The notes under the pieces: model-generated
Database searches by the model: none
What the model was told of the DNA's origin: nothing
What the model saw: only the letters and a program-made list of their open reading frames with translations
Part shown: positions 1-64,000 of the stretch, piece by piece
Layout: each line of letters begins with the position of its first letter
Numbering within the stretch: position 1 is the first letter of the stretch
Position numbers and translations under genes: made by a program
NCBI GenBank assembly: GCA_964557325.1
Contig: CAZKZO010000001.1
Coordinates: 1,159-65,158, forward strand
Length of the DNA stretch: 64,000 bases
Direction of reading: 5' to 3'
Origin: Candidatus Woesearchaeota archaeon
GTDB taxonomy: Archaea > Nanobdellota > Nanobdellia > Pacearchaeales > GW2011-AR1

Positions 1-202
1 GTGTTGCACAATGTGGACAACCATCTCCCCAGAAAAAATAAATAGTTAATTTTTCAGGATTGCCTTGCAAATTTATTGAATTTAAATCTGAACTTTCCTT
101 TACCGCCTCTCCAGTGGAAAAAATACTTGAAGAATAAAACACAACTACTAACAATAAAACTATTACTATTCCAGTTCCTATATAAACATGTCTTTTATTC
201 AT
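1..202 (-). pseudogene. Partial thioredoxin-like CxxC (CPHC) protein at the window edge; the signal-anchor segment and the thioredoxin motif lie in two frames across an A7/T7 homopolymer
   Basis: Minus strand frame A reads MNKRHVYIGTGIVIVLLLVVVF (TM anchor) and stops; frame B continues ...IYFFWGDGCPHCAT through position 1. The two frames meet at a 7-nt homopolymer (~117-123). Confidence 0.3.
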
Positions 203-249
203 AATAACATATTGACGCATATAGATATTTATAAATGTTTCTTTTTTGT

Positions 250-852
250 TCAATTTTCATATAAAAAGACCCCTCTAAAATCCTTAACTTTTTCATTGCC
301 ATCCATAAAAACTAATAATTCAAAACCATCTTGCCAATCTTCCCAAGAAACCAAAACAACTTTTTCTTCTAAAATTTTGTTAATGACTTCTTGTTTAGAT
401 TCATAATAAGATATATTTTTATTATTTGGAATTAATACATTAACCTCTTTTGGAGTTAAATAAGTATGAATATCTAAAGAAGGCAATTCAGAATATTCTA
501 AGAAATCTTTTTTATTGGTAACAAAAGTGTATCCTGATTTTAAGGTTGTTTCTTTGATATTTTTAGAAATTTCATTTAATTTTGCTTTTCTTCCAATTAA
601 ACCTTTATCAATTTGATTATTATTTAAAACAAATAAAACTTCTGATGCAGAACCAAATCTAACCAACTCATAATTATTGTTCTTAGCCAATTCCATAGCT
701 TCACTTTCCATAGTCGGGCAATAACCTAATTTTATTTTTTGTTTATCTTGAAGAATAATATTTCCTATCAAAGAAGATTGATTCACAAAAACAAAGGCAA
801 TTATTAAAACAAGCATCATTACAAAAAATAAATAAGTTTTTTTCTTTTCCAT
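250..852 (-). CDS. Membrane-anchored solute-binding-protein-like protein (SsuA/NMT1/PhnD-like fold suspected)
   Basis: N-terminal TM segment followed by an alpha/beta region. The family assignment is weak, from general resemblance only. It sits immediately downstream of an ArsR regulator on the same strand. Confidence 0.3.
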   Translation of the reverse strand: MEKKKTYLFFVMMLVLIIAFVFVNQSSLIGNIILQDKQKIKLGYCPTMESEAMELAKNNNYELVRFGSASEVLFVLNNNQIDKGLIGRKAKLNEISKNIKETTLKSGYTFVTNKKDFLEYSELPSLDIHTYLTPKEVNVLIPNNKNISYYESKQEVINKILEEKVVLVSWEDWQDGFELLVFMDGNEKVKDFRGVFLYEN

Positions 853-858
853 CTTAAA

Positions 859-1206
859 TTAAGAACAACAACAGGATTTTTTTGTTATTTTTGCTTTTGA
901 AAAGCCTAATGCTTTTAACACATCACAAGCTTTTTTATCAGAAATAGAATAATAAACCCTTCTACCCTGTTTTCGTGATTTGACAATGCCTGCCTTTTTT
1001 AAGATATCTAATTGAGTAGAAATAGTTGATTGCGTTCTTTTAACACAAGGAAAAATCTCGCAAACACATTTTTCTCCATCTAACAAAAACTCGATAATCT
1101 TTAATCTTGTTTCATCAGCAAGAGCCTTTAAAATCATAAGTTCCTTTTTCATAATATATTGAAATTTATCAATTTTATAAAATTTCCTAAAAAAACAACC
1201 CTTCAA
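859..1206 (-). CDS. ArsR/SmtB family metalloregulatory transcription factor
   Basis: wHTH motif LADETRLKIIEFLLDGEKCVCEI...TQSTISTQLDILKKAGIV, plus a Cys-rich C-terminus (CCCS). Confidence 0.7.
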   Translation of the reverse strand: MKGCFFRKFYKIDKFQYIMKKELMILKALADETRLKIIEFLLDGEKCVCEIFPCVKRTQSTISTQLDILKKAGIVKSRKQGRRVYYSISDKKACDVLKALGFSKAKITKKSCCCS

Positions 1207-1313
1207 TATTTCTTAATCCCACACGTTATATTTATATTTTCCCTTATTGGTTTTGTCTAATCTTTTTTGAAAAGATTAAATTTAAATATTTCTAGAAATA
1301 TTTAAAGTCGTTA

Positions 1314-1384
1314 GGGCGTATAGGCTAGTGGCAAACCGTGTCCTTGACGTGGACAATTCCCAAGTTCAATTCTTGGTACGCCCA
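1314..1384 (+). tRNA. tRNA-Val (anticodon GAC)
   Basis: Cloverleaf: acceptor GGGCGTA/TACGCCC, anticodon stem TGTCC/GGACA with loop TTGACGT, T-loop GTTCAATTC. Confidence 0.8.
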
Positions 1385-1399
1385 TTAACACAGATAAAA

Positions 1400-1696
1400 T
1401 CAAGGTTTAATTCCTGCAGAATCATTTCTTTTACTTATTTTTCCACCCTTACTCTGCCCCCATTTTTCATCAATAACTTTATAATCTAATTCTTTTTTAT
1501 CAATATCAGACATTTTACATAAAACTTCAAATAAATTCAAAGGCAATTTTCTTCTTTCAGAATAATAATTTTTTAGAGTATTATAATTTACATCTATGCC
1601 TCTATTTCTTAACTCTGATAAAGAAGGAGCCATTATTTTTTCAAGAAACAAATCAAAAAATTTTCTCTGATATCCTTTTTTAAAAGAAACTCTCAT
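1400..1696 (-). CDS. Hypothetical protein
   Basis: 98-aa ORF with no recognisable motif. Confidence 0.25.
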   Translation of the reverse strand: MRVSFKKGYQRKFFDLFLEKIMAPSLSELRNRGIDVNYNTLKNYYSERRKLPLNLFEVLCKMSDIDKKELDYKVIDEKWGQSKGGKISKRNDSAGIKP

Positions 1697-1750
1697 AAAT
1701 TAACTGCGACACCATACTATAAAAAACTTTATAAAAGTAATTATATAAGT

Positions 1751-1774
1751 TTTTACATTAAATTTTACATTAAA
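1751..1774 (+). repeat. Perfect tandem 12-mer (TTTTACATTAAA x2) abutting the L44e start codon, with a TATA-like TTATATAA at 1742-1749
   Basis: Direct reading of the sequence. Confidence 0.5.
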
Positions 1775-1775
1775 A

Positions 1776-2087
1776 ATGAAAATACCAAAAACAACAAATA
1801 GGTTTTGCCCTTATTGCAATAAAAAAACAGAACAAAAAATAAAAATAGTTGGAACAGGCGGAAAACGAGGAACTTTGACAAGAGGAAGTATTTCAAGAGC
1901 TAAAGCCCGTGGTTTAGGTAGAGGTATAGGTAACAAAGGAAAATGGGGAAGTAAACCAGCAGTTTCAAAATTCAAGCGTAAAAGTAAAACAACTAAAAAA
2001 ACAAACTTTATGTATACCTGCAAGGAATGTGGGAAATCAAAATATCAAAAAAAAGGTAAAAGAATAAGTAAACTAATACAAGAATAA
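1776..2087 (+). CDS. rpl44e: Ribosomal protein L44e (eL42)
   Basis: C4 zinc ribbon CPYCNK...CKECGK, very basic, length typical of L44e. Confidence 0.85.
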   Translation: MKIPKTTNRFCPYCNKKTEQKIKIVGTGGKRGTLTRGSISRAKARGLGRGIGNKGKWGSKPAVSKFKRKSKTTKKTNFMYTCKECGKSKYQKKGKRISKLIQE

Positions 2088-2089
2088 TT

Positions 2090-2737
2090 ATGACAAAAAC
2101 AAAAAAAAGACAGAAATTTTTCGATGTAGAAATGCCCATTATAGATAGAGAAACACAATTATATGGATATGATTTAAAAGAATTATCCGGGAAAATTATA
2201 AAATATGATTTAACAAGAATTTTAAGAGGAAAAAGTATTATGCTCAGGCTTAAAGTTGAAGTTAAAGATGATAAAGCTATTGCTCATCCAATCAGCTTTA
2301 AAATAATGCCTTTTTACATGAAAAGAATAGTAAGAAAAGGAACAAATTATATTGAAGATTCATTTTCTGCTAAAACAAAAGATGCTTTAATTAAAATAAA
2401 ACCTTTTTTAGTAACAAGAAGAAAAGTTTCAAAAGCTGTAAGAAAAACTTTAAGAGAAAAAGCAAAAGAAGAAATAAAATCTTATCTTGAAAACCAAACA
2501 ACAGAACAGATTTTTGAGGATATATTAAAAAACAAAATACAAAGACCTTTAAGTTTAAAGCTTAAGAAAATATACCCTCTTTCAATTTGTGAAATAAGAG
2601 TTTTTGAAATTGAAAAACATTTAGAAGAAAAACAAAGTAAATCTCAAACACAAGGCAAATCAAAGACTGATGAAAAACATGAGGATAAAAAAACAGAAAA
2701 ATCAAATAAAATTAAAACAGAGGAAAGCGAAAAATGA
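2090..2737 (+). CDS. rps3ae: Ribosomal protein S3Ae (eS1)
   Basis: The C-terminal KKIYPLSICEIRVFEIEK matches the conserved S3Ae KIYPLRKAEIRKIKVLE block. The basic N-terminus also fits. Stop overlaps ndk start (ATGA). Confidence 0.75.
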   Translation: MTKTKKRQKFFDVEMPIIDRETQLYGYDLKELSGKIIKYDLTRILRGKSIMLRLKVEVKDDKAIAHPISFKIMPFYMKRIVRKGTNYIEDSFSAKTKDALIKIKPFLVTRRKVSKAVRKTLREKAKEEIKSYLENQTTEQIFEDILKNKIQRPLSLKLKKIYPLSICEIRVFEIEKHLEEKQSKSQTQGKSKTDEKHEDKKTEKSNKIKTEESEK

Positions 2738-3297
2738 TAGAACAAACACTTGTTTTAATAAAACCAGATGGTGTTCAAAGAGGATTGATTGGAAATATTA
2801 TAAGCAGATTTGAAAACGTAGGCATGAAAATCGTAGCTATAAAGATGATTCAGGCTCAAAGAGATGTTTTAGAAAAACATTATTTCAAGGATGAAAAATG
2901 GCTAAAAGAAAAAGGAGAATTATTCAAAAAAAAATTAAAAATTTCAGAAGATAAAGACCCTATAAAAATTGGAAAAGGAATTGTAGAAAGCTTAATTAAA
3001 GACATGCAAATTTCTCCAATAATTGCAATTGTTCTTGAAGGTCACAATGCTACCTATACAGTAAAAAGACTTACTGGGCCAACAAATATTGATGAAGCAC
3101 TTCCAGGAACCATCAGAGGGGATTTTTCACACGATACCTTTGATTTAGCAAACAAATCAAATCGTCCAAACCTTACAATTATTCATGCAACAGACAATAA
3201 AAATAACGCTAAAAAAGAAATAGATTTTTGGTTTTCACCTGATGAGATTCATTCTTACACTAAACCAGAAGAAAGCATTCATTATAGAAAAGGATAA
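2734..3297 (+). CDS. ndk: Nucleoside diphosphate kinase
   Basis: LVLIKPDGVQRGLIGNIISRFE, catalytic His in NLTIIHATD, and an internal insertion typical of archaeal NDKs. Confidence 0.85.
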   Translation: MIEQTLVLIKPDGVQRGLIGNIISRFENVGMKIVAIKMIQAQRDVLEKHYFKDEKWLKEKGELFKKKLKISEDKDPIKIGKGIVESLIKDMQISPIIAIVLEGHNATYTVKRLTGPTNIDEALPGTIRGDFSHDTFDLANKSNRPNLTIIHATDNKNNAKKEIDFWFSPDEIHSYTKPEESIHYRKG

Positions 3298-3344
3298 TTA
3301 AAAAATAAATAATCTTTTAAACTAATTCTCTCTCTTAAATTTAA

Positions 3345-3416
3345 GCCTGTGTAGCTCAGTGGTAGAGTGGCTGCCTTGTAAGCAGTAGGTCGGGGGTTCA
3401 AATCCCTCCACAGGCT
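3345..3416 (+). tRNA. tRNA-Thr (anticodon TGT)
   Basis: Acceptor GCCTGTG/CACAGGC, D-arm TAGCTCAGTGGTAGAGT, anticodon loop CTTGTAA, T-arm GGGGGTTCAAATCCCTC. Confidence 0.8.
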
Positions 3417-3465
3417 TATTATCACAACAATTCTTAAAAATAATCTTTGTATTTTGTTTTTTAAT

Positions 3466-3783
3466 ATGAATCTCAAAGGTGCGCAAAAGATAGTAGATGA
3501 ATGGGCCCAACAATTTGAAAAACCATATTTTTCTTCTTTAGAACAACTTGCTCAATTATTAGAAGAAGCTGGAGAATTATCAAGGCTAATACAGCACAAA
3601 GAAGGTAGAAAAAAATTGAAAAAAGGTGAAATAGAAAGAAATCTCGGAGAAGAATTATCAGATGTTCTTTTACCAATAATCTGTATTGCAAACAGTCAAA
3701 AAATTGATCTTGAAGAGGCTTTTTATAAGATGGTAGAAACTAGGTTATATGGAAGAGATAATAATAGGTACAAAAAGAAATAG
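3466..3783 (+). CDS. MazG-like nucleotide pyrophosphohydrolase
   Basis: EExGELxxxI and ELSDVLLPIICIANSQKIDLEEA helices typical of small MazG/NTP-PPase proteins. Start chosen at MNLKG, downstream of the tRNA. Confidence 0.5.
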   Translation: MNLKGAQKIVDEWAQQFEKPYFSSLEQLAQLLEEAGELSRLIQHKEGRKKLKKGEIERNLGEELSDVLLPIICIANSQKIDLEEAFYKMVETRLYGRDNNRYKKK

Positions 3784-4095
3784 TCACTTTTTCTTTTTCT
3801 TTTTATGCTTGCCTGCAAATTTAAATTCAGAAAGCAAATTCGGAATTGCCCAAACAACAGCAATAAAACCAATTATAAAAATATAAACATAATACTCTGA
3901 AACATCATCTGTTAAAAAAGGTTTACCTGTAAGAGAAAAATATATTAAAGAAATTCCTGCATAAGCTAATGTTACAGCTAAAAATTTTTCTATAATTTCT
4001 GTTGGTTCTGAAATCATTCTCTTTTCAAATATCAAAACCATGAAATAGTAAAACAAAAAAATTCCTACTATCAATAAATAACTTAGATTAGTCAT
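3784..4095 (-). CDS. Small membrane protein (3 TM)
   Basis: Hydrophobic helices; the C-terminal poly-K comes from a poly-A run. Confidence 0.3.
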   Translation of the reverse strand: MTNLSYLLIVGIFLFYYFMVLIFEKRMISEPTEIIEKFLAVTLAYAGISLIYFSLTGKPFLTDDVSEYYVYIFIIGFIAVVWAIPNLLSEFKFAGKHKKKKKK

Positions 4096-4125
4096 GTTTA
4101 TTTCAAAGAAACAACACTTTTAAAT

Positions 4126-4449
4126 TTACTTCAACTTAACAGCTGTTCCATAAGCAAGCATTTCTGAAGCTCCTTGCATTATCATAGAAGTCATAAATCT
4201 TACATTTACTACTGCATCAGCCTTCATTTCTATAGCTTGATTCACCATTCTATTATAAGCTTCATCTCTTGCATCAGAAACCATTCCAGTATAAGTTTTT
4301 ATTTCCCCTCCAACAAAATTTTTCAATCCAGCACCAATATCTCTTCCAATATTTCTTGCTCTAACAGTATTTCCTCTAACAATACCTAAAACTTCCTTTA
4401 TTTTCTTTCCAGGAACTTCTTCAGTAGTTGTAATTATAATATCTTTCAT
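4126..4449 (-). CDS. YbjQ/UPF0145 family protein (putative heavy-metal-binding)
   Basis: IITTTEEVPG...VLGIVRGNTVRARNIGRDIGAGLKNFVGGE signature of the YbjQ/DUF74 family. Confidence 0.7.
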   Translation of the reverse strand: MKDIIITTTEEVPGKKIKEVLGIVRGNTVRARNIGRDIGAGLKNFVGGEIKTYTGMVSDARDEAYNRMVNQAIEMKADAVVNVRFMTSMIMQGASEMLAYGTAVKLK

Positions 4450-4658
4450 TTCCTACCTCCTTTCATTTTTTTAAGATTATTATCTTTTACTTTTTCTATC
4501 TTATCTTCATTTTTATTGAAAAATATAACTAATCCAAGAATAAAAAAAGGAAAACCATAAATCAAAACAAAATATCCTTTAAAAAAACCCATAACTATTA
4601 AACTAAATCCAATCAAAATAAAAATAGCTCCTGTTATTGTCCTACTTATAAAATTCAT
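4446..4658 (-). CDS. Small membrane protein, translationally coupled (ATGA) to the YbjQ-like gene
   Basis: Two TM helices; 4-nt overlap with the downstream gene. Confidence 0.3.
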   Translation of the reverse strand: MNFISRTITGAIFILIGFSLIVMGFFKGYFVLIYGFPFFILGLVIFFNKNEDKIEKVKDNNLKKMKGGRK

Positions 4659-4688
4659 GTTCCTAATAAATAATTTTTATTTTTAAAT

Positions 4689-5243
4689 TTACTTCTCAGC
4701 CAAATCTGCTTTATTATCTTCAATAAGTATATTAGCTATTTCTTTTGGAATGTTTGCAATTTGTCCTTTTTCAAAAGGCCCTAATTTATTTCCTTCTAAA
4801 TCTAAAAGCTCTTCAACATTTTCTCTAAAAATTAAAAGTTTATGTTTATCCTGTTTCTGTTTTTTTCCTTTTAATTGTTCATTAAGCTTCTGATCAGATT
4901 TATCAATACACTGCATCATTTCCTCAAAAAGAGTTTTCTCAAAATCAAACATGTTTTCAAAATCTCTCTTGGAAATTCCTGTTTCAGCAGCAATTAAAAC
5001 AAGATGGAGTATTTTTTTTCTCCTCCTCCTAATAAGCTCGCTAAAAAGCGTGTTTGCATTTTCAATTTGCTTCTGGGTTTTTGCAATAACATCTGAAAAA
5101 TCATCATCTTCTTTAGAAGCTAATTCTTTCTTTTCTTTCAAGTAATCTGATACTTCTAAAATAAAATTCTTAGGCAATGGCTGTAATTGGTCTGAATAAC
5201 GCTCCTTTCTTGCAGCTTCATAGATATCATTATATGTTATCAT
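4689..5243 (-). CDS. gins51: GINS complex subunit Gins51 (Gins15 family)
   Basis: Helical A-domain plus a C-terminal B-domain, LLIFRENVEELLDLEGNKLGPFEKGQIANIPKEIANILIEDNKA, matching the Gins51 B-domain consensus (VRFL.D.P.F.G.DG.KYGPF..GDVA.LP...A..LI). Confidence 0.5.
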   Translation of the reverse strand: MITYNDIYEAARKERYSDQLQPLPKNFILEVSDYLKEKKELASKEDDDFSDVIAKTQKQIENANTLFSELIRRRRKKILHLVLIAAETGISKRDFENMFDFEKTLFEEMMQCIDKSDQKLNEQLKGKKQKQDKHKLLIFRENVEELLDLEGNKLGPFEKGQIANIPKEIANILIEDNKADLAEK

Positions 5244-5422
5244 AATTTAAAGAAAACAATTTAGTTTTTAATGATTATTGTATTTAAATATAAATGCCCG
5301 CAAGCTATCCAGAAAGCATGATACTTTATCGAAAGAATTCCTATCACAGTTCAGATAGAAACCCGTCAGAAAAGGCAATAAATCTAACAATTGTAACCAA
5401 CTAACCTCATTAAATTAACACA

Positions 5423-6724
5423 TTACCTTGCAAACCCTACTTTCTTCAACAAATCCTTTCCTTGAATCCTGCCCAAACTACCTGTTTTTGCATTTTTTTC
5501 ACAAAATTTTTTAGGTTCTTGTGCTTTTTTTTCAGAAGATTTAGCTTTTCCAAACACATTTAAAATTTTCTTTGGCTTTGGAATAGATTGATTATAAAAC
5601 AATACAGGAACAGGGTCTGAAGAATGTTCTTTTAGTTTACAAGGTGTTGAATGATCAGCAGTTACAACTATTTTAATTTGTTTTGGAGGTGCAAATTTTC
5701 TCAAAAACTTAAACAATGTTTTATCAATATATTCAAGCATATGTTTTTTCTCAATAGGTTTATTATCATGTCCTGGTAAATCTGTTTCTTTTATATGTAT
5801 ATATGCATAATCATATTTTTTATGATTTTTCTTTAAAGACTTAATTGAAAAACTACAAGCTTTTTTCAATCCATGCCAAAGATTCCTATAAACATCAATT
5901 CCTTTTAATTTAGGATATTTAAATGAAAAATTCTTCATTCCACACACCTTTGAAAAACCTATTTCCAAAGGCATATAACTAACAGACATCCATTTTTTAT
6001 AGAATTTTAATTTAGGTGTTTCAATTCCAGGCCCTCTCATAAGTAAAAAATTAGCAGGCAATAAACCTTTTTTCTTCCTATATCCATTTATAGGATGTTT
6101 ATCTAAAATTTCAAAAACCTTGTCTGCAAATCCATTCAATATATTAACAGTATATTGTGTGTTATCCTCATCATCTAATTCTTTAAAATTACTTATTTTT
6201 TCAACTTCTTTTGCCTTTCCTTTAGAATAAGTTAAATCATTCCCAGTAATATTATCTGAAAATCCTCCTTTTAAAACTAAAACACCTCTATGCTGAACCG
6301 TAGACTTAAACTCAAAATCACAAGGTAATTTTATCTTATTAATTGCTTTAGCCAAAATCTCAGATTCTTCACTTGAAAGAGTTCTTCCTGCTCTTCTATC
6401 TATTATATTTCCATTTTTAAGATTATCTATTGTTGCAAAATTAACTCTTAATGCCAAATCTCCTCTAGTTAATTTTATATCTGTTCCTCTTACTTCTAAT
6501 TGACCTCTTGTACTAGAAGTTATTTTATTTCCAAAAAGAGAAACAATTGCTTCATCTGATTCAGGCACAAAACCAGGCTTTACAGAATCCATAATACCCA
6601 TTTCACCCCTTGTAGCAAGAAAATCAAGATTAGGCATTTCAGCATCTTCTAAAGGAGTTTTTCCTTTTAACTGCCGGTGAGGTAAGTCACCCATTCCATC
6701 AATAATCACAAGTATTCCTTTCAT
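5423..6724 (-). CDS. apgM: 2,3-bisphosphoglycerate-independent phosphoglycerate mutase, archaeal type
   Basis: N-terminal VIIDGMGD..., metalloenzyme-domain motifs (TADHSTP, DLPGH), length ~430 aa. Confidence 0.85.
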   Translation of the reverse strand: MKGILVIIDGMGDLPHRQLKGKTPLEDAEMPNLDFLATRGEMGIMDSVKPGFVPESDEAIVSLFGNKITSSTRGQLEVRGTDIKLTRGDLALRVNFATIDNLKNGNIIDRRAGRTLSSEESEILAKAINKIKLPCDFEFKSTVQHRGVLVLKGGFSDNITGNDLTYSKGKAKEVEKISNFKELDDEDNTQYTVNILNGFADKVFEILDKHPINGYRKKKGLLPANFLLMRGPGIETPKLKFYKKWMSVSYMPLEIGFSKVCGMKNFSFKYPKLKGIDVYRNLWHGLKKACSFSIKSLKKNHKKYDYAYIHIKETDLPGHDNKPIEKKHMLEYIDKTLFKFLRKFAPPKQIKIVVTADHSTPCKLKEHSSDPVPVLFYNQSIPKPKKILNVFGKAKSSEKKAQEPKKFCEKNAKTGSLGRIQGKDLLKKVGFAR

Positions 6725-6830
6725 TTTTAATTTCTTCTATTTAAATACATAAAAAATACGCATGAGTTCTTTATAAAAATTTATGTACATGATTAGTTAA
6801 TATTATAAATCATTTAACCCTTTTTTCAAT

Positions 6831-7943
6831 ATGTTTAAAAAATTCAAACAAAAATTAGGAAACTGGACTAAAAAAATCAGTAAAGTAGAAAAAAAGGAAA
6901 AATCTGAGAAAAAAACACAAACAACAAAACCTGTAAAAAACAAAGAAATTCCAACACCTATGAAATTTGAAGTTGGAACCCAATCTTACCAACCAGATAC
7001 AGAAAAAATAAAAGAAAAGCAAAAAGTCCTAAAGGAACAACCAAAGCCAGGTACAAAATCATTTTTAAAAAAAGTTACTTCAAAAATACAAAAGATTAAA
7101 ATAACTGAAAAAGAATTTGATATATATAGTGAAGAACTTGAAAATCTTCTTCTTGAAAACAATGTTGCACTTGAAGTAACTGAAAAAATAATTAAAGAAT
7201 TAAAAGAAAAAATAATAAGCAAGGAACTCTTGAAAAAAGAAATTGAATCTGAAATAAAAGATGCACTTAAAGAAATAATAAAAAATATCTTAATTGAACC
7301 TTTTGATATTGAAGAAAAAATAAAAGAAAAAAAAGAAGATCAAACAAAAGAACCTTTTGTAATTTTATTCTGTGGAGTAAACGGCACTGGTAAAACAACA
7401 ACAATTGCAAAAATAACCCATCATTTAAAGAAAAAAGGATTTTCTTGCTTATTAGCTGCAGGAGACACTTTCAGGGCTGCTAGCATAGAACAATTAAAAA
7501 AACACGGAGAAAGATTGAACACCAAAGTAATTGCTAATGAATATGGTTCTGACCCTGCTTCTGTTGGTTTTGATGCTATAAAACATGCAAAAAAGAATTT
7601 TATTGATGTAGTTTTAATAGATACTGCAGGAAGAATGCATACTTCAAAAAACCTTATGAGGGAAATAGAAAAAATAAACAAAGTCTGCAAACCTGATTTG
7701 AAATTATTTATAGGAGAAAGTATTGCAGGAAATGATTCTATAGAACAAATAAGAAGTTTTGACTGGGCTGTAAAAATAAATGGAATCATACTAACAAAAG
7801 CAGATGTAGATGAAAAAGGCGGAACTGCACTCTCTTTAGGATATGTCACAAAAAAACCAATCATCTTTTTAGGCACAGGACAGGAATATGATGAAATAGA
7901 AGTATTTAACAAAAACAAATTCTTAAAAGGGCTGGGTTTGTGA
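6831..7943 (+). CDS. ftsY: Signal recognition particle receptor FtsY
   Basis: NG domain motifs: GVNGTGKTTTIAKI, AAGDTFRAAS..QL, DTAGRMH, TKADVDEKGG. Confidence 0.85.
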   Translation: MFKKFKQKLGNWTKKISKVEKKEKSEKKTQTTKPVKNKEIPTPMKFEVGTQSYQPDTEKIKEKQKVLKEQPKPGTKSFLKKVTSKIQKIKITEKEFDIYSEELENLLLENNVALEVTEKIIKELKEKIISKELLKKEIESEIKDALKEIIKNILIEPFDIEEKIKEKKEDQTKEPFVILFCGVNGTGKTTTIAKITHHLKKKGFSCLLAAGDTFRAASIEQLKKHGERLNTKVIANEYGSDPASVGFDAIKHAKKNFIDVVLIDTAGRMHTSKNLMREIEKINKVCKPDLKLFIGESIAGNDSIEQIRSFDWAVKINGIILTKADVDEKGGTALSLGYVTKKPIIFLGTGQEYDEIEVFNKNKFLKGLGL

Positions 7944-8060
7944 GTCTAAAAATAACTTATTACTCTTTTTCCTTTTAATCAAATTATTTTTAACAAAATA
8001 AATTTCCTATAGCACAAAAAATCTTAATTCAAAAATATCTAGTTATTTCACATAAGCATT

Positions 8061-8678
8061 TTATCTCTTAAAAATTCTTCCAAAAATTAATCCTTTTCTT
8101 TTCTTAAGATAGATAAAAGCAATTGCTGAAGCAATTAAAGCTCCTAATGAATCTACAATTAAATCACTCATAGTATCTGCCAAACCAGATTTCTGCATAT
8201 TTAATCCAAAAAAAGAATCCATAGAAAACTCAAAAATCTCCCATAAAGCACCAATAGCAATGGCAAATGAAAAAGAAAACAATGCAATTGCCCATGGTCT
8301 TGCTTTTAACTCATGCCTATTAACCATAAAATAAAGAAAAGTAAATCCAATAAATCCAAACACTATTGCTGAAAAACTATGCAAAAGAACATCCCACCAC
8401 CAAAACTTATAATAAAACCCTTGTATGCTTCCTAAAAACAATGCTGCATAAATAAACAACACACTAATTAATTCTATTTCTATAGGAATCCTTATTTTTA
8501 ATCTTTTAATAAAAAAAGGAAGTAAAACCAAGCCTAAAGTAACCAAAGAAACAAATAAAACCAAATACTCTTGTTGAAAAACAGACAAAATAATAGCATA
8601 TATTAAGGAAGCAAGGATTATTAAGGCCAAAACCCTATAAATTTTTTTTACATGCCTTAAATAGCCCTCACTTCTCAT
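8061..8678 (-). CDS. Polytopic membrane protein, unknown function
   Basis: 5-6 TM helices; FWWWDVLLHSF motif. Confidence 0.3.
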   Translation of the reverse strand: MRSEGYLRHVKKIYRVLALIILASLIYAIILSVFQQEYLVLFVSLVTLGLVLLPFFIKRLKIRIPIEIELISVLFIYAALFLGSIQGFYYKFWWWDVLLHSFSAIVFGFIGFTFLYFMVNRHELKARPWAIALFSFSFAIAIGALWEIFEFSMDSFFGLNMQKSGLADTMSDLIVDSLGALIASAIAFIYLKKRKGLIFGRIFKR

Positions 8679-8762
8679 TTAAAAATAAAACATGTTTGAT
8701 TTAAAAAATTATTCCAAACAAGAAACCCAAAATTTATTAACCTTTTATTTCCTTTTTCTGTT

Positions 8763-10148
8763 ATGTTAGAAAAACTAAGTAGTGTATTAAAAAAGGCAAC
8801 AGATAAAATAGCTAATGCTATATTTCTTGATAAAAACATTATTGATTCTATTATAAGAGATTTACAAAGAGCACTTATAGAAGCAGATGTTAATGTCTCT
8901 TTAGTAAAAGAACTTACAGATAAAATAAAAAAAACAGCTTTAGACGAAAGAATAAAAGGTATAGAAAAAAAAGAACATCTGATTAAACTTCTTTATGATG
9001 AATTAATCAAAATACTTGGTGAATATAAAGAATTCAAACTTTCCAAAAACCAAAATAGAATTATGCTTTTAGGATTATATGGCGCTGGCAAAACAACAAC
9101 AATTGCAAAACTTGGAAATTATTTTGCAAAAAGAGGGAAAAAAGTAGCTTTAATAGGTTTAGATGTTCACAGACCTGCTGCTTCTGAGCAATTGGCTCAA
9201 CTTGCTAAAAATCATAAACTAAACTATTTTATTAATTTAAAAGAAAAAGACCCTATAAAAATATGGAAAAATTTTGAAAGTGATAATGCATTAAAATCCT
9301 ATGATGTGGTTTTAATAGATACTGCAGGAAGACACGCTTTAGATAAAAAACTTATAAATGAAATAAAATCTCTTGAAAAAACAATTAAACCAAAAGAAAA
9401 AATTCTTGTATTACCTGCAGATATTGGACAAGCAGCAAAAAAACAGTCTAAAGAATTTAAAGAATCTGTAAATATAACTGGTGTAATAATAACACGTATG
9501 GACTCAAGTGCAAAAGGAGGTGGGGCTTTAACAGCTTGTGCAGAAACAAATGCCCCTGTTTATTTTATAGGAACAGGTGAAAACATAAATGATCTAGAGC
9601 CGTTTAATCCAGAATCTTTCTTGTCCAGGCTTTTAGGAAAAGGAGATTTAAATACTTTAATTGAAAAAATCAGGTCTGTAACAGGAGAAACAGAACAAAA
9701 ACAATTACAAAAAAAACTTGAACAAGGAGCATTAGGACTAGAAGATGTTATTGAGCAAGTTAAATCTATGAATTCTATAGGTGGTTTTTCAAAAATAAAA
9801 GAAATGATTCCAGGATTTTCCAAAATCCAGAACAAAGTTTCTGAAGATGTCTTAGAAAACCAAGAAGCTAAAATTGCAAAATGGGAACATATCTTAAAAT
9901 CAATGACAAAAAAAGAAAAAGAAAACCCTGAATTATTTGAAGATAAAAAAACAGGAACTTCAAGAATTAACAGAGTAGCAAAAGGAGCAGGTGTAAACAA
10001 CAATGATGTTCGTTCTTTACTAAAACAATATAAATTATTAAATGAAATGATGTCTACAGGAAAAGACCTTGACATTTCAAAAGGTTTAAGCCAAAAACAA
10101 ATGCAAAAACTTGCAAAAAAATTCGGTAAAAGAAAAATGAGGTTTTGA
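8763..10148 (+). CDS. srp54: Signal recognition particle protein SRP54
   Basis: N/G domain (GLYGAGKTTTIAKL, DTAGRH, TRMDSSAKGGGAL) and an M domain with a Met-rich C-terminus. Confidence 0.9.
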   Translation: MLEKLSSVLKKATDKIANAIFLDKNIIDSIIRDLQRALIEADVNVSLVKELTDKIKKTALDERIKGIEKKEHLIKLLYDELIKILGEYKEFKLSKNQNRIMLLGLYGAGKTTTIAKLGNYFAKRGKKVALIGLDVHRPAASEQLAQLAKNHKLNYFINLKEKDPIKIWKNFESDNALKSYDVVLIDTAGRHALDKKLINEIKSLEKTIKPKEKILVLPADIGQAAKKQSKEFKESVNITGVIITRMDSSAKGGGALTACAETNAPVYFIGTGENINDLEPFNPESFLSRLLGKGDLNTLIEKIRSVTGETEQKQLQKKLEQGALGLEDVIEQVKSMNSIGGFSKIKEMIPGFSKIQNKVSEDVLENQEAKIAKWEHILKSMTKKEKENPELFEDKKTGTSRINRVAKGAGVNNNDVRSLLKQYKLLNEMMSTGKDLDISKGLSQKQMQKLAKKFGKRKMRF

Positions 10149-10170
10149 TTTAATTTAATTTAATTTAAAT
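10149..10170. repeat. TTTAATTTAATTTAATTTAAAT 22-mer ((TTAAT)n microsatellite); identical copy at 13660..13681
   Basis: Exact 22-nt identity at two intergenic sites. This copy lies between the convergent SRP54 and beta-barrel genes; the other lies between trmB and minD. Confidence 0.5.
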
Positions 10171-10703
10171 CCCACACTAAGTGCAAATCCTGAAGAATCA
10201 ATATTTCCTGTATGAGACCTATAAGTTAAATCTATAATGCCTCTTTCTCCAAAATCAGTTCCAATCCCTAAAATCAAGCCTTCTGATTCCAGGCTTCCTG
10301 TATTACTTTCACCTTTATACTTGACATTTTCCCTTAATTGAGTATAAATAAAACCTCCCATAAAATAAAAATCCTCTGATTGATACCTTAATCCGCTTTC
10401 CAAAGAAAGCATAGTCATGTAAGAATCTGCATCACCATAACCTTGTCCTGACAAATCACCCTTGCCTGCTAAAAATTCTAAACCAATTTGAAAAGAATTT
10501 ACAACAAAATTAAATCTTCCTCCTCCAAAAGCAGTATAAATTTCAGCAACATCTTCATTTAATTCTTTGTAAAGAGATAAAGATGCAACACCATATCTTT
10601 GTGGACTTTCTTCTACCTTATTTTCTTGTGCAGAACCAGAAAAAGGACAAGTCAAAGCACCTGCAAAAAATAAAGGTGCTAAAACTTTATTTGTTAATCC
10701 CAT
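10155..10703 (-). CDS. Secreted beta-barrel (OmpA/OmpW-like porin fold) protein
   Basis: Signal peptide MGLTNKVLAPLFFAGALTCPFSGSAQE, then amphipathic alternating beta-strands with G/Y/D turns and a C-terminal SVGFKLN. Local GC is higher than the flanks. Confidence 0.4.
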   Translation of the reverse strand: MGLTNKVLAPLFFAGALTCPFSGSAQENKVEESPQRYGVASLSLYKELNEDVAEIYTAFGGGRFNFVVNSFQIGLEFLAGKGDLSGQGYGDADSYMTMLSLESGLRYQSEDFYFMGGFIYTQLRENVKYKGESNTGSLESEGLILGIGTDFGERGIIDLTYRSHTGNIDSSGFALSVGFKLN

Positions 10704-10806
10704 AAATAATATATTAAAAAATAGTATTTAAAGATTATTATATTAAAGAATAATTTTATTTTGAATCTAAGAAAACATTTTTAAAATTAAATAATCTATT
10801 TTAAAT

Positions 10807-11196
10807 ATGAAATACAAAATATTATTTATATTTGCATTAATTTCTTTAATAAATTCAATAGCTCTCTCAGCAATTCCTGTAGATAAAACATGTGCAATAA
10901 GTGGTTGTGAAACAGTTCATACTTCTGTCTATAATTTTACTTTTGGAATTCAAAACAGTTATTTTGGTGTTGCAATATTTCTGATTTTAAGTATACTTAT
11001 ATATTCACAAATAAAAAATCCTACCAAGGAAAAAAGAAATTACATACACTTTGCTATAATTTTAGGCTCCATAATATCAATTTATTTTATTTACATTCAG
11101 CAATTTGTAATTAAAAATTATTGTCGATTTTGCCTTGTAATTGATATAAGCTTGATTATTTCTTTAATAGTAATTCTATCTAATTGGGAAAAGTAA
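10807..11196 (+). CDS. VKOR-like / DsbB-like thiol-disulfide oxidoreductase membrane protein
   Basis: 4 TM helices, a loop Cys pair (CAISGC) and an intramembrane CRFC CxxC motif at the start of the last TM. Confidence 0.45.
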   Translation: MKYKILFIFALISLINSIALSAIPVDKTCAISGCETVHTSVYNFTFGIQNSYFGVAIFLILSILIYSQIKNPTKEKRNYIHFAIILGSIISIYFIYIQQFVIKNYCRFCLVIDISLIISLIVILSNWEK

Positions 11197-11199
11197 AAA

Positions 11200-11856
11200 A
11201 TGCTTAAAAAACAAAAAATAATACAACAAGGAGCAGAAGCTGTAATTATTAAAAACAATTCAAAAATAATAAAAAAAAGGATCAAGAAATCTTATAGACA
11301 CAAAGATCTTGATGAAAAAATCCGTAAGCTAAGAACACGTTCTGAAGGAAAACTTTTGAAAAAAGCTTCAAAAGTTACTAGTATTCCAAAGATGAAAAAA
11401 ATTGATGAAAAAAATAAAGAAATTATTATGGATTTTATTAAAGGGAAAAAACTTTCAGAAAATCTTAACAAATTCTCATTAAAAAAACAAGAAAAAATTT
11501 GTCTAGAAATTGGAAAAGAAATATCTAATATTCATAATATAAATCTTATCCATGGAGATTTAACAACCAGCAATATGATTTTAGTTGAAAACAACGATAA
11601 AAAATCAAATAAAAAACCTTTAGAAATATACTTCCTAGATTTTGGATTAGGGTATCACAGCAGAAAAGACGAGGATAAAGCAGTAGATTTACATCTTTTA
11701 AGACAAGCCTTAGAAGCAAAACACTCTAAAACCTGGAAAAAACTTTTTAGTAAAGTAATTCAAGGATATAAAAAAAAGGATAAAAAACTTTCAGAAAAAA
11801 TAATTAATAGAATAAAAAAAGTTGAGTCCCGTGGAAGATATAAAAACAGATTTTAA
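11200..11856 (+). CDS. bud32: Bud32/RIO-type kinase of the KEOPS complex
   Basis: Small atypical kinase: catalytic loop HGDLTTSN, DFGL motif, about 218 aa. Confidence 0.7.
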   Translation: MLKKQKIIQQGAEAVIIKNNSKIIKKRIKKSYRHKDLDEKIRKLRTRSEGKLLKKASKVTSIPKMKKIDEKNKEIIMDFIKGKKLSENLNKFSLKKQEKICLEIGKEISNIHNINLIHGDLTTSNMILVENNDKKSNKKPLEIYFLDFGLGYHSRKDEDKAVDLHLLRQALEAKHSKTWKKLFSKVIQGYKKKDKKLSEKIINRIKKVESRGRYKNRF

Positions 11857-11908
11857 AAAAGAAAATCTTATAAACAAAATTCTTCTTTCGTAGTTAAGAA
11901 AAATGTCA

Positions 11909-11981
11909 AGCCCTGTAGTACAGTGGTCAAGTATGCAGCCCTTTGAAGGCTGAGACCCAGGTTCGAATCCTGGCAGGGCTA
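11909..11981 (+). tRNA. tRNA-Gln (anticodon TTG)
   Basis: Acceptor AGCCCTG/CAGGGCT, anticodon stem CAGCC/GGCTG with loop CTTTGAA, T-arm CCAGGTTCGAATCCTGG. Confidence 0.8.
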
Positions 11982-12050
11982 TGAAACTTTATGTCTGATT
12001 TTGTGGCTTTTAGAAATATTTATATATTCCGTATAATTATTAATTATACG

Positions 12051-12275
12051 ATGACCATCCAAACAAAGGCAAAAATAAGAGAATGGGGAAACTCTTTTGG
12101 CATAGTTATACCCCGAGAATTGGTTATTAAAGAAGGAATAAAAGTTAACGATAAAGTTAATATAAGCATTGATAAAAAACAAACTTTAGAAAATTTTTTC
12201 GGAAAAGGTATGGGAAAGATAAAAGATACTCAAAAAGAAAAAAATGATATAAGAAAATTATGGAAAATGAAGTAG
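12051..12275 (+). CDS. vapB: VapB-type antitoxin (AbrB/SpoVT swapped-hairpin)
   Basis: MTIQTKAKIREWGNSFGIVIPRELV motif; overlaps the downstream PIN gene by 16 nt. Confidence 0.6.
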   Translation: MTIQTKAKIREWGNSFGIVIPRELVIKEGIKVNDKVNISIDKKQTLENFFGKGMGKIKDTQKEKNDIRKLWKMK

Positions 12276-12640
12276 CATTCTTTTTTGATAGTTATGCTTT
12301 AATTGAGATCTATGAGAGAAACCCAAAATATAAAAAATATTCTAAGGTAAATGTTGTAACTTCTTATTTTCAGATTTATGAAGTTTACCATAGTTTAATA
12401 AGAAATAGTTATAGCTCAGAAGAAATTAAAGATTTTTTTGAATTTTTGCAAAACCTTTGTATCGAGCTTAAATTTGAATGGATACCCATGTCTGTTGAAT
12501 TAAGACGAAAATATTCTAAAAGAGATCTCTCTTATGCAGATTGTTTAGGCTATGTTATTGCAGAAGAATTAAAGATAAAATTCTTAACAGGTGACAAAGA
12601 ATTTGAAGATTTGCCTAATGTGGAGTTTATTAAAAAGTAG
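12260..12640 (+). CDS. vapC: PIN-domain ribonuclease toxin VapC
   Basis: FFFDSYALIEI (first Asp), conserved acidic residues, C-terminal TGDKEF, about 126 aa. Confidence 0.6.
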   Translation: MENEVAFFFDSYALIEIYERNPKYKKYSKVNVVTSYFQIYEVYHSLIRNSYSSEEIKDFFEFLQNLCIELKFEWIPMSVELRRKYSKRDLSYADCLGYVIAEELKIKFLTGDKEFEDLPNVEFIKK

Positions 12641-12852
12641 CTGGTTGTTAAGCTTATTAAATGTTTATATGATCCTTTTGTTTTAGATTTAATTATAAAT
12701 TATTTGAAAAACCGAATAATAATTCAAAAAATAAGCATATTAACTGTTAACCTTTGTTAACTATCAAATAAAATACCTTTTGTATCTCTACACCCTGAGA
12801 TATGGACAAAATGTTCTACAGCCAGCAGGGCTATTATTCTAATGTAACAAAA

Positions 12853-13653
12853 CTATTTTCTACTAAAAACACTTTCATAAAAAATATCTCTATTAATTTC
12901 TTGTTTTTTAGGTTTTACTTTTCTAATAAAATCTTTTAGCATTGTTTGTTTATATTTTTCTCCTGACATAGCAGCTGCAAGTTTCTTCATTTCAACACTT
13001 CCCTTTGCATTAGGCTTATGAAACACAAAAGGCTCCATATGAGAAAGTGCTTTTATTATATTTTTATCATAAGGTATAACAGCTAAAACAGGCATATCTA
13101 AAGAATTTTCAACACTTTCCAAAGGAACTTCAAATCTTTTACCATAAAACTTATTTATTATTATTCCGGAAATAGGTGTACCTCTATTTTTAGCAAGTCT
13201 AACAGCCTTAATTGTTGTGCTTAAAGTTGCATGGTCAGGTGTAGTTACTACAAAAACCTCGTCAGATGCCAAAATAACACCAAGAGTTTCTGCATTTAAA
13301 GCAGGAGAAGAATCTAAAAAAATAACATCATATTTTCTTTTCAAACTCCTTAATCTATTTTTAAGATTCAAAGGATTTACTTTTATTTTTTCATAAAGAG
13401 AAGCAGGCAGAACATCAAAACCCTCATATTCATAAATAGCATCAGAAAGATTTGCACTTCTATTTAAAACATGGTGTAATGTTCTTTCAGGGTCAATAAT
13501 ATTTAAATGCAAACCCAAATTAGGAGAAGAAAGATTTCCATCCACAACTAAAACCTTTTTACCTCTTTCAGAAAGAGCAGCTCCAAGAGAAGCAACTGTA
13601 GTTGTTTTTCCAACACCACCTTTTAAACTAACCACCCCGATTATTTTTCCCAT
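12853..13653 (-). CDS. minD: MinD/ParA family ATPase (archaeal MinD-like)
   Basis: Deviant Walker A KGGVGKTTT, with Switch regions. Confidence 0.8.
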   Translation of the reverse strand: MGKIIGVVSLKGGVGKTTTVASLGAALSERGKKVLVVDGNLSSPNLGLHLNIIDPERTLHHVLNRSANLSDAIYEYEGFDVLPASLYEKIKVNPLNLKNRLRSLKRKYDVIFLDSSPALNAETLGVILASDEVFVVTTPDHATLSTTIKAVRLAKNRGTPISGIIINKFYGKRFEVPLESVENSLDMPVLAVIPYDKNIIKALSHMEPFVFHKPNAKGSVEMKKLAAAMSGEKYKQTMLKDFIRKVKPKKQEINRDIFYESVFSRK

Positions 13654-13693
13654 GATAATTTTAATTTAATTTAATTTAAATAACTTTGGAAAA

Positions 13694-14416
13694 TCAGAAT
13701 TTTTTTCCGTTTTTCCACATAAAATCAAAATAACTTTTATATGCCTTAGCAGCAGATTCATTTTCAATAATTATTCCTTCTGGCTCATCTGTCCAAATTA
13801 AAATAGCTATTTTATTTCCATAAATATTTGTAACAGCAGGACTTTCAGTTATTTTAGGAATATATTTGTGATTCTTTGAAGAGATATCTATTTCTTTCCT
13901 ATCTTTCCTACAAACCATATAAGTTTTCATTCCTTTTTCTTTTTTCATTCTAAGAAATTGATATGCAAACTCAGGCATTCTTTCTGAAAACTGCCCTTCA
14001 GAACCAAAAACATAATTATCTTTTCCTTCTTTAATCATATCTAAAAAAATTGTTTTAATTCCTTTAATTCCCTTAAATAATCTTACTTGTCCTTCAATTT
14101 TAGTTCGTTTATGTCTTTCTTGAAGCTCTGGAAGAATTGATCTTATATCTTCTTCTTGCTCTTTTAAATATTCAAGAATTCTTTTAGGGCCTGCAGCTTG
14201 AAACCATTTTACTTTTCCTACAAGAACGTAACTCACAAAACCTTTTTCAAGAAGAAGTTTCAACGCATTATACGCACTACTCCTATCAAGTTTAGCATAC
14301 TTAGCAATCTTTCCCGCCTTGCTTGACCCATAATCATTCAAAACAAGATATACTTTGGCCTCGTTAGGACTCAATCCAATACGCTCAAGAACGTTTTTTG
14401 TTTTATTGACATTCAT
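13694..14416 (-). CDS. TrmB family transcriptional regulator
   Basis: N-terminal wHTH (LSPNEAKVYLVLNDYGSSKAGKIAK...) with a C-terminal effector domain, about 240 aa. Confidence 0.5.
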   Translation of the reverse strand: MNVNKTKNVLERIGLSPNEAKVYLVLNDYGSSKAGKIAKYAKLDRSSAYNALKLLLEKGFVSYVLVGKVKWFQAAGPKRILEYLKEQEEDIRSILPELQERHKRTKIEGQVRLFKGIKGIKTIFLDMIKEGKDNYVFGSEGQFSERMPEFAYQFLRMKKEKGMKTYMVCRKDRKEIDISSKNHKYIPKITESPAVTNIYGNKIAILIWTDEPEGIIIENESAAKAYKSYFDFMWKNGKKF

Positions 14417-14482
14417 GAAAAAGAAAAAGCTCACCTCTTTTTAAATCTGTTGTAGATTTTTCTACTTCAGAATTACGGGAAA

Positions 14483-15124
14483 TTACCTTCTTTTACGGAG
14501 ACCTCTAAAAGCTATGGATTTTGCGTTTGGCCAAACATTTTGATAAAACTCTAACAGCCTTTTTTCTCCAAAAGCCTCAGACAATACATCTCTTGGAAGA
14601 GGGTCAGCAGCTATCTCAATAGTGCCTGTACGCACAAAGTTGCTAGGCAGATCATTTTTTCTATACATTCGATAAGAAGTATATCCTCTAAAGATATTTT
14701 TTTCTCCTAATCCTTCAGTCATAACTTGATGATAAGAAAGACCTTCACTATAAGATCTTCCCGTGATAAGATAGTTTATCGTAGGATTATCAGAAAATGC
14801 TAACGAATAAAACTCCAATGTTCCTTCGTTTAATTCAAGAATCCATCTATGCCTAACATATCCTCCCTCTAAGATATTCTTGCCTTCTTTTAATCCTGCA
14901 GAAGGAATGAACGAATCAAATTCCCCATTTATTATTCCCCTATACAAATCCCGAGAATTTTTGGGATAATCTTTCGGAATTGCTCCTTCATAATTCCTTA
15001 AGAATCCTAAAATACTTTGATCTGCAGGTAAGTGAAAATCAATTCCCAAAATTCCGAACTTTAATTTAGTGGGCCTATGCATCAAATTTCTTTTTTTCCC
15101 TATCCCTTTTAATTCTTCACTCAT
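14483..15124 (-). CDS. Hypothetical protein in the GC-rich island; paralogous to 15848..16303
   Basis: Strong RBS GGAGGTGAAGGAAG before the ATG. Shares the C-terminal motif FGEKRLLEFYQNVWP and a central R.(W/F)I....EG.EF block with the 155-aa protein. Confidence 0.45.
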   Translation of the reverse strand: MSEELKGIGKKRNLMHRPTKLKFGILGIDFHLPADQSILGFLRNYEGAIPKDYPKNSRDLYRGIINGEFDSFIPSAGLKEGKNILEGGYVRHRWILELNEGTLEFYSLAFSDNPTINYLITGRSYSEGLSYHQVMTEGLGEKNIFRGYTSYRMYRKNDLPSNFVRTGTIEIAADPLPRDVLSEAFGEKRLLEFYQNVWPNAKSIAFRGLRKRR

Positions 15125-15196
15125 CTTCCTTCACCTCCCTCCACTCTGTGTAAAAACCCAGAAAATCTAGGTTTGTGTGAATTTTCTTTTCCGTTC

Positions 15197-15349
15197 TCAA
15201 GCCGCAAGTTTTGCTTCAAGTCTTTCAATCTCTTCTGCATATCTTATAGTTGTCTCGCTGTTTAATCTTCTTGGTCCGCAAAGTGTCCTTAATCTTGCCC
15301 AATTTCGCTTCAGCTCAGAGATTTTTGCCTTGATTTCTTCCTGTTGCAT
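15197..15349 (-). CDS. Small (50 aa) coiled-coil protein with a canonical SD
   Basis: GGAGGAAAAACC precedes the ATG; translation MQQEEIKAKISELKRNWARLRTLCGPRRLNSETTIRYAEEIERLEAKLAA. Too short to appear in the supplied ORF track. Confidence 0.35.
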   Translation of the reverse strand: MQQEEIKAKISELKRNWARLRTLCGPRRLNSETTIRYAEEIERLEAKLAA

Positions 15350-15455
15350 GGTTTTTCCTCCATTCTAAAAACTAAACCGTAAAGCTCTACTTAAACCTAT
15401 GTTGTAGAATATTCTTCAACAGAGTTATTTATACTTTCCAAAATGTATTATTCTA

Positions 15456-15845
15456 ATGACAACAAAAGAAAAATACCTCGAGCAGAAAAGAGAAGTAAAA
15501 AATATAGCAAGAAATGTGGGCCGGAAAAAAATAAACGCCTTGGAAGCCGCACTTCAAATAGACAAAACCATAAGGGGAATAACAGGAGTCACCTACAAAA
15601 CAGGAAAAGTTCTCACGATAAGAAACCACAGTAACAAATTCTCCATAGATGAAAGAATTCTCGGTAAAGTTGCATCAGAGCTTGCAGTAATAGGTTACTG
15701 GCGAGCAGAACAAAATGGAAGCAAAGAACCCGGAGAAGTCCACATCGGCAAGGGCTGCAGCACAAAACACTACAAAGAAGGCTTCAGAAACTACCAACAA
15801 CAAGTTCTTCAAGCTTACAATACAGCTGAAAGGAGGTGCGCATAA
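15456..15845 (+). CDS. Hypothetical protein in the GC-rich island
   Basis: 129 aa, very high local GC; its 3-prime end contains the GGAGG RBS of the next gene. Confidence 0.35.
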   Translation: MTTKEKYLEQKREVKNIARNVGRKKINALEAALQIDKTIRGITGVTYKTGKVLTIRNHSNKFSIDERILGKVASELAVIGYWRAEQNGSKEPGEVHIGKGCSTKHYKEGFRNYQQQVLQAYNTAERRCA

Positions 15846-15847
15846 AA

Positions 15848-16303
15848 ATGAATAAAGATGAACAGAGGACTAAAAAAGGGCTTGTTATGAAAATACAAGA
15901 AAAGGATATAAGAATAAATGGGTTTAACCATAAATTTATTGTTGGACATGGAGAAGAAGGACCAGAATTCCACACTTCCTTGCACAGTCCAGAACTAATT
16001 AAAACAATCTGGGCAGATCCTCTTGATAGATTTATAGAGACTACTGAATATATCAGTGAAATCTACCATCAGGAGATTGCAAAAAAAGCAGGAATAGATG
16101 TAGAAAAGAAAGGGCATGTGTTGGGAGGAGGATTCGCAAGATACATTGAATCAGAGAAAACAGTTCAGCTTGAAGGAGAATCTATGCAATACGGTTACAT
16201 ATCTCAAGAATTCTTGAAAGAACATTTTGGAGAAAAAAGACTTTTAGAACTTTATAAAAAGGTTTGGCCTGAAGCAGAAAATCTAAAATACAGTATGGGT
16301 TAA
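15848..16303 (+). CDS. Hypothetical protein, paralog of 14483..15124
   Basis: GGAGGTG RBS 11 nt upstream; C-terminal FGEKRLLELYKKVWPEA shared with the divergent gene. Confidence 0.45.
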   Translation: MNKDEQRTKKGLVMKIQEKDIRINGFNHKFIVGHGEEGPEFHTSLHSPELIKTIWADPLDRFIETTEYISEIYHQEIAKKAGIDVEKKGHVLGGGFARYIESEKTVQLEGESMQYGYISQEFLKEHFGEKRLLELYKKVWPEAENLKYSMG

Positions 16304-16408
16304 CCTGGATATTAGAAATCAAAAAAGAGGTGAACTTCTTCTCCAAAGTAACCTTTTCCCAAAAAGCCACACACAAAGTTTAAAAACAAAACTCTTTATG
16401 TAAATAAC

Positions 16409-16750
16409 ATGCCAGAAAAGAAAACTAAAACAAAAGCAAAGAAAAAGCTTAGCCAAGCAGAATTTGAAAAAAAAGTTCTTGAATTAGCTAAAAAAGGTTT
16501 AACAGCAGAGAAAATAGGAGAAACACTAAGAAACCAAAAAATTCATCCTAAAGAATACTCCAAAAAAATATCTCATATTTTAAAAGAAAAAAATGCTTAT
16601 ATCGACCCTGATTTAAAAAATGTTGAAGAAAAATTAAAAAGAATAGAAAAACATACTGAAACAAATAAGCAAGATAAAAAAGCTATAAGAGAAAGGTCAA
16701 GGATTTTTTCAGGATTAAGAAAACTTAAAAAATACAATAAAGCTCTCTAA
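16409..16750 (+). CDS. rps15: Ribosomal protein S15 (uS15/S13e)
   Basis: KKGLTAEKIGETLRN...ISHILKEKNAYIDPDLKNVEEKLKRIEKH...RERSRIFSGLRKLKKY matches the S13e/S15P consensus (GL..SQIG..LRD, PEDL, RKHL, ESRI.RL.RYY). Confidence 0.65.
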   Translation: MPEKKTKTKAKKKLSQAEFEKKVLELAKKGLTAEKIGETLRNQKIHPKEYSKKISHILKEKNAYIDPDLKNVEEKLKRIEKHTETNKQDKKAIRERSRIFSGLRKLKKYNKAL

Positions 16751-16799
16751 TATTTAATTTTTAAAAAGAGGAAACTGGGTTTTTTCACTAAAACTTAAA

Positions 16800-18149
16800 A
16801 TGACATCAAAAAGAAAAAGCACTTTGGAAAATGAAATAGTATTTCTAAAAGATAAATTTTTAGAAAAAATAAAAAATAATAAAGAAATCTATTTAGTCAG
16901 TCACTTTGATACTGATGGTATTAGCTCAGCTGCAATAATGATAAAAACCTTACAAAAATTAGATAAAAGATTTAGTGTAAAAATCCTCAAATCCTTAAAC
17001 AAAGAGTTTATTGAAAACCTTCCAAAAGACAAAATAATTCTCTTTTTAGATTTAGCATCAGGAAGCCTCAATCAGTTAAAAGAAACAAGAATTGAAGATA
17101 TATTTATTATTGACCATCATGAAATCAATCAAAAAATTCCTGAAAATGTTTCAATATTAAATCCTGTTCTAAATGGAAAGGAAAAAATAAGTGCATCTGG
17201 ACTAACTTATTTATTCTGCAAAGAAATAAATAAAGAAAACAAGGAATTTGCAAAATTAGCAGTATTAGGAATGATTGGAGACCAATTAGAAAAAGAAATA
17301 GACAAATTAAATAACCATGTTCTTAAAGATAGTGAAATAAAAAAGAAAAGAGGACTCTTAATCTACCCCTCTACACGTCCTATAAATAGGACATTAGAAT
17401 ACAGCTCACAACCTTATATACCTGGAGTTACAGGAGATAGTGAAGGAGTAAGAGAATTGTTAAGAGAAGCAGGAATAAACCCAGAAAACGGCAAATACAA
17501 AAGTCTTATAGAACTTAATGAAGAAGAAATGAAAAACCTTATCACAGGAATCATACTGAGAAACCCTAAATCAAAAAATAAAGATTTTATAGGAGACATC
17601 TTTCTTATAAAAATATATAATAAATTAGAAGATGCAAGAGAATTAAGTGCAAGAATAAATGCATGTTCAAGGCTTGGAGAAAGTACAACAGCATTAAAAT
17701 TTTGTATGGAAACATCTTCTGCAAGAAAAAAAGCTGAAGAAATTCATGTCAAATACAAACAACATATTATTTCTGGATTAGAATATGCAGAAAAAGCAAA
17801 AAAAATACAAGGAAAAAACCTTATAATTATAAATGCAAAAGACAATATCAAAGATACTATTGCAGGAACAATTGCAAGCATTCTTTCAAATTCTTCAATA
17901 TATGAAAAAGGAACAATAATTACAACAATGGCATATTATGAGGATAAAATCAAGGTTTCAGCAAGGATAAGCGGAAGAGAAAGTAACGGAAAAAATTTAA
18001 GAGAAATTCTTGAAGCAGTTATCAATGAGGTTGGTGGGGAAACAGGAGGACATGAACTAGCAGCAGGATGCATAATAGACCAAGATAAAGAAGAAAAATT
18101 CATCAGCACACTTAAAAAAGTCTGTGAAATTGAATTAGTAAAGATTTAA
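16800..18149 (+). CDS. RecJ-like DHH/DHHA1 phosphoesterase (archaeal GAN/RecJ homolog)
   Basis: DHH motifs (VSHFDTDGISSAAI, IIDHHEI) and a DHHA1 GGGH motif (EVGGETGGHELAAG). Confidence 0.55.
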   Translation: MTSKRKSTLENEIVFLKDKFLEKIKNNKEIYLVSHFDTDGISSAAIMIKTLQKLDKRFSVKILKSLNKEFIENLPKDKIILFLDLASGSLNQLKETRIEDIFIIDHHEINQKIPENVSILNPVLNGKEKISASGLTYLFCKEINKENKEFAKLAVLGMIGDQLEKEIDKLNNHVLKDSEIKKKRGLLIYPSTRPINRTLEYSSQPYIPGVTGDSEGVRELLREAGINPENGKYKSLIELNEEEMKNLITGIILRNPKSKNKDFIGDIFLIKIYNKLEDARELSARINACSRLGESTTALKFCMETSSARKKAEEIHVKYKQHIISGLEYAEKAKKIQGKNLIIINAKDNIKDTIAGTIASILSNSSIYEKGTIITTMAYYEDKIKVSARISGRESNGKNLREILEAVINEVGGETGGHELAAGCIIDQDKEEKFISTLKKVCEIELVKI

Positions 18150-18173
18150 AACCTCTTTATTTTTCCTATTTCT

Positions 18174-18878
18174 ATGGAATTAGAAGAAGGCGATGTAGTA
18201 CTTTGTACTGTTGATAGGATTATAGGAACAACTGTATTTGTAAATATAAAAGGCAATGGAGAAGGAAGTATTAATTTCAGTGAAGTTGCACCTGGAAGAA
18301 TAAGAAACATACGTTCATATGTTGTTCCAAAAAAGAAAATTGTCTGCAAAGTATTAAGAATTTCAAAAGGAAGAATAGAGCTTTCATTAAGAAGGGTTAC
18401 TTTAAAAGAAAAAAAAGAGGTCTTAGAAAGAGATAAACAAGAAAAAAGTTATGAAAATATGCTTAAAAGCATATTAAAAGAAAAAGCAGATAAAGATATT
18501 GAAAAAATAAAAAAAGAACAAAAACTTTTTGATTTTTTTCAGGAAGCGAGAAAAAACCCTAAAAAAGTGGAAAAAATATTTGGTAAAAAAGACTCTGAAA
18601 AAATTCTTGAAATATTAAAATCTCAAAAACCAAAAAAAACAATAGTTAAAAAATTTATAAAATTCATTTCCAAAAGCCAAAATGGGATTAGTGATATTAA
18701 AAACATACTTAAACACCCTAAAGAAATCAAAATCAAATACATTTCATCAGGAAAATACTCTTTAAAAACAGAGGCAGAAAATCCTAAAAAAGCAGATCAA
18801 AGACTTCAAAAATTTTTAAAAACAATAGAAAAAAAAGCTAAAAAGAACAATATTAAATTCAGTATTTTAAAGAAGTAA
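18174..18878 (+). CDS. eif2a: Translation initiation factor 2 alpha subunit (aIF2-alpha)
   Basis: N-terminal S1 domain (EGDVVLCTVDRII..TVFVNI....SEVAPGRIRNIRSYV) and a helical domain. Conserved archaeal synteny with the downstream Nop10. Confidence 0.5.
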   Translation: MELEEGDVVLCTVDRIIGTTVFVNIKGNGEGSINFSEVAPGRIRNIRSYVVPKKKIVCKVLRISKGRIELSLRRVTLKEKKEVLERDKQEKSYENMLKSILKEKADKDIEKIKKEQKLFDFFQEARKNPKKVEKIFGKKDSEKILEILKSQKPKKTIVKKFIKFISKSQNGISDIKNILKHPKEIKIKYISSGKYSLKTEAENPKKADQRLQKFLKTIEKKAKKNNIKFSILKK

Positions 18879-18964
18879 AAGAAATTCTTTATTTTAAATA
18901 ACAATTAATTTATCATAAAACTAGCTTTCGAAAGATTTAAATAACATATTTTTGGAGTAGATAT

Positions 18965-19375
18965 ATGGAAGATAAAAATGAGTTTAACATAATACTCTTA
19001 GGAATAATTTTTGACCCGGAAAAAAAGAAAATACTTATTGGTAGAAGGGAAAATGACCCTTATGTTCCTAAATTAACCTGGTGTTTTCCAGGTGGAAGAT
19101 TAAGAAAAGGAGAAGATGTAAGTGATGCTTTCAAAGACAGGATAAAAGAAACAACTGGTGTAGATGTTGCAAACCTTGGTTCTGTATTTTCAAAAACATA
19201 TCCTGAAAAAGAAGATTTATTTGCAATATACTTCTTATGTGAGATTCGTTCTGGAGAACCAAAAGCTTCAGGAGATTTAAAAGAACTCAAATGGGTTGAC
19301 CCTGAAGAACTTGAAGAATATTTTACAACCTCTTTCCATAAAAGGTTAAAGGAATACATTTTGAACTTGAAATGA
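18965..19375 (+). CDS. NUDIX hydrolase
   Basis: Nudix box GGRLRKGEDVSDAFKDRIKETTG. Confidence 0.75.
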   Translation: MEDKNEFNIILLGIIFDPEKKKILIGRRENDPYVPKLTWCFPGGRLRKGEDVSDAFKDRIKETTGVDVANLGSVFSKTYPEKEDLFAIYFLCEIRSGEPKASGDLKELKWVDPEELEEYFTTSFHKRLKEYILNLK

Positions 19376-19503
19376 AATTAAAAAAGTGTAAATCCTGTAA
19401 TTCTTATACCCTAAAAGATTCTTGTAAAACCTGTAAAGAAAAAACTTCTTCTGCCCATTACAAACATATCAAAGGAAGAAAAAATAAAGGTAAATCAAAA
19501 TAA
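19372..19503 (+). CDS. nop10: H/ACA ribonucleoprotein subunit Nop10
   Basis: 43-aa zinc ribbon KCKSCNSYTLKDSCKTCKEKT..AH matches Nop10 ([26 protein letters not shown]). Overlaps the NUDIX stop (ATGA). Absent from the supplied ORF track. Confidence 0.55.
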   Translation: MKLKKCKSCNSYTLKDSCKTCKEKTSSAHYKHIKGRKNKGKSK

Positions 19504-20730
19504 AGTTCCTTGTTTCTCTCCAAACAAAACCTTTCCATATTCACCATCATAACCAGGTTCAACTTTTAATTTTTTTTCACGATTTTTAATAACAAGTCTT
19601 GCGATTTTTTCATCAAACCTAGAAGCAATTTTTTGCTCAGATACATTTAATAAAATATTAAATTCATTTCCAAACTCACTTATCATTGAATTATAAATGC
19701 TCCATGCTTTTTTTGTATTCATAGAAGTATTTGTTAAAAGAGAGATTAATTCATGTAAAGGTAAAATCTTGTAAAAATGCCTTGCATTTTCAGGATTGTT
19801 TTCCTTAGCAATATCATGTTCTGCAATAGCTTCTACTCTGTGTTCTACACCTACAGTTAAAGGTTTTCCACATTTAGGACATATACCCTTAAGCTGTTTG
19901 GTTTTTTCAGGAGAACATGAAAAACTGCATTTTCTATGTCCATCCCAATGATACTTTCCATATTCAGGAGGTGTTTCTATTGTAGATTTAAGTCCTTTTC
20001 CTGTCCTAATTGCTTTAATTATGTTATCATAACTTAATTCTTTTAAATCAAAAATAGTTGCTTCTCTGCCAAGTCTCCATGGCCAAAAACTATGTGCATC
20101 TGAAAAACTCACAATATTTGTCTTTCCTTTATAAACATCATCTATCTTCCAAAGCATTTCAGGGTCAGCACTAATTCCTGATTCTATAGCATAGATATGC
20201 TTTACTTGTTCTTGAAAACACTCTTTAAGCGAATCAAAACCAGACTTGCTTCCATACAATCCAAACCAAGGAGTCATAGCATGAGCAGGAATAATTTCAA
20301 TTTTACTATTAATCTTTTTTAACTCTTCAACAAATTCAGGAGAACTCATTCCAAAAATAGGTCTTCCATCATAATCAATCCTTCCTTTACTTAAAAGAAA
20401 TTCTGTAAACTGATTAGCTGTTTCTTTATTAGGAAGTAAAACAACATGATGTATTGCTCTTCTTTTCCCGTCTTGACTATACATTAAACTAATTTCTGTC
20501 TGCCATAAAAAACCAACCTCTGCTCCAGGTGAAGTTCTTAAAATTCCTTTATCATCTTCAACAAGTTTTTTATCAATTTCTTCTCGCCTTAAAGGATGCT
20601 GCAAATCTCCAACACCTAACAAATTTATTCCTTTTATCTTAGCATATTTCTCCAGGTTTTCTATAGAAATCTTGCTACTTGTTGCTCTTGCATGCTTTGA
20701 ATGTATATGTAAATCAGATATGATTTCCAT
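19495..20730 (-). CDS. PHP-domain protein with a C-terminal zinc finger (Endonuclease Q-like)
   Basis: N-terminal DLHIHS PHP signature and C-terminal CSFSCSP...CPKCGKPL zinc finger, about 411 aa. Confidence 0.45.
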   Translation of the reverse strand: MEIISDLHIHSKHARATSSKISIENLEKYAKIKGINLLGVGDLQHPLRREEIDKKLVEDDKGILRTSPGAEVGFLWQTEISLMYSQDGKRRAIHHVVLLPNKETANQFTEFLLSKGRIDYDGRPIFGMSSPEFVEELKKINSKIEIIPAHAMTPWFGLYGSKSGFDSLKECFQEQVKHIYAIESGISADPEMLWKIDDVYKGKTNIVSFSDAHSFWPWRLGREATIFDLKELSYDNIIKAIRTGKGLKSTIETPPEYGKYHWDGHRKCSFSCSPEKTKQLKGICPKCGKPLTVGVEHRVEAIAEHDIAKENNPENARHFYKILPLHELISLLTNTSMNTKKAWSIYNSMISEFGNEFNILLNVSEQKIASRFDEKIARLVIKNREKKLKVEPGYDGEYGKVLFGEKQGTLF

Positions 20731-20874
20731 AAAAACCTCAATAAAAACAAGTTTTTAAGATTATAGTAAAAAATAATATAAAAAAAGAAAAATTAAAAAT
20801 ATTAAGCACTCACCAAAATAAATCTTTTAATTATTTAAAAAACTCTATTGTTGTAAACCTTTACTTCTTAAAAA

Positions 20875-22431
20875 TTACTTCTTTTTCTTTGCAATTCCAA
20901 AACCTACTGCAATAATAATTATTACTCCAATTACAATCCAAAGCCACATTAAACTACTGCCTTCTTCTTCAGCAGGTGTTTCTTCTTCTCTTTCTACCTG
21001 TCCTGTTGTTGTAACACCACCTTCTTCTTCAGCAGGTGTTTCTTCATGAATCTCCTTTATTGTAACATCTGCATCACCATCAACAATTGCATTTAAAATC
21101 ACATATATATCATAATACCCATCATCATCAACATCAATCTTAGCATCTTCACCAACTGCTAAATTAACAGTAACAGGGTCACTTGCAATTTCAATTGTTA
21201 CTTTATCTGTTCCCACAGAAACAACACCTACATGATGATATTCATTATTAACTTCAACTCTTATTCTTTTATTTGCTTGTATTTGAGCAGTATATCCATT
21301 TTGGAAAACTTCTTTACTAATTGCATGAGTTGCCCATGTAGCTGCTCCACTGCTACTAGAACCAGATGAACTTCCTGAATTTGAAACACCTTCAACAGTA
21401 TAACTTGCAGTAGCAGAATCTACATTTCCTGCATAATCATACACAGTACATGTATAAGTAAAACTTCCTGTTAATTCAGGTGTTGAAGTTCCATCACTAG
21501 ATGTAGAACTTGTTGTTTGTTTTGAACTATTTGCTCCAGACTGTGAATCTGTAGCTGAACATGAACAAGGAAAACTATCTCCTGAAGTAACATCACTACA
21601 ACTTGCACCTGCTGTTGGATTTGTAGAATCCATTTCAATGTAAAGATTATGTGGAGAGTTATTCATAGCAAAATTATTAACAGTGTCATTTACATAAATT
21701 TGTAACAATCGTGCACCATCTTCGTTTCCTGTTAAAGGAATACTCGTGGAATTACACCACCCATTACTTATTGCTATACTAGATTCATTAATAGCATTTG
21801 TAGAGTTAATACTTATTAAACATCTTGAACCTGTTAAACCAGAATCAGCATCACTTGCATAAATATTTAAATTTAAAGTTGTAGAGGTATTATATGCCCT
21901 ATTTGTTGCCGAAGCATTTACAATACTTGTATTTGTAGCTGAATATGTTGGAGTTGATGACCACCAGATTTTGATTGTTGAAGGCCCTGTTCCATCAATA
22001 GTCATTGAAACAGCAGAAGAATTTGTAGAGTTTGTTCCATCTGTAGCCTCTACAATAAAAGTATAATTAGCTTCTGTTAAATTATAATATAGTAAACCTG
22101 CCTTTGCAGTTCCTACTGCTCCAGAAGTATTAGCAAGTTTAGCAAAAGTAGCTCCTGTAAAATCAGTCCCGTTTGTTGTTATATATACATTATAAGTTGA
22201 ATCCACAGTATGGTTTGTCCAATTCAAATAAAACACACCATGTGTTCCATTAAGCCCATCAAAATTAGCAGTTGTATTTAAACCAAAAACAAGATTAGTC
22301 GGTGCTTTGGCACCACTCACAAAACCACTCATCATAATAACAATTGCTAATAAAAAAATTCCAAAACCTAAAACTTTTAAACCCTTATCCATCATCTCTT
22401 TTAATTTGTTTATACTTTTTGTAAGAAACAA
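20875..22431 (-). CDS. Surface glycoprotein candidate (signal anchor, many N-x-S/T sequons, C-terminal TM plus Lys tail)
   Basis: About 40 NxS/T sequons, a duplicated EETPAEEEG acidic repeat before a C-terminal TM helix and KKKK. Confidence 0.45.
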   Translation of the reverse strand: MFLTKSINKLKEMMDKGLKVLGFGIFLLAIVIMMSGFVSGAKAPTNLVFGLNTTANFDGLNGTHGVFYLNWTNHTVDSTYNVYITTNGTDFTGATFAKLANTSGAVGTAKAGLLYYNLTEANYTFIVEATDGTNSTNSSAVSMTIDGTGPSTIKIWWSSTPTYSATNTSIVNASATNRAYNTSTTLNLNIYASDADSGLTGSRCLISINSTNAINESSIAISNGWCNSTSIPLTGNEDGARLLQIYVNDTVNNFAMNNSPHNLYIEMDSTNPTAGASCSDVTSGDSFPCSCSATDSQSGANSSKQTTSSTSSDGTSTPELTGSFTYTCTVYDYAGNVDSATASYTVEGVSNSGSSSGSSSSGAATWATHAISKEVFQNGYTAQIQANKRIRVEVNNEYHHVGVVSVGTDKVTIEIASDPVTVNLAVGEDAKIDVDDDGYYDIYVILNAIVDGDADVTIKEIHEETPAEEEGGVTTTGQVEREEETPAEEEGSSLMWLWIVIGVIIIIAVGFGIAKKKK

Positions 22432-22449
22432 GTGTTTATAAATGTTTTT

Positions 22450-24945
22450 TTATATCTCGTCCACAATTCCTTTTTGAGAAATAAAGAAAATAGTTTCATT
22501 ATCTGGTAAATTAGGAGAGTCAATAAGTTTTGCAACTCTTGAATCTTTTTTTCCTCGTCGGAGATAAAGTCTATAAGTAGAATTATGCACAACAAAACCA
22601 TTAGCAATATAGTTTTCTGTTAAAGGAACAGAAAAATCAAAAAAAGGTTCTTTCTTTTTATTAACATTAATCTTTATTTTTCTTATTTTTTCAAATCTCA
22701 AATTAGAATTAAGTAATTTAAAAATAAAATTTACTTTTTGTTTTATTTGCCTGTCTTTTATCTTGGTATTCATAAGTGCCAAATGTGCATTGTTTAATTC
22801 TCTTTTATTAATCCATTTATAACTTTTTGGTCTTGGTTTAATAATCTTTGATGGCTTTAACCCTGCATCTTTAAGTAAACCCCAAATATCTTTTCTCTTA
22901 ACAGGCATTATTTCTTTAGTATATGTTTTTTCATAATGTTTAACCCATTTTAATAATCTTTTTTGTTTATCTCTTGCACTAAATCTGATTTGCATGAATT
23001 TAACAACATCTCTATCTCTTATTGAAATATTAGAAATCTTTTTTCTGCCAACATCAAATCTCAAAAAACTCCTTATTCCAAATCTTAATAAAAATAACTG
23101 GATATACTTCAATATGGTTTTTTCTTTTTGCGCAACAGTTATTTTTGGTTTTGTGATGTCAATGTGTCCTTCTGCATCAACAAAACCCTTGATAAAACTC
23201 TTTACAACTTCTTTCTCAGATTTTGAAATTATATTAAAAATTTCTGGTAAAATCAGGGAAAAAAGGTCTTTGATCTCTTTTGAATTAATATTTAAAGTAA
23301 AGCAGTTTTTATTTTTCATTTTGCTTATTTTTCCTTCCACTCCAAAAACTTTCTTAAATAAATTATTATAAATCATTAAAATATCCTTTCTTTCATCCTT
23401 AAATCTTATCCCTCTTTTTTCAAAATTTCCATCTCCAAGAAAATATCCGCAAATCTGACCTAAATTAGAACTCATAAATTCAGGCATAATTAAATTTTTA
23501 TGCTTATAAGTATAAACAGGTATTACTTCAAGAGTTTGTTTTCCTGAAAACTGCTGACTTAATCTATCAAATATTTCTAAATTGGAAGGATAAGACTGAT
23601 TTAAAACCCTTCTAAATTGTCTTTGAGAAATTCCTACTTTTTTACATATTTCTTTTCTTGTAATATTTTTTTCTTTTAATTTATCTGAAATCAGTTTTCC
23701 TTCTTTATCAGAAATTTTTCCAATTCTTTTAATATTAACAAGAGGAAGTTTTTGTTTCTTTCCTTGAATTTCGATTTTATCTGCATGGGCAATAAAATCC
23801 TTTTGTTTTAGGTCTTTTGCTTCTTTTTCAGTTATAGAAAAATTATCTATTGTAAAAAACCTGTGCAAACCAGAACAATTTATTATATTTGTGGTTTGAA
23901 TCTCATAAGATTTTTTTACATCAGGATTAACAAAAACTTTATCTGACTCTGAGTTAATTAATTTCATATTTGAAAAATTACTTGAAAAAACTTTTTCCTG
24001 TCCCATATTCTTTATTTCTTTAATTCTTCCATCAGACAATTGAATCAAGCTATCTCCTGTTAAACAAGCATGCCCCACTATATGCCCTCCAATTGCTGTA
24101 GTAGGATCTCCAAAAAGCTGAGCAGGATTTGCCATAACTTGATTAGTTACATAAATTGCAAGATTATGTGTTTCTGCAAGTTTCATAAGTTGATGTATAT
24201 ATCTATTAAGTCTTTGTTGTCTATCTGCAAGTTGTCCTCTTCCAGAAAACTCTGCTCTAAAATGAGCAGTCAAAGAATCAACTATTAATAATTTAATTGG
24301 CTCACCTCCCCTAATCATTTCAGAAATTTTGTCTAAAAGCAAAACCTGATGGTCTGAATTAAAAGCTCTTGCCACAAAAATATTTTTTAAAACTTTTTCA
24401 GGATTTGCCCCAATTCCTTCTGCAATTTGTTTTACTCTTGCAGGTCTAAAAGTTCCTTCTGTGTCTATAAAAACAGCTTTCCCATTTGCCCCTCCTTTTT
24501 CCTCAGGAAGTTGAACATTAACAGCAAGTGTTAAACCTACTTGTGTTTTTCCACTGCCATAAGAACCAAAACATTCTGTAATCGCTCTACTTTCTACACC
24601 TTTTCCACCCAATAAACTATCAAAATTTTCACTGCCTGTAGTTATATTATGCACAGATTCTCTTTTTTTTGCATATGCAGTTCCTTCTACAAAACCTAAA
24701 TCAAGCATTTTTCTTGCTTCAGCTATAGCTTTTCTTGCAACAGCCACACTTACTCCAGCTGCATCAGAAATATCTGCAGGAGTCATAACTGCCAAACCCA
24801 TTAAATCATAAACACCTGCATTTTCCAATTTAGTTGAAACAGCAGGTCCTATTCCTGGCAAATCAGTAAGCTTAGGTTCTTCATTATTTTTTGACTCAGA
24901 AGTCACAGCTTTTTTAACTTCTTCTGTATCTTTTTTAGCTGTCAT
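22450..24945 (-). CDS. radA: DNA repair/recombination protein RadA interrupted by an intein
   Basis: HhH N-domain, Walker A GSGKTQ, Walker B LLIVDS. The extein motif GGHIVGHA | C...VVHN | STYRLYLRRG is broken by 495 aa. Confidence 0.9.
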   Translation of the reverse strand: MTAKKDTEEVKKAVTSESKNNEEPKLTDLPGIGPAVSTKLENAGVYDLMGLAVMTPADISDAAGVSVAVARKAIAEARKMLDLGFVEGTAYAKKRESVHNITTGSENFDSLLGGKGVESRAITECFGSYGSGKTQVGLTLAVNVQLPEEKGGANGKAVFIDTEGTFRPARVKQIAEGIGANPEKVLKNIFVARAFNSDHQVLLLDKISEMIRGGEPIKLLIVDSLTAHFRAEFSGRGQLADRQQRLNRYIHQLMKLAETHNLAIYVTNQVMANPAQLFGDPTTAIGGHIVGHACLTGDSLIQLSDGRIKEIKNMGQEKVFSSNFSNMKLINSESDKVFVNPDVKKSYEIQTTNIINCSGLHRFFTIDNFSITEKEAKDLKQKDFIAHADKIEIQGKKQKLPLVNIKRIGKISDKEGKLISDKLKEKNITRKEICKKVGISQRQFRRVLNQSYPSNLEIFDRLSQQFSGKQTLEVIPVYTYKHKNLIMPEFMSSNLGQICGYFLGDGNFEKRGIRFKDERKDILMIYNNLFKKVFGVEGKISKMKNKNCFTLNINSKEIKDLFSLILPEIFNIISKSEKEVVKSFIKGFVDAEGHIDITKPKITVAQKEKTILKYIQLFLLRFGIRSFLRFDVGRKKISNISIRDRDVVKFMQIRFSARDKQKRLLKWVKHYEKTYTKEIMPVKRKDIWGLLKDAGLKPSKIIKPRPKSYKWINKRELNNAHLALMNTKIKDRQIKQKVNFIFKLLNSNLRFEKIRKIKINVNKKKEPFFDFSVPLTENYIANGFVVHNSTYRLYLRRGKKDSRVAKLIDSPNLPDNETIFFISQKGIVDEI
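22582..24066 (-). mobile_element. RadA intein (495 aa) with a LAGLIDADG homing endonuclease domain
   Basis: Starts with Cys after GHA and ends with HN followed by the +1 Ser. LAGLIDADG blocks CGYFLGDGNF and GFVDAEGHI. Extein-only length is about 336 aa. Confidence 0.75.
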
Positions 24946-25010
24946 ATTAAGGCAAACTCTCTTCTATTTATAAGCATTATTAAACTAATAGATATACTTT
25001 AGAAATTAAC

Positions 25011-25490
25011 CTAAACCATGGCCAAAATTTTAAAAGCAATCAAAAACAAATCCGCCAAAACAAAGAAAGTAAATACAATAATTTCTATTCTACCTCCAGT
25101 CCTAATACTTCCTGACAATGTTTTTTTGTAAGGATAAAAAGGTTGTATACCTTTTTTAGTAAAACTATCTGTAAATAAATGCACACTATATCCTAAAAAG
25201 AAAGCAAAAGCCAGAACAGGAATAAACAATGCAAAAAATAAAGTAATTAATAAAAGAAAAATATAGCTATGAAAAAACCCTCTATGATTAACAAAAAATT
25301 GCAATAACCTAAAAGTTTTCTTGTTTCCGGATTTAGAATATTTTGAATCTATATCAGGAATTAAAGTAGCTAAAAAAGCAACTACAACAAAAACTGCTTT
25401 ATTTTCAATATAACTTATAAAAATTAAAACAAAAAATAAAGTAATTGCCAGATGGGTTCTTGTAAGCATTTTATTTTTCAAGTTTTTCAA
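25011..25490 (-). CDS. Membrane-bound metal-dependent hydrolase-like protein (YdjM/DUF457-like)
   Basis: 4 TM helices with conserved His/Asp positions (FFHSYIF, HLFTD). Confidence 0.35.
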   Translation of the reverse strand: MKNLKNKMLTRTHLAITLFFVLIFISYIENKAVFVVVAFLATLIPDIDSKYSKSGNKKTFRLLQFFVNHRGFFHSYIFLLLITLFFALFIPVLAFAFFLGYSVHLFTDSFTKKGIQPFYPYKKTLSGSIRTGGRIEIIVFTFFVLADLFLIAFKILAMV

Positions 25491-26406
25491 GCACTTTATC
25501 TAAATTAACATCTTTTACTTCATTAATAATTAATTCAGTATTATTGAAATAAGAATTATTCCTCACATTACCTGTAAATATCATTTCCTTTCCAAGGATT
25601 TTTTCTTTTTCTTCAATCAAATTTTCAGAATCAAGATTAATGCCTAAATCAGAAATCTTTTCATGAAATAAAACAGCCCTTATTGAATCTGTGCCATCAT
25701 CAATAACAATATTTGTAACAGCTCTTTTTTCAGGAACTACTTTTCCATGCTCCTGACACATAAAATCTTCTCCTTGTTTATTTGCTTTTTTATTACATTC
25801 AGAACATACATAAAAAAATCTTGGCTCAAAACTCTGCACAATAAAAGCTCTTGTACTTGCAGTCTCACCTTTTTTTAGTTCTAAAATTGGTTTTTCATGA
25901 ACTACTCTTTCAGTTTTAACATCTTTAAACTCTTTATCAATAAGCTTTATTTCAGAAAAACTTCCTAAATGAATTTCTCTATCTCTCATGCTTCCATTTA
26001 AAATCTCAATAGAACTTTCTTCTTTTATCTCACCTTTTTCAATTAAAGAAATAAGATTAGTATCCCATATCACAACTTTTATATTTGAAGTTTCATCACC
26101 TAATAAAAGATTGACAACTTTACTTTCTTCACCTTTTTTTGTCTGAAAAGTTCTTATAGGGGAAATAGAAATTACCTTTCCACTTGTATTTGCATTTCTC
26201 ATACCTGGCAAAAGCTCATCAATCTTAAGATTTTCATTCTCAAAACTTACATTTAATTCAGCAGCAACTACTTGAGCTGCACCTTCTTTACTAATCAATC
26301 CAGAAAGCTTTGCTCTTTTGGCCTCAACTCTTCTTTCTACTTCTTCCTTTTTAAGTTTTGCAGAATCAGCAATCTTCTGCAAAATCTTCTCATAATTTCC
26401 CTGCAT
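25471..26406 (-). CDS. rpa: Replication protein A-like ssDNA-binding protein (OB folds plus zinc ribbon)
   Basis: OB-fold-like segments and a C4 zinc ribbon CSECNKK...CQEHG. Start placed at MQGNYE. Confidence 0.5.
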   Translation of the reverse strand: MQGNYEKILQKIADSAKLKKEEVERRVEAKRAKLSGLISKEGAAQVVAAELNVSFENENLKIDELLPGMRNANTSGKVISISPIRTFQTKKGEESKVVNLLLGDETSNIKVVIWDTNLISLIEKGEIKEESSIEILNGSMRDREIHLGSFSEIKLIDKEFKDVKTERVVHEKPILELKKGETASTRAFIVQSFEPRFFYVCSECNKKANKQGEDFMCQEHGKVVPEKRAVTNIVIDDGTDSIRAVLFHEKISDLGINLDSENLIEEKEKILGKEMIFTGNVRNNSYFNNTELIINEVKDVNLDKVLEKLEK

Positions 26407-26494
26407 TTTAAACTTCTTTAAAATAAAACACTTTTTCTTTTTAAGTATTATGCAAACCAACAAGCTTTATAAACAATCTTAATTAAAATAAACC

Positions 26495-26767
26495 ATGGGA
26501 ATAGCAGTAGTTAAATTCAAGATAATGCCTTCTTCTCCAGAAGCAGACTTAGAAAACATTAAATTAAAAATAAAAGAAATTGTTGAAAAACAAGGTGTTA
26601 AAAATCCTAATTTTGAAGAAGAACCAATAGCATTTGGACTCAAAGCAATCTTAATTATATTTGGATGGCCTGAAGAAAAACCCTTGGAAGAGCTTGAAGA
26701 AAAACTTAAACAAATTCAGGATGTAAACTCAATTCAACTAGTAGATATAAGAAGAGCTATTGGTTAA
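26495..26767 (+). CDS. ef1b: Translation elongation factor 1-beta (aEF-1beta)
   Basis: MGIAVVKFKIMPSSPE...FGLKAILI, 90 aa, typical of aEF-1beta. Confidence 0.8.
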   Translation: MGIAVVKFKIMPSSPEADLENIKLKIKEIVEKQGVKNPNFEEEPIAFGLKAILIIFGWPEEKPLEELEEKLKQIQDVNSIQLVDIRRAIG

Positions 26768-26813
26768 ATAACCACACCCAAAAAAATAAAAGGTATTTTT
26801 TCTTTAAAAAAAC

Positions 26814-27449
26814 ATGATTTCAGACGAACAAGCAAATCAAATTAAAAAACAAATTATTTCACAAATAGAAAAAAGCTTTCCTGAAGACAAAAAAGAATTT
26901 GCAATAAAACAAGTTCAAGACATGAACAATGAACAACTGGAAACTTTTCTAAAGCAAAATAATTTAAAAGTTCAACAAGGACAAGTTCAAGCACCTCAAG
27001 AACAAAAATGTATTTTCTGTTCAATAGCTTCTGGAGAAATAGAATCTTTTAAAATTGATGAAAACAAAACAGCAATTGCAGTATTAGAAATAAACCCTAT
27101 TTCAAAAGGACACACTCTTATAATTCCAAAACAACATGTAACTTCAGAAAAAGATATCTCTAAAACAACTATTTCTCTTGCAAATAAAATTAAGAAAAAA
27201 TTGAAATCCAAACTCAAACCTGAAAAAATTGAAATAAAAAATTCAAATATCATGAATCATGAAATAATCAATATAATTCCTATTTACAAAGAAACTGATT
27301 TAGACGCTGAAAGAAAACCTGCTAACAAAAAAGAACTTGCAGAACTCCAGAAAAACATTAAACCAAAGCCAAAGCCAGTAAAAAAACAACCTCAAACCCA
27401 AAAACTAAAACCAAAAGAAAACTTAAACGTCCCAAAAAGAATCCCCTAA
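26814..27449 (+). CDS. HIT-family (histidine triad-like) protein with a degenerate HxHxH motif
   Basis: CIFCSIASGEI...INPISKGHTLIIPKQH is HIT-like, but the triad region reads MNHEIINIIP with a single His. Confidence 0.45.
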   Translation: MISDEQANQIKKQIISQIEKSFPEDKKEFAIKQVQDMNNEQLETFLKQNNLKVQQGQVQAPQEQKCIFCSIASGEIESFKIDENKTAIAVLEINPISKGHTLIIPKQHVTSEKDISKTTISLANKIKKKLKSKLKPEKIEIKNSNIMNHEIINIIPIYKETDLDAERKPANKKELAELQKNIKPKPKPVKKQPQTQKLKPKENLNVPKRIP

Positions 27450-27452
27450 TTC

Positions 27453-28331
27453 TTAAAAACCAAGAGATATTCCTGAAAAATAAAAAAACATTAAAACTAA
27501 AAAAGTAATTAAAAAAACAGGACTAAAGGCAATTCCTTTTCTTATCTTAATTTTTTTCTTTCTCTTTTTTAAAATAGAAATCTCTTTTTTGCTTAATCCA
27601 TGCCAAGAAGGAATGATTTTTTTATCTTTGAATTTCACATTTTGATAAAGCCAATCTCCTTCTCTTAAATATTTAGGAGAAACATTTTCTACCATAATAC
27701 CTTCATCAATTGATTTGGCATAAACATGAAGCCATGGAAAAATAAAAAACAAGATTCCAAGATAAATCAAAACCCAATGAAATAAAACTCCTCCTAAAGC
27801 AATTAATACTGCAAAACCTAACATCCAAGTATAAACCCTCCTATATTTTCTAAATTGTTTTGAAAACTCTTTTTTGAATTTTCTTGGATTTTTCAGTGCA
27901 ATTCTCAAACTAATAATTAAAGTATAAATAGCTCCTATAAACAAAAATATAATTAAAAAATCAGTAAATAAATTAAAATTCTCATAGAAATTATTTGAAA
28001 AAGGCAATATAGCTCCAAAAGCCATCATTAACTTAGCATCACCACCTGCAAAAACTCTGCTATAATAAAGAATACTTCCTATTAAAAAAAATACACCTAA
28101 TCCAATTACTCCTTGATAAAAAAATCCAAAACTTCCTCCAAATAAAGAATAAAAAAACCTATACCCTAAAGCAAAAATAATCAAAGAAAAATTAAGCCAA
28201 TTTGCAATTTCATTTGTTTTCAAATCCTGCATAACTGCGAAAACAACCCAAACCAATGCCAACACCCATAAAAAAATAATTTCATGCATCCTTAAAAAAA
28301 GAATTAACAATTTATAAATTATTACAATCAA
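27453..28331 (-). CDS. Type IV prepilin / preflagellin peptidase (A24 family, PibD/FlaK-like)
   Basis: Polytopic membrane protein with both catalytic Asp motifs (MQDLKTNEIANW and AGGDAKLMMAFG). Confidence 0.6.
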   Translation of the reverse strand: MIVIIYKLLILFLRMHEIIFLWVLALVWVVFAVMQDLKTNEIANWLNFSLIIFALGYRFFYSLFGGSFGFFYQGVIGLGVFFLIGSILYYSRVFAGGDAKLMMAFGAILPFSNNFYENFNLFTDFLIIFLFIGAIYTLIISLRIALKNPRKFKKEFSKQFRKYRRVYTWMLGFAVLIALGGVLFHWVLIYLGILFFIFPWLHVYAKSIDEGIMVENVSPKYLREGDWLYQNVKFKDKKIIPSWHGLSKKEISILKKRKKKIKIRKGIAFSPVFLITFLVLMFFYFSGISLGF

Positions 28332-28540
28332 ACATTTAAAATAAAGCTCTTGCTACAAACTCCTTATTTATTTTTCTTTTTACTGCCTTCACCTCTACTT
28401 CTTTCTTTTCCTCCTTTCTTATAAGGATGTTTTTTATTTTCCTTTTTCTTATCTTTACGCTTTTTACGCTTTTGAGGCATTGCATATTCCATAATTAAAA
28501 TAATAGAATTAGGTTTAAATAATTTAGGTTAAAAATAAAA

Positions 28541-28876
28541 TTATTCACAATCTACTGCAGGACAATCACTAAATCCATAATTAGAATAGTCTTCTGCAAA
28601 TTCTTTACAAGTTCCAAAGACCTCATCTTCTCCTTCTGCTTTTAAACTCCTCTGTAAAGTACAAAAATCATAAACACTTTGTGTTGCACAAGCTGTTTCA
28701 CAAGAAGTCACTACAGTATCAACATTATTATTTGAAAGCCATGGGGCAAGTTTATTCCAACCCAGGGTAAATCCTGCAATAAGAATAACTAAAACTATCA
28801 CAGCAAGAACAATTAATACAATTGCATTTGTACTCAAACCCTGACCTCTTTTATTCAGCATATTTAACTCAAGCAT
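28541..28876 (-). CDS. Pilin-like protein with a class III signal peptide
   Basis: MLNKRGQG-LSTNAIVLIVLAVIVLVIL, followed by a Cys-rich C-terminal domain. Confidence 0.5.
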   Translation of the reverse strand: MLELNMLNKRGQGLSTNAIVLIVLAVIVLVILIAGFTLGWNKLAPWLSNNNVDTVVTSCETACATQSVYDFCTLQRSLKAEGEDEVFGTCKEFAEDYSNYGFSDCPAVDCE

Positions 28877-28906
28877 AATTTATTTATAAAACTTTCTTAT
28901 TAGACA

Positions 28907-29200
28907 CTAATCAACATAATACTTAACACGAACATTTCCTTTTCTAATCTCAAGATATTTTCCTTCTACATCTGACTTTAGAAGTATTTCTCCTTGAACC
29001 AAATTTGTTTCACCCAATTCTCCATAAACATTTAATTTTTCCTTTTGTATTTTTATTTCCTCAACAATAAAAACATCTGAAAATGCTTTTTTTGTATTTT
29101 GGCTTGAAATGGAAAAGCTCAAAATAGCTAAACCACAAAGAATAACTACACCTATCACTAAAATTATCACAGGTATATTTGCTTTTTTATTTAGTTTCAT
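28907..29200 (-). CDS. Pilin-like protein (KKA-N class III signal)
   Basis: MKLNKKANIPVIILVIGVVIL. Confidence 0.4.
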   Translation of the reverse strand: MKLNKKANIPVIILVIGVVILCGLAILSFSISSQNTKKAFSDVFIVEEIKIQKEKLNVYGELGETNLVQGEILLKSDVEGKYLEIRKGNVRVKYYVD

Positions 29201-29678
29201 ATTTTAACATAACCACCTCTAAAGTTTTATTTTGATTTAATTTTATATTTTCAAAAGAATAAGCATAATCTGTTTTTGTTGTTTTGCCTTCAATAGATGT
29301 TTTTGGTTTGTTCCCAAAAAAATAATTCTTTATATCACTCAACCCAAAATCATAAACAACACCAACCCAAACATCTTTAGGGTAATCTTCTAAGAAAAAA
29401 CCTTCAAAAACCTGTAAAGCCAAATTTCCTGTAAAATTTGTTAAATTTCCTGAAGATTTAATTTCATCATAAACTCTTTTATCTTCTGTAAGCAAATAAG
29501 AAAAAAAAGATTTTGAAACCAAAGTATCTTTTTTTGAAAAACTTTCCACAGGTTTATCTGCAAAAACATTAACTGTCAATAAAAGTGAAATTCCTAAAAT
29601 AAAAACTATAATCAAAGTTGCAACCATCCATGTGATTGTTGATGCTATTTGTGCTTTTTTATTAAACCTATTAAACAT
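29187..29678 (-). CDS. Pilin-like protein (KKA-Q class III signal)
   Basis: NKKAQIASTITWMVATLIIVFIL. Confidence 0.4.
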   Translation of the reverse strand: MFNRFNKKAQIASTITWMVATLIIVFILGISLLLTVNVFADKPVESFSKKDTLVSKSFFSYLLTEDKRVYDEIKSSGNLTNFTGNLALQVFEGFFLEDYPKDVWVGVVYDFGLSDIKNYFFGNKPKTSIEGKTTKTDYAYSFENIKLNQNKTLEVVMLKYETK

Positions 29679-30180
29679 TTTTCTCCACTTTTCCTACAAC
29701 ACTTAAAATTCTAATATCATATTTATTTCCTTGTTTATCAATACTATAAAAATTTCTTTCCAAACAAAAAGGCAAACCCTCTCCTTTAATACTGCAAAAA
29801 TCTTTAAAATTTTCATTACCTTTATTGACCTTTAATAGTATTCCAGGATTTGCAGTATCAAACTCTCTTACTTCAGCTTCAACATAAAACTGCTCTTGTT
29901 CTTTCCAGCCATATACATCTTCTGTTTCAAAATTCAAGTTACATTTTTGCATAAAATTTTCTTGATTCATACCCTTTAAATCAGCCAAATATCCTGAATC
30001 TGTCAAACATTCTGCAATTTTATCAGTTAAAATGTCTGCTTCAATTTCTCTTACATCATAAGGATTTCCATAAAAAACAGCAGTCATATAAACTATGGCA
30101 GCAGCAACAATAAATAAAATTACAAACCAATAAACTGAAATTACTTTTTCTCCTTTTTTGCCTTTAACTGATTTCATCAT
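29671..30180 (-). CDS. Pilin-like / pilus-associated membrane-anchored protein
   Basis: Basic N-terminus KGKKGEK followed by a TM helix. Confidence 0.35.
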   Translation of the reverse strand: MMKSVKGKKGEKVISVYWFVILFIVAAAIVYMTAVFYGNPYDVREIEADILTDKIAECLTDSGYLADLKGMNQENFMQKCNLNFETEDVYGWKEQEQFYVEAEVREFDTANPGILLKVNKGNENFKDFCSIKGEGLPFCLERNFYSIDKQGNKYDIRILSVVGKVEKNV

Positions 30181-30569
30181 TTGATTACAAAATAATAATC
30201 CTCCATACTTGTTGTATTAAAAACAGGATTTACAGAAACATCATTAAAAAAAGAATACTCATAACCTGTATCTTTACTTAACTGGACTCTTACAATATTT
30301 CTCTCTATCTGTAATATTTCATCAGAACTAATACTTTTTTCTTTTTTATTAATAGCCTTTTTCATATTAATCTGAATAAGCATCCCTGGCTCAGCAGAAT
30401 CAATAAGTAATGCAACTTCTTTTGCATATCTTTCTTCTAAAACAGCAACACTACTTGTTTTGGCAGTTAAAAAAACAAGAAGAATTACAATAAAAGCCAG
30501 ATTCAAAATAATAAAAATTATGTTTTCTACTAAAATATTTGCTTTTTTATTTTTTGGCTTTATTTTCAT
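30177..30569 (-). CDS. Pilin-like protein (KKA-NILVE, Glu at +5)
   Basis: NKKANILVENIIFIILNLAFIV; Glu at +5 after the predicted cleavage site, as in type IV pilins. Confidence 0.45.
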   Translation of the reverse strand: MKIKPKNKKANILVENIIFIILNLAFIVILLVFLTAKTSSVAVLEERYAKEVALLIDSAEPGMLIQINMKKAINKKEKSISSDEILQIERNIVRVQLSKDTGYEYSFFNDVSVNPVFNTTSMEDYYFVIK

Positions 30570-30596
30570 TTTTCAACACCTTATAATATGTAATTG

Positions 30597-31346
30597 TTAA
30601 GCTTTAGTTATAAATTCATCACATTTTGTTGAAGAAGTTTCAGAAGTTTGTACTAAAAAAACACTTAAAACATCATCAGAATTTAAGCCACCTACACCCC
30701 AATTAGCATCCATTCCAGTTAAAACAGATTGCTTTTCACTTAAATTAATTAAACCATTTTTATCAAAATTAAAAACACCTGCCCCTTTAACCTTTTCAAT
30801 ATCAATATTTCCATAAAGATAATTATAATATGTTTGAGAATTTTCTTTTTTAGTGGTTTTCAAATAATTAATAAATTCAGCATAATTTATTGAACCAATT
30901 TCTTGTTCAAGAGAAGAATCAAAATCAACTACAGAACAAATTGCGCATTGCTTTGATGTAGAAGTTTTGCTCACATATCCTGCATTACCTTCTCCAAACA
31001 TCCACCAACAATCAGCCATTTCTTCAGCAAGAGATTTCATTATTTGCTCTTTTTTATTTAAATTATCTAATACTTTAACAGTTATATCAGGATTTATCTT
31101 TTCACAATCTCTTTCTCCAGAAACACAGACATATGTTGTCCTACAATCTAAAGAACCTGAAGAAAAATCATTATTTGATTTTAAAATAACAGAATTATGA
31201 CATATTTCTTTATTTGTGGTTTTTCCTAAATCCAATCTAAAAAATAAAAAAAGTATTACAGAAAAACTAAGTATAAGTATTACTAAACCAACTATTTGCT
31301 TTGTTGTCATTTCTGCTTTTTTACCATTAAATAAATTAAATTCCAT
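30597..31346 (-). CDS. Pilus-associated Cys-rich protein with an N-terminal signal anchor
   Basis: NGKKAEMTTKQIVGLVILIL..., then a Cys-rich ectodomain. Confidence 0.35.
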   Translation of the reverse strand: MEFNLFNGKKAEMTTKQIVGLVILILSFSVILFLFFRLDLGKTTNKEICHNSVILKSNNDFSSGSLDCRTTYVCVSGERDCEKINPDITVKVLDNLNKKEQIMKSLAEEMADCWWMFGEGNAGYVSKTSTSKQCAICSVVDFDSSLEQEIGSINYAEFINYLKTTKKENSQTYYNYLYGNIDIEKVKGAGVFNFDKNGLINLSEKQSVLTGMDANWGVGGLNSDDVLSVFLVQTSETSSTKCDEFITKA

Positions 31347-31446
31347 TACATCACTCCAAATTGTTTAAGCATAAAATACATTCCAGTAAGTGCTATTCCA
31401 AAAAACACTATCCAAATTAAATATTTTATGAATTCATCTAAGTCCA

Positions 31447-31911
31447 TTATTTTTTTATTATTTGTTTATTTTGATAATCTATTTCCAAAATCACAGGAGG
31501 GTTTTTTATTTCTATATTTTGCCCTAATTTGTATTCTGACTCTCTACAAACACTTTTTTTATCACATTCTTCAATTCTTGACTTAAAAACCATATTCTTA
31601 CAAATGCAAATGCAATCTTGCATTCCTTGTACAGAACAGGATAAAGGCATGTTGTTTCCTTGTGGCCATGAACTAACAAACCAACCTTTAGGATTATAAA
31701 TCTCAATTTCACTTAAACCTGCATCAATACCTTCAATAATATAATCTAAAGATTCTTCAGCTAACTCGAGCTCTTTTGAATCCTTATTAGTATTATAAAT
31801 TGAAAAAAGAAAGTAAACTAAAAGTGATACAGCAATTACACCTATTATCAATTTTAAACTTTCTTCTGCAAGTAAAAACCCTTTTTTATTTGATATCATT
31901 TTAAACCCCAA
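31447..31911 (-). CDS. Type IV pilin-like protein (KKG-FLLAEE)
   Basis: NKKGFLLAEESLKLIIGVIAV: the G-F cleavage motif with Glu at +5, then a hydrophobic helix. Confidence 0.5.
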   Translation of the reverse strand: MGFKMISNKKGFLLAEESLKLIIGVIAVSLLVYFLFSIYNTNKDSKELELAEESLDYIIEGIDAGLSEIEIYNPKGWFVSSWPQGNNMPLSCSVQGMQDCICICKNMVFKSRIEECDKKSVCRESEYKLGQNIEIKNPPVILEIDYQNKQIIKK

Positions 31912-32059
31912 TTAAAGCAAGTAAAATATTTCCTGTCTGATTTGTTTTGAAAAAATCAAAAACATAATTTTGGAAAAAACTATACAACCCAAACACAACA
32001 ACACCCACTACTAAAACTCCTATGATTATTTTTATCAAATTACTAATTGTTAATTCCAT
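31901..32059 (-). CDS. Small hydrophobic protein (52 aa) in the pilus operon
   Basis: MELTISNLIKIIIGVLVVGVVVFGLYSFF...; overlaps the downstream pilin start. Not in the supplied ORF track. Confidence 0.25.
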   Translation of the reverse strand: MELTISNLIKIIIGVLVVGVVVFGLYSFFQNYVFDFFKTNQTGNILLALIGV

Positions 32060-32060
32060 T

Positions 32061-32213
32061 TTAAGGGAAAATATTTTTTAAGTTATCTACCAAAGAAATT
32101 CCTTTATCTTTAAGCACTAAAATTGCAATAACTAAAATAGCTAACACAGCTACTGCAAGCAAAACCCAGGGCAAATAATCTGAAATAATACCTCTTTTAT
32201 CATTTAATTGCAT
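32061..32213 (-). CDS. Mini-pilin (50 aa) with a KRG class III signal
   Basis: MQLNDKRG-IISDYLPWVLLAVAVLAILVIAILVL. Not in the supplied ORF track. Confidence 0.4.
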   Translation of the reverse strand: MQLNDKRGIISDYLPWVLLAVAVLAILVIAILVLKDKGISLVDNLKNIFP

Positions 32214-32249
32214 ATAAAAAAAAGCAATAAAGAATTAATAAACTTAACC

Positions 32250-34400
32250 CTAAACTAAATTACCTAAAACAACAGAGGCTAAAATAAACAATGCCATACT
32301 AGTTACAAGAGAAGTTATAAAAAACAATAACATTCCTTTATTCAAATTTTTTCCTGTTTTATGGGTTTTCTGAAGCTTGTCTTCACCTGCATCAATTGCA
32401 ACCAAAGCACCTGTCAAAATAAAAATAATTTGAATCAAATACAATCCTACAATTAATTGCAAATAATAAGGAGGGATCATAGAAGTTACATCAAAAATAT
32501 TAATTATATTTCCTAAATTTCCTGTAATTTCCTGTCCAGCAAGTTCAGATAATTTAAGTCGTGTAAGTATAGTTGTAATCATAGCAGCTAAACCAACAAC
32601 TACTCCTGAAAGAAGCGGAGCAAGAAAGCTCATATTGGATTTCATATCAGAAATAATTCCTGCCAGCATATCTTTTAACCTATTAGTAATTTTTTGAATA
32701 TTTTTCGCATATTCTGAAATACTCATCAAACTTACTGCAGCAATTTTAAGTCCTTTTTTCACAGATTCAATAAGAATCCTCATACTTGTAGCAATTAAAT
32801 CAGAGGGATAAAAATTAATAGCTCCTCTTTTTTTATCAAAAATAGCTCTTTCTACATCCATCCCCATCTGCCTTATATTATAATTAACTCTTCTAAAAAA
32901 ATCTCCTGTTTCCAAACCTTTAGAAGATTCTGCAACTTTTCCAAAAGCTATTTCAGGAGGTAAGCCATTTCCAATCCTATTTCCAAGCTGGAATAAAGAA
33001 TTATTAAATTCTTTTTCAAGTTGTTTAGTTTTAGTTCTCTCTTTTATAAGTTCTTTTGTCCTGTCTTTAAAAGAAACAGAAAAGAATAATGCAATACCCA
33101 AAGGAATAAACAAACTCAAAAATAAAGCACCCATTCCAAAAGGTCCTGTAATGCCTTGAGAAGTTTCCAAAAACCCAAATATTTTTTCATCACCAAAAAA
33201 CCCTAAACCAAGCTGTGTAAAAGTTAAATCTTTAGAAACACCTATCCATTCAGCAACAGGAGTATAATTAAAAATTAAAGGAAGTAACCCTATTAAAATC
33301 AAAGGCAAAGCAATCACTGCTCCTATTATATAAGATTTTTTACTTTTGTATTTTGGATAAAGAGGGTTTCTTTCCAAAAGCTGAGATTCTCCATGTCCAC
33401 CTGGTCTTAAAAATAAAACCTTATCAATAAGGTAAAATACTAAAAAAGGAATTATTAAATTAAATAAAATAAATACATGAACTGTTTTTAAAATCCCCCC
33501 AAGCATTGCAGAAGCAAGAGGAAGTAAAGCTAAACCTAAAGTAGGAAGAACTACTCCAAGCATATAAACATTAGTCAAAGGACTTTTTACCTCGTGAGTA
33601 AATCTAAGCATTTTATCATAAACACCATCTAAAACAACTTTCAGGGATTTTTCCAAAGTTCTTATTCTTCTTGAATTATCTGGCTCAAACAAACTGCTTT
33701 CTATAAGATGGAATGCTTCAATGAATTCAACAGAATAATCTCTCCAAATTTCCAGATAATTATCAAGGCTTTCTTTAATGGTTGAAAATTTTCCAACCTG
33801 AACATTATAAAAAACTTTTTTAAAATCAAGTGCTAAAGGATATTCAAGATTTTCAGAGGCAAATGCAATTGCTCTTTCTAAATTAGGTGTATGCCTCATA
33901 TAAACCACAATATAAAGGATAGCTGGAACCATTTGACTACTTGCTTTAAGCCGCCATTTATTTGCAAGTCTTTGAGGATATCTATTCATAAAATAAAACA
34001 CAAAAATTGACAAAACCGCAGACAAAAGAAAAAATACTGCAGGAATAGTATCTGTAATCAAAAATACTGCAGCAGAAATTATTAATCCAATAAAAAATAT
34101 GCTTAAAAAAGAGATAACACTTAAAGTTAAAGGCTGCCATTCTTCCAAATCCAAATGTGCAATCCTTAAACTTTTTCTTACTTTTTTCTTATCTTTTTCA
34201 GAAACATTAAGCTTAATCAAACTCCCAAGACTTTTACACCATTTTTCATAACGAGAAATATCAGGAGCCATTTCTTTTTTGAAATTAACATAAGACATAC
34301 TATAATTAGAACTTTTTGTCGTAGGTGTTGAAGAAATTTTACCTTCAAGCTTTCCACTATATTTTCTTAAAATATCTTTAACATCTTTATCTTTTGTCAT
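32250..34400 (-). CDS. TadC/FlaJ-like polytopic membrane platform protein (T2SS-F domain family), unusually long at 716 aa
   Basis: Alternating TM clusters and cytoplasmic helical domains; located between the pilins and the secretion ATPase. Confidence 0.5.
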   Translation of the reverse strand: MTKDKDVKDILRKYSGKLEGKISSTPTTKSSNYSMSYVNFKKEMAPDISRYEKWCKSLGSLIKLNVSEKDKKKVRKSLRIAHLDLEEWQPLTLSVISFLSIFFIGLIISAAVFLITDTIPAVFFLLSAVLSIFVFYFMNRYPQRLANKWRLKASSQMVPAILYIVVYMRHTPNLERAIAFASENLEYPLALDFKKVFYNVQVGKFSTIKESLDNYLEIWRDYSVEFIEAFHLIESSLFEPDNSRRIRTLEKSLKVVLDGVYDKMLRFTHEVKSPLTNVYMLGVVLPTLGLALLPLASAMLGGILKTVHVFILFNLIIPFLVFYLIDKVLFLRPGGHGESQLLERNPLYPKYKSKKSYIIGAVIALPLILIGLLPLIFNYTPVAEWIGVSKDLTFTQLGLGFFGDEKIFGFLETSQGITGPFGMGALFLSLFIPLGIALFFSVSFKDRTKELIKERTKTKQLEKEFNNSLFQLGNRIGNGLPPEIAFGKVAESSKGLETGDFFRRVNYNIRQMGMDVERAIFDKKRGAINFYPSDLIATSMRILIESVKKGLKIAAVSLMSISEYAKNIQKITNRLKDMLAGIISDMKSNMSFLAPLLSGVVVGLAAMITTILTRLKLSELAGQEITGNLGNIINIFDVTSMIPPYYLQLIVGLYLIQIIFILTGALVAIDAGEDKLQKTHKTGKNLNKGMLLFFITSLVTSMALFILASVVLGNLV

Positions 34401-34414
34401 AATTTTTCCCTTTT

Positions 34415-34900
34415 TTATTTATTATAAAGGTTTAATAATTTAATAAACTTATTTCTATAGGTTTTTATTTCTTCATTTGTTAATTTTGATATAAAATCAA
34501 GTAAATAAGCATTAAAATCCTCTGCAAGAAATATCAACTTTCTCGCCTCTTGAATTTCTATTTGAAAATTTAAATGATATTGTGTCTGTATCCTTTCTTT
34601 TTTTGCAAATAAAATACTTGTATTCTCTAATTCAAAAAGTCTTTTTAAAAGCATAATAGATGCTGTATGATTTTCACTTTTTATTCCTATTTTAAACAAA
34701 AGTGCTAATAATGAATTATACATACTATAATAAATTAAAGAAATAGCTTCTTCAAATTTTTTATTTTCCAATAATATTTTAGCAGAAGACAAATTACTTT
34801 CTAATTTTTTTAAATAAGAGTTTTTAATTATATTGCTAGGTTCAACTAATTTTATCTTTTTCTGCTTTTTTATCTTATTCAAAAAATTTATATCTTTCAT
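34415..34900 (-). CDS. HEPN domain protein (putative toxin of a HEPN/MNT pair)
   Basis: All-alpha, about 160 aa; overlaps the upstream NTase gene by 26 nt, in the canonical MNT-then-HEPN order. Confidence 0.45.
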   Translation of the reverse strand: MKDINFLNKIKKQKKIKLVEPSNIIKNSYLKKLESNLSSAKILLENKKFEEAISLIYYSMYNSLLALLFKIGIKSENHTASIMLLKRLFELENTSILFAKKERIQTQYHLNFQIEIQEARKLIFLAEDFNAYLLDFISKLTNEEIKTYRNKFIKLLNLYNK

Positions 34901-35423
34901 AAAAAGTTTCCACTCCTTTTATTATCACATGATTTTTTTCTATTTCTTTTATTAAAGAATTATTTTTATCATATTTACCAATTTTTATATTAATCTTTGA
35001 ATTAAATGCCTCGATTTCTTTTTTTAAATTTAAACTAGTTGTTTCCACATATATATCGATGTCACTACTTTTATTTGCAGAGAATTTTGCATAAGAGCCA
35101 AATAAAATCGCAATTTTAATTTTAGAATTTCCTTGAATCTTTTCAATAATATTTCTTAAATAAGGGTATGCCTCTAAAAGTTTTTTTAGTTTATAATTTT
35201 CAGTCATAAAAACATATGTTTTTGCTTCTGTTGTTTGTTTTAAAAAATAAATTTTGTTTTTTCCTTCTTCAAAATAATCCAAAACATTCTCTTTATAAAG
35301 TTCATTAAGTTTCCTCAAAACAGTTGTGTGGTTAGTATTAAGTTTTTTTGCTAAAGCTCTTACATGTGTTTTTTTATTCAATAATACATTAAGAATTTCA
35401 AGTTTGTAATCCTTTCGTTCCAT
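34875..35423 (-). CDS. wHTH-fused minimal nucleotidyltransferase (MNT) antitoxin
   Basis: N-terminal wHTH (THVRALAKKLNTNHTTVLRKLNEL) and an NTase motif ILFGSYAKFSANKSSDIDIYVET (GS...SDxD). Confidence 0.6.
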   Translation of the reverse strand: MERKDYKLEILNVLLNKKTHVRALAKKLNTNHTTVLRKLNELYKENVLDYFEEGKNKIYFLKQTTEAKTYVFMTENYKLKKLLEAYPYLRNIIEKIQGNSKIKIAILFGSYAKFSANKSSDIDIYVETTSLNLKKEIEAFNSKINIKIGKYDKNNSLIKEIEKNHVIIKGVETFYERYKFFE

Positions 35424-35485
35424 GTGGAATATATATGTTCCAATATTTATAAACTTTTGTCATTAAAATTAGAATAGATTTGGGG

Positions 35486-35698
35486 TTAAAAAGAACTTAA
35501 AAAAATGACTCTCTTTTCCAACTCATCTAATTCTCTTAAAGTTAAACATTTACAACCATCACAATTAATATAAATTCTATCTATCTCTTCAGCTCTTCTT
35601 TTTCGCACATACTCTGTTGTAATTTCTCCAGGTTTAACATCTTCTATTTCAGCTATTTTTCTTGAAACATAATATTCTAAAGATTCTTCTCTTCTCAT
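35486..35698 (-). CDS. Small hypothetical protein (CDGCKC motif)
   Basis: 70 aa, between the ATPase and the MNT gene. Confidence 0.25.
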   Translation of the reverse strand: MRREESLEYYVSRKIAEIEDVKPGEITTEYVRKRRAEEIDRIYINCDGCKCLTLRELDELEKRVIFLSSF

Positions 35699-35722
35699 TT
35701 TAAAATTATCAAAATTATTTAT

Positions 35723-38011
35723 TTATATCTTTCTCTTCTTCACTTCCTCATTCAACCATTTCTGCCATTCAGGAAAAACCCTTTCAGACATAGGCAAACC
35801 AGTTTCCTCTCTAATTTCATCAGAAATTCTATGAAAAGCATGATTAGAATCAACTGTAAATTGAGCTTCAAGCAAATCAGGATTTTTTGATTTTTCAGCA
35901 ACTTCCACAATTGCTTTTTTTATCTTCCCTCTTAATAAAATATTATCATAAACAGCATCCCAATTACCAGCCCATCCTTTAACATTTGAAGCAATTCCTT
36001 TTAAAATCTCACTATCTCCATTAATCAAATCTTCACTCGGAACTAACTCATCTTTCTCTACATCATAATTCAATAAATCAACAAATCCTTTCTCTTCTAA
36101 AGGATCTTTTTTCCAGTGCTTTCTTACTTCAGACAAACGAACTAAACGCTTCCATGAATGCAACCCATCAGATGATTTAATAGGGTTTGCAACTGCAATT
36201 ATGTCTGTTGCTTTAAAACTTGTAGCAGGTACATTTAAATCATTTACAACTCTATCAAAAACAGCATAAGGACTTGCACCATGGATGGTTCCTGCAACCA
36301 CATTTGCCAAAGCACCAACCCTCATAGCCTCATACAAGGCCCTAGCTTCTGAGCTTCTTACCTCACCAATAATTAAACTTGAATCTCCAAGCCTCAAACT
36401 TGTTCTAATACCATCTTCTGCAGAAACTTCTGTAGTTGTTTTAAGCAAAGCAGAACGAACTTTCATTCTTAAAATATCATACTTTAATTTTCTCAAAGAT
36501 TCAACAGGCAGTTCTAAAGAATCTTCAATTACAATAACCCTATATTTTGGAATAATCTCAAGCATTAGACTTCCTAAAAGAGAAGATTTTCCACTACTCC
36601 TTGTTCCAGCAACAAGCATAGTTCTTGAACCATCAATTAAAAAACTTAATAATCCTGCAGTATAGGAATTAATCATTTTATTCTTAATAAATAAAGGTAA
36701 TGTCCATGGTTCTTCTCTATGTCTTCTTATAGCATAAGCCAAACCATCTGGACTTAAAGGTTCTTGAATAATTGCAATTCTTGCTCTTAATTTTCCAATA
36801 TCTAACTGAGTATCTAAAATAGGATTTGCTTCATCTAAAGGTCTTCCAGAAATTAAACGAAATTTAGCTGCCCAAGAATCAACATCTTCCTGACTAGGAA
36901 TTATATTAGTCGAACATTCATCAAAATCCTGATGCCTTACAAAAACAGGAATTCTTGAAATAGGTGCATTTAATGAAATATCTTGTAAGTTTTTATCCTG
37001 TAATAAAACCTCTATTAATCCAAATCCAATTGTATGTCTAACAAGAATAGAAGCAAGAGTATTTAACTCAGAATAATTAATTTTTATATTCTTGCTTTTA
37101 GCTAAATCCTGAAGTAAATCTTTTGAAATATTAAAAAAAACCTGTCTTACCCTTTCTGTATCTGTAAACTCTTCTGATTTTGGCTGGTGCTCTATCAACA
37201 CACTTCTTGCCATATTCAGCAGAGAATTAAATTCTTCACTTAAATTATTTTCAGGAGGAGATAAATGATAAATTAATTTAGGTTCTTCTTTTTTCCTTAG
37301 AAGAGTAACTAAAGATACATCGCTTTCACCAGAAGATATCTTGTATTGGTCAACAATTTCAGCACCATCAGGTAAGTCCGGAACAAGTCGTGTAAATGTA
37401 AAATTAGGAATTGTATCTGGCTTAAAAATTTTATAATAAATATCTCTCTGTCCTTTTTGATAACCTACAAGATAAGGCTCTGCATTTTTGATAATTTTTG
37501 TTTCTCTCATCATGTCTTTGATTTTTTCCAAAAGAGAAATATAATTTGACTGGTCTGACTTAAATACAGGCTGGATTTTTTCATAAAGAATCTTTGCTTC
37601 TACAATTAATTTCTTTATTTCTGCATAAGCTGCAACAGGATCTTGCTTTAAAAGAATTAAAAAAGAAAACATTTCATTATATCTTTTTTTAAAAAACTGT
37701 TCATTTTTAGAAGCAAGTTTTTCTTTGGAAAATATTTTTTCCTGTTTAAAAAGATAAACATAAAGCTGTGCAATTTCCAAAAGCATATTTGTCTCTTTTA
37801 TATCATAATTATAATTTTTCTGCTGAACAAAAACAATTCTTGAAACATTTGGATTTTCCATCAAAGCATCAACAGTATGTTCCATTACTCTAGGATTTTC
37901 AGCAAGACTGGGCACAAAACCTGCTCCAGAGTAATTAATATAAAGAATATCTTCGCCTCCTTTTCTTTCAACCTTATAAGAATATATAGGTTCACCTTTT
38001 TCAAATTGCAT
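35723..38011 (-). CDS. Type II/IV secretion ATPase (FlaI/TadA/VirB11 family) with a ~350-aa N-terminal extension
   Basis: Walker A GTRSSGKSS, Walker B VIVIEDSLEL, Asp box, His box (RLGDSSLIIGEVRSSEA...GTIHG). Confidence 0.65.
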   Translation of the reverse strand: MQFEKGEPIYSYKVERKGGEDILYINYSGAGFVPSLAENPRVMEHTVDALMENPNVSRIVFVQQKNYNYDIKETNMLLEIAQLYVYLFKQEKIFSKEKLASKNEQFFKKRYNEMFSFLILLKQDPVAAYAEIKKLIVEAKILYEKIQPVFKSDQSNYISLLEKIKDMMRETKIIKNAEPYLVGYQKGQRDIYYKIFKPDTIPNFTFTRLVPDLPDGAEIVDQYKISSGESDVSLVTLLRKKEEPKLIYHLSPPENNLSEEFNSLLNMARSVLIEHQPKSEEFTDTERVRQVFFNISKDLLQDLAKSKNIKINYSELNTLASILVRHTIGFGLIEVLLQDKNLQDISLNAPISRIPVFVRHQDFDECSTNIIPSQEDVDSWAAKFRLISGRPLDEANPILDTQLDIGKLRARIAIIQEPLSPDGLAYAIRRHREEPWTLPLFIKNKMINSYTAGLLSFLIDGSRTMLVAGTRSSGKSSLLGSLMLEIIPKYRVIVIEDSLELPVESLRKLKYDILRMKVRSALLKTTTEVSAEDGIRTSLRLGDSSLIIGEVRSSEARALYEAMRVGALANVVAGTIHGASPYAVFDRVVNDLNVPATSFKATDIIAVANPIKSSDGLHSWKRLVRLSEVRKHWKKDPLEEKGFVDLLNYDVEKDELVPSEDLINGDSEILKGIASNVKGWAGNWDAVYDNILLRGKIKKAIVEVAEKSKNPDLLEAQFTVDSNHAFHRISDEIREETGLPMSERVFPEWQKWLNEEVKKRKI

Positions 38012-38051
38012 TTTAACTTAAACAAAAAAAGCCTAACAAGTTTAAAATATT

Positions 38052-38067
38052 TTGTATTCAAATACAA
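38052..38067. promoter_or_regulatory. Inverted repeat TTGTATT-ca-AATACAA in the divergent intergenic region between the pilus ATPase and the coiled-coil gene
   Basis: Perfect 7-nt arms with a 2-nt spacer, about 35-50 nt upstream of both divergent starts. Confidence 0.3.
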
Positions 38068-38099
38068 ACAAATTTAAATCACCCTAACTTTAATTTTTT

Positions 38100-38438
38100 A
38101 TGGCAGAAAAACAAGAATATCATCCAGATTCTTATTTAAACGAGTCTGTAATAAAAATAAGAAGTTTAGAAGAAAAACAAAGAATGCTTAAAGACAGACT
38201 TCTTTTAATAGGAGAAAATCTTATTGAAATCCGTGAAAAACAAAAACAGGAAATAATTGAAATTAAAAAAGAATTAGAGATAATAAAAAGAAACATGGAG
38301 CGTTTAACAGGATTTCTAGAAACAGCTTCATCAGAATTTTCAAACTTTGCAAGAAAAGAAGATGTTGAAATACTTGCAAAACAAGCAAAAATATTTCAAC
38401 CATTAGAAATAAGAAGAAAAAAAGATTTAAAAAAATGA
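38100..38438 (+). CDS. Coiled-coil protein
   Basis: Heptad-rich EIREKQKQEIIEIKKELEIIKRNMERL. Confidence 0.3.
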   Translation: MAEKQEYHPDSYLNESVIKIRSLEEKQRMLKDRLLLIGENLIEIREKQKQEIIEIKKELEIIKRNMERLTGFLETASSEFSNFARKEDVEILAKQAKIFQPLEIRRKKDLKK

Positions 38439-38454
38439 AAAACCTTAAATTAAG

Positions 38455-39384
38455 ATGGGATTATTAGATGAAGTTGCTGCCTTGAAAAATAAAGGATTTT
38501 CTGAACAACAAATAATCAACAAACTCCAGGAAAGTGGAAATTCGCCTAAAGAAATTAAAGATGCTTTAGGAAGAGCACAAATAAAAAATGCTGTTTCAAG
38601 CCAAGACAATAAAACCCAAGAACTTGAAGCTTCTATAATGACTCAAGACCCTCAAAAACAAAAAACAAAAAAACAAAACAAACAAACTCAACAACAAAAA
38701 CCTTATCCAGGAGAAGGAGAACTTCAACCTCCTGCTCCAATATCTAAAATAAAAAAGGAGAATTACATGCCATCTACACAAGAAATAAATCAAGGACAAC
38801 AAACACAAGAAATAGGAAACACTGAGCAAAACTATCAAGAAAGCGGACAAGCACAACAAGCACAACAAGAAAGCCCTCAACAAACACAAGATTATCAAGG
38901 ATATGAAGAATATGCTTCTCAAATACCTTCTCCAAACCAAGAATATTATCCTCAAGAACAATATGATACAGGATATGGATATGATTATGCAAGTATGACT
39001 GACACAGATACTATGATTGAAATTGCAGAACAAGTATTTACTGAAAAAATGAAAAAAACATTAAAACAAGTAGATGAGCTTACAGAATTTAAAACACTTG
39101 CTGAATCAAAAATAGAAAATATTTCTGATCGATTAAAAAGAATAGAATCGCAAATAGACAATCTGCAAATCACTATTCTTGAAAAAATAGGATCTTATGG
39201 AAGAGGAATTGATACTGTTAAAAAAGAAATGAAAATGGTTGAAGATTCGTTTGAAAAAGTAATGTCTGGTTTAAGTGCAGAAAAAACCCATAAAAAATCC
39301 AAAAAAACTACAAAAAGAAAATCAAAATCAAAAAAATCTCATTCTAAATCAAAGAAAAAGAAATCTAAGAAAAGTAAAAAATAA
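38455..39384 (+). CDS. Q/Y-rich low-complexity (prion-like) protein with a coiled coil and a poly-Lys/Ser C-terminus
   Basis: Central QQTQEIGNTEQNYQESGQAQQAQQESPQQTQDYQGYEEY...YDTGYGYDYA region. C-terminal KSKKTTKRKSKSKKSHSKSKKKKSKKSKK. Confidence 0.4.
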   Translation: MGLLDEVAALKNKGFSEQQIINKLQESGNSPKEIKDALGRAQIKNAVSSQDNKTQELEASIMTQDPQKQKTKKQNKQTQQQKPYPGEGELQPPAPISKIKKENYMPSTQEINQGQQTQEIGNTEQNYQESGQAQQAQQESPQQTQDYQGYEEYASQIPSPNQEYYPQEQYDTGYGYDYASMTDTDTMIEIAEQVFTEKMKKTLKQVDELTEFKTLAESKIENISDRLKRIESQIDNLQITILEKIGSYGRGIDTVKKEMKMVEDSFEKVMSGLSAEKTHKKSKKTTKRKSKSKKSHSKSKKKKSKKSKK

Positions 39385-39385
39385 A

Positions 39386-39970
39386 TCATTCGTTACTATA
39401 TAAAATAGGACGATAATCAGGTAATCCTGTTTTCTCTTTTCCTGCTCCAATAATTGCACCTATAATTGCAAGAAAAATAATACTTCCCACAATATAAGGA
39501 GAATACATCCATAAAAAACCAGAATAACTACCATAACCTAAAAAACTAAATGTTTGGTAAATCACAACTATAAGAATAATAACTGCACCTCCTAATAAAA
39601 CATAGTTAATTCCTTTATGTTTTGGGTCTAAAAACAATCCAAATAAAATTAATATCACTAATAATACAGCCAATCCTACTCCTAACCTAGGGAATATTTC
39701 TGAGAAAAATATAGGAACAAAATCAAACTGCAAAGATAAAAGTGAAACAGATAAAGCAATTATTCCATTAATCACTCTATTTTCTTTGAATAATTTAACT
39801 TGCATTAAAACCCCAAATACAATTGCAAAAATAAGAAGAAACGGAAGAATATAACTAAATACTCCTAACTGTTCCCAGACTGCAAGAACATTTCCAAACA
39901 CACCTCCAGAATACCCTCCAAAATATCCGCTTGAAGCTAACATAATATCCATATTAATTAACAAGAACAA
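39386..39970 (-). CDS. Polytopic membrane protein (paralog of the next gene)
   Basis: 5-6 TM helices; similar architecture to 39989..40483. Confidence 0.3.
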   Translation of the reverse strand: MFLLINMDIMLASSGYFGGYSGGVFGNVLAVWEQLGVFSYILPFLLIFAIVFGVLMQVKLFKENRVINGIIALSVSLLSLQFDFVPIFFSEIFPRLGVGLAVLLVILILFGLFLDPKHKGINYVLLGGAVIILIVVIYQTFSFLGYGSYSGFLWMYSPYIVGSIIFLAIIGAIIGAGKEKTGLPDYRPILYSNE

Positions 39971-39988
39971 ATATTTATAAATTTATGG

Positions 39989-40483
39989 TTAATTTCCACT
40001 CTTACCTTTTGTTAAAACTAATGCAAGAGCAATAATTATTACAGCAATAAATAATGCATTTATCCAAAATTCAGTAGTTAATCTTTCAATAATAGGGTCA
40101 AAAATACTCCAACCAACCCCTGCAGAATAAATAATAACTACTAATACAGCAATTATTGCAACAGCACCAATAAACCATTTTAATCCACTGCTTTCAATTT
40201 TTAAATCACTACCTGTAGCAAAACCCCATATCATCAAAACCACAAAAAGCATAACTAATGCAATTGTTAAAAACAAAATAAGATTTTCAACAGCTAATTT
40301 TGGAAAAACAGCCCCTACAAAAATCAAACCAATAACCAAAGAAACAAGTGCATTTAATTGCTTGCTATCATCTCCAAAAACCTTTGTTTTTTCAAGTATT
40401 CCAAAAGTTATAAAAAATATAAGTAAAAAAGGGAATGCAAACTTTGTTAAAATCCAATGTTGTAATATTGTTTCAGTTGCCAT
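39989..40483 (-). CDS. Polytopic membrane protein
   Basis: 4-5 TM helices. Confidence 0.3.
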   Translation of the reverse strand: MATETILQHWILTKFAFPFLLIFFITFGILEKTKVFGDDSKQLNALVSLVIGLIFVGAVFPKLAVENLILFLTIALVMLFVVLMIWGFATGSDLKIESSGLKWFIGAVAIIAVLVVIIYSAGVGWSIFDPIIERLTTEFWINALFIAVIIIALALVLTKGKSGN

Positions 40484-40491
40484 CTTAAATT

Positions 40492-40770
40492 TTAAACAAG
40501 ATCTTCAGGCATTTCGTCTAAATCAGAATCCTGGCTTGGTAAGGCAGATTTGTTTATAATAAAAATATCACTAATTGCCCTTACAAATTGATGAGGTATA
40601 ATCACTCCTCTTGCCCCTCCTATCAAAGACATAACACTTCCGCCTACTTTTATTCTCCAGCTATCAATCTTATTTTCCTGAAGATTTGCCTCTTCAACTT
40701 CTCCAAAAAAATCACCTGAATCAGTATAAACTTTAGTACCCATAACGTCTGTAACTTCTTTTATCCTCAT
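40492..40770 (-). CDS. PRC-barrel domain protein
   Basis: About 90 aa; VMGTKVYTDSGDFFGEVEEANL....KIDSWRIKV is typical of the PRC barrel. Confidence 0.5.
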   Translation of the reverse strand: MRIKEVTDVMGTKVYTDSGDFFGEVEEANLQENKIDSWRIKVGGSVMSLIGGARGVIIPHQFVRAISDIFIINKSALPSQDSDLDEMPEDLV

Positions 40771-40897
40771 GATTAAGAATTATCAACCCTTATTTAAATA
40801 CTTTTCCATACTCTTAAACATTTATTCTATAACATATGAAATTTCTCTATAAATCAAAGACACAAAAATTTATAAAAAATTCAACACTCTATGAACT

Positions 40898-41524
40898 ATG
40901 CTTAATAAAAAAGAAACAGCATTAGTTCTGATAATTGCTTTTATATTTGCAATCTCATTAAGTTTTTTGAAAGGAATTGATGTCTTTCTAAGTTTTTTAA
41001 TTATATCTTTATTAGTGCTAATAATTAATATTTTTGCTAAAAAAATAGCAGGATTTTACCTTGATTCTGAAGTAGAAATAGATGTATGGAAAATGAAAAG
41101 ATATGGTTTCAAGCCAGGTTCTCATTTTAAAAGAGGATTACCTGCAGGAGCATTATTCCCCTTACTTTCATCTGTACTTACATTTGGCAATTTTGTATGG
41201 CTTGCCTCTCTGATTTTTGAAGTAAAGCCAAAAATCTACAGAGCTGCAAAAAGACACACTCTTTACAAATTCTCAGAAATGACAGAAGAACACATTGGCT
41301 TAATAGCTACTGCAGGAATCACAGCAAATATACTCTTTGCAATATTAGGTTATTTAATAGGATTTTCTGATTTTGCAAAACTAAATATTTATTTTGCAAC
41401 ATTTAATCTTATACCTTTATCTAATCTTGATGGAAACAAAATATTCTTTGGAAACATTGTTACATGGAGCACACTTTCAATAATTGCGCTCATAGGATTA
41501 GGAGCTTCATTATTTTTGGTATGA
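40898..41524 (+). CDS. M50/S2P-like membrane protein lacking HExxH
   Basis: C-terminal NLIPLSNLDGNK resembles the M50 LDG motif, but no HExxH is present. Confidence 0.3.
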   Translation: MLNKKETALVLIIAFIFAISLSFLKGIDVFLSFLIISLLVLIINIFAKKIAGFYLDSEVEIDVWKMKRYGFKPGSHFKRGLPAGALFPLLSSVLTFGNFVWLASLIFEVKPKIYRAAKRHTLYKFSEMTEEHIGLIATAGITANILFAILGYLIGFSDFAKLNIYFATFNLIPLSNLDGNKIFFGNIVTWSTLSIIALIGLGASLFLV

Positions 41525-41558
41525 AAAAACATTTAAACAAGACAATATAAGTAATAAT

Positions 41559-41765
41559 ATGGAGAAAAAAAGTTTTTTGAAGAAAAAGAAAATAACAGCA
41601 GTAATTTCAATATTTTCTTTAATAGCAGGATTTATGTTTTTAAATCAAGACATAACAGGAAATGTTATTTTAGAATCAAATCCCTCATTTAACCCTTTAA
41701 CACTAATAGGGCTTTTGCTTGTTTTCTGTTCAGCAATACTTGCATTATATTCTATAAAAAAGTAA
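41559..41765 (+). CDS. Small membrane protein
   Basis: Two TM helices. Confidence 0.3.
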   Translation: MEKKSFLKKKKITAVISIFSLIAGFMFLNQDITGNVILESNPSFNPLTLIGLLLVFCSAILALYSIKK

Positions 41766-41771
41766 ACACGC

Positions 41772-44700
41772 ATGGAATTTCTAGAGAAAATTACTCCAAG
41801 AGAGTATCAATATAAAATTTTTCAAACATGTAAGGAAAAGAATTGTTTAGTTGTGCTTCCGACAGGATTAGGAAAAACACTTATTGCGCTAATGCTTACA
41901 ATCAACAGACTTAAAAAATATCCTGAAGAAAAAATTCTCTTTCTTGCCCCAACCAAACCACTAACAGAACAACATTATTCTTATTTCAAAAAATATCTTC
42001 CAGAATTATTTGCAGGAACAGAAATATTTACAGGAACAGTGCCTGCAAAACAAAGAAAAAAACTTTGGCAAAAAGCAGATATTATTTTCTCAACACCTCA
42101 ATGCATTTCAAACGACTTAAAAAACAAACTGTATGATTTAAAAGAAGTTTCTCTATTAATAGAAGATGAAGCCCACAGGTGTATTAAAAATTACGCATAT
42201 AATTATGTTGCCCAACAATATAAACACCAGGCAAAAAACCAAAGAATAATAGGTTTGACAGCTTCTCCAGGAAATGATTATGCCAAAATAAATAACATTT
42301 GCAAAAACCTTTCTATTGAGGCTGTAGAGCTTAAAACCCGTAAAAGCCCTGATGTTAAAAAATATCTGCAAGAACTTGAATTTGAAAAAATAAATGTAAA
42401 ACTTCCTTCTGAATTTACAGAAATCCAGGTCACACTAAAAGAACTTTTCAATAAATATATTTCAGAACTTAAAAAAAGAAAACTTTTATGGGCACCCCCC
42501 AGCAAAACAGAACTTATAAAACTTCAGAAAAAACTTGCAAAAAACATTTCTATGGGAGGTAAAAACTATAATACCCTTTTAGGAATGAGTGCTTGTGCAC
42601 AGGCAATAAAAATACAACACGCATTAGAACTTTTAGAAACCCAAACCTTAACCAGTTTTAATAAATACATAAAAAACTTGTTTAAAAGAGCTGCAAAAAA
42701 AGAAAGTAAAGGAATTATAAGACTTGTTTCAAAACCAGAATTTAACTTTGTTTATATGAAATCTAATGAACTTCTTGAAAAAAATAAAGAACACCCTAAA
42801 CTTAAAGAATTGGTTTCTTTGATAGAAAAAGAAAAATCAAAAAATTCTGAGCCAAAAATAATTATATTTGCACAATACAGGGAAACTATTCAACTAATTT
42901 CTAAAAAAATAAATGAACTACCTGGATTAAAGGCAAAAGTTTTTGTAGGGCAAACAAAAAAATCAACTTCTTCAGGAGTAAGTGGCTTAAGCCAGGATGA
43001 ACAGAAAAAAATAATAAAAGAGTTTGCAGAAAAAAAGATAAATGTTCTTTGTTCAACATCCGTACATCCTAAAGAATACATAATCATAAAAAAAGGAGAT
43101 AAAATAGATTTAAGAAAAATTGGAATGTTTGTTGATTCTTTTTTAGAAAAAAATGAATTTTCAAAAAGAATATGTGGCTATGAAACATTGACTACTGACG
43201 GTAAAAAAATATATTTCGCACCAATAACCCATATTCACAAACATCTCTCAAAATTAAATTGTTCACAAGTAAGGCTTAGTTCAGGTCTCGACACTTTAAT
43301 AACTGAAGACCATAGTCTATTTAGTTTTGACAAAAAGAATAAATTTACTCCAAGTATCCCTAAATTAAACAAATTTGTAGCACTTTCTCTAAATTGCCCA
43401 AATATTGAAAATAAAGCAGAGATTGATATTTTTAAAGAAATTAAAAATAAAAACATTTCAAATTTATTTGGGTCTATTGAAGGATTAAATCAAGCAAAGA
43501 TGAGAAAATTGGAAACTGATCTAAAAATATTAAAAACAATTAAACAAAAAAAGAAGAGTATTACAGAAATAAAAAAATCATCAAAAAAAGCCTATTCAAC
43601 TGTGATAAATTGTGGGAACAGACTAAAAGAAAAAAGTTATTTAATAAAACGAAAAGAAAAGAAAAATTTCAAAACAAGTTTTTTAATAACTAAAAGAGGC
43701 ACTGAATATTTAGCTTTTTTAGAATGGTTTTTTAAAAATGTTTATTATAGAAAGGGGAAGTATAGATTTAAATTAAAAAAAATACCCAAAAAAGATTTTT
43801 CTAAATTTTTTAAATCACACTTAAATGTAAATTACGGAAAAGTAAGATCTCCACGAAAAATAACAGTCAATAAAGAGGTTGCAAAATTTTTAGGTTTCTA
43901 TGTTTCAGAAGGGCACGCGAGAAAAACGGAAAAAAAATCAGAGATTTTTCTAGCAGCAAGAAAGAAGAAAATGCAGGATCTGATGGAAAAATCAATTAGG
44001 GAAGGTTTAAAATTAAAAACAAGAAGAAGTAAAAATGGAGTTGCAATTGACGCTCAAATAGGTTATTATCTTATTAAAGATGTATTCAGAGCAGGGATAG
44101 GTTCTTACAATAAAGAAGTTCCAGAGATAATTTTTACTTCTCCGTCAAAAGTTAAATGGGCTTTTTTAGAGACCTATTTTCTTGGTGATGGATACTTTTC
44201 AAAAGACAAGATAGTTTTAACAACAGTAAGTAGAAAACTTATAACCGGAATTGTTCTATTGCTTAGGATGTTAGGAATACAACAAATAACGTTACATAAA
44301 CAAAAAAACATTTACAAACTGAATATATTTGAATCTCTTCCTTTTGCTAAAATCAAGAGAAAAAAAGAAAAAAGAAGGCGTTCATATTTCTCTCTCATTC
44401 CTAAAGCCCTAAAATCAAAAAGAATATTTGAAATTTACGAAAGCTACTTTAACTATAATAAAAATATTTCAAAAAAATGCAGGGAAATAGGAAAATGGGA
44501 TAATGATATTTGTTATGATTTTATAAAAAAAATAAAGAAATTAAAAAAACAACCTAAATTTGTTTATGATATATCTGTTAAAAAAACACAAAATTTTCTT
44601 GGAGGGACAGGATTATTTGTTCTCCACAATTCAATCGGTGAAGAAGGACTAGATATACCTGAAGTCAACACAGTAATATTTTATGAACCAATCCCTTCAG

Positions 44701-44897
44701 CTATAAGAGCAATTCAAAGAGCAGGAAGAACTGCAAGATTAAAAAAAGGAAAACTTGTAATATTAATAACAGAAAAAACAAGAGATGAAATTAATTTTTA
44801 TGTTTCTCGTGCAAAAGAGAAAAAAATGAAATCTGCAATAAAAAATATAAAGAAAAACCTTGGAAGTAAAAAAGATTTTCAAAAAAAATTAAAATGA
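41772..44897 (+). CDS. hef: Hef/FANCM-type SF2 helicase (helicase module only) interrupted by an intein
   Basis: Motifs I (LPTGLGKT), II (DEAHRC), III (GLTASPG) and V/VI (CSTS | intein | SIGEEGLDIPEV...IQRAGRTAR). Confidence 0.75.
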   Translation: MEFLEKITPREYQYKIFQTCKEKNCLVVLPTGLGKTLIALMLTINRLKKYPEEKILFLAPTKPLTEQHYSYFKKYLPELFAGTEIFTGTVPAKQRKKLWQKADIIFSTPQCISNDLKNKLYDLKEVSLLIEDEAHRCIKNYAYNYVAQQYKHQAKNQRIIGLTASPGNDYAKINNICKNLSIEAVELKTRKSPDVKKYLQELEFEKINVKLPSEFTEIQVTLKELFNKYISELKKRKLLWAPPSKTELIKLQKKLAKNISMGGKNYNTLLGMSACAQAIKIQHALELLETQTLTSFNKYIKNLFKRAAKKESKGIIRLVSKPEFNFVYMKSNELLEKNKEHPKLKELVSLIEKEKSKNSEPKIIIFAQYRETIQLISKKINELPGLKAKVFVGQTKKSTSSGVSGLSQDEQKKIIKEFAEKKINVLCSTSVHPKEYIIIKKGDKIDLRKIGMFVDSFLEKNEFSKRICGYETLTTDGKKIYFAPITHIHKHLSKLNCSQVRLSSGLDTLITEDHSLFSFDKKNKFTPSIPKLNKFVALSLNCPNIENKAEIDIFKEIKNKNISNLFGSIEGLNQAKMRKLETDLKILKTIKQKKKSITEIKKSSKKAYSTVINCGNRLKEKSYLIKRKEKKNFKTSFLITKRGTEYLAFLEWFFKNVYYRKGKYRFKLKKIPKKDFSKFFKSHLNVNYGKVRSPRKITVNKEVAKFLGFYVSEGHARKTEKKSEIFLAARKKKMQDLMEKSIREGLKLKTRRSKNGVAIDAQIGYYLIKDVFRAGIGSYNKEVPEIIFTSPSKVKWAFLETYFLGDGYFSKDKIVLTTVSRKLITGIVLLLRMLGIQQITLHKQKNIYKLNIFESLPFAKIKRKKEKRRRSYFSLIPKALKSKRIFEIYESYFNYNKNISKKCREIGKWDNDICYDFIKKIKKLKKQPKFVYDISVKKTQNFLGGTGLFVLHNSIGEEGLDIPEVNTVIFYEPIPSAIRAIQRAGRTARLKKGKLVILITEKTRDEINFYVSRAKEKKMKSAIKNIKKNLGSKKDFQKKLK
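43059..44630 (+). mobile_element. Hef helicase intein (524 aa) with a LAGLIDADG endonuclease domain
   Basis: Inserted in motif V (TS | VGEEGLD equivalent). Begins with Ser and ends ...VLHN with a +1 Ser. LAGLIDADG-like blocks LGFYVSEGHA and ETYFLGDGYF. Confidence 0.65.
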
Positions 44898-45613
44898 CTC
44901 CTTTTTTAGATATATTTTCCAAAACAAATAAAAAGAAATTACCTAAAAAAGAAAAAATTATAATTGATTATCAAGAAAGGAATTCCCTTGTAAGTGGAGA
45001 GCTTGAAAAGTTAGGATTAAAAACAGAATTTACAAGACTTAAAGTTGCAGATTACATGGTAAAAGGCATAGCTATTGAAAGGAAAACTGTTTCAGATTTT
45101 ATAAGTTCAATGATAAATAAAAGACTTATAAAACAACTTAAGGAACTTCAACAATATGAAAACAGACTTTTATTAATAGAAGGTATTGAAGAACAGGAAC
45201 TTTATTCAGAAGAATTTGCAAAAACAAAAACAGGAATCCATCCAAATGCAATAAGAGGTTTTCTTCTTTCAATATTATTAAATTATAAAACACCTATACT
45301 TTTTACAAAAGATTTTGCAGACACTGCCAGATTCATAAAAATCCTTTCAAAAAAACAAAAAAAAGAACTTCCCCTAAATATAAATAAAAAAACACTCAAC
45401 ACTCAAGAAAGAATTCAATTTATACTTGAAGGTTTTCCAGGAATAGGCCCTAAAACTGCAAGAAAACTCTTAAATGAATTCAAAACCCTACAAAATATAA
45501 TTAATGCTTCAGAAGAAGAATTAAAAGAAGTTGTTGGAAAAAAATCAGAGCCTCTAATAAAAATAATTAACTATAAATATAAAGAAAAACCAAGAAATCC
45601 AGAGAAAAAATAA
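44894..45613 (+). CDS. ERCC4/XPF-family nuclease domain with HhH2 (Hef nuclease module as a separate ORF)
   Basis: ERCC4 core (IDYQERNS...VADYMV...ERKTVSDF) and a C-terminal (HhH)2 GFPGIGPKTARKLL. Start overlaps the helicase stop (ATGA) just after an A8 run. Confidence 0.7.
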   Translation: MTPFLDIFSKTNKKKLPKKEKIIIDYQERNSLVSGELEKLGLKTEFTRLKVADYMVKGIAIERKTVSDFISSMINKRLIKQLKELQQYENRLLLIEGIEEQELYSEEFAKTKTGIHPNAIRGFLLSILLNYKTPILFTKDFADTARFIKILSKKQKKELPLNINKKTLNTQERIQFILEGFPGIGPKTARKLLNEFKTLQNIINASEEELKEVVGKKSEPLIKIINYKYKEKPRNPEKK

Positions 45614-45619
45614 AATTAA

Positions 45620-46195
45620 TTAAATTAATTTATATCTTTCAATAGCCCCATAAACAGGACCTTTTGGAAAAAGTTTTGACTTTTTAAGTTTAAATTCTTT
45701 AACTTTAAATTTAAGTTTAGGAAGTTTTATTTTCTTAAGCTCTCCAATAAACTTATTTTTATCATTTATCTTCTTTACCCTTGCAATAGTCAAATGACTC
45801 ATAAACCTTGTCTCTCTTGAAAAAATACCTTCAAGTTTCTCATCAACAGCTTTTTGAAGTTCGCCACAATTGCTTATATGTAACCAAACAATTATTTTTC
45901 TGTTAAAATGTCTTGATTTTGTATTGTCAAAAATACCTATTTTAGTTATTTCTGTTTCAAATTCTTTAAACATAATTTCTTTTAGTCTTCTTTTAACTTC
46001 AATTAAAATTTCTTTATCTATTTCTCCTAAAAACTTTAAAGTTAAATGTATGTTTTCTTGCTCAATAAATTTTCCTTTGAAAGCAGGAAGTTTTCTTTGT
46101 ATCTTTTTGATTTCAGAATGCAATTTTTTAGGCAAGTCTATTGAAACAAAAGCTCTTATTTTTTCATCTTTCTTTTTTTTTGTTTTCTTTATCAT
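45620..46195 (-). CDS. thpR: RNA 2',3'-cyclic phosphodiesterase (ThpR/LigT, 2H family)
   Basis: Two H-x-T/S-x motifs (HLTLKFLG and HLTIARV). Confidence 0.65.
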   Translation of the reverse strand: MIKKTKKKKDEKIRAFVSIDLPKKLHSEIKKIQRKLPAFKGKFIEQENIHLTLKFLGEIDKEILIEVKRRLKEIMFKEFETEITKIGIFDNTKSRHFNRKIIVWLHISNCGELQKAVDEKLEGIFSRETRFMSHLTIARVKKINDKNKFIGELKKIKLPKLKFKVKEFKLKKSKLFPKGPVYGAIERYKLI

Positions 46196-46205
46196 TTTAA
46201 ATTAA

Positions 46206-47009
46206 TCAAATTAATTCAGCAAGTATTTTAGCTGCTAACTTAATGCTTAATTCAGGATTTTGTTTTTCAGGATTAAGTTCAACAATATCTATAGCTTTTA
46301 AAGTTTTGACTTTGTTCAATCTCTGCAAAAGATAAATTAACTGTCTGCTTGTCAATCCTCCTGGCTCTGGAAAAGCCACAGAAGGCATAAAACTTGGATC
46401 AAGCACACACAAATCAAGTGAAACATAAAGCTCTTTTCCATTTGCAAACTCCATGATTCCATCACAAGCATCTTCTAAATCAGAAATAATTGTGTTGATT
46501 GAAACTTTTTTTATTTTTTTCTCTTTTAAAAAATTAGATTCTTCTAAACTCAAACTCCTAGTACCAACCAAAAGAATATTTTCACCTGGAAAACCAGATT
46601 CAACTAATTCCCTTAGCCATGACAAATTATCTGCAAAACCTGTTTTTGATTTACGACAATTAGCATATGCATCAAAAACAATTAAACAAGGTTCTTTTTC
46701 TTCTTGTTTGCAATACTCTAAAAAAGCTCTTGTTAAAGAAAAACTAACACTTCCATCACCACCTAAAAAGATACTCTTGGACTTAATTTCAAAAATTTCA
46801 TAAGCATTTTCATAAATTAACTTATTTGTTAATTCAAGATTAGAATTATCTAAATGAATTTCTTCTAAATCCAAAGAATCTACACTAATTAACTTTCCAG
46901 ATTCATTACCTTGGATCTTTCTCAACTCAGAAATTATTTTATTTCCAGATTTTTCACAGCCTTTTGTCTTTCCAAATCCATTAATGCCTGGAACTTTTAC
47001 TATAAACAT
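46206..47009 (-). CDS. Arginase/agmatinase-fold protein with substituted metal-binding motifs
   Basis: Motif equivalents are GGDGS (for GGDHS), DAYAN (for DAHxD) and SLDLCVLDP (for SxDxDxxDP). Confidence 0.5.
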   Translation of the reverse strand: MFIVKVPGINGFGKTKGCEKSGNKIISELRKIQGNESGKLISVDSLDLEEIHLDNSNLELTNKLIYENAYEIFEIKSKSIFLGGDGSVSFSLTRAFLEYCKQEEKEPCLIVFDAYANCRKSKTGFADNLSWLRELVESGFPGENILLVGTRSLSLEESNFLKEKKIKKVSINTIISDLEDACDGIMEFANGKELYVSLDLCVLDPSFMPSVAFPEPGGLTSRQLIYLLQRLNKVKTLKAIDIVELNPEKQNPELSIKLAAKILAELI

Positions 47010-47043
47010 AAAAATACCTAAGAAAGAGTATTTTTAAGGATTA

Positions 47044-48582
47044 CTAACATTTTTCAGAAAAAAGACATTTGAGCCAATCCATAACACCTTTAGGCATATC
47101 TTCAGGCTCTTCTCTAAAACTAGTTTCCTCTATAAAACCTTCAACACAAATACCATTTACACAATTATTATTAACACAAGGAGGACTTCCCAGCCAAGAA
47201 TTTACATTCCCATAAATATTACAATAAGATTCCTTAATACTCACAACTGTTTGAATGCCTTGTGAAGTATTCCAGCTATCTGTATGGCATTCATCTCCTA
47301 AAGAAGTATTTTCTAAAACATTTCTTTCCTCATCATAACCAATAGAAATTGCAACACCATAATTTTCAAAATCTCTTCCACCATTATCAGTTTCTTTGCA
47401 TTCATAAATAGGTAAACAAGTTCCATCTTCCTTAGCACCTTCAGGACACCTATACTCTTCAATGCCAATTGTTTTATCTTCTTTGCAATAAGTTTCAGAA
47501 ATTTTTCTTGAATCTATTTGTGTATCAGGAATTAAAGAAGGTGTTTGTATCGGAGATGTTGAAGAGGTTATTCCTCTTACATAATATTTTTTCCCACCAT
47601 CTGTATCATTACAATTTCCTTCAGACATACATATATTATTTGCACAAACAAATCCTGATGCACAATCTTCAGAAGTTTGGCATTGTCCTGTAGATTCAAT
47701 CCAAGAACTACATTGACTTAACTTAAGCCTATAATGTCTTTGTGTTCCTGAAAATCCTGTACTTGGAGCAGGAACTAAATTAGCACATAATTTATATTCT
47801 GAAAAAGGGTTTTGAGAAATATAATTTGAAATAAGTCGTTTTAATTCTTGTGCTTCTGTTTCATATTCAGGCCAATTCGCATTATCGCTATAAGTTATTA
47901 AAATATTATTTTCTCTAAGATAAACAGTAGTTGTAAAGGTCTTTGCTTCTGCAGAATCTGTATTTAAATCAAAAGATTCAACATTATTATTTGAAATGTC
48001 TTTATTATCTAAAATTGTTTTACCATAATTTAGAACATCTTTATTTGAACTAATAGCTCCTTCATCATCATACAAAAGAAGAAAGTCGTTTAAGTTTGTT
48101 GTACTCCCGCTTGTACAACTCTGACTTTCAACAGGCTTTCCTGTTGTAACACCACAAGAATTATTATCAGTACATGTTCTTGTTTGTTGTCCATTTACAC
48201 AATCTGTCCAATCATTACATTGCCAATCAGGAGTACAAGAATTATTAGTTTCATTACTTCCTCCTATATCTTCTTCACAAGCACCTTCACTACATCCATT
48301 AGGACAATCATAAAGTTCATAACTTCCAAGACCATCTTCTCCACATGCCCATTCTTTTACTTTTGAAGCTGTATAACAAGAATCAGGATAAATATAATTT
48401 TTTGAGTCAATAACATACCCATAATTAAAGTAATCCCAACCTCCATCAGAATCACTACATCCTGAAACAGAATGTCCTGTTATTTTATCCCATGTATTTG
48501 AAAAAAATCCTGCAGAAGCAAAAGACACAGACAATATTAAAAAGATAAATAAAAATAAAAATAATTTTCCTCTTCTTTTCAT
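47044..48582 (-). CDS. Secreted Cys-rich repeat protein
   Basis: Signal peptide MKRRGKLFLFLFIFLILSVSFASA. At least 3 copies of the module C-x-D-(S/T)-D-(G/N)-G-x-(D/K)-(Y/F)...G...C, and about 50 Cys in total. Confidence 0.4.
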   Translation of the reverse strand: MKRRGKLFLFLFIFLILSVSFASAGFFSNTWDKITGHSVSGCSDSDGGWDYFNYGYVIDSKNYIYPDSCYTASKVKEWACGEDGLGSYELYDCPNGCSEGACEEDIGGSNETNNSCTPDWQCNDWTDCVNGQQTRTCTDNNSCGVTTGKPVESQSCTSGSTTNLNDFLLLYDDEGAISSNKDVLNYGKTILDNKDISNNNVESFDLNTDSAEAKTFTTTVYLRENNILITYSDNANWPEYETEAQELKRLISNYISQNPFSEYKLCANLVPAPSTGFSGTQRHYRLKLSQCSSWIESTGQCQTSEDCASGFVCANNICMSEGNCNDTDGGKKYYVRGITSSTSPIQTPSLIPDTQIDSRKISETYCKEDKTIGIEEYRCPEGAKEDGTCLPIYECKETDNGGRDFENYGVAISIGYDEERNVLENTSLGDECHTDSWNTSQGIQTVVSIKESYCNIYGNVNSWLGSPPCVNNNCVNGICVEGFIEETSFREEPEDMPKGVMDWLKCLFSEKC

Positions 48583-48616
48583 GAGGTAATTAATAAAAAC
48601 TAGTTTAAAAATATTA

Positions 48617-49822
48617 TTATTTTGGAACCAAAGCATAGAAACTATATTTCTTTATAGCTTTTTTTGCAATCTCTTTAATATCTCTTTCTTTTACAGAGTT
48701 AATATTTTCTTCAAACTCATAAAGCTCTTTAGCATCTCCATTAATTTCATAAGAAAGTAAATTAGCCATTTGGTGTTGAGAATCTTCCATTGAAATAAGA
48801 TAATTTCCAATTATCTGTTTTTTTACTCTTTCTAATTCTCCTTTATCTAAAGCTTTTGTAATTTTTTCAAATTCTTTTAAAATTAAAGCCCTTACTTTTT
48901 CAACATTTTCCTTTTTAGTTCCAACATAAACATAATTATAAGCAAAGTCCTTATTAATATCAGAATGTCCTTTAACTGCATAAGCAAGATTTCTTTTCTC
49001 TCTTATTTCTGAAAATAATCTTGAAGACATCCCTCCAGCTAAAAGAACATTCAATACAAAAGCAGCATAACTTTTCTTATCTTTTGCATCAGGAACATGA
49101 TATGCAAAAATCAAATTTGCCTGGTCAATGCCTTGTCTTTTTTCAATTTTTTGTTTATTTATTTTTGCTACAGGAATCTTTTTAATTTCTCCTTTATCAC
49201 TTCCAAAATTTTTTTCTGTAAAAGCCACAATTTCTTCAAAATTTGCATCTCCAACCACACACAAAATCATATTATTTGATTTATACACTTTTTTGAATTT
49301 TTTAATAATTTTATCACGACTCAAAGAAAGAAGAGTTTTTTCTGTTCCAATCAAAGGAATTCCAAAAGGTTCCTCATATAATGACTTATGCATTTCATCA
49401 AAGATATGAAGTCTTGGATTATCTTTGTAAAGTTTTATTTCTTCAAAAATAACTTGTCTTTCTTTTTCAATTTCTTTTTTATCAAATAAAGGATTTTTAA
49501 CCATATCTCCTAAAACTTCCAAAGCAATATTCAAATGCTTGCTCGGCATTTTGCACCAAAAAGCAGTTGCAGATTCAGTAGTAAATCCATTTAACTCCCC
49601 ACCTTTTCTTTCAATTTCCTCTGCTATTTGCCTGGCATTTCTTTTAGAAGTGCCTTTATACAAAAGATGTTCTATAAAATGAGAAATTCCTTTTTCTTCA
49701 GCAGACTCATTTACTCCTCCTTGTTTAACTGCAAAAGCAACACTAACAACAGGAACATTTCTTTTTTCAAATAAAATAGTCATGCCATTCTTCAAAACTT
49801 TTTTATAAAATTTGTTTTCCAT
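48617..49822 (-). CDS. M16 family zinc peptidase (insulinase/pitrilysin-like)
   Basis: Inverted zinc motif HFIEHLLYKGT (HxxEH), with downstream Glu. About 400 aa. Confidence 0.7.
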   Translation of the reverse strand: MENKFYKKVLKNGMTILFEKRNVPVVSVAFAVKQGGVNESAEEKGISHFIEHLLYKGTSKRNARQIAEEIERKGGELNGFTTESATAFWCKMPSKHLNIALEVLGDMVKNPLFDKKEIEKERQVIFEEIKLYKDNPRLHIFDEMHKSLYEEPFGIPLIGTEKTLLSLSRDKIIKKFKKVYKSNNMILCVVGDANFEEIVAFTEKNFGSDKGEIKKIPVAKINKQKIEKRQGIDQANLIFAYHVPDAKDKKSYAAFVLNVLLAGGMSSRLFSEIREKRNLAYAVKGHSDINKDFAYNYVYVGTKKENVEKVRALILKEFEKITKALDKGELERVKKQIIGNYLISMEDSQHQMANLLSYEINGDAKELYEFEENINSVKERDIKEIAKKAIKKYSFYALVPK

Positions 49823-49846
49823 TCAATATAAAAAATAACTTGGTAT

Positions 49847-50086
49847 TTAAAAATAATTGTTCTGCATATTTTGCCTTAATAAAGTCATTATAATTATAAT
49901 TATTGCTGCTATGATAAAAATAGCAAACAAAATATAATATAATTTAATAAGAGTTTTAACTTCTTTTTCTTCAAAACCTTTTTTCTCTAACGTTTTAGAG
50001 GTATCTGCATGCGTAGCAACCAAATAAATAAAAAAATTAGCAGAAATTAAAACTATAAAAAACAAAACCCAAAATTTTTTACTCAT
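49847..50086 (-). CDS. Small membrane protein
   Basis: Two TM helices. Confidence 0.3.
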   Translation of the reverse strand: MSKKFWVLFFIVLISANFFIYLVATHADTSKTLEKKGFEEKEVKTLIKLYYILFAIFIIAAIIIIIMTLLRQNMQNNYF

Positions 50087-50099
50087 TTTAAACTTTCTT

Positions 50100-50291
50100 T
50101 TAAAATATTAAAAAGAAAACCAATACACCTAGACCTATAACTATTAAAGCAATAATTAACCAAAACCACCATTTTTTGAAGATAGATTTTTTTGGTCCCT
50201 GCATTTGTGTACCTGGTTGCATTCCAGGAGCACCTGGCTGACCTGTCTGCTGTGGGTTCTGTTGCATTGGTTGTTGAACTTGTTGAGCCAT
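50100..50291 (-). CDS. Small membrane protein with a Q/P-rich N-terminus
   Basis: MAQQVQQPMQQNPQQTGQPGAPGMQPG... followed by a single TM helix. Confidence 0.35.
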   Translation of the reverse strand: MAQQVQQPMQQNPQQTGQPGAPGMQPGTQMQGPKKSIFKKWWFWLIIALIVIGLGVLVFFLIF

Positions 50292-50428
50292 TTTAACCTC
50301 TTTAATTTATAATATTAAGAAAAAATCTATTATAAATCTTACCCTTAAAACGGCTTTGCACAAAAAGTAGATTAATTTAATTCTTGCACAAAAAGTAAAC
50401 CATTAAAAATCTTTAAATCTAATTAGTT

Positions 50429-50746
50429 TTGATGAAACTAAGAGAATTTTTAAAGAAACATGGAAAGAAATTAAATGATTTAGAGACTCATTTTATCACC
50501 GATGTGTTTTATCCTGATTATGGAGAAAAGGGGCTTGATTTAATAAAACCACAAGTGAGGATTGAGAAATCTCATGAAAAGAAATTAAATAATGTTAATA
50601 AAAATACTGAGAAAAATAAGCCTAAAGCTGAAACAGACAGGGTTGTTGGGACAGTAACTAAAAAACAAAAGAAAGTTATACAAGGATTGATTGGGAATAT
50701 TGGAAGCAATGAACAAGATGTAGTAAGAAAAATATTGACAATTTAG
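50429..50746 (+). CDS. Hypothetical protein
   Basis: 105-aa ORF with no recognisable motif. Confidence 0.25.
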   Translation: MMKLREFLKKHGKKLNDLETHFITDVFYPDYGEKGLDLIKPQVRIEKSHEKKLNNVNKNTEKNKPKAETDRVVGTVTKKQKKVIQGLIGNIGSNEQDVVRKILTI

Positions 50747-50943
50747 TTGTATAATGAAGGCTATCTTAAAGACAACGTAAATAACTCAACTAAATAAAAA
50801 TTTAAATTCCACAACAACAGAGTTACAATTCGTTACAAACACAGGAACAGATGTTGTATTAACACATTTGCATGATTTAGAAAAAATAGGAAAAGTAATA
50901 AAACAAAGGAAAGGTAAAAGACATATCTGGAATATAAGTTAAA

Positions 50944-51855
50944 ATGGCATCAACAAATCAATCTCCAGCATATCAAAAAGCAGAAGGAAAATTCTTGACT
51001 GCACAGACAAAAGAACAGAAATTGAAATTTCTAAAAGAGATGATTAGAGAATGTCCAAAACATAAATCCGCAGAAAAGATGTTAGCAAATCTTAAAACCC
51101 GCTTAAAAAAACTTCAAAATCAGTTTGAAAAACAAAAAACATCAGGAAAGCCAAGCAAAACAGGAATTAAAAAACATGAAATGCAAGCAGTGATTATAGG
51201 ATTTACAAACACAGGGAAATCAACCTTACTTAATACCCTGACTAATGCAGAACCAAGGATAGCACCTCATCATTTTACAACAAAAAATCCTATTATAGGT
51301 ATGTTAAAGCATAATCAAACAAATATACAATTAATTGAAATCCCTGCATTTGAATCTGAATTTTATGACAAAGGACTTGTAAACACAGCTGACACTATTT
51401 TAATTTTAATTACAAACTTAGAGCAAATAAAGCATATAGAAAAAGAACTTTCATTATCTAAAGGAAAAAAAATCATCATTTTTAATAATATAAAAAACAA
51501 TGATGAAAGAAAAATCTCATCAACCTTAAAAAGTAAAAAGTATAATTTTGCAATAATCAATACAAAACAAAAAAACCCTGAGGAATTCAGAAAATTAAAA
51601 GATAAAATCTTCAATAGTTTTGATAAAATTCGTGTTTTCACAAAAGAACCAGGTAAAAAACCTGACAAATCACGCCCTCTTGTTCTAGAAAAAGATTCCA
51701 GGGTTAAAGATGCTGCAGAAAAAATACTTCATGGATTTTCAAATAAAATTAAAGAATCTTTTGTTACAGGCCCTAGCAGTAAATTTCCAAATCAAAAAGT
51801 AGGGCTTAAACATGTTTTAAAAGATAAAGATATTTTAGAATTTAAAACACAGTAG
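50944..51855 (+). CDS. Obg/DRG-like GTPase with a C-terminal TGS domain (G3/G4 motifs degenerate)
   Basis: G1 GFTNTGKST and G2 HFTTKNP. The TGS-like C-terminus (IRVFTKEPGKKPD...PLVLEKDSRVKDAAEKILHGFSNKIKESFVTGPSSKFPNQKVGLKHVLKDKDILEF) matches the DRG TGS consensus. Confidence 0.45.
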   Translation: MASTNQSPAYQKAEGKFLTAQTKEQKLKFLKEMIRECPKHKSAEKMLANLKTRLKKLQNQFEKQKTSGKPSKTGIKKHEMQAVIIGFTNTGKSTLLNTLTNAEPRIAPHHFTTKNPIIGMLKHNQTNIQLIEIPAFESEFYDKGLVNTADTILILITNLEQIKHIEKELSLSKGKKIIIFNNIKNNDERKISSTLKSKKYNFAIINTKQKNPEEFRKLKDKIFNSFDKIRVFTKEPGKKPDKSRPLVLEKDSRVKDAAEKILHGFSNKIKESFVTGPSSKFPNQKVGLKHVLKDKDILEFKTQ

Positions 51856-51910
51856 AAAATATACTTTTAATTATGGCAATTGATTTAAAGAAGAATTTCT
51901 TAAGAAACAC

Positions 51911-52348
51911 ATGGGAATAGAATATCAATACATGCAAACCAAACTGCTTTTTTCAGATAGATTATGTGCCTTATTTGTTTTTGCCCAAAAACAGAGTCCT
52001 TATAAAAATGTTGCTTTCAGAGCAAGTAACCATAAGCTTGAAAAAACCTTCTTAGAACTAATTGAAAATGAAAAAAATCAAGAACTCCTAAAAATTATTA
52101 AATCAAAAAATGGAACACTTCCTTCATTATACAAATCTCTTGAAAGAATGCAATTAGGAGGAATTATTGCTCGAAGAGACATAACAGACCCTGAACTTTT
52201 ATTTTTACAAGAGAGTGTACAAAAATATTATAAAAATTATGTTAAACCAAGGCTTTCTGAAGAAGAAATTTCAGATCTTGAGAATTTAGCAAGAGAATTT
52301 TCAGAAAAAATAGAAGTTATTAAAACCAAAGAAAACATTATAAGCTAA
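51911..52348 (+). CDS. Hypothetical protein
   Basis: 145-aa ORF with no recognisable motif. Confidence 0.25.
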   Translation: MGIEYQYMQTKLLFSDRLCALFVFAQKQSPYKNVAFRASNHKLEKTFLELIENEKNQELLKIIKSKNGTLPSLYKSLERMQLGGIIARRDITDPELLFLQESVQKYYKNYVKPRLSEEEISDLENLAREFSEKIEVIKTKENIIS

Positions 52349-52387
52349 AATAATAATTAATTTAAATTTAAATAATTTAATTTTCTT

Positions 52388-52660
52388 ATGAACAAAAAAG
52401 AAATAAGTATAATTATGACCTCTTCAATTATCTCTGTAATCATAGCTATTCTTGGAGGGATATTATGGGATGAGAATAAAATTATTTCCATAATAACGAT
52501 TTTGATGGCAAGTATACTTCTTTTCTTTTTATTGTATTTAGCACAAATAAAAACAAATGAAGAAAACATAAAAAACATGAGGGAAGAATTTAAAAAAATA
52601 AAAGAAAAACTTATAATCTCTGAAAGATTGAATAGATTAGAATTAAAGGTGTTCAAATGA
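52388..52660 (+). CDS. Small membrane protein with a coiled-coil tail
   Basis: Two TM helices plus a charged helix. Preferred over the antisense ORF 52357..52656. Confidence 0.3.
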   Translation: MNKKEISIIMTSSIISVIIAILGGILWDENKIISIITILMASILLFFLLYLAQIKTNEENIKNMREEFKKIKEKLIISERLNRLELKVFK

Positions 52661-52767
52661 ATAAAAAAGGCTTTACAAGCACAGACATGTTGGAAATTAT
52701 TAAAATCATTATAATCACTATAATTGGTTTATTCCTTATTGGAACTTTAATAAGAACTCTTTTTTAA
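52657..52767 (+). CDS. Solitary mini-pilin-like peptide (36 aa)
   Basis: MNKKG-FTSTDMLEIIKIIIITIIGLFLIG: a G-F class III-like N-terminus followed by a hydrophobic helix. ATGA overlap with the upstream gene. Confidence 0.25.
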   Translation: MNKKGFTSTDMLEIIKIIIITIIGLFLIGTLIRTLF

Positions 52768-52773
52768 TTCTTT

Positions 52774-53727
52774 TCACTTCCAACTTTTCCTTATTGGAGC
52801 AATTATTTTTTCAAGAGATTCTGCAACTGCTTTTTTCAAATCAGCAGGATGTAATTCACCCAACTCAAAGCTTTTTTCCAAACTTTTATAATTTTTAAAC
52901 TCAATATCTCCTCCAAACTTGTTACTTCTTTTTATTTTCATCTTTTCAAACTTTGGAAAAATAATTAAACGAGTTATAGCTAAAACAGGATTGTTTTTAA
53001 TATCTCTTGTCTGGCAATAAGCTTTATTTATTTTTTTTTCAATATCTTTTTTACTATCTCTAATAGAAATAAAACTTTCTTTGATAGAACTTGACATTTT
53101 AGTCCCAGGTCCTTTTAATCCTGGAATTAAAGGTGTATAAAGATAAACAGCTTCTTGCAAACCAATATCTTGACCTTCATCAACACCTAACATATAAATT
53201 TTTCTCTGGTCACTTCCAGCAACTACAAAATTAGTTTTAAGATATTTTACATCAGCAACCTGCATTAAAGGATAAATAATCTGGCTTATTTTTGCATTTT
53301 CAATATCTCTTGCTACTTTTTGCATTGAACGAACACCTCTATTAACAGTGACATGTAAAGCAAGTTTAAGTATATCTTCAAAATAATCTGATTTTCTTTG
53401 ATAACTTGTTCCTCTAACAATTTCTGCTCTTAATCCAATAGCCTTAAATCCTTTTTCCCACTGCTTTAATTGAGAATTGACAAAATCCCAATCACCTTTT
53501 TTATTCAGCCATGTATGCCAATCAGCAAGCAAAATTTTAACTTTAATACCAGCTTTTTGTAAATCAAGAAGTTTAAGAATAGTTACAAGATGTCCTAAAT
53601 GAATTTCTCCACTACACTCATACCCACAATAAACAACTCCTTTTTTCAGAAATTTTCTTATCTTATCTTCATTAATTACTTCTACAGTATTTCTCTTTAT
53701 TAACTCTATACTTTTTTTATTATTCAT
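52774..53727 (-). CDS. tyrS: Tyrosyl-tRNA synthetase (archaeal type)
   Basis: HIGH motif (GEIHLGH) and KMSKS motif (KMSSS). Shares many conserved segments with Methanocaldococcus TyrRS (IKRNT.E.I, DLQKAG, YPLMQVAD, QRKIYML, KAYC, HPADLKKAVAE). Confidence 0.9.
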   Translation of the reverse strand: MNNKKSIELIKRNTVEVINEDKIRKFLKKGVVYCGYECSGEIHLGHLVTILKLLDLQKAGIKVKILLADWHTWLNKKGDWDFVNSQLKQWEKGFKAIGLRAEIVRGTSYQRKSDYFEDILKLALHVTVNRGVRSMQKVARDIENAKISQIIYPLMQVADVKYLKTNFVVAGSDQRKIYMLGVDEGQDIGLQEAVYLYTPLIPGLKGPGTKMSSSIKESFISIRDSKKDIEKKINKAYCQTRDIKNNPVLAITRLIIFPKFEKMKIKRSNKFGGDIEFKNYKSLEKSFELGELHPADLKKAVAESLEKIIAPIRKSWK

Positions 53728-53779
53728 ATATTTAAAAATAAAATCAAATTATTAAAACTTATTGTTTTAGAGTTTTTGT

Positions 53780-54520
53780 TTAAAAAATTCCACCTTGATT
53801 CGCACCTGTTTCTTGCCCTTGTGTATTTTCTTCTCCAGAAACATTATCACCAGGAATATTTGCCTGACCTGTATCATTTTCAGTATCTCCACCTGACACA
53901 ATTCCCTGACCTTTTTTCTGAAATTCTTCATGTGCTTGGGAAAACTCTTCTCCACTTTCACTTCCTACATTATTAAAAGCTTTTTGAAGTCCTTCTTGTG
54001 CTTGTTCCGGAGTTTCACTCATCACTCTTTGCAATGTTTGTTGAGCAACTTGTTCGCCTTTTTCAGGATTCTGGTTTTTTAAAGCATTAACAGCTTCCTC
54101 TCTTCCTCTTACACTATTTTCCATTGCTCTTTCAATTGCAGATTTAGCTTCTTCAGGAACTTGCTCTAAGACACCTGCAAGAACAACCATGTGTCTTGTT
54201 GTTTGATTTGCTACTTTTTCTGCAGTCTTTTCATTATTCTGAGATTTTTCTTTTAATTTTTCAAGGTTTTTTTCATACAATTCAAGAGAACGATTCATTT
54301 CCTTTTCTTTTCCTTCTTGAGCCATTACTACAGTTTCTGCTGCTTTTTCGTCTGCAAGACTTTCTGCGCTTTGAAACCCGTCAAAAAATCTATCTAAAAA
54401 ATAAAAAGTACTATCTGGAGTAATTCCGGGATTTCCTAAATCTTCTTCAAGTTGTGCAGAAGCAATTCCTAAACTAAAAACCAACATGCTTGCAAAAACA
54501 AACGTCATTATTTTTTCCAT
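53780..54520 (-). CDS. Secreted alpha-helical E/Q-rich protein
   Basis: Signal peptide MEKIMTFVFASMLVFSLGIASA; local GC is higher than the backbone. Confidence 0.35.
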   Translation of the reverse strand: MEKIMTFVFASMLVFSLGIASAQLEEDLGNPGITPDSTFYFLDRFFDGFQSAESLADEKAAETVVMAQEGKEKEMNRSLELYEKNLEKLKEKSQNNEKTAEKVANQTTRHMVVLAGVLEQVPEEAKSAIERAMENSVRGREEAVNALKNQNPEKGEQVAQQTLQRVMSETPEQAQEGLQKAFNNVGSESGEEFSQAHEEFQKKGQGIVSGGDTENDTGQANIPGDNVSGEENTQGQETGANQGGIF

Positions 54521-54722
54521 GCTTAATAAAAGAAATAATTGTTTAAAAACCTATTGATAGATAACTTTTTCCTTATTTCTAATTTTGCACTTCTTCATTT
54601 ATAAAAAATTATTAATTATAAACCTAAAAACCTAAAAATTACTGAAAAAGAACTCTTCATCAATTTGAGTTTCTTTTTTTCATTCATATTTCTAAATAAG
54701 AATTCTATTTATTAAAACTTTC

Positions 54723-56849
54723 TTAAAAATATTGTTGTATTGATCCTGAACCAATATTTCCAGATTTATCCTTACATTTAATATAATAGGTATAAAGTCC
54801 TTTAGGAGGAGAGTATGCTTCTCCAATTGAGTTTGATTTCTGATGAATTGTTCCATAATCTGTTTCAGAAAAAGGAATCATTTCATTATAATTTAAACCA
54901 GAATCCAAAGACCATACACAAAGAGCTCTTTCAGAAGTTATTAAATATTTCCCAAGCCAATATCCCTCTGGTTTATAAGTCATCCATTTTTCTAACATTA
55001 AAGGAGGTGTTGAAGAAATCCCAAAACTATCTGTAAAATTATATTTAACACTACTTAATGTTGTTGTTCCAGAAACTCCTTGACAAGCAACAAACATTGT
55101 TCCTTGATTAGGGTTAAAAATAGGAGAACCTGTAATAGCATAAGCACTAGTATGGTAATTATTTTGAGGCGGGATTGTAAGAGGGTTAGATGATTTATGC
55201 ATTAAAAGAGGATAATCTTCAAAATTAGGTTTCCATTCCCAAGAATACCTACAATCTGCAGCTTCAGAAGTTATTGCAATTGTTTTTATAGCGACACCAT
55301 AATTTCTTTCTTCACCAACATAAATCTTTTCAATAATTCCTTCTGGATTATTTGAACAATCCTCTAAACAAGAAACTATATTTTCTCCAAGCATACAATT
55401 TTCATCTCCACAAAAACCAAGAAAATTTCCTGCACCTAAATCACAAGTTGAATTACAAACAATACAACTTGTTTCCCCATATTCACAATATTCAGTAATA
55501 TTATTTCCATCATCACAACCTTCCTCTCCCTCCAAAATATTATTCCCACAAATAGGCTGACAATCACTTGGACATCCTGTTAAAGTTTCTCCTGCATCAC
55601 AAACACCATCATAATCACACCAAGGCTCAGGACCAATACAAGCACCACCACTACATCCATAAGGACAAGTATATATTCTAGAATCATACTCTCCAGTAAA
55701 GGTCGGATTTAACAACCCAATTATTTCACACCTATATTCTGTCACACTTTCAGTAGTATAACAAAAATCTGTTTTAGTTACTCCATGAACATCTGTAACA
55801 GTTCCTTTAGTATAATATCCTGTAGGCCCATCACTATCACTACATTCAGGAGAAGATGTATCTTGAACACACTCTCCATATTCACAAACCTCTCCTGTTG
55901 GACAAGTTCCACAATTAATAAAACCACCACAACCATCAGGTTCATCGCCAAGACTGCATTCATAAGAATCACATGTAAGAGGAATACAGGGGCTTGCTAT
56001 AGGCACACAAACATTTGCTGATGTACACTCATAACCTGTATTACAACCACCGCAATCTACACTATACCCGCAATTATTTGTTTTTATTCCACATTCAACT
56101 CCTGAACAAGTTAATGTAATAGACTCGTTTACACAATCCTGGGGAACACAAATATTATTCACACAAGTTTCATTTGCATTAACATCACAATCATCATTAA
56201 TTAAACACTCTCCCCTAATACAGCTCCCATTTTCATCAGAAATAAATTCACTAGGACAAGTACAATCTGCTAAACAATTCTCACCTCCATCACATTCTAC
56301 CTCAGAATCTTCATTAGAATAATTCCAGGTTCCATCACAAGACATAGGAATTTCAACACATTCATAATTCATACAAATTTCATTATCTTCAAAATCACAA
56401 TCAGAATTATTTGTACATTCATAAACACACTCTCCACTTACACAAATTTTATTTCCTGTACAATCACTATCTAAAATACACTCATCGTCTCCTGTTGAAC
56501 CACCATTAGAATCTCCACCAGAACCACTCCCAGAATCATATCCTCCAGAACCACTTGTTTGTCCTCCATAAGAACCTCCTCCAGAAGTAGCACCTTCTGA
56601 ACCTGTAGATTCTTGGGTTAACTTTGTTGAAAAAAACAAAAGTAATGCAACAATTATTATAACTAATGCAAGAATTGCAAAGAAAAGATACATGTAAACT
56701 TTTTTTCTTGGAGGATTTAATTTTTTATTTCCAAAAGCAGGGTTTTGTCCAGAACTTTTTCTCTGGATAGTACCTGGTTTTGGTCCTGGTTTATGACCAT
56801 AAACAGGATTTCTTCTTACAGGAGGCCCGCCTCTTTTAGGATTATTCAT
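54723..56849 (-). CDS. Type II membrane-anchored Cys-rich surface protein
   Basis: Basic Pro-rich cytoplasmic N-terminus, a TM helix, a G/S-rich linker, then about 80 Cys in EGF-like CxxxC arrays. Includes the module CSDSDGPTGYYTKGTV...C shared with 47044..48582. Confidence 0.45.
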   Translation of the reverse strand: MNNPKRGGPPVRRNPVYGHKPGPKPGTIQRKSSGQNPAFGNKKLNPPRKKVYMYLFFAILALVIIIVALLLFFSTKLTQESTGSEGATSGGGSYGGQTSGSGGYDSGSGSGGDSNGGSTGDDECILDSDCTGNKICVSGECVYECTNNSDCDFEDNEICMNYECVEIPMSCDGTWNYSNEDSEVECDGGENCLADCTCPSEFISDENGSCIRGECLINDDCDVNANETCVNNICVPQDCVNESITLTCSGVECGIKTNNCGYSVDCGGCNTGYECTSANVCVPIASPCIPLTCDSYECSLGDEPDGCGGFINCGTCPTGEVCEYGECVQDTSSPECSDSDGPTGYYTKGTVTDVHGVTKTDFCYTTESVTEYRCEIIGLLNPTFTGEYDSRIYTCPYGCSGGACIGPEPWCDYDGVCDAGETLTGCPSDCQPICGNNILEGEEGCDDGNNITEYCEYGETSCIVCNSTCDLGAGNFLGFCGDENCMLGENIVSCLEDCSNNPEGIIEKIYVGEERNYGVAIKTIAITSEAADCRYSWEWKPNFEDYPLLMHKSSNPLTIPPQNNYHTSAYAITGSPIFNPNQGTMFVACQGVSGTTTLSSVKYNFTDSFGISSTPPLMLEKWMTYKPEGYWLGKYLITSERALCVWSLDSGLNYNEMIPFSETDYGTIHQKSNSIGEAYSPPKGLYTYYIKCKDKSGNIGSGSIQQYF

Positions 56850-56900
56850 TTTAAAATGAAATTTAAGAGATTATTTAAATTTTCTTGTTTTATAAAAAAC

Positions 56901-58106
56901 ATGTTAATAGAACTTATAGCATTTTTAGTTATAGGTTGTTTGCTTGGAACAATAACAGGCCTTATTCCAGGTATACATATAAATCTAGTGAGTTTGTTTT
57001 TAGTTTCCTTTTCAGCTTCTTTTTTAACTTTTGTTGACCCTATTTTCTTCATAATACTAATCACTTCAATGGCAATCACACATACTTTTATTGATTTTAT
57101 TCCAAGTGTTTTTCTTGGATGCCCTGACACAGATACAGAATTAAGTGTTTTACCAGGACATGAACTTTTAAAAAAAGGACAAGGTTATGAAGCAGTTATT
57201 CTAACTGCATATGGGAGTCTTGCAACAGTAATTATACTAATTTTGATTTCAATACCTTCAATAAAACTTGTTACTGGTTTTTACAGCTTGATTAAAGAGC
57301 AAATACCTTATATATTAATAGCAGTTTCTATCCTACTTATTTTGCTTGAGAAAAAAAAGTCAAAATCACTTCTTGTGTTTTTACTTTCAGGTATTCTTGG
57401 ATGGAGTGTATTAAACCTTAACACATCTCAAAACATTTTTACAGAACCACTTTTACCTTTACTAACAGGATTATTTGGTGCCTCTAATTTAATATTAAGT
57501 ATAAAAAACAAAACAAAAATACCTAAACAAAAAATAACAAAAATTAAACTAGATAAAAAATTTATTTCACCTATTTTCGGTTCTCTAATTGCATCTCCTT
57601 TATCAAGCTTTCTTCCTGGTTTAGGAAGCGGACAAGCAGCAATCATAGGAAATATAATTTCTCAAACAGACAGAAAAGGATTTTTAATTTTACTGGGAGC
57701 AACAAATACTTTGGTTATGGGATTTTCCTTTATCACTTTTTATGCAATTTCAAGAACAAGAACAGGAGCAGTAGTTGCAATCAATAGAATACTTGGAAAT
57801 ATAAATCTTAATCTACTTATCATTATACTTATCTGTGTTTTTATTTCAGGAATAATAGCTTTCTTTTTAACATTAAAAATTGCAAAAATATTTTCAGAAA
57901 AAATAAGCTTTCTTAATTATTCAAAGATATCAATAACAACACTAATAATTTTAGTATTTATTATTTTATTTATTTCAAAACCTCTTGGTTTATTTATTCT
58001 TGCAGTCTCAACAATAACAGGGATTTACTCTATATCACTTGGAGTGAGAAGAACTAATATGATGGGCTGCCTTTTACTGCCTACTATTTTATTTTACCTT
58101 ATTTAA
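56901..58106 (+). CDS. TctA/DUF112 family membrane transporter-like protein
   Basis: Duplicated GLIPGIH / LPGLGSGQAAI motifs and about 10 TM helices. Start taken at MLIELIAF. Confidence 0.5.
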   Translation: MLIELIAFLVIGCLLGTITGLIPGIHINLVSLFLVSFSASFLTFVDPIFFIILITSMAITHTFIDFIPSVFLGCPDTDTELSVLPGHELLKKGQGYEAVILTAYGSLATVIILILISIPSIKLVTGFYSLIKEQIPYILIAVSILLILLEKKKSKSLLVFLLSGILGWSVLNLNTSQNIFTEPLLPLLTGLFGASNLILSIKNKTKIPKQKITKIKLDKKFISPIFGSLIASPLSSFLPGLGSGQAAIIGNIISQTDRKGFLILLGATNTLVMGFSFITFYAISRTRTGAVVAINRILGNINLNLLIIILICVFISGIIAFFLTLKIAKIFSEKISFLNYSKISITTLIILVFIILFISKPLGLFILAVSTITGIYSISLGVRRTNMMGCLLLPTILFYLI

Positions 58107-58115
58107 AACTATAAT

Positions 58116-61100
58116 TCAAAACCATTTACCTAAATTCTCTTGTTGTTCTGGCTCTTTTCCAAAAACAGAATCTATATGTCTCTTAGTTAACTCAAGGCTT
58201 TGAATAATATACTTTGAAAGTTCGTATTTTTCTGCAAGAGATAATGCAGGCTCAAGATATTTTTTTATACCTCCTTCATGAGTTGTAAAGATTATTTTTC
58301 CTTTGCATTTAGAACACTTGCCATTTAAAGGAGGCCTTCTCATAATTTCATTACACCCTACACATCTAAAATCTTGCATAGCAAAATTCCTTAAATTTCC
58401 CCTCATATCTCTTAAAAAATGTCTTTCAATAACAAGTCTTGCAGTTTCAGAAGTATCTGCAGATCTTATTTTTTCAACCAATTCCATCTGATGTTGGACT
58501 TTTTCCTGCATTGTAGCTAAAAGTTTATAATTAGAACAAATAACACCTTTGTTAAAATTAGAGGTGTTATGTGTAAACCCTATATTTACAAAAGGATCTT
58601 CATTTTTTGCTAACAATTGTTTTACTGTTTTTATTTTAACTTCAGACGAATGCTTTCCCTGCTCAGCTTTCTTATAAAGTTCTAAAGGATACTCATTAAC
58701 AAGTTCAAAATCAAGTATTTGATCATCAACTTCACCAGCATCTATTTTAGCATTTAAAACAAGAGGTGCATCTTGTGTACCTCCTCTATGTCCTGGCAAA
58801 AACTCTCTTGAGAAATTCAAAAGCACATCTCCTAAAAGCATAACTGCAGCCTCATCACCATCACAATCTCTCCTAATAGCTGCATGCATATAAGGACTTG
58901 CAAACAAACCCAATACTTCTGAAAACCCAATAATCCTGCATATAACACCTGCACAATTATGAGGAGCCATACACACTCCTAAATGTCCTACCAAATCTTC
59001 TTTTTTCTTCAAATTATAAAAACTAGGCATTTTGTAAAATCTCTTTAAAAGTTCATCAACATAATGTGCAACATTAACAAAGATATCGCCTGCTCTTGCT
59101 TCAGGAACACTAAAGGAATTAGGTAAAATTACATCATGAGGTTTTAACTCTAAAATCTGGTCTTCACTTACAAGTTCTTTTCCATTAATATCTTTTTCAT
59201 AACCCAACTCTTTTAACTTTTCAATTGAAACAGAAACTTCCTTAGGTTTAAAAGCTACAATTGATAATTCTGTAGCATCAAACCTTATAGTCCCGTCTTT
59301 ATTTACTTGTAAATTATGTGCAGCTCTTAAAATTCCTTTAGACAAATTCTCTACAATATGATTTTCAGAACTAGTACCTCTTATCCCTTTAATTAAAACA
59401 GGTACTTCATTAGATTTTAATCCAAGTTCTTCTACAGCCTTATCAAAATAATGATTAACATCTATTTTTCTATAATAGTAAGAGGTAGAATTTTCATTTT
59501 TATTGAAAGAAGTTTCTTTTTTCTCTCTATCATAAAACATATGTTTTGTTTTTTTATTGCACTTCCCACAAATAGGATAAATAGTTTCAAATTTACATTT
59601 TTCGCAAAAATAAGAAGGGAATTCTCCTGAAACAGCTCCTTCTTCACAAGCAGCATGAACACTTCTAAGTCTTCCTCCTTCTTTTCCCACAACAAACAAT
59701 CCATTAGGACTTCCTGTTAATTTTCTGAGTTTTGCTTTTTCAGGCCTTCCCATTCTAGAACCAATAAACTCTCCTGCTTTGTCTTTAATTTCAAATTCAG
59801 AATGTTTATTTATTATTTCTAAAACATTTAAATCTTCAACTTCAAATTTTTTTTCTTCAATAAAATTTTTTAAAAATCCTTCATTTTCCAAAACCCTGAA
59901 GTCTACACCTAAATTTACAAGCAAGGTTTTACTCTCTTTTGGTTCAATAACAATGTGCTCAGTAGTAACCTTATGTTCAATTCCTAAAAGTTCTAAAGCT
60001 CTTTTTCCATCAGCAAATTTTTCATGTTCAGATTTTATATAAGGCAGGATAATCTTTTTTTCAAGTTTGGCTTTTTTAAGCCAATTAATTAAATTGTATA
60101 ATTGTTTTTTTGTAATCTGGGTCCAATAAAAAATATATTTTGGATGTAAAGGAAGTTTATTTTCCCTGCTTATTTTAATTGCATTATCAAAACCCACTTC
60201 AAAGTAATTTATTTCTTTTTCAAGTTCAGGATTTTTCTCTCTTAACTCTAATTTCCATATTTCTTCAACATAACCTGGCTTAATTAAAGAAGCATTTCTA
60301 TTTAAAACATCACTAAAAGGAAAGAGCATATCTCCAAGATAAATTATTTCTTCAATATCAGGATAAAGTTTTCTTGCTTCTTTTTCATCACTTATTCTTT
60401 TCACACTTCCATTAAAAAGTTTTACAACAGGTCCTTCAATATCATCACAAACAGTTCCAACCCCTCCTTTAGTCGGCTTTTCAAGTTTAAGTTGAGTTCC
60501 TGTAGCTATAAAATCATCTGTTATAGCCATAGTAGCAGGATGTAGTGAAAAAGAACTAAATCCACTCACTCTGCTTCTTCCATATCTAAACCTAAATCCT
60601 CCTGAAGCAGAAGGATGTCCAAATACAGGCCTTCCTGCAACAAGATCTTTAATATAAGTAGGAGAATCGTCTGTTGCACCTTTTTCTCTTTTTTCATGCA
60701 ATTCAAGATATTCTGATATAAAATCAAAACCAGTGGATTTTATTCCTTTATCTTTTACACTATTCAAAAGCCTAAATCCTTTTGCAGCTTTTTGTGCAAG
60801 CCCTTCTGAAAAAATCAGGCACATTCCTCCCCTGATATAATCTGTACTTACCCTATCTAGATTTTTAAAATTAGAAACTTCTTTTCGTGTAGTAGGTTCA
60901 CCTTCAATTTGAATAGGAATGTTTTTTGCCAAAAATAAAGCTTCTTCTTTTGTAGGCATATACTGGAGATTAGTAATTCTTTCATGATAATCCAGGTTTT
61001 CAATAAAATATCTCTGCACTTCTTCATTTGAAGGGTCATACTTTGCATATCCAAAAGTTTCTCTTAAATAATCAATAAGCATTAAAACTAAACATGAAGC

Positions 61101-61568
61101 AGTAGTTCCTGCACTTCTAATAGGTCCTGAAAAATAAGCAATAAAATATTCTTCACCTTTTTTTGTCTTACCTGTTGCAAGTCTTGTGAATCCCTCAATA
61201 GGGCTGGAAACCACACCAAGAGTTATATAAGCAAAACCAATTCTAATTCCAGCTTCAATAGCTTCAATCAAACTTGAGAATTTACAGTATTTTTGTTTTG
61301 CAACTTCTTCAGCAATTTTAAATGCTACCATAGGGTCAAGCTTTCCATAATCTTTTTCAAGTTCAAGTATTCTTTTAACAATTCCAGAACCCCCTATTTG
61401 AGGGTATATAGCTGCTATCAAACCCACTACTTTTTCAGCCAAACTCCTTGCCAAAGGAATTTCAACTTTATCAACAGGATCTTTTCCTTGAGCTCTTGCT
61501 TTTTCAGCTATAGCATATACTTTTTTTGTTTGCTTTTCAATTTCTTTAAGATATTGTTGTGTGTTCAT
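58116..61568 (-). CDS. polC: DNA polymerase II (PolD) large catalytic subunit DP2
   Basis: About 1150 aa with C-terminal zinc fingers (CVGCNEIMRRPPLNGKCSKCKG) and conserved PolD blocks. The length argues against an intein. Confidence 0.85.
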   Translation of the reverse strand: MNTQQYLKEIEKQTKKVYAIAEKARAQGKDPVDKVEIPLARSLAEKVVGLIAAIYPQIGGSGIVKRILELEKDYGKLDPMVAFKIAEEVAKQKYCKFSSLIEAIEAGIRIGFAYITLGVVSSPIEGFTRLATGKTKKGEEYFIAYFSGPIRSAGTTASCLVLMLIDYLRETFGYAKYDPSNEEVQRYFIENLDYHERITNLQYMPTKEEALFLAKNIPIQIEGEPTTRKEVSNFKNLDRVSTDYIRGGMCLIFSEGLAQKAAKGFRLLNSVKDKGIKSTGFDFISEYLELHEKREKGATDDSPTYIKDLVAGRPVFGHPSASGGFRFRYGRSRVSGFSSFSLHPATMAITDDFIATGTQLKLEKPTKGGVGTVCDDIEGPVVKLFNGSVKRISDEKEARKLYPDIEEIIYLGDMLFPFSDVLNRNASLIKPGYVEEIWKLELREKNPELEKEINYFEVGFDNAIKISRENKLPLHPKYIFYWTQITKKQLYNLINWLKKAKLEKKIILPYIKSEHEKFADGKRALELLGIEHKVTTEHIVIEPKESKTLLVNLGVDFRVLENEGFLKNFIEEKKFEVEDLNVLEIINKHSEFEIKDKAGEFIGSRMGRPEKAKLRKLTGSPNGLFVVGKEGGRLRSVHAACEEGAVSGEFPSYFCEKCKFETIYPICGKCNKKTKHMFYDREKKETSFNKNENSTSYYYRKIDVNHYFDKAVEELGLKSNEVPVLIKGIRGTSSENHIVENLSKGILRAAHNLQVNKDGTIRFDATELSIVAFKPKEVSVSIEKLKELGYEKDINGKELVSEDQILELKPHDVILPNSFSVPEARAGDIFVNVAHYVDELLKRFYKMPSFYNLKKKEDLVGHLGVCMAPHNCAGVICRIIGFSEVLGLFASPYMHAAIRRDCDGDEAAVMLLGDVLLNFSREFLPGHRGGTQDAPLVLNAKIDAGEVDDQILDFELVNEYPLELYKKAEQGKHSSEVKIKTVKQLLAKNEDPFVNIGFTHNTSNFNKGVICSNYKLLATMQEKVQHQMELVEKIRSADTSETARLVIERHFLRDMRGNLRNFAMQDFRCVGCNEIMRRPPLNGKCSKCKGKIIFTTHEGGIKKYLEPALSLAEKYELSKYIIQSLELTKRHIDSVFGKEPEQQENLGKWF

Positions 61569-61575
61569 TTTAAAT

Positions 61576-62169
61576 TTAGATTTTATTTAAATATCCAAGG
61601 ATTTCATTCCAGTCATTTACCCTAATTATATTTTCATTTTTCTTTTCATGTTCATTCCAAGGTTTATCCAAAAGAAAAACCCTAATACCTTTATTAGCAC
61701 AATTTAAGGCATAAGTGAGATTATCTTCAACCATAATAGAAATGCCTATTTGTTCACAAATTTCAGATTTTGTTTTACCTCCAAAAATATCTCCTGAATA
61801 AAAAACATTAAAATTATTATTTGGAAATTCTTTTTTAAAAAATAATTCTGTTTTTTCTTTAATTTTTTTAGGACGTGCAGTAATAAAATAAATTTCATGA
61901 GTATTTGAAATCAATTCAATACTTTCTTTAACTTCTGGAAGTAAACTTAAATTATCAAACTCTTCTGAATCTAAAAAATCATGCATCTCTTTTATAGCTT
62001 TTTCTTTTGAATTATAAATCTCTGTCTTCCATAAATGATATTCTTTAATGTTATGCCATTTAAAATCAGTTTTATTTTTTTTATTAATAAAAGCAAGATA
62101 ATTTTTCATAAATTCAATGATAACATCGTCAATATCTATACCTATTTTTATTTTAGATTCTTGTTTCAT
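61576..62169 (-). CDS. HAD-superfamily 5'(3')-deoxyribonucleotidase-like protein
   Basis: Motif I IGIDIDDVI (DxDxV). About 197 aa. Sits between DP1 and DP2. Confidence 0.5.
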   Translation of the reverse strand: MKQESKIKIGIDIDDVIIEFMKNYLAFINKKNKTDFKWHNIKEYHLWKTEIYNSKEKAIKEMHDFLDSEEFDNLSLLPEVKESIELISNTHEIYFITARPKKIKEKTELFFKKEFPNNNFNVFYSGDIFGGKTKSEICEQIGISIMVEDNLTYALNCANKGIRVFLLDKPWNEHEKKNENIIRVNDWNEILGYLNKI

Positions 62170-63743
62170 TCTAGCTTTTTGCCTCCAAAATCTAATATTT
62201 TAACTGCTCTTGATTTTAAATTAAATAAAGGAACCTTGCAAACATCTTGTTGAACTCCTTTCTTTCTTTGATTTTCTGTTTCATCTTCCCATGAAGCATT
62301 TGAAACTAAAAGTATATTATTATAATGAGAAACAGAGCATTTATGTGTATGTCCTGAAACAAAAATATCTGGAATCTTATCAATAACCATGCCATCTTCT
62401 TCAGACGGCAAAGCCTGAATAGATGAATGAGCAGGTGCTAAATGCCTGTGTTTTAAAAGATATCTCATTATCTCTTCAGGAGCATTTAATCCCTTTTCAA
62501 GAAGTTTTTGTACATTATTTGCATAATAAGGATATGAAAAACCATGATAGGTTAAAACATCTAATCCAGAAAAATCCTTTTCAGCCCCTATATTTACATA
62601 AGAAGGGTTACCTGTTAAAATAACATTTTTTAAATTATAAAGTGGCCATGCATATTTTTCATCCAAAACAGGTTGAGGCTCCATTAAACGAACACCATCA
62701 TGGTTTCCAGGAGAAATAATTACCTTAATATTCCTTCTTATCTTTCCAATTAATTCTGCAAAACCCTGAAATTGAGATTCAATATCTTCAATTTTTAAAT
62801 CTTTTTTCTGTCCAGGATAAACACCTACACCTGCAATCAAATCTCCTGTAATAAAAAGGTATTTTATTCTATCAGATTCAAAAGAATTTTTAGTCTTTCC
62901 ATTTAAATAATTAATAAATTTTTTAAAATTATCTTCAAAAAAAAGCTTGCTTCCATAATGTAAATCACTAATGAAAACTGCATTTTCATCATTAGGTGAT
63001 TTTTTTCTTTCAAACAAAACAGCTTCAGGAAAAACAATATTATTTGCAAACAAAATCTGCCTGTCTCCAAAACCTGTAAATCCAATTACACTATCTAAAG
63101 AAAGATTTTCAGCTTCTTCAAAAAGATCTGGTTTATTATTATTTATCAAGACTCTTGTTTTCCCTGTCAAATCTTCAACTTCTAAAAGAAGATTCTTATT
63201 CTTAGTAACTCTTTTCTCAGAAATCAATCCAATAATAGAAACTTTTTTTCTTGAATTAGGTAGCTTATTTATTGAAACCAAATCACTTAATTCAGAATGT
63301 TCCTGTAAAATATTTCTCAATTTGACAAACCTGTGCCTAAAATTCTTTACAAAATCTTTTACTTCAACTTTTTTCTTGAATACAGGTGTCTTTGATAAAA
63401 CCTTTATGCCTGTTTCACTTATTTTTTGATTTTGATCAGAAGGATTTTGTAGAGGGGAAACCTCCTTTGATATTTCAATACTTAAACCTAATTTTATTTT
63501 AAGTTTTTCCAGCTTTTTCTGTTTTTCTTCAGGTAAGGTTAAAAAAAAATCCTGGGTTTTTTGTTTATTGTTCTCTAAAAAATTTTTTGTAATGATATTT
63601 GACCTTGTATGTTTTTGGATTCTTTCTAAAATAAGTTTAGCAGATTCTAAATCTTCAACTTCTTCGCTAAAAAGATTTAATGTTTCAGAATCTAACAAAA
63701 TTCCTTGTTTAATACACCAATTAAGCATTTTTCTTTTATCCAT
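62166..63743 (-). CDS. polB: DNA polymerase II (PolD) small exonuclease subunit DP1
   Basis: OB domain plus calcineurin-like phosphoesterase motifs (GDLIAG, GNHDG, GHTH). Confidence 0.8.
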   Translation of the reverse strand: MDKRKMLNWCIKQGILLDSETLNLFSEEVEDLESAKLILERIQKHTRSNIITKNFLENNKQKTQDFFLTLPEEKQKKLEKLKIKLGLSIEISKEVSPLQNPSDQNQKISETGIKVLSKTPVFKKKVEVKDFVKNFRHRFVKLRNILQEHSELSDLVSINKLPNSRKKVSIIGLISEKRVTKNKNLLLEVEDLTGKTRVLINNNKPDLFEEAENLSLDSVIGFTGFGDRQILFANNIVFPEAVLFERKKSPNDENAVFISDLHYGSKLFFEDNFKKFINYLNGKTKNSFESDRIKYLFITGDLIAGVGVYPGQKKDLKIEDIESQFQGFAELIGKIRRNIKVIISPGNHDGVRLMEPQPVLDEKYAWPLYNLKNVILTGNPSYVNIGAEKDFSGLDVLTYHGFSYPYYANNVQKLLEKGLNAPEEIMRYLLKHRHLAPAHSSIQALPSEEDGMVIDKIPDIFVSGHTHKCSVSHYNNILLVSNASWEDETENQRKKGVQQDVCKVPLFNLKSRAVKILDFGGKKLE

Positions 63744-63763
63744 TATAATCCCTATTAAAAATT

Positions 63764-64000
63764 TTATTGATAACTAAGTGACTCATGAATTATTTGCTTA
63801 GCCTTATCTATTATATTTTTTGCAATTGCAAGTCTTATTTCCCTTGTTCTCCCTCCTCTTCCTTTAGAAATCACCCTTACATTAATAATCCCCAACATAT
63901 CAAATTCCTGAATTATATCTGAAACTCTTCTTTGAGTCAAAACTTCAGATTTATTTTTCAAACAAACCTCTTGATAATGATTATAAACATCTCCTGTAAA
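63764..64000 (-). CDS. cdc6: Orc1/Cdc6 replication initiator, C-terminal winged-helix part (gene continues past the window end)
   Basis: LTQRRVSDIIQEFDMLGIINVRVISKGRGGRTREIRL matches the Orc1/Cdc6 wH consensus. Confidence 0.6.
   Translation of the reverse strand, partial: FTGDVYNHYQEVCLKNKSEVLTQRRVSDIIQEFDMLGIINVRVISKGRGGRTREIRLAIAKNIIDKAKQIIHESLSYQ

Follow-up and report, generated by a model that had tools for sequence, protein, structure and literature searches.

On balance, the GC-rich block at 14450-16320 of the window (the whole 64,000-nucleotide stretch of DNA that was analysed) appears to be the cargo of a self-regulated accessory module of about 2.65 kb, located in the divergent minD/rpS15 intergenic region of a Woesearchaeota/Pacearchaeota-type (DPANN) archaeon. 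As read from its sequence, this module would be placed under operator control by a TrmB-type regulator, its cargo would have been replaced or remodelled, and one of its genes, D, would encode a PHPT1-like protein. It would comprise the TrmB-family regulator gene and two divergent bicistronic operons, B->A and C->D, in which a conserved regulatory scaffold carries replaceable cargo (n=2 genomes). In DPANN archaea, whose genomes are tiny, hardly any accessory gene is annotated.

Insertion between minD and rpS15

The genes minD and rpS15 are directly adjacent in 32 related Woesearchaeota/Pacearchaeota loci (16 genomes and 16 metagenome contigs), with a gap of 95-420 bp, and the block therefore lies outside the ancestral gene order. 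The junctions were mapped by aligning the minD-S15 intergenic DNA of the relatives to the window; the alignment ends at ~13686 and ~16333, which delimits an insertion containing a TrmB-like regulator gene and four ORFs, A-D (Table 1). The module is absent from L002, a genome that groups with the window genome, and the minD-S15 spacer of L002 resembles the ancestral empty site and contains no module remnant. The original prediction had described a compact, horizontally acquired unit. Its non-ancestral status agrees with the absence of the module at this site in the 32 relatives, but its extent had to be revised, as the insertion starts at ~13687 and includes the TrmB-like gene.

At the island edges, a check for direct repeats or integration scars revealed a 5-6-nt AACTTY repeat (AACTT(T/C)) at both junctions and a gapped repeat of ~13 nt, both compatible with chance. 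An inverted repeat has two matches only in the window, on either side of the GC-rich block, and its right arm, AAAAAGAGGTGAACTT, is kept in L068 (see below), but module-less relatives do not have it in their minD-S15 spacers. A neighbouring MazE/PIN pair lies in the same variable region.

Table 1. Features of the inserted module, in window positions (+, forward strand; -, reverse strand;., no strand)
Feature	Position	Strand	Remarks
Whole insertion	13687..16332	.	Between minD promoter and rpS15 upstream region; boundaries +/- ~15 nt
TrmB-family winged-helix regulator gene, 240 aa from ATG	13694..14416	-	Pfam PF01978
Inverted-repeat left arm AAAAAGAGGTGARCTT	14427..14442	-	Overlaps regulator promoter and 5' region
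Inferred TATA box TTTAAAAA of regulator gene	14438..14445	-	Read from sequence; identical in L068
Candidate operator O1, 22-bp imperfect palindrome TGTTGTAGA-TTTT-TCTACTTCA	14448..14469	.	2 nt upstream of regulator TATA box
Gene A, 213 aa	14483..15124	-	Divergent paralog of D; ~60-aa N-terminal extension
B-A spacer	15125..15196	-	9-bp hairpin and T-run 15152-15174; Shine-Dalgarno GGAGGGAGGTGA 15131-15142
Gene B, 50 aa, basic helical-hairpin protein	15197..15349	-	First gene of B-A operon; GGAGG 15357-15361
Inferred TATA box GTTTAAGTA of B-A operon	15388..15396	-	Read from sequence; conserved in L068
Candidate operator O2, 22-bp palindrome TGTTGTAGA-ATAT-TCTTCAACA	15400..15421	.	3 nt from each divergent TATA box
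Inferred TATA box TTATTTATA of C-D operon	15425..15433	+	Read from sequence; ~26 nt upstream of C ATG
Gene C, 129 aa, basic (pI 9.9)	15456..15845	+	Without Shine-Dalgarno
Gene D, 151 aa from ATG	15848..16303	+	Candidate Janus/PHPT1-like; Shine-Dalgarno GGAGGTG 15832-15838
Inverted-repeat right arm AAAAAGAGGTGAACTT	16322..16337	+	Just past D stop codon

The related archaeal genome L068 (GCA_964530945.1) carries the module at the same site, in the order S15 <- 106-aa ORF | B' -> 280-aa ORF -> TrmB -> MinD. The regulator is 90% identical to its L068 ortholog, compared with 50-71% for the neighbouring core genes. The promoter and operator DNA is 82-98% identical between the two genomes, with 49/50 identical nucleotides in the TrmB 5' region containing O1 and 82/97 in the divergent promoter region containing O2, and a further 77/94 nt are identical upstream of S15; the third codon positions of all genes common to both have identities of 0.48-0.62. 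In the B-A spacer, 66/72 nt are identical, versus 50-57% of third codon positions. Its hairpin has one stem change in L068 that preserves pairing (C-G to U.G), and its RNA folding is not significantly stable. The conserved non-coding parts in general are not significantly structured, and no Rfam family was found in or around the block. Gene B has an ortholog in L068 that is also 50 aa long and unannotated there, with 71% BLASTP identity over 48 aa and 68% over all 50 codons; the identities by codon position (0.72/0.80/0.62) are consistent with coding.

The large ORFs gave a different result. Neither the 280-aa nor the 106-aa ORF of L068 resembles A, C or D, with Smith-Waterman scores at or below the shuffle means, and the conservation begins and ends only a few nucleotides from where the cargo genes start and stop. 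For C, the first 4 and last ~8 codons remain in L068 as an 18-codon mini-ORF. Judging from these alignments, strong purifying selection acts on the scaffold, which comprises the regulator and B, the operators and promoters, the ribosome-binding sites, and a few codons at the ends of C and D. Because the large ORFs differ completely between the conserved elements in the two module-bearing genomes, the cargo seems to have been replaced or remodelled. A one-off gain of a fixed four-gene unit is contradicted by L068, in which this scaffold occupies the identical site but carries other large ORFs; as to co-occurrence of the four genes, B recurs there and A, C and D do not.

At 36.2% GC, compared with 28.7% for the whole window, 14450-16320 is richer in GC than any equally long stretch elsewhere in the window (same-length windows outside the block: mean 28.6%, sd 1.8, max 35.1). 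The block had correctly been singled out as richer in GC than the backbone, but the 40-50% assigned to it was too high, as 300-nt windows within it have 32-41%; the 60-nt stretch at 15701-15760, put at ~53%, was computed at 55%. Codon usage also sets the four genes apart. The GC3 values of A (0.257), B (0.314), C (0.377) and D (0.250) all exceed that of every one of 67 background genes (0.164 +/- 0.030, max 0.240), with strong enrichment of NNC codons. The regulator gene has a host-like GC3 of 0.19, and the L068 cargo is likewise host-like, unlike A, C and D in the window genome. Because the GC3 of B lies 0.15 above the host background in both the window genome and L068, raised GC3 alone is an ambiguous sign of foreign origin. 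Given this offset and the host-like L068 cargo, the high GC3 is no unambiguous evidence of recent import.

Regulator, candidate operators and translation signals

The regulator matches the Pfam TrmB family with 49.8 bits (cut-off 25.6) over residues 16-71. The NCBIfam TrmBL1 and TrmB models match its N-terminal part only, and past about residue 110 there was no Pfam or NCBIfam match, i.e., a sugar/effector-binding C-terminal domain was not detected. In the PDB, the regulator matched only AF2008, an HTH protein.

The 9-mer TGTTGTAGA has two exact occurrences only in the 64 kb window, one in each of the candidate operators O1 and O2, whose consensus is TGTTGTAGA-N4-TCTWCWWCA. O1 is identical in L068, where it lies inside the 49/50-nt stretch, and both half-sites of O2 are kept there, the spacer alone being altered. 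A dimer of the TrmB-like protein may bind these two 22-bp palindromes. With only 2-3 nt between the operators and the three predicted TATA boxes downstream of them, the regulator would control its own gene and both operons, combining autoregulation with co-regulation of the cargo. TrmBL1 activates transcription when bound upstream of the BRE/TATA and represses it when bound downstream (PMC4706686).

A, B and D are each preceded by a GGAGG site at a distance of 6-11 nt, and C has none. The predicted enrichment over the flanking genes was borne out (3/4 block genes versus 3/69 genes in the rest of the window, Fisher p=0.0012), but not the presence of a strong site on all four genes. The missing Shine-Dalgarno site of C would be explained by a leaderless transcript, as its TATA box is ~26 nt upstream of the ATG; the regulator transcript would also be leaderless, with its TATA box ~25 nt upstream of the ATG. 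Translation would thus start on leaderless mRNAs for C and the regulator, and at strong Shine-Dalgarno sites for B, A and D.

Gene D and its paralog A

By a similarity that is modest but consistent, the product of gene D seems to be very remotely related to PHPT1, a eukaryotic phosphohistidine phosphatase. D had been quoted as 155 aa, a length that counts from an upstream GTG; from the ATG it has 151 aa. It matches Pfam Ocnus (PF05005) with E 6.8e-4 and 20.1 bits, below the gathering threshold of 23 bits, and the PHPT1 reference sequence used here scores 140.7 bits on the same model. The only PDB sequence matches of D are PHPT1. BLASTP aligns D with human PHPT1 at 34% identity over 62 aa (residues 52-113), and the Smith-Waterman score has z=9.2, reached by 0/500 shuffles. 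The 280-aa protein of L068 was also considered as PHPT1-like and rejected, the alignment being a short RYKW coincidence. The PHPT1 family has so far been studied in animals, and NCBIfam holds no prokaryotic model matching PHPT1.

A three-way MAFFT alignment of A, D and PHPT1 is full-length. D and PHPT1, the 14-kDa Janus/Ocnus protein (PF05005; PDB 2AI6), are collinear and have a similar core size, sharing Tyr-His 52-53, L-G-G-G 74-77 (Gly75-77), S-M-x-Y-G 94-98 (Ser94/Met95, Tyr97/Gly98) and a C-terminal Y..W. In PHPT1, His53 and Ser94 are catalytic-site residues, and Tyr52, His53 and Met95 bind the substrate (PMC4817053). His74 of D, in the context I-Y-H-Q, aligns with His53 (E-Y-H-A), and D has E-S-M-Q-Y-G and L-G-G-G-F where PHPT1 has Y-S-M-A-Y-G, with its phosphate-binding loop Ser94-Met95-Ala96, and G-G-G-R78; Phe thus stands in place of Arg78, with an Arg two positions further on, and Glu in place of Tyr93. 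MAFFT places H-K-F-I-V of D and H-R-W-I-L of A at Lys21 of PHPT1, located in its N-terminal beta-strand (F-K-Y-V-L-I), but the local alignments give no support in the N-terminal half. D further differs from PHPT1 by insertions of ~17 and 8 residues, a 15-residue N-terminal extension and the sub-threshold Pfam score, and its paralog A lacks the GGG and Ser motifs. The PHPT1 match was lost when a joint A+D profile was searched against the PDB, and hhalign of that profile against PHPT1 was negative. For D, AlphaFold2 modelling from an alignment of two sequences gave an unusable structure (pLDDT 40), whose Foldseek results were meaningless; the predicted secondary-structure order, of low confidence, is compatible with the PHPT1 fold of a six-stranded sheet with two flanking helices.

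The outer two genes are paralogs, as had been predicted: BLASTP gives 48% identity over a 31-aa FGEKRLLE..VWP block (E 3e-9). Over the full length, A and D are 27% identical, including a second block, K/R-F/W-I...EG.EF, and their Smith-Waterman z-score against shuffles is 11.5. We also considered A-D gene conversion as the source of a 55-nt, 82%-identical inverted repeat and rejected it, since 9/13 identical-residue codons are identical where ~6.6 are expected from codon usage. A keeps Y-H-Q (S-Y-H-Q at the histidine column of D), lacks GGG and S-M-x-Y-G, had no match to PF05005 at E<=1, and among PDB sequences matched only an insignificant mL45 segment. D may be a highly divergent Janus/PHPT1-fold protein, probably hydrolysing a phosphoramidate, e.g., phosphohistidine, and A a paralog with the histidine but without the phosphate-binding motifs, probably a non-catalytic partner or one of altered specificity.

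Gene C is a singleton with no match in family libraries, the PDB or fold searches, and its single-sequence AlphaFold2 model has pLDDT 63. B and C showed no similarity when compared.

Origin of the module and comparison with known systems

All five module proteins fall into singleton or near-singleton clusters. Homologue searches for A, C and D returned the query itself only, with A a singleton among 5.8 billion proteins and D the only hit of a phmmer search against 1.84 billion representative proteins. Pfam, PHROGs, NCBIfam and PADLOC gave nothing for A-D beyond the sub-threshold Ocnus match of D, which is the one exception to the statement that the four proteins belong to no recognisable family. 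A degenerate DNA pattern for FGE[KR][KR]LLE.Y..[VI]W had 0 matches in metagenome and viral contigs, so that the suggested metagenome motif search found no relatives, and alignment-derived motif patterns had 0 confirmed matches in genome and viral contigs. The source had been suggested to be a bacterium or a mobile element, which fits poorly with the predicted archaeal TATA-type promoters and with the searches for mobility genes and matching elements. Neither an integrase or transposase nor a tyrosine recombinase was found in the module and the DNA flanking it, nor was there any repeated attC-like element. The operator and promoter DNA had 0 matches in viral contigs, the TrmB-like regulator was not found in them, and neither the A, C and D proteins against phages nor the whole-module DNA against phages and plasmids gave a match.

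Considering that the window contig is metagenome-assembled and that its four proteins are all database singletons, a chimeric assembly, or non-coding DNA with spurious ORFs, had to be considered. This is effectively refuted: an independently assembled Logan contig of SRR7048227 has the same arrangement with one amino-acid polymorphism in D, host synteny runs on at both sides, and the scaffold recurs at this site in L068, an independent genome. Furthermore, for a genome of 29% GC these are long ORFs, three Shine-Dalgarno sites are correctly spaced, A and D are paralogs at the protein level, and the length and frame of B are preserved across many substitutions. A rather improbable alternative is vertical inheritance with fast in-place evolution, by which the window genome, L068 and L002 all descend from a module-bearing ancestor, the module was later lost in L002, and A, C and D correspond to the L068 ORFs, having diverged beyond recognition with indels; the raised GC3 would then, as for B, be due to selection on these genes and not to a foreign source. 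The three genomes do form one clade, the GC3 offset of B is constant in both hosts, and L068 shares the initial codons of C and D as well as the final codons of C. In addition, the TrmB third-position identity of 0.57 is as saturated as that of the flanking genes (~0.50), giving no sign of recent transfer. However, the cargo lengths differ (213 versus 280 aa; 129+151 versus 106 aa), and the cargo alignments score no better than shuffles while neighbouring proteins are 50-90% identical. The empty-site appearance of the L002 spacer and a GC3 that is host-like in the L068 cargo but not in the window cargo also argue against it.

Conflict systems typically have variable effectors under a conserved regulator with a small partner protein. 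The module could be such a system (toxin-antitoxin, abortive-infection or anti-virus), the PHPT1 resemblance being incidental, in agreement with the small-then-larger gene order of its two operons, the HTH regulator, the patchy distribution, the ORFan cargo and the nearby MazE/PIN pair. The only PDB matches of the 280-aa L068 cargo are AbiEi/AbiGI (E 0.34), but this match is not significant, and no toxin, antitoxin or defence model of PADLOC, PHROGs, Pfam or NCBIfam matched A-D or the L068 cargo. Moreover, B is conserved and its downstream partner differs, the opposite of cognate toxin-antitoxin co-evolution, and we consider a conflict system doubtful, even slightly more so than in-place divergence.

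We return to the self-regulated accessory module with exchangeable cargo. A stronger version of it, which we regard as a tentative and rather unlikely proposal, is an integrase-less 'expression platform' of DPANN archaea, in which a conserved TrmB-type regulator, two operators, a bidirectional promoter, ready ribosome-binding sites and a small conserved protein would serve ORFan genes swapped nearly from start to stop codon; here, a phosphohistidine (phosphoramidate) phosphatase of PHPT1 type, the first from an archaeon, would be among the cargo together with its pseudo-enzyme paralog. The locus may be a dissectable example of how a DPANN genome keeps variable genes, with the regulator, operators and translation signals conserved above housekeeping proteins while the cargo turns over, and it offers a candidate operator-regulator pair that is directly testable. 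D is a candidate prokaryotic relative of PHPT1; if active, it would represent a second structural class of prokaryotic phosphohistidine phosphatase beside SixA and would point to N-phosphorylation in an archaeal symbiont.

The TGM, the motif of TrmB/TrmBL1 type, is TATCAC-N5-GTGATA. The module differs from TrmB/TrmBL1 regulons in having the motif TGTTGTAGA-N4-TCTWCWWCA instead of the TGM, and in targeting ORFans and not sugar metabolism. It resembles them in the N-terminal TrmB winged helix (PF01978) and in palindromic candidate operators near archaeal BRE/TATA elements; the operator before the regulator's own gene suggests autoregulation, and the position rule may apply (PMC4706686). Type II toxin-antitoxin systems share with the module a bicistronic small-then-larger gene order, a patchy distribution and an associated transcription factor, but in the module no toxin or antitoxin family is matched, B is conserved and its partner is not, and the regulator is a separate gene. 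The module is also similar to genomic islets and variable-cargo hotspots, such as integron cassettes, defence-island hotspots and capsule-type locus swaps driven by flanking homology, in being lineage-restricted and in carrying unrelated ORFs between conserved flanks with resident promoters and ribosome-binding sites. If more scaffolds with other cargo exist, it would represent a novel type of cassette system with no recombinase of its own. Compared with those hotspots, it is known from two instances and has no integrase, attC-like repeats, tRNA or att site, and its conserved flanks are short internal regulatory segments that end a few nucleotides from the start and stop codons of the cargo.

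Insertion between minD and rpS15

The genes minD(-) and rpS15(+) are adjacent, with a gap of 95-420 bp, in 16 related genomes and 16 metagenome contigs, and in those 32 loci RecJ, eIF2-alpha and NUDIX genes come next after rpS15. In the window, the minD-rpS15 interval is filled by a TrmB-family regulator gene and the four ORFs A to D. Alignment of the relatives' minD-S15 spacers to the window placed the junctions at ~13686 and ~16333. The original prediction of an acquired island at 14450-16320 was therefore correct in recognizing an inserted block, but the unit is larger and includes the regulator gene. On its outer side, each junction retains the promoter of the neighbouring gene: ATTTAAATAACTT for minD and CACACACAAAGTTTAAAAAC for S15. 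No integrase or transposase genes were found within the insertion, and its edges carry only two repeats, AACTTY of 5-6 nt and a gapped one of ~13 nt, both compatible with chance.

In a neighbour-joining tree of MinD, RecJ and eIF2-alpha, the window genome clusters with two related loci: L068 (in GCA_964530945.1), which carries a second copy of the module, and L002. The minD-S15 site of L002 is empty, with no trace of the module, showing that the module is patchy even inside its own clade. That the module is lineage-restricted is solidly supported by synteny. An assembly artefact was ruled out by the independent Logan SRR7048227 assembly and by the presence of the same module in L068.

Features of the module and its flanks (window coordinates)
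Feature	Position	Description
Flank, minD side		Bud32/RIO-type kinase, tRNA-Gln, MazE/PIN pair, MinD/ParA
tRNA-Gln	11909-11981	MazE/AbrB-type antitoxin ORF (11991-12275) directly after
PIN-domain toxin ORF	12260-12640	overlaps MazE/AbrB-type antitoxin ORF (11991-12275)
TrmB-family regulator gene	13694-14416	Pfam TrmB, 49.8 bits
O1, candidate operator	14448-14469	2 nt upstream of TTTAAAAA box
A	14483-15124(-)	213 aa
9-bp hairpin and T-run	15152-15174	between B and A; conserved
B	15197-15349(-)	50 aa
O2, candidate operator	15400-15421	divergent TATA-like boxes on both sides, each 3 nt away
C	15456-15845(+)	129 aa
D	15848-16303(+)	
Inverted copy of regulator's promoter-proximal sequence (AAAAAGAGGTGA.CTT)	16322-16337	after D's stop codon
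Flank, rpS15 side		Ribosomal protein S15, RecJ/GAN (Cdc45-like) DHH protein, eIF2-alpha, NUDIX

The flanks are archaeal housekeeping genes, and the nearest loci in public records come from MAGs with the labels Woesearchaeota, Pacearchaeota or Nanoarchaeota (RecJ identity 57-72%). Two contigs with archaeal minD-S15-RecJ(GAN)-eIF2-alpha synteny at 59-70% identity, L017 (DAITPU010000001.1, 'bacterium') and L019 (JACZUZ010000162.1, 'Zixiibacteriota'), are probably mis-binned or mislabelled. The MazE/PIN pair occupies the Bud32-to-minD gap, whose length in relatives is anything from ~250 bp to several kb. More distant relatives (L003 824-1576, L015 5960-6691) encode TrmB-like proteins that match the regulator in length and architecture, at 29-33% identity; their genes lie elsewhere in the same variable neighbourhood, beside VKOR/Bud32 or methyltransferase/HAD genes, which makes the regulator family native to this archaeal group. 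In L068, insertion of a HIT-family gene (6123-6551) separates eIF2-alpha from RecJ, and an intein that has a LAGLIDADG endonuclease interrupts a RadA/Rad51 gene (1-1874). Elsewhere in the window, a 182-aa ORF at 10155-10703(-) has a sub-threshold match to Pfam OMP_b-brl, a bacterial outer-membrane beta-barrel family (28.4 bits, cut-off 28.7), which is odd for an archaeal genome. At 50190-50293(-), inside what looks like a 340-nt intergenic gap, a GC-rich patch reaching 57% in 60 nt corresponds to a small Q/P-rich ORF that is unlisted and has a GAGGT Shine-Dalgarno sequence ahead of it; it had no Rfam match.

Proposed regulatory scaffold and the second copy

There are exactly two copies of the 9-mer TGTTGTAGA in the 64 kb window, each a half-site of a 22-bp palindrome. 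The two palindromes, O1 and O2, have identical 9+4+9 geometry, and both are kept in L068, where O2 differs only in the 4-nt spacer. The TTTAAAAA box lies ~25 nt ahead of the regulator ATG; of the TATA-like boxes beside O2, GTTTAAGTA was assigned to the B-A operon and TTATTTATA lies ~26 nt ahead of the ATG of C. The regulatory roles of palindromes and boxes are inferred from sequence. In Pyrococcus, TrmBL1 activates when bound upstream of BRE/TATA and represses when bound downstream (PMC4706686). By analogy, the window's regulator may act as an activator, on its own gene as well as on both operons; alternatively, it may occlude the BRE. The hairpin between B and A could attenuate read-through; compared with shuffled sequences, it shows no significant gain in folding energy. 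The inverted copy after D is also kept in L068.

Strong Shine-Dalgarno sites had been claimed for all four genes. GGAGG-type sites at proper spacing precede A, B and D, but none precedes C, because C is the predicted leaderless first gene of its operon; D, inside its operon, and B and A, behind a short leader, would rely on these sites. Their frequency (3/4 block genes vs 3/69 others) is significant (Fisher p=0.0012).

The L068 TrmB-like protein P0007 is 90% identical to that of the window and is its one near-identical relative. The L068 order is S15 <- 106-aa ORF / 50-aa B' -> 280-aa ORF -> TrmB -> MinD, with site, orientation and architecture all as in the window. B', unannotated in the L068 record, shares 71% identity with B over 48 aa by BLASTP, and 68% across the full 50 codons. 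Neither the 280-aa nor the 106-aa ORF is similar to A, C or D; both are singletons with no family match. Core neighbours are 50-71% identical between the two genomes, and third codon positions are near saturation in all shared genes including TrmB (0.48-0.62 identity). Against this, the non-coding scaffold is strikingly conserved: the TrmB 5' region (49/50 nt identical), the B-to-cargo spacer (66/72), the divergent promoter region (82/97) and the sequence upstream of S15 (77/94). The limits of this conservation coincide, to within a few nucleotides, with those of the cargo ORFs (A, C and D in the window). The Shine-Dalgarno sequence and ATG of A align to those of the 280-aa ORF, and the Shine-Dalgarno sequence and ATGAATAAA of D align to the start of the 106-aa ORF. 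Since the first 4 and last ~8 codons of C survive in L068 as an 18-codon mini-ORF, the body of C is a clean indel of ~345 nt.

Proteins of the module

The four ORFs were present as originally described; for D, the ATG at 15848 is the most likely start, which gives 151 aa and matches the annotation in public records. All four proteins are soluble, without hydrophobic segments; D is slightly acidic and the other three are basic. No relatives were found among 5.8 billion clustered proteins, nor for D when HMMER was run exhaustively against 1.84 billion representatives. The proposed paralogy of A and D held up (BLASTP E 3e-9 across the FGEKRLLE..VWP block; Smith-Waterman z-score 11.5), and a full-length alignment at 27% identity includes the second shared block, so by sequence comparison they are genuine paralogs. 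The model of C (pLDDT 63; helix-helix-three-strands-helix-helix) has no significant structural neighbour.

D provides the sole lead to a known family. It matches Pfam Janus/Ocnus below the cut-off (E 6.8e-4; 20.1 bits, cut-off 23), and its sole PDB sequence matches are three PHPT1 entries. D aligns with human PHPT1 at 34% identity over 62 residues (BLASTP), with a Smith-Waterman z of 9.2 and a score attained by 0/500 shuffles; the PHPT1 query was verified by its 140.7 bits on Ocnus and a segment of the PDB-match alignment. The three-way alignment of A, D and PHPT1 is collinear along the full PHPT1 length. PHPT1 residues matched in D include Tyr52/His53, Gly75-77, Ser94/Met95 and Tyr97/Gly98, of which His53 and Ser94 are part of the catalytic site as defined by experiment (PMC4817053); Arg78 and Tyr93 are replaced by Phe and Glu. 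In A, the Y-H-Q motif and the C-terminal block are kept, GGG and S-M-x-Y-G are missing, and ~60 residues extend the N terminus. The structure model of D has pLDDT 40 and did not confirm the fold. A very distant relationship of D to PHPT1/Janus is plausible.

The copy of D in the Logan contig (L001 8506-8961) differs by one residue, K124E (LKEHF -> LEEHF), which points to a population-level polymorphism in the cargo. The sole PDB sequence matches of the L068 280-aa protein (9108-9950) are the abortive-infection proteins AbiEi and AbiGI (E 0.34, not significant), a possible lead to a conflict-system role.

Composition and origin of the cargo

The GC content of 14450-16320 is 36.2%, compared with 28.7% for the whole window, and is the window's maximum because other equal-length windows reach only 35.1% (mean 28.6%, sd 1.8). 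The block is thus GC-rich as predicted, and 15701-15760 has 55% GC, but the suggested 40-50% was too high (300-nt windows inside reach 32-41%). The signal sits at synonymous sites: GC3 is 0.257, 0.314, 0.377 and 0.250 in A to D, compared with 0.164 +/- 0.030 (maximum 0.240) in 67 other window genes, and a NNT -> NNC codon shift is marked in all four.

The window cargo GC3 is near the genomic background of L068-like relatives (0.28), which fits import from a GC-richer relative with the same scaffold. However, B, clearly orthologous in both genomes, is 0.15 above its own host's GC3 background in each, and the L068 cargo is host-like, so that composition is weaker as evidence of origin. Therefore, cargo replacement is the best reading but is not proven. 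Of the proposed horizontal acquisition of a foreign unit, the lineage-restricted module stands by synteny, and composition is weakened as evidence of origin; a bacterial or mobile-element origin was not borne out, and no test applied identified the block as a bacterial or phage fragment.

The predicted island is real, and its structure goes beyond what was described. A highly constrained regulatory scaffold and variable ORFan cargo make up an accessory module that is probably self-regulated. Accessory islands under a local regulator are a familiar type of object. The novelty lies in the particular arrangement of scaffold and cargo, and in the PHPT1-like pair; on present evidence this is not a categorically new system.

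Follow-up and report, generated by a model that had tools for sequence, protein, structure and literature searches.

Does the run of minus-strand genes at 27453–38011 of the window (here, the whole 64,000-nucleotide stretch of DNA that was analysed) encode a type IV pilus, and is its layout out of the ordinary? The initial annotation had proposed a type IV pilus or Tad-like locus of a DPANN-like archaeon, and we found the minus-strand ORFs as it had described them. We conclude, with a probability of roughly 80%, that the locus is an operon for the biogenesis of a type IV pilus (type IV filament), of a kind that is typical for Pacearchaeota/Woesearchaeota-type DPANN archaea. All four core component classes could be verified, namely a secretion ATPase, a T2SSF-type platform, an A24 peptidase, and class III signal substrates; in total, we counted one ATPase, one platform, eight class III proteins, two leaderless mini membrane proteins, and one A24 peptidase, with operon gene junctions that overlap or sit 1 nt apart (TAATG, TAAAATG). 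The assignment to DPANN is likewise supported by the relatives, which are labelled Pacearchaeota, Woesearchaeota, or Nanoarchaeota. The operon matters mainly because routine annotation overlooks its membrane platform and every one of its pilins.

The assembly ATPase (762 aa; 35723–38011, on the minus strand like all features below) belongs to the GspE/FlaI/TadA secretion-ATPase superfamily, as had been suggested. This was evidenced by matches to Pfam T2SSE (E = 1.6e-12) and to the NCBIfam models FlaI (3e-35) and TadA (1.3e-34), at ~120 bits each and far under the family cut-offs, and by a Walker A motif (GTRSSGKS469), a Walker B motif (VIVIED492), and a His box (TIH575). Among PDB sequences, the best relative was the Archaeoglobus fulgidus GspE (afGspE, 2oap; 4e-31), in an alignment that spans residues 210–645 and includes the N-terminal domain, followed by CpaF (1.8e-23) and, in third place, FlaI. 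The protein can accordingly be divided into a lineage-specific N-terminal domain (~1–200), a GspE-like N domain (~210–400), and the ATPase core (~418–700). Because the afGspE alignment starts at residue 210, the unexplained extension is ~200 residues long (about residues 1–200) and not ~350, as was first thought. For these ~200 residues, which afGspE lacks, the predicted structure comprises a beta-beta-alpha-beta-beta unit and a helical bundle, and an AF2 model of the domain, confident over residues 1–195, matched no fold in the PDB. An additional, subsystem-specific N-terminal domain is a general feature of such ATPases (10.64898/2026.04.22.720090) and is present here too. This fold-orphan domain and the leaderless pilin-like proteins described below are the novel leads from this locus.

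The platform (716 aa; 32250–34400) is a polytopic membrane protein with two T2SSF-type cytoplasmic helical-bundle domains, at ~140–270 in its N half and ~445–590 in its C half. The window's own protein gave no T2SSF match in Pfam, NCBIfam, or PDB sequences, so that its proposed TadC/FlaJ-like identity was established indirectly, from relatives and from an AF2 model. Pfam T2SSF was matched by 18 of 53 diverse relatives, in both halves and at 3.2e-10 at best, and the family profile found GspF as its sole match in the PDB (E = 0.15). The model, a confident one (pLDDT 86, pTM 0.83), was matched by Foldseek to the cytoplasmic domains of EpsF/OutF (probability 0.99–1.0, TM 0.68–0.75), and the two halves of the protein align to each other in hhalign (E = 0.0019).

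At the other end of the operon lies an A24 class III signal peptidase of the FlaK/PibD type (27453–28289; Pfam Peptidase_A24, 1.6e-11), in which we located both members of the expected catalytic Asp pair (MQD22L and GGD84). Its ORF extends to 28331, and the likelier start is the ATG at 28289, which yields 278 aa, the length that is also found in public gene calls. The protein has ~5–6 TM helices and a basic soluble insert, and it matches NCBIfam FlaK at 1e-9, which is under the cut-off.

Scanning all 137 ORFs of the 64-kb window for a [KR][GA] site with a hydrophobic helix behind it, we obtained 10 class III-type N-termini, 8 of which are contiguous at 28.5–32.2 kb. The cleavage motif is retained in orthologues from ~50 other genomes, with leaders of variable length, which bears out the class III signals that had been noted on this run of short genes. 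Sets of Cys residues in the C-terminal domains are conserved as well, compatible with an extracellular location. None of the pilin-like proteins directly matched pilus families in Pfam, NCBIfam, or the PDB. Each of the eight was assigned from the motif scan and its orthologues. The shortest, p50 (32061–32213; KRG/IISDYLPW, the slash marking the cleavage site), would have a mature form of ~42 aa that consists of a TM helix and a short amphipathic tail, a shape akin to Flp and EpdE. In an alignment of 26 orthologues, its Gly at –1 is invariant, the basic leaders vary in length, and [DE][YF]LPW is conserved; p50 matched no Pfam pilin family. The major subunit is probably this ~42-aa protein, or else p111 (28541–28876; KRG/QGLSTNAIVLIVL), a candidate alternative major pilin with a small Cys-rich globular domain that matches no Pfam or PDB family. 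The start of p111 is probably at 28861, giving 106 aa, and its stop codon is followed by a T-rich tract.

The remaining six class III proteins probably serve as minor, priming, or tip subunits. Two of these are larger and contain Cys: p249 (30597–31346; KKA/EMTTKQ), a candidate minor pilin or tip subunit whose Cys-rich extracytoplasmic domain carries 8 conserved Cys in the alignment and has no match among PDB sequences, and p169 (29671–30180; KKG/EKVISVYWF), with 4 conserved Cys. The others are p150/p154 (31447–31899; KKG/FLLAEESLK), for which public gene calls use the ATG at 31899, p130 (30177–30569; KKA/NILVEN), p163 (29187–29678; KKA/QIASTITW), and p97 (28907–29200; KKA/NIPVIILV). Glu at +5, which had been pointed out for KKG/FLLAE and KKA/NILVE, was recovered in p150/p154 and p130.

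Two further genes are interspersed in this series and encode leaderless mini-proteins. The first, p52 (31901–32059; MELTISNLIK...), is a 52-aa protein with a single TM helix, identified by ORF reading, orthologues, and hhalign, and present in 52–57 loci. Its start codon is the earliest one available behind a stop, and the protein has no class III cleavage site and begins with a sequence similar to a mature pilin N-terminus. The second, o33 (31346–31447; MDLDEFIKYLIWIVFF...), is a 33-aa TM protein and paralogue of p52 that was recognized from its ORF and TAATG junctions and is present in 54–55 loci. In hhalign, p52 aligned with the o33 family at a probability of 94.5% (E = 7.9e-8) and with the mature N-terminus of the p111 family at 89% (E = 2e-6), compared to 0.2–17% for control pairs. 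In two divergent loci, the gene equivalent to o33 does carry a class III leader (MKNRG/ or MNKKA/). We suggest that p52 and o33, with their pilin-like N-terminal helices, probably remain embedded in the membrane as accessory or priming subunits and require no processing. The original estimate of about nine pilin genes thus becomes eight canonical class III proteins, with p52 lacking the [KR][GA] site and o33 having been overlooked.

How unusual, then, is this locus? At least 555 species-level GTDB genomes of Pacearchaeota/Woesearchaeota encode a relative of the platform. Of the 50 loci with enough flank, 39 are colinear in gene order and 36 contain all 13 downstream genes, and the ATPase lies upstream on the same strand in 55 of 60 loci. 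Two distant relatives of the platform, too, are followed by mini TM or class III proteins. At a median identity of 74% for the ATPase and 68% for the platform, both are better conserved than the neighbouring EF-1beta (54%), with the RPA-like protein at 59%. The ATPase has 5302 homologues, the best 120 of which are nearly all 760–762 aa long and 74–79% identical, and platform homologues measure 714–732 aa among the matches listed. These homologue lengths, together with a gene series that is repeated in dozens of species-level genomes, identify the layout as the standard of the lineage, so that neither the number of pilins nor the size of the ATPase and platform is exceptional, contrary to the initial annotation. 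The operon is standard equipment in a broad set of very small DPANN archaea.

A preprint had described type IV pilus components as missing from DPANN genomes (10.1101/2020.05.14.094862), an absence that we tentatively attribute to annotation insensitivity. The locus shares with archaeal type IV filament systems a core of secretion ATPase, TadC/FlaJ-like platform, class III pilins, and A24 peptidase, as well as a large number of co-located pilins (Makarova et al. 2016, PMC4858521; Sivabalasarma & Albers 2026, 10.64898/2026.04.22.720090). Those two surveys cover DPANN briefly (System 1, 4A, Aap-like); the present gene series is described in neither and could be assigned to none of the named subsystems, and its pilin families match no library model. 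With the Epd pilus of Methanococcus maripaludis (System 1), the locus shares a long single-strand operon, many minor pilins, and a dedicated peptidase, and p50 is a candidate without a globular head that resembles the very short headless major pilin of that system. System 1, however, has two platform genes, versus one two-domain gene here, and the peptidase tentatively resembles FlaK/PibD, the shorter form, more than the EppA of Epd with its 9 TM helices. As to the bacterial Tad/Flp pilus (CpaF/TadA, TadB and TadC, Flp, TadV), CpaF ranks second among the solved relatives of the ATPase, and p50 is similar to Flp both in its size and in an acidic residue that is followed by Tyr soon after the cleaved Gly (G/IISDY). 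The Flp motif is G/xxxxEY, relative to which the acidic-Tyr pair of p50 is displaced by one position. The locus is hence Tad-like in resemblance only: it has a single, fused-type platform rather than TadB plus TadC, it remains below the Flp_Fap and TadA family thresholds, and it lacks the outer-membrane components.

By analogy with characterized archaeal and bacterial type IV filament systems, the eight precursors with their short basic leaders would enter the membrane and be cleaved after the conserved Gly/Ala by the operon's own A24 aspartyl peptidase. The ATPase, as a hexamer, would dock onto the two T2SSF bundles on the cytoplasmic side of the 716-aa platform and, at the expense of ATP, would extract mature subunits from the membrane and add them to a helical filament. 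We infer that this filament would most probably serve to attach the cell to surfaces or to a host, and DNA capture is compatible as a second use; the locus yielded no candidate for a retraction ATPase, an adhesin domain, or a channel for DNA uptake. The same machinery might instead serve mainly for DNA uptake, as a competence-type pilus that supplies nucleotides or genes to an organism of reduced biosynthesis, which we consider unlikely, if the strongest of the alternatives. Monoderm ComG operons are arranged similarly, from the ATPase through the platform, a short pilin, and a set of minor pilins to the peptidase, in favour of such a function. The type IV-like (Epd) pili of M. maripaludis are essential for natural transformation, and epdJ/K/L and eppA turned up in a transposon screen (PMC10133366); an OB-fold DNA-binding protein is encoded 1 kb downstream in conserved synteny. 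However, this neighbour resembles the replication protein RPA and is itself surrounded by housekeeping genes, the locus shows no gene that resembles ComEC/ComEA or TctA, and nothing ties the pilins to DNA binding.

It is less probable still that, instead of a long adhesive pilus, the genes build a short pseudopilus or a surface assembly akin to a bindosome, with a role in secretion or nutrient capture. The many distinct class III proteins with globular, Cys-stabilized domains, next to only one very short pilin, would suit such an assembly, as would the proposal that class III signal proteins adapt the type IV filament machineries of archaea to the scavenging of substrates (2026 preprint, 10.64898/2026.04.22.720090) and a weak match of the ATPase to the bindosome ATPase BasE (6.9e-19). 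Yet BasE scores below FlaI, TadA, and afGspE, and a substrate-binding-protein domain was detected in none of the class III proteins.

The locus was initially taken as one pilus block throughout, which holds for most genes; orf70 and an MNT-HEPN toxin-antitoxin pair (34415–35698), unrelated to pili, are a patchy insertion between ATPase and platform. Here, orf70 (70 aa; 35486–35698) matches no Pfam or NCBIfam family and was detected in one locus besides the window's own. It is followed by a wHTH plus Pol-beta-type nucleotidyltransferase that resembles MNT/MntA antitoxins (34875–35423; Pfam Polbeta 1e-9, NTP_transf_2 3e-6; NCBIfam MntA 4.3e-7, under the cut-off) and, with a 26-nt gene overlap, by a HEPN-domain protein (34415–34900; Pfam HEPN 3.5e-8), a HepT-like toxin partner with an Rx5H motif (ERIQTQYH) in its translation. 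Only three other loci have a clear MNT homologue (64–69% identity) and HEPN at this position, and the genes for ATPase and platform are direct neighbours, 37–200 bp apart, in 23 of 59 loci. One could imagine that this insert of 1.3 kb, which has a TATA-like sequence and a palindrome of its own, disables the operon by uncoupling the ATPase gene from those for the platform and pilins, but we regard this as very improbable: the insert leaves every pilus ORF unbroken and full length, its genes share their strand, and other genomes in which the gene set is complete commonly have insertions of 0.3–6.8 kb at this junction. An archaellum (motility) locus is hardly credible, for while FlaI and FlaK are the best NCBIfam matches of the ATPase and peptidase and a Woesearchaeota study interprets its annotated flaB/H/I/J/K as archaellum genes (PMC11606122), the scores are far under the family cut-offs (122 versus 550 bits for FlaI; 38 versus 330 bits for FlaK), FlaI is only the third solved relative of the ATPase, after afGspE and CpaF, and no ORF of the locus matches archaellin (FlaB), FlaF/G, FlaH, or FlaCDE/X.

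Between the pilin genes and the peptidase lies o42 (28364–28492), which encodes an extremely basic conserved peptide of 33–45 aa (consensus MDYxxSxKRNKRKDKKKEKKKHPYKKGG..R) without a match in Pfam, NCBIfam, or the PDB, and whose membership in the pilus system is uncertain. It was present in 46 loci and sits directly upstream of the peptidase wherever both genes were detected, including two loci in which the pilin block is absent and o42 is still beside the peptidase.

Between window positions 38011 and 27453, all genes lie on the minus strand and encode, in transcription order, a 762-aa ATPase, a 70-aa ORF (orf70), a 182-aa wHTH-nucleotidyltransferase, a 161-aa HEPN protein, a 716-aa membrane protein that we refer to as the platform, ten small proteins of 50, 52, 150, 33, 249, 130, 169, 163, 97, and ~106 aa (p50, p52, p150, o33, p249, p130, p169, p163, p97, and p111, named after their approximate lengths), a very basic 42-aa ORF (o42), and, last, a 278-aa peptidase. 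Within the small-gene block, neighboring genes either overlap or are 1 nt apart (TAATG, TAAAATG), which fits a single translationally coupled operon. Divergent from the ATPase gene, two proteins of 112 and 309 aa (38100-39384, plus strand) gave no significant family match; the longer one has a Q/E-rich low-complexity center and a Lys-rich tail, and similarly sized ORFs occupy the matching position in a related locus (L002). The window is AT-rich (~28% GC) and also holds tRNAs and housekeeping genes. GC content reaches 0.355 at 14001-16000, against a background of ~0.28, and an Rfam search of that segment at gathering thresholds gave neither rRNA nor any other family.

Archaeal type IV filament systems are defined by a four-component core (10.64898/2026.04.22.720090; PMC4858521), and the initial annotation, which proposed a type IV pilus locus with an ATPase, a platform, and an A24 peptidase, was borne out for all core classes, in the case of the platform by way of its relatives and a structural model. 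The ATPase passed the Pfam T2SSE cut-off (47.3 bits, cut-off 24.9), carries a Walker A motif (GTRSSGKS469), a Walker B/Asp box (VIVIED492), and a His box at residue 575, and found as its best solved relatives in a PDB sequence search, in this order, Archaeoglobus GspE (2oap, 4e-31), CpaF, and FlaI, in keeping with a secretion ATPase (GspE/PilB/FlaI/TadA family) of the superfamily of type IV filaments (TFF). Its NCBIfam scores were 121.9 bits for the FlaI model (cut-off 550) and 120 bits for the TadA model (cut-off 373), so far under the cut-offs that we place it inside the superfamily and outside both named families. The peptidase passed Pfam Peptidase_A24 (45 bits, cut-off 26.5) and has the catalytic Asp pair (MQD22L and GGD84, in 278-aa numbering) of an A24 prepilin/class III signal peptidase.

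For the 716-aa platform, direct sequence searches returned no Pfam, NCBIfam, or PDB match. Its close homologues number in the thousands in Nanoarchaeota/Pacearchaeota assemblies (714-732 aa among the matches listed), and the family comprises 1050 cluster representatives at the 50% level. Pfam T2SSF was matched by 18 of 53 diverse full-length relatives (best 3.2e-10), the relative protein P0250 scoring 30.4 bits against a cut-off of 25.2, and individual scans of relatives located two complete domains, one per half (N half, ~134-280; C half, ~425-511). The only PDB matches of the family profile were GspF cytoplasmic domains, and these were weak (E = 0.15), while an AF2 model built from the diverse alignment (pLDDT 86, pTM 0.83) matched EpsF/OutF cytoplasmic domains in Foldseek (probability 0.99-1.0, TM 0.68-0.75, rmsd ~3 Å). 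Because the relatives match T2SSF, the profile GspF, and the model EpsF/OutF, we regard the identity of the platform as settled by indirect evidence: it is a two-domain GspF/PilC/FlaJ-type protein, and hence a T2SSF platform (GspF/PilC/TadC/FlaJ) of the TFF superfamily, whose sequence has drifted past Pfam detection. The two-domain reading is based on the Pfam matches in relatives rather than on the comparison of the N and C halves by hhalign, in which an internal repeat was weakly supported (E = 0.0019, probability 14%). Both the platform and the ATPase had been described as oversized, but their lengths are near-constant across the lineage (714-732 aa for the platform; 760-762 aa for nearly all of the best 120 of 5302 ATPase homologues) and thus represent the local norm. 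In the closest relative (L003, CAZDCI010000011.1), the ATPase (P0286) measures 1287 aa, with an intein (Pfam Intein_splicing and LAGLIDADG_3) within an otherwise 79%-identical protein.

Class III signals were scanned for with a regex and hydropathy surrogate for FlaFind, as a [KR][GA] pair that precedes a strongly hydrophobic 15-mer by no more than a few residues. Such N-termini occur in 10 of the 137 ORFs of the whole window; eight of these are contiguous genes at 28.5-32.2 kb, and the remaining two belong to large proteins with ordinary Sec-type signals. In orthologues from ~50 other genomes, Gly/Ala at -1 and Lys/Arg at -2 are kept while the leader varies from 2 to ~15 residues, as would be expected for class III signals. 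The signals that had been noted on the short genes were thus recovered as a motif kept in orthologues, and the eight genes provide the predicted class III substrates of the TFF superfamily. With a slash marking the predicted cut, the conserved mature N-termini read G/[IV][IV][SA][DE]YLPW in p50, G/FLLAEETLK in p150, G/ELTTKQ in p249, [GA]/NILTEN in p130, G/DKIISVYWF in p169, [GA]/Q.GET.TW in p163, [GA]/DIPVTILV in p97, and G/QGLSTNAI in p111. The C-terminal domains of p249, p169, and p111 contain 8, 4, and 5 conserved Cys, respectively, which fits an extracellular location. By sequence, none of the eight families matched any solved structure or Pfam pilin family; the family profiles of p249, p169, and p111 gave nothing significant against the PDB, and Pfam searches with the orthologues of p50 and p111 gave nothing significant either. 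From these sequences, we infer with good support that the operon products assemble an extracellular filament.

Each GTDB species was represented by one genome in a scan with a 10-sequence alignment as the query, and at least 555 species genomes had a platform relative. The 80 loci kept are labeled Pacearchaeota, Woesearchaeota, or Nanoarchaeota, bar a few evident mislabels. The ATPase lies upstream of the platform in 55 of 60 loci, and among the 50 loci whose downstream flank measured 7 kb or more, tblastn detected all 13 genes from platform to peptidase in 36 and a colinear arrangement on one strand in 39; in the gene-order comparison with DPANN loci that the initial annotation had called for, the same series thus recurs. 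Flanking housekeeping genes (HIT, EF-1beta, and an OB-fold RPA-like protein) are syntenic too, so that adjacency alone is weak evidence in this lineage and the functional argument rests on the identity of the components. The OB-fold (tRNA_anti-codon) plus DUF2240 protein, encoded 1 kb downstream of the peptidase (25471-26463, minus strand), in conserved synteny, looks RPA-like, and its link to the pilus is therefore probably coincidence. Median identities to the window's proteins were 74% for the ATPase, 68% for the platform, 62% for o42, 61% for o33, 59% for the RPA-like protein, 58% for p50, 55% for p52, 54% for EF-1beta, 52% for the peptidase, 49% for both p130 and p111, 46% for HIT, 42% for p169, 41% for p249, 40% for p97, 36% for p150, and 35% for p163. 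The motor is under unusually strong constraint, and the predicted exposed subunits evolve fast. The operon is among the best-conserved gene sets of Pacearchaeota and Woesearchaeota, which are abundant archaea that depend on hosts and are uncultured; its ATPase and platform are more conserved than the adjoining translation factor, which argues for a filament central to how these archaea live.

Other arrangements were seen at a few loci. A distant platform relative (L083) is followed by a mini TM protein and a short class III pilin. At L085 (12082-22115; GCA_038999725.1), a ~26% identical platform relative precedes adhesin-like giants and a long run of at least five class III proteins of the MKG/ or MKA/ type; products of this stretch include a Flg_new_2 protein of 1020 aa, a VWA protein, and one with a metalloprotease motif. 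The stretch resembles a pilus-adhesin cluster of much greater size, built around a platform of the same family. In L029 (12268-14197) and L035 (12307-16699), other genes, some of which look like glycosyltransferases, replace the pilin block after the platform, with o42, the peptidase, and the downstream synteny kept.

The role predicted as most likely for the filament is adhesion or contact with a host, favored by the DPANN lifestyle and by the fast-evolving, Cys-stabilized exposed subunits. DNA capture is a live alternative, for which Epd-type pili, needed for natural transformation in M. maripaludis (PMC10133366), offer a precedent, and nothing in the sequence discriminates between the two. 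The proteins p50, p111, and p249 are concrete candidates for filament and adhesin subunits.

Two of the small proteins, the mini TM proteins p52 (MELTISNLIK...; 31901-32059, minus strand) and the 33-aa o33 (MDLDEFIKYLIW...; 31346-31447, minus strand), are conserved without a cleavage site: no start codon lies between the preceding stop and the ATG of either gene, and the very first residues already form an acidic N-terminus like that of a mature pilin (M-D-L-D-E5 in o33). Profile-profile comparison matched the p52 and o33 families to each other (probability 94.5%, E = 7.9e-8) and p52, starting at residue 3, to the N-terminus of mature p111-family proteins (89%, E = 2e-6), whereas other TM-segment pairs from the operon, used as controls, scored 0.2-17%. 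At two divergent loci (L006 and L038), the gene at the o33 position has a leader, MKNRG/ or MNKKA/. These short hydrophobic sequences suggest that p52 and o33 are paralogous pilin-N-terminus-like proteins that lost their leader. The ATPase had been credited with an N-terminal extension of ~350 aa, a figure counted from the Pfam core start; the 2oap alignment begins at residue 210, which leaves only residues ~1-200 as extra. Modeling of residues 1-300 with AF2 gave a confident prediction for 1-195, with a beta-beta-alpha-beta-beta unit and then a helical bundle. Foldseek found no credible PDB match for this N-domain model (best E = 0.25, TM at most 0.27), and residues 1-205, used as a sequence query, retrieved only 111 fragmentary proteins of Nanoarchaeota/Pacearchaeota origin, with the domain in no other context.

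Leaderless pilin-like subunits and an ATPase with a fold-orphan ~200-aa N-domain could mark the operon as a distinct, unclassified archaeal type IV filament subtype, a reading that we consider unlikely, at roughly one chance in four; if it were true, p52 and o33 would join the machinery without prepilin-peptidase processing. A weaker lead for the same reading may be o42 (28364-28492, minus strand), a conserved hyper-basic peptide of 33-45 aa (consensus MDYxxSxKRNKRKDKKKEKKKHPYKKGG..R) that was found in 46 loci, lies just upstream of the A24 peptidase wherever both were detected, and keeps its place beside the peptidase in loci that lack the pilin block; o42 had no match in Pfam, NCBIfam, or, searched with the family profile, the PDB.

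We instead file the operon, as judged from its genes, under an already known kind of archaeal type IV filament, with a gene series that appears to be new. A 2026 survey describes archaeal TFF ATPases with subsystem-specific N-terminal domains and places DPANN under System 1, 4A, and Aap-like systems, and the Pacearchaeota/Woesearchaeota gene series is not described in it (10.64898/2026.04.22.720090). Epd-type System 1 has a short headless major pilin, which p50 may parallel, judging by size and shape, the two features compared; System 1 also has two separate platform genes (EpdJ/EpdK type), a hallmark that is absent here, as this locus and its relatives have one two-domain gene of 716-730 aa. 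The label "Tad-like" stands as a resemblance and fails as an assignment: unlike bacterial Tad/Flp systems, with their Flp_Fap pilin and TadA/CpaF threshold, the operon missed both family thresholds, with 0 of 26 p50 orthologues matching Flp_Fap and a TadA score of 120 against 373. An archaellum can be dismissed, as Pfam and NCBIfam found no FlaB archaellins, FlaF/FlaG, FlaH, or FlaCDE/FlaX among the locus ORFs, and the FlaI score was 121.9 against 550.

Standard HMM libraries detect only the ATPase and the peptidase of the operon, and, probably because the platform and the pilins are missed, surveys report DPANN without type IV pili or label the genes as an archaellum. One preprint gives type IV pili as missing from DPANN, pili then being used to call ultra-small cryo-EM cells bacteria (10.1101/2020.05.14.094862), and a Woesearchaeota study labels such genes as archaellum parts (PMC11606122). 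The conserved gene series and motifs would allow such survey data to be re-read.

The gap between the ATPase and platform genes is 37-200 bp in 23 of 59 loci and 0.25-6.8 kb in the rest; in the window, it is 1.3 kb and holds three genes (orf70, the nucleotidyltransferase, and HEPN; 34415-35698, minus strand), of which orf70 was found in one other locus only. The wHTH-nucleotidyltransferase (MNT) matched Pfam Polbeta (38.9 bits, cut-off 26.9) and scored below the cut-off of the NCBIfam MntA equivalog (29.8 against 60); the HEPN protein matched Pfam HEPN (34.1 bits, cut-off 22) and has an Rx5H motif (RIQTQYH), within the Rx4-6H range; and the two genes overlap by 26 nt. By these features, the insert contains a predicted MNT-HEPN (type VII-like) toxin-antitoxin pair. 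Clear homologues of the pair (MNT 64-69% identity) were found at this position in just three further loci (L014, L037, and L054), none of them among the window's closest relatives. A search for insertion scars or target duplications around the three genes, by BLAST against uninterrupted relatives and a repeat search, gave only AT-rich chance matches. The platform-p50 junction is a second variable site, and across the lineage both junctions are hot spots for insertion. A perfect palindrome, GGAACATATATATTCC (35426-35441, minus strand), is located just upstream of where MNT starts, beside a TTTATAAATA box, and could be a putative autoregulatory operator for the wHTH domain.

Follow-up and report, generated by a model that had tools for sequence, protein, structure and literature searches.

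Hef of P. furiosus (PDB 1WP9 for the helicase, 1J22-1J25 for the nuclease and 1X2I for HhH2) is a single polypeptide without an intein, in which an SF2 helicase with a thumb-like helical insert is followed by an ERCC4 nuclease and HhH2. In a window of 64,000 nucleotides from a Candidatus Woesearchaeota archaeon (contig CAZKZO010000001.1), we found a Hef that shares these domains in the same order, as well as a PIP-like motif between the helicase and nuclease parts, but that is encoded by two genes and carries an intein. A second close system is taHef of Thermoplasma acidophilum, which lacks the nuclease domain and binds PCNA through a complete C-terminal Q-x-x-I-x-x-F PIP box (Rohleder et al. 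2016, PMC4838364). The window helicase is likewise a Hef helicase without a nuclease domain that ends at the PIP-box position; unlike taHef, it stops after Q-K-K-L-K instead of completing the box, and its cognate ERCC4 nuclease gene lies directly downstream. The short XPF of crenarchaea has a C-terminal PCNA motif and is not known to have a partner Hef helicase, whereas the conserved tail motif of the window nuclease is N-terminal. The two are alike in being stand-alone ERCC4 plus HhH2 proteins (~220-240 aa for the crenarchaeal form), and among solved structures the XPF of Aeropyrum pernix (PDB 2BGW/2BHN) matched the window nuclease best over its full length (E = 3e-19).

Two further systems bear on the details of the locus. 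The −1 frameshift of E. coli dnaX uses A_AAA_AAG and a downstream stem-loop; an A-rich, zero-frame X_XXY_YYZ heptamer is also present at the end of the window helicase gene, but here it has no downstream structure and no conservation, and it is abundant elsewhere in the same gene. PI-PkoII (PDB 2CW7), a LAGLIDADG intein in a conserved ATPase motif, belongs to the same class of element as the window intein and is similarly inserted in a catalytic motif. The inteins of haloarchaeal MCM are multi-site (PMC10643990), and they resemble the present case in having several alternative insertion sites in the host gene. What differs from both is the host protein, which in the window is Hef.

The Hef helicase gene occupies positions 41,772 to 44,897 of the forward strand, stop included, and encodes a 1041-aa precursor, as supported by the list of open reading frames, Pfam and PDB matches. 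Pfam identified DEAD, ResIII, RNA_helicase_helical (the Hef-type helical insert) and Helicase_C in this ORF, along with Intein_splicing and LAGLIDADG_3. In the PDB search, the P. furiosus Hef helicase 1WP9 covered residues 6-431 and 953-1020, that is, the exteins (E = 1e-106). The predicted spliced product is a 517-aa SF2 helicase with all motifs intact: motif I (PTGLGKT, 30-36), motif II (DEAH, 132-135), motif III (TASP, 163-166), motif V, which the intein splits, and motif VI (QRAGRTAR, precursor residues 982-989). The locus therefore has the N-terminal SF2 helicase with Hef-type helical insertion domain that marks the Hef/XPF-MUS81-FANCM family.

Downstream on the same strand, a stand-alone ERCC4-HhH2 nuclease gene (44,894 to 45,613; 239 aa) was identified from the ORF list, Pfam, PDB and orthologs. 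Its ERCC4 domain spans residues 24-150 (PF02732, E = 6.5e-26) and its HhH2 approximately residues 170-226, where Pfam reported HHH_5 and HHH_2. The family signature, (G)DXn-ERKX3D followed by HhH2, is present as D53, E62-R63-K64 and D68, with all five residues invariant in 26 orthologs. A. pernix XPF and the P. furiosus Hef nuclease were its closest solved structures. An AlphaFold model gave pLDDT > 90 in the ERCC4 core and predicted a disordered N-terminal tail. This tail carries FLDIFSK (44,903 to 44,923, forward strand; consensus h-[FL]-[DN]-I-F-S-K), a candidate second half of a PIP-like motif. The best 120 nuclease homologs (60-73% identity) were all stand-alone proteins of 225-255 aa with a conserved N-terminus, and the window start MTPFLDIFSK aligns with ortholog starts such as MTPLLDIFSR and MTPLLDTFSK.

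The intein (43,059 to 44,630, forward strand) comprises helicase residues 430-953 and was delimited by Pfam, PDB and an alignment of same-site alleles. It begins with SVHPKEY and ends with LFVLHN, interrupting motif V between VLCST and SIGEEGLD. The earlier note's description of a Ser-initiated, 524-aa LAGLIDADG intein in motif V was borne out by Pfam (Intein_splicing, E = 7e-12), by PI-PkoII, which aligns with residues 692-953 (E = 4e-33), and by the intein blocks. These blocks are Ser1 (S430), block B TEDH (511-514), block F FVYDISV and block G LHN, ending in H952-N953 and followed by Ser+1 (S954). The two LAGLIDADG motifs, AKFLGFYVSEG (704-714) and FLETYFLGDGY (798-808), retain their acidic residues E713 and D806. 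In 21 same-site alleles, the splicing blocks and both acidic residues were at least 90% conserved. Excision restores the conserved Hef motif V, VLVATSVGEEGLD; the alignment with 1WP9 runs through the junction without a break (residue 428 to 426), and 66 intein-free orthologous helicases, alignable end to end, match the spliced sequence.

The same-site intein family is well populated, with members in both split and fused Hefs, and inteins occupy at least five different sites in the Hef helicases of DPANN archaea, every one of them in a catalytic motif. The nearest non-Hef intein that we found was 30% identical and lies in a Methanocaldococcus UDP-glucose dehydrogenase. A protein search with the intein by itself returned 5 matches dominated by Lys-rich low-complexity words, and the full precursor performed far better as a query. 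Our literature search found no description of a Hef intein, and a 2015 intein survey does not mention Hef in its main text or its top-15 tables.

The helicase ORF ends in CAAAAAAAATTAAAATGA. Its C-terminal tail, Q-K-K-L-K (44,880 to 44,894, forward strand; CAA AAA AAA TTA AAA), is conserved in orthologs and corresponds to the opening half (Q-x-x-h-x) of the PIP-box position in Hef. The nuclease start codon (44,894-44,896) overlaps the helicase stop (44,895-44,897) in an ATGA at 44,894 to 44,897, which places the nuclease in the −1 frame relative to the helicase. An ATGA overlap is the usual geometry for translational coupling. We found no Shine-Dalgarno-like sequence upstream of the nuclease ATG. 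A run of eight A residues (44,881 to 44,888, forward strand) includes the zero-frame heptamer A_AAA_AAA at 44,882-44,888, as located in the earlier note. That note had also described the split and the shared ATGA, with which the ORF list and sequence agree, and had counted 9 sense codons before the nuclease ATG in its frame; given the TAA at 44,867-44,869, we counted 8. From 44,870 the −1 frame is open into the nuclease ORF.

To place this junction in context, we compared it with relatives. A separate helicase ORF (~517-556 aa) lies upstream of the nuclease, on the same strand, in 73 of 80 species-representative loci. None of the 73 species-level relatives with readable upstream sequence has a fused Hef, and the single polypeptide of the canonical euryarchaeal long form is thus absent from the window and from these relatives. 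The two ORFs overlap, by up to 44 nt, at 24 of the 73 junctions; elsewhere they are separated by 0-60 nt (21 junctions), by 61-1000 nt (11) or by more than 1 kb (17), with the widest spacers exceeding 3 kb. For the 45 adjacent pairs, the relative frame is −1 in 22, +1 in 16 and 0 in 7. In the closest intein-bearing relative, a VapBC toxin-antitoxin pair lies between the helicase and nuclease genes. Arrangement and local gene order are kept across the clade, and the two-gene Hef and the helicase intein are both common in relatives. Fused Hefs exist in a separate DPANN clade, and a neighbour-joining tree of helicases gave a clean bipartition of 66 split and 44 fused forms. Because the two separate cleanly in the tree, the split is consistent with a single fission event. 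Our literature search did not find a split Hef described in DPANN archaea.

The earlier note had raised the possibility of a −1 frameshift at the A8 run. Programmed frameshifting or transcriptional slippage there, as in dnaX or IS elements, would yield a regulated fraction of single-chain Hef. An in-frame A_AAA_AAA does stand two codons ahead of the helicase stop, with the −1 frame open beyond it, and the resulting linker would be similar in length to that of natural fused DPANN Hefs. We nevertheless consider this reading very unlikely, as the heptamer is not conserved: of the 22 relatives whose nuclease is in the −1 frame, only 2 have an X_XXY_YYZ able to fuse the frames, and the window is the only one with A_AAA_AAA among loci with an identical ATGA overlap. 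Two of the closest intein-bearing relatives, L084 (cag aaa aaa tta aaa TGA) and L085 (caa aaa aga cta TGA), have the overlap without the heptamer. Close relatives with two ORFs and no homopolymer are what the earlier note had named in advance as counting against a frameshift. Moreover, the relative frame is +1 or 0 in 23 of the 45 adjacent pairs, and in 28 relatives a spacer above 60 nt or whole genes separate the ORFs. A stimulatory structure 3' of the A8 run was also absent: the 102 nt at 44,889-44,990 fold no better than shuffles (pseudoknot-free folding; MFE −10 kcal/mol, z = −0.86, equalled by 34 of 200 shuffles), and an Rfam gathering scan of the window returned only three tRNAs, none at this locus.

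Nor is the heptamer enriched above its own background. At 28.7% GC, the forward strand of the window contains 123 A runs of at least seven residues; in-frame A_AAA_AAA occurs 14 times within the helicase ORF, junction copy included, and slippage at the other 13 would truncate the protein. Window ORFs of at least 150 aa hold 78 copies, or 4.5 per 1000 codons. The A8 run is no more than chance expectation. It has no dedicated role and is simply how Gln-Lys-Lys in the conserved tail of the helicase is written at a genomic GC content of 29%. Even occasional spontaneous −1 slippage at A_AAA_AAA, giving a little fused Hef in this organism, is very improbable in our estimation. Of the earlier note's account, then, the split and the intein stand and the frameshift at the A8 run is unsupported.

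Homopolymers are prone to indels, and one added A (a true A9) would fuse the two frames into a single ORF, such that the split could be an assembly or sequencing error. We regard this as scarcely credible given that the two-ORF layout recurs in 73 independent genomes with differing junction sequences, that the tail QKKLK with its stop matches that of L084, whose codons for it contain no A8 run, and that the nuclease N-terminus resembles those of orthologs; identical copies of both proteins are also recorded from NCBI and Logan assemblies. A decaying locus, recently disrupted by the split and left with a nuclease or intein-interrupted helicase that no longer works, would fit the reduced genomes of DPANN archaea, and some related intein-bearing genes do have broken calls (L081, as 550 aa + 319 aa; P0124, truncated inside the intein). 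This too is highly improbable here: both window ORFs are full length with intact catalytic and splicing motifs, the conserved arrangement argues against a recent break, and 52 invariant columns among 26 aligned nuclease sequences show strong purifying selection.

We conclude that the locus very probably encodes a two-subunit Hef that arose when the gene split long ago in a Pacearchaeota-like clade of DPANN archaea, as opposed to a single chain made by frameshifting. The helicase gene would be translated as the 1041-aa precursor, from which the intein must excise itself post-translationally to leave an active 517-aa helicase; the intact splicing blocks suggest that it can do so. The nuclease would be translated from its own ATG. 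Because this ATG overlaps the helicase stop, ribosomes ending the helicase probably restart on the nuclease, a termination-reinitiation coupling that we infer from the ATGA geometry. For the nuclease, we expect the homodimer typical of ERCC4/HhH2 proteins. We also considered whether it was acquired independently from a crenarchaeal-type XPF, and do not favour this. Among the closest representative clusters, fused Hef nucleases (up to 49% identity) are mixed in with stand-alone forms and are equally close; the usual position of the nuclease directly downstream of the helicase and the clean split/fused bipartition also speak against it. The sequence relationships fit descent from a fused Hef.

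The fission point coincides with the published PCNA-binding (PIP) box of Hef. Our tentative and rather doubtful suggestion is that fission cut Hef at this box, such that the helicase kept the C-terminal Q-x-x-L and the nuclease kept h-x-x-I-F in its disordered N-terminal tail, and the subunits are joined on PCNA or via complementary tails, without a covalent linker. Separately, we asked whether a −1 frameshift or TGA read-through could restore a complete PIP box. A −1 shift gives QKKIKMTPFLDIF, and read-through in the window and its relatives yields no consistent Q-x-x-h-x-x-a-a motif; restoration of the box was rejected.

As a frameshift candidate, the locus matters little: where a genome is very AT-rich, finding a textbook slippery heptamer beside an ATGA overlap says next to nothing. 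The comparison with relatives is of modest value. A whole DPANN clade has Hef as two separately encoded subunits, which provides a natural split form of a FANCM/XPF-family enzyme, and the DPANN Hef helicase, as a multi-site intein host, adds a repair helicase to the known intein hotspots. Fission at the PIP box suggests a route by which both parts may be reunited on PCNA; if true, the split PIP box would offer a naturally occurring test of how the helicase and nuclease activities of Hef/FANCM-type enzymes are co-ordinated when forks stall.

Two intact ORFs encode the parts of Hef in this region. The helicase ORF (1041 aa; 41772..44897, forward strand) contained DEAD/ResIII, Hef-type helical insert, Helicase_C, Intein_splicing and LAGLIDADG_3 domains per Pfam, and the P. 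furiosus Hef helicase structure 1WP9 aligned to residues 6-431 and 953-1020 (E = 1e-106), running unbroken across motif V. Motifs I, II, III and VI are present, as is motif V once the intein is removed. The nuclease ORF (239 aa; 44894..45613), in the -1 frame relative to the helicase, contained ERCC4 and HhH domains and matched A. pernix XPF as well as the nuclease of P. furiosus Hef; its catalytic residues D53, E62-R63-K64 and D68 were invariant among orthologs, and both its ERCC4 core and HhH2 domain were confident in the AlphaFold model. A predicted membrane ORF of 68 aa (41559-41765) lies directly 5' of the helicase. Per Rfam at the gathering threshold, the window encodes three tRNA genes (1314-1384, 3345-3416 and 11909-11981) and no other family.

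The helicase ends in GAT TTT CAA AAA AAA TTA AAA TGA, and the nuclease ATG overlaps this stop (ATGA), with no Shine-Dalgarno-like sequence visible 5' of it. An A8 run occupies 44881-44888, with the zero-frame heptamer A_AAA_AAA at 44882-44888. An earlier note had described this layout, which agrees with the ORF list and raw sequence except that it counted nine sense codons ahead of the nuclease ATG; there are eight, following a TAA at 44867-69 in that frame. The note had also raised a possible -1 frameshift at the A8 run, which would yield a single-chain Hef.

To assess gene organization in relatives, we examined one genome per species, returning 80 loci. In 73 of them the helicase was encoded upstream on the same strand as an ORF of its own (~517-556 aa), and none of these encoded a fused helicase-nuclease; the remaining 7 had no helicase C-terminus, in most cases with upstream sequence too short for one. 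Junctions in the 73 loci comprised overlaps of -44 to -1 nt (24), spacers of 0-60 nt (21) or 61-1000 nt (11), and separations above 1 kb (17), with the nuclease of 45 adjacent pairs in the -1 frame (22), the +1 frame (16) or in frame (7). The best 120 nuclease homologs, mostly from Pacearchaeota or Woesearchaeota MAGs, were all 225-255 aa (60-73% identity) and shared the N-terminus M-x-x-[IF]-[FL]-[DN]-I-F-S-K. A locus labeled Omnitrophota bacterium (L065) and proteins labeled Bacillota bacterium (P0028) and "bacterium" (P0224) are typical Pacearchaeota-like split Hefs, and these records are probably mis-binned or mislabeled MAG contigs.

These relatives leave the frameshift idea unsupported, as the split is kept where the homopolymer is absent, the outcome that the note had listed as refuting it. 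Two of the closest intein-bearing relatives, L084 and L085, share the ATGA overlap and contain no slippery heptamer, their helicase genes ending cag aaa aaa tta aaa TGA (QKKLK, stop) in L084 and caa aaa aga cta TGA (QKRL, stop) in L085; among ATGA-overlap loci, A_AAA_AAA occurred only in the window. Of the 22 relatives with the nuclease in the -1 frame, only 2 had an X_XXY_YYZ heptamer positioned to join both frames. Nor is the A8 run special in DNA of 28.7% GC, where the forward strand has 123 A runs of at least A7, 25 of them within the helicase ORF. In-frame A_AAA_AAA occurs 78 times in window ORFs of at least 150 aa (4.5 per 1000 codons) and 14 times in the helicase ORF, at 13 of which slippage into the -1 frame would cut the protein short; from the helicase's own density, we estimate a probability of roughly 10% that the 8 codons from which a slip gives a fusion would include one. 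The note had suggested looking for a downstream stem-loop; the 102 nt 3' of the heptamer folded at shuffle level (MFE -10 kcal/mol; z = -0.86), with 34 of 200 shuffles doing as well. Compared with its orthologs, the A8 run is an AT-rich spelling of Gln-Lys-Lys in the conserved end of the helicase, which reads [DE]-[FV]-Q-[KE]-[KT]-L-x before the stop. An assembly indel in the run, which could also separate the frames, is disfavored because the helicase tail and nuclease N-terminus match orthologs spelled by different DNA; the same two proteins are also recorded from both NCBI and Logan assemblies.

Next, we considered the origin of the split. A whole-precursor search also recovered fused Hefs (~730-765 aa; 43-48% identity) in DPANN, Woesearchaeota among them, and a neighbor-joining tree of helicase exteins separated 66 split from 44 fused forms in a clean bipartition. 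Searching the nuclease against all representatives, the nearest clusters were mainly stand-alone, with fused forms from 49% identity down. Gene order was kept between 40492-47009 and three related loci (L083-L085): PRC-barrel (-), M50-like membrane protein (+), helicase, nuclease, LigT-like 2'-5' RNA ligase/phosphoesterase (-) and arginase-family (-). Acquisition of the nuclease, as an alternative to fission, is disfavored by these results. Most simply, the gene would have split once, in the clade's ancestor, after which the junction drifted and other genes were occasionally inserted. In L083, the closest intein-bearing relative (63% identity), helicase and nuclease are separated by a small ORF plus a VapB/VapC (PIN) toxin-antitoxin pair (6337-7182).

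The Ser-initiated, 524-aa LAGLIDADG intein that the note had placed in motif V was borne out by Pfam, the 1WP9 alignment and splicing blocks. It spans residues 430-953 (43059-44630, forward strand) with junctions VLCST / SVHPKEY ... LFVLHN / SIGEEGLD, and has Ser1, block B (T-E-D-H), block F, and block G with a His-Asn end followed by Ser+1; E713 and D806 are the acidic residues of its two LAGLIDADG motifs. It has the form typical of full-length LAGLIDADG inteins and, among solved structures, is closest to PI-PkoII (E = 4e-33). Precisely the same position ([AS][ST] / S[VLI]HP[DE]E ... LHN / [SC][IV][GA]EEG) is occupied in at least 20 further clusters, by inteins sharing 43-60% identity with this one and with every splicing and endonuclease block at least 90% conserved. 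Among the hosts are helicase-only proteins, fused Hefs (~1270 aa) and sequences from Micrarchaeota. The intein is absent from all 80 species-representative loci, a sporadic distribution expected of a homing element. Some same-site alleles have broken gene calls, which may be decaying inteins or assembly errors: L081 (1-2667) is called as 550 aa and 319 aa with the break inside the intein, and P0124 ends ~90 residues into it.

DPANN Hef helicases (P0142-P0198) have at least five intein sites, all within conserved motifs: motif I, GK^T (window helicase aa 35/36); after TPQ, TPQ^C (111/112); motif II, DE^CH (133/134); motif V, the site used here (429/430); and motif VI, QR^[CS]GRT (~983/984). Several alleles, including P0142, P0144, P0149 and P0189, have two inteins each (~1490-1563 aa). 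Some such proteins are already labeled "ERCC4-related helicase/intein/homing endonuclease" by JGI; the main text of a 2015 intein survey makes no mention of Hef.

Finally, the fission point seems to lie at or inside a PCNA-binding motif. In Hef, a PIP box (Q-x-x-h-x-x-a) lies where the helicase part ends, within the linker that leads to the nuclease, and Thermoplasma acidophilum Hef, which is helicase-only, binds PCNA via this box at its extreme C-terminus (Rohleder et al., PMC4838364). In fused DPANN Hefs, x-x-x-[LIMV]-x-x-[FYW]-h directly precedes the nuclease domain in 36 of 44. Split-clade helicases have Q-x-x-[LIMVF] within their last 7 residues (61/74), 3 of the 74 (loci L033, L045 and L047) ending in a full PIP box (QKKIGSFF, QSEIGRFF, QESMGKWF), and the nuclease N-terminal h-[FL]-[DN]-I-F, followed by S-K, is spaced from the nuclease domain just as the PIP box's second half is in fused Hefs. 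These ends and heads therefore suggest fission at or inside the box, leaving candidate motif halves; here they are the helicase tail QKKLK and nuclease head MTPFLDIFSK (44880-44923, forward strand). In the model, this nuclease head falls within a disordered tail (pLDDT <50 for residues 1-18) in which residues 4-9 are predicted to form a short helix.

The comparative points, namely the orthologs, intein sites and PIP box, are the only parts of possible specialist interest, and the locus is one of many in DPANN where two genes encode Hef, in some cases with an intein. Here, the intein would splice out after translation, restoring motif V, and ribosomes ending at the overlapping TGA would start the nuclease at its own ATG. 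The nuclease would dimerize as in other XPF-family proteins, and the helicase and nuclease subunits would act jointly on stalled forks, like fused Hef.
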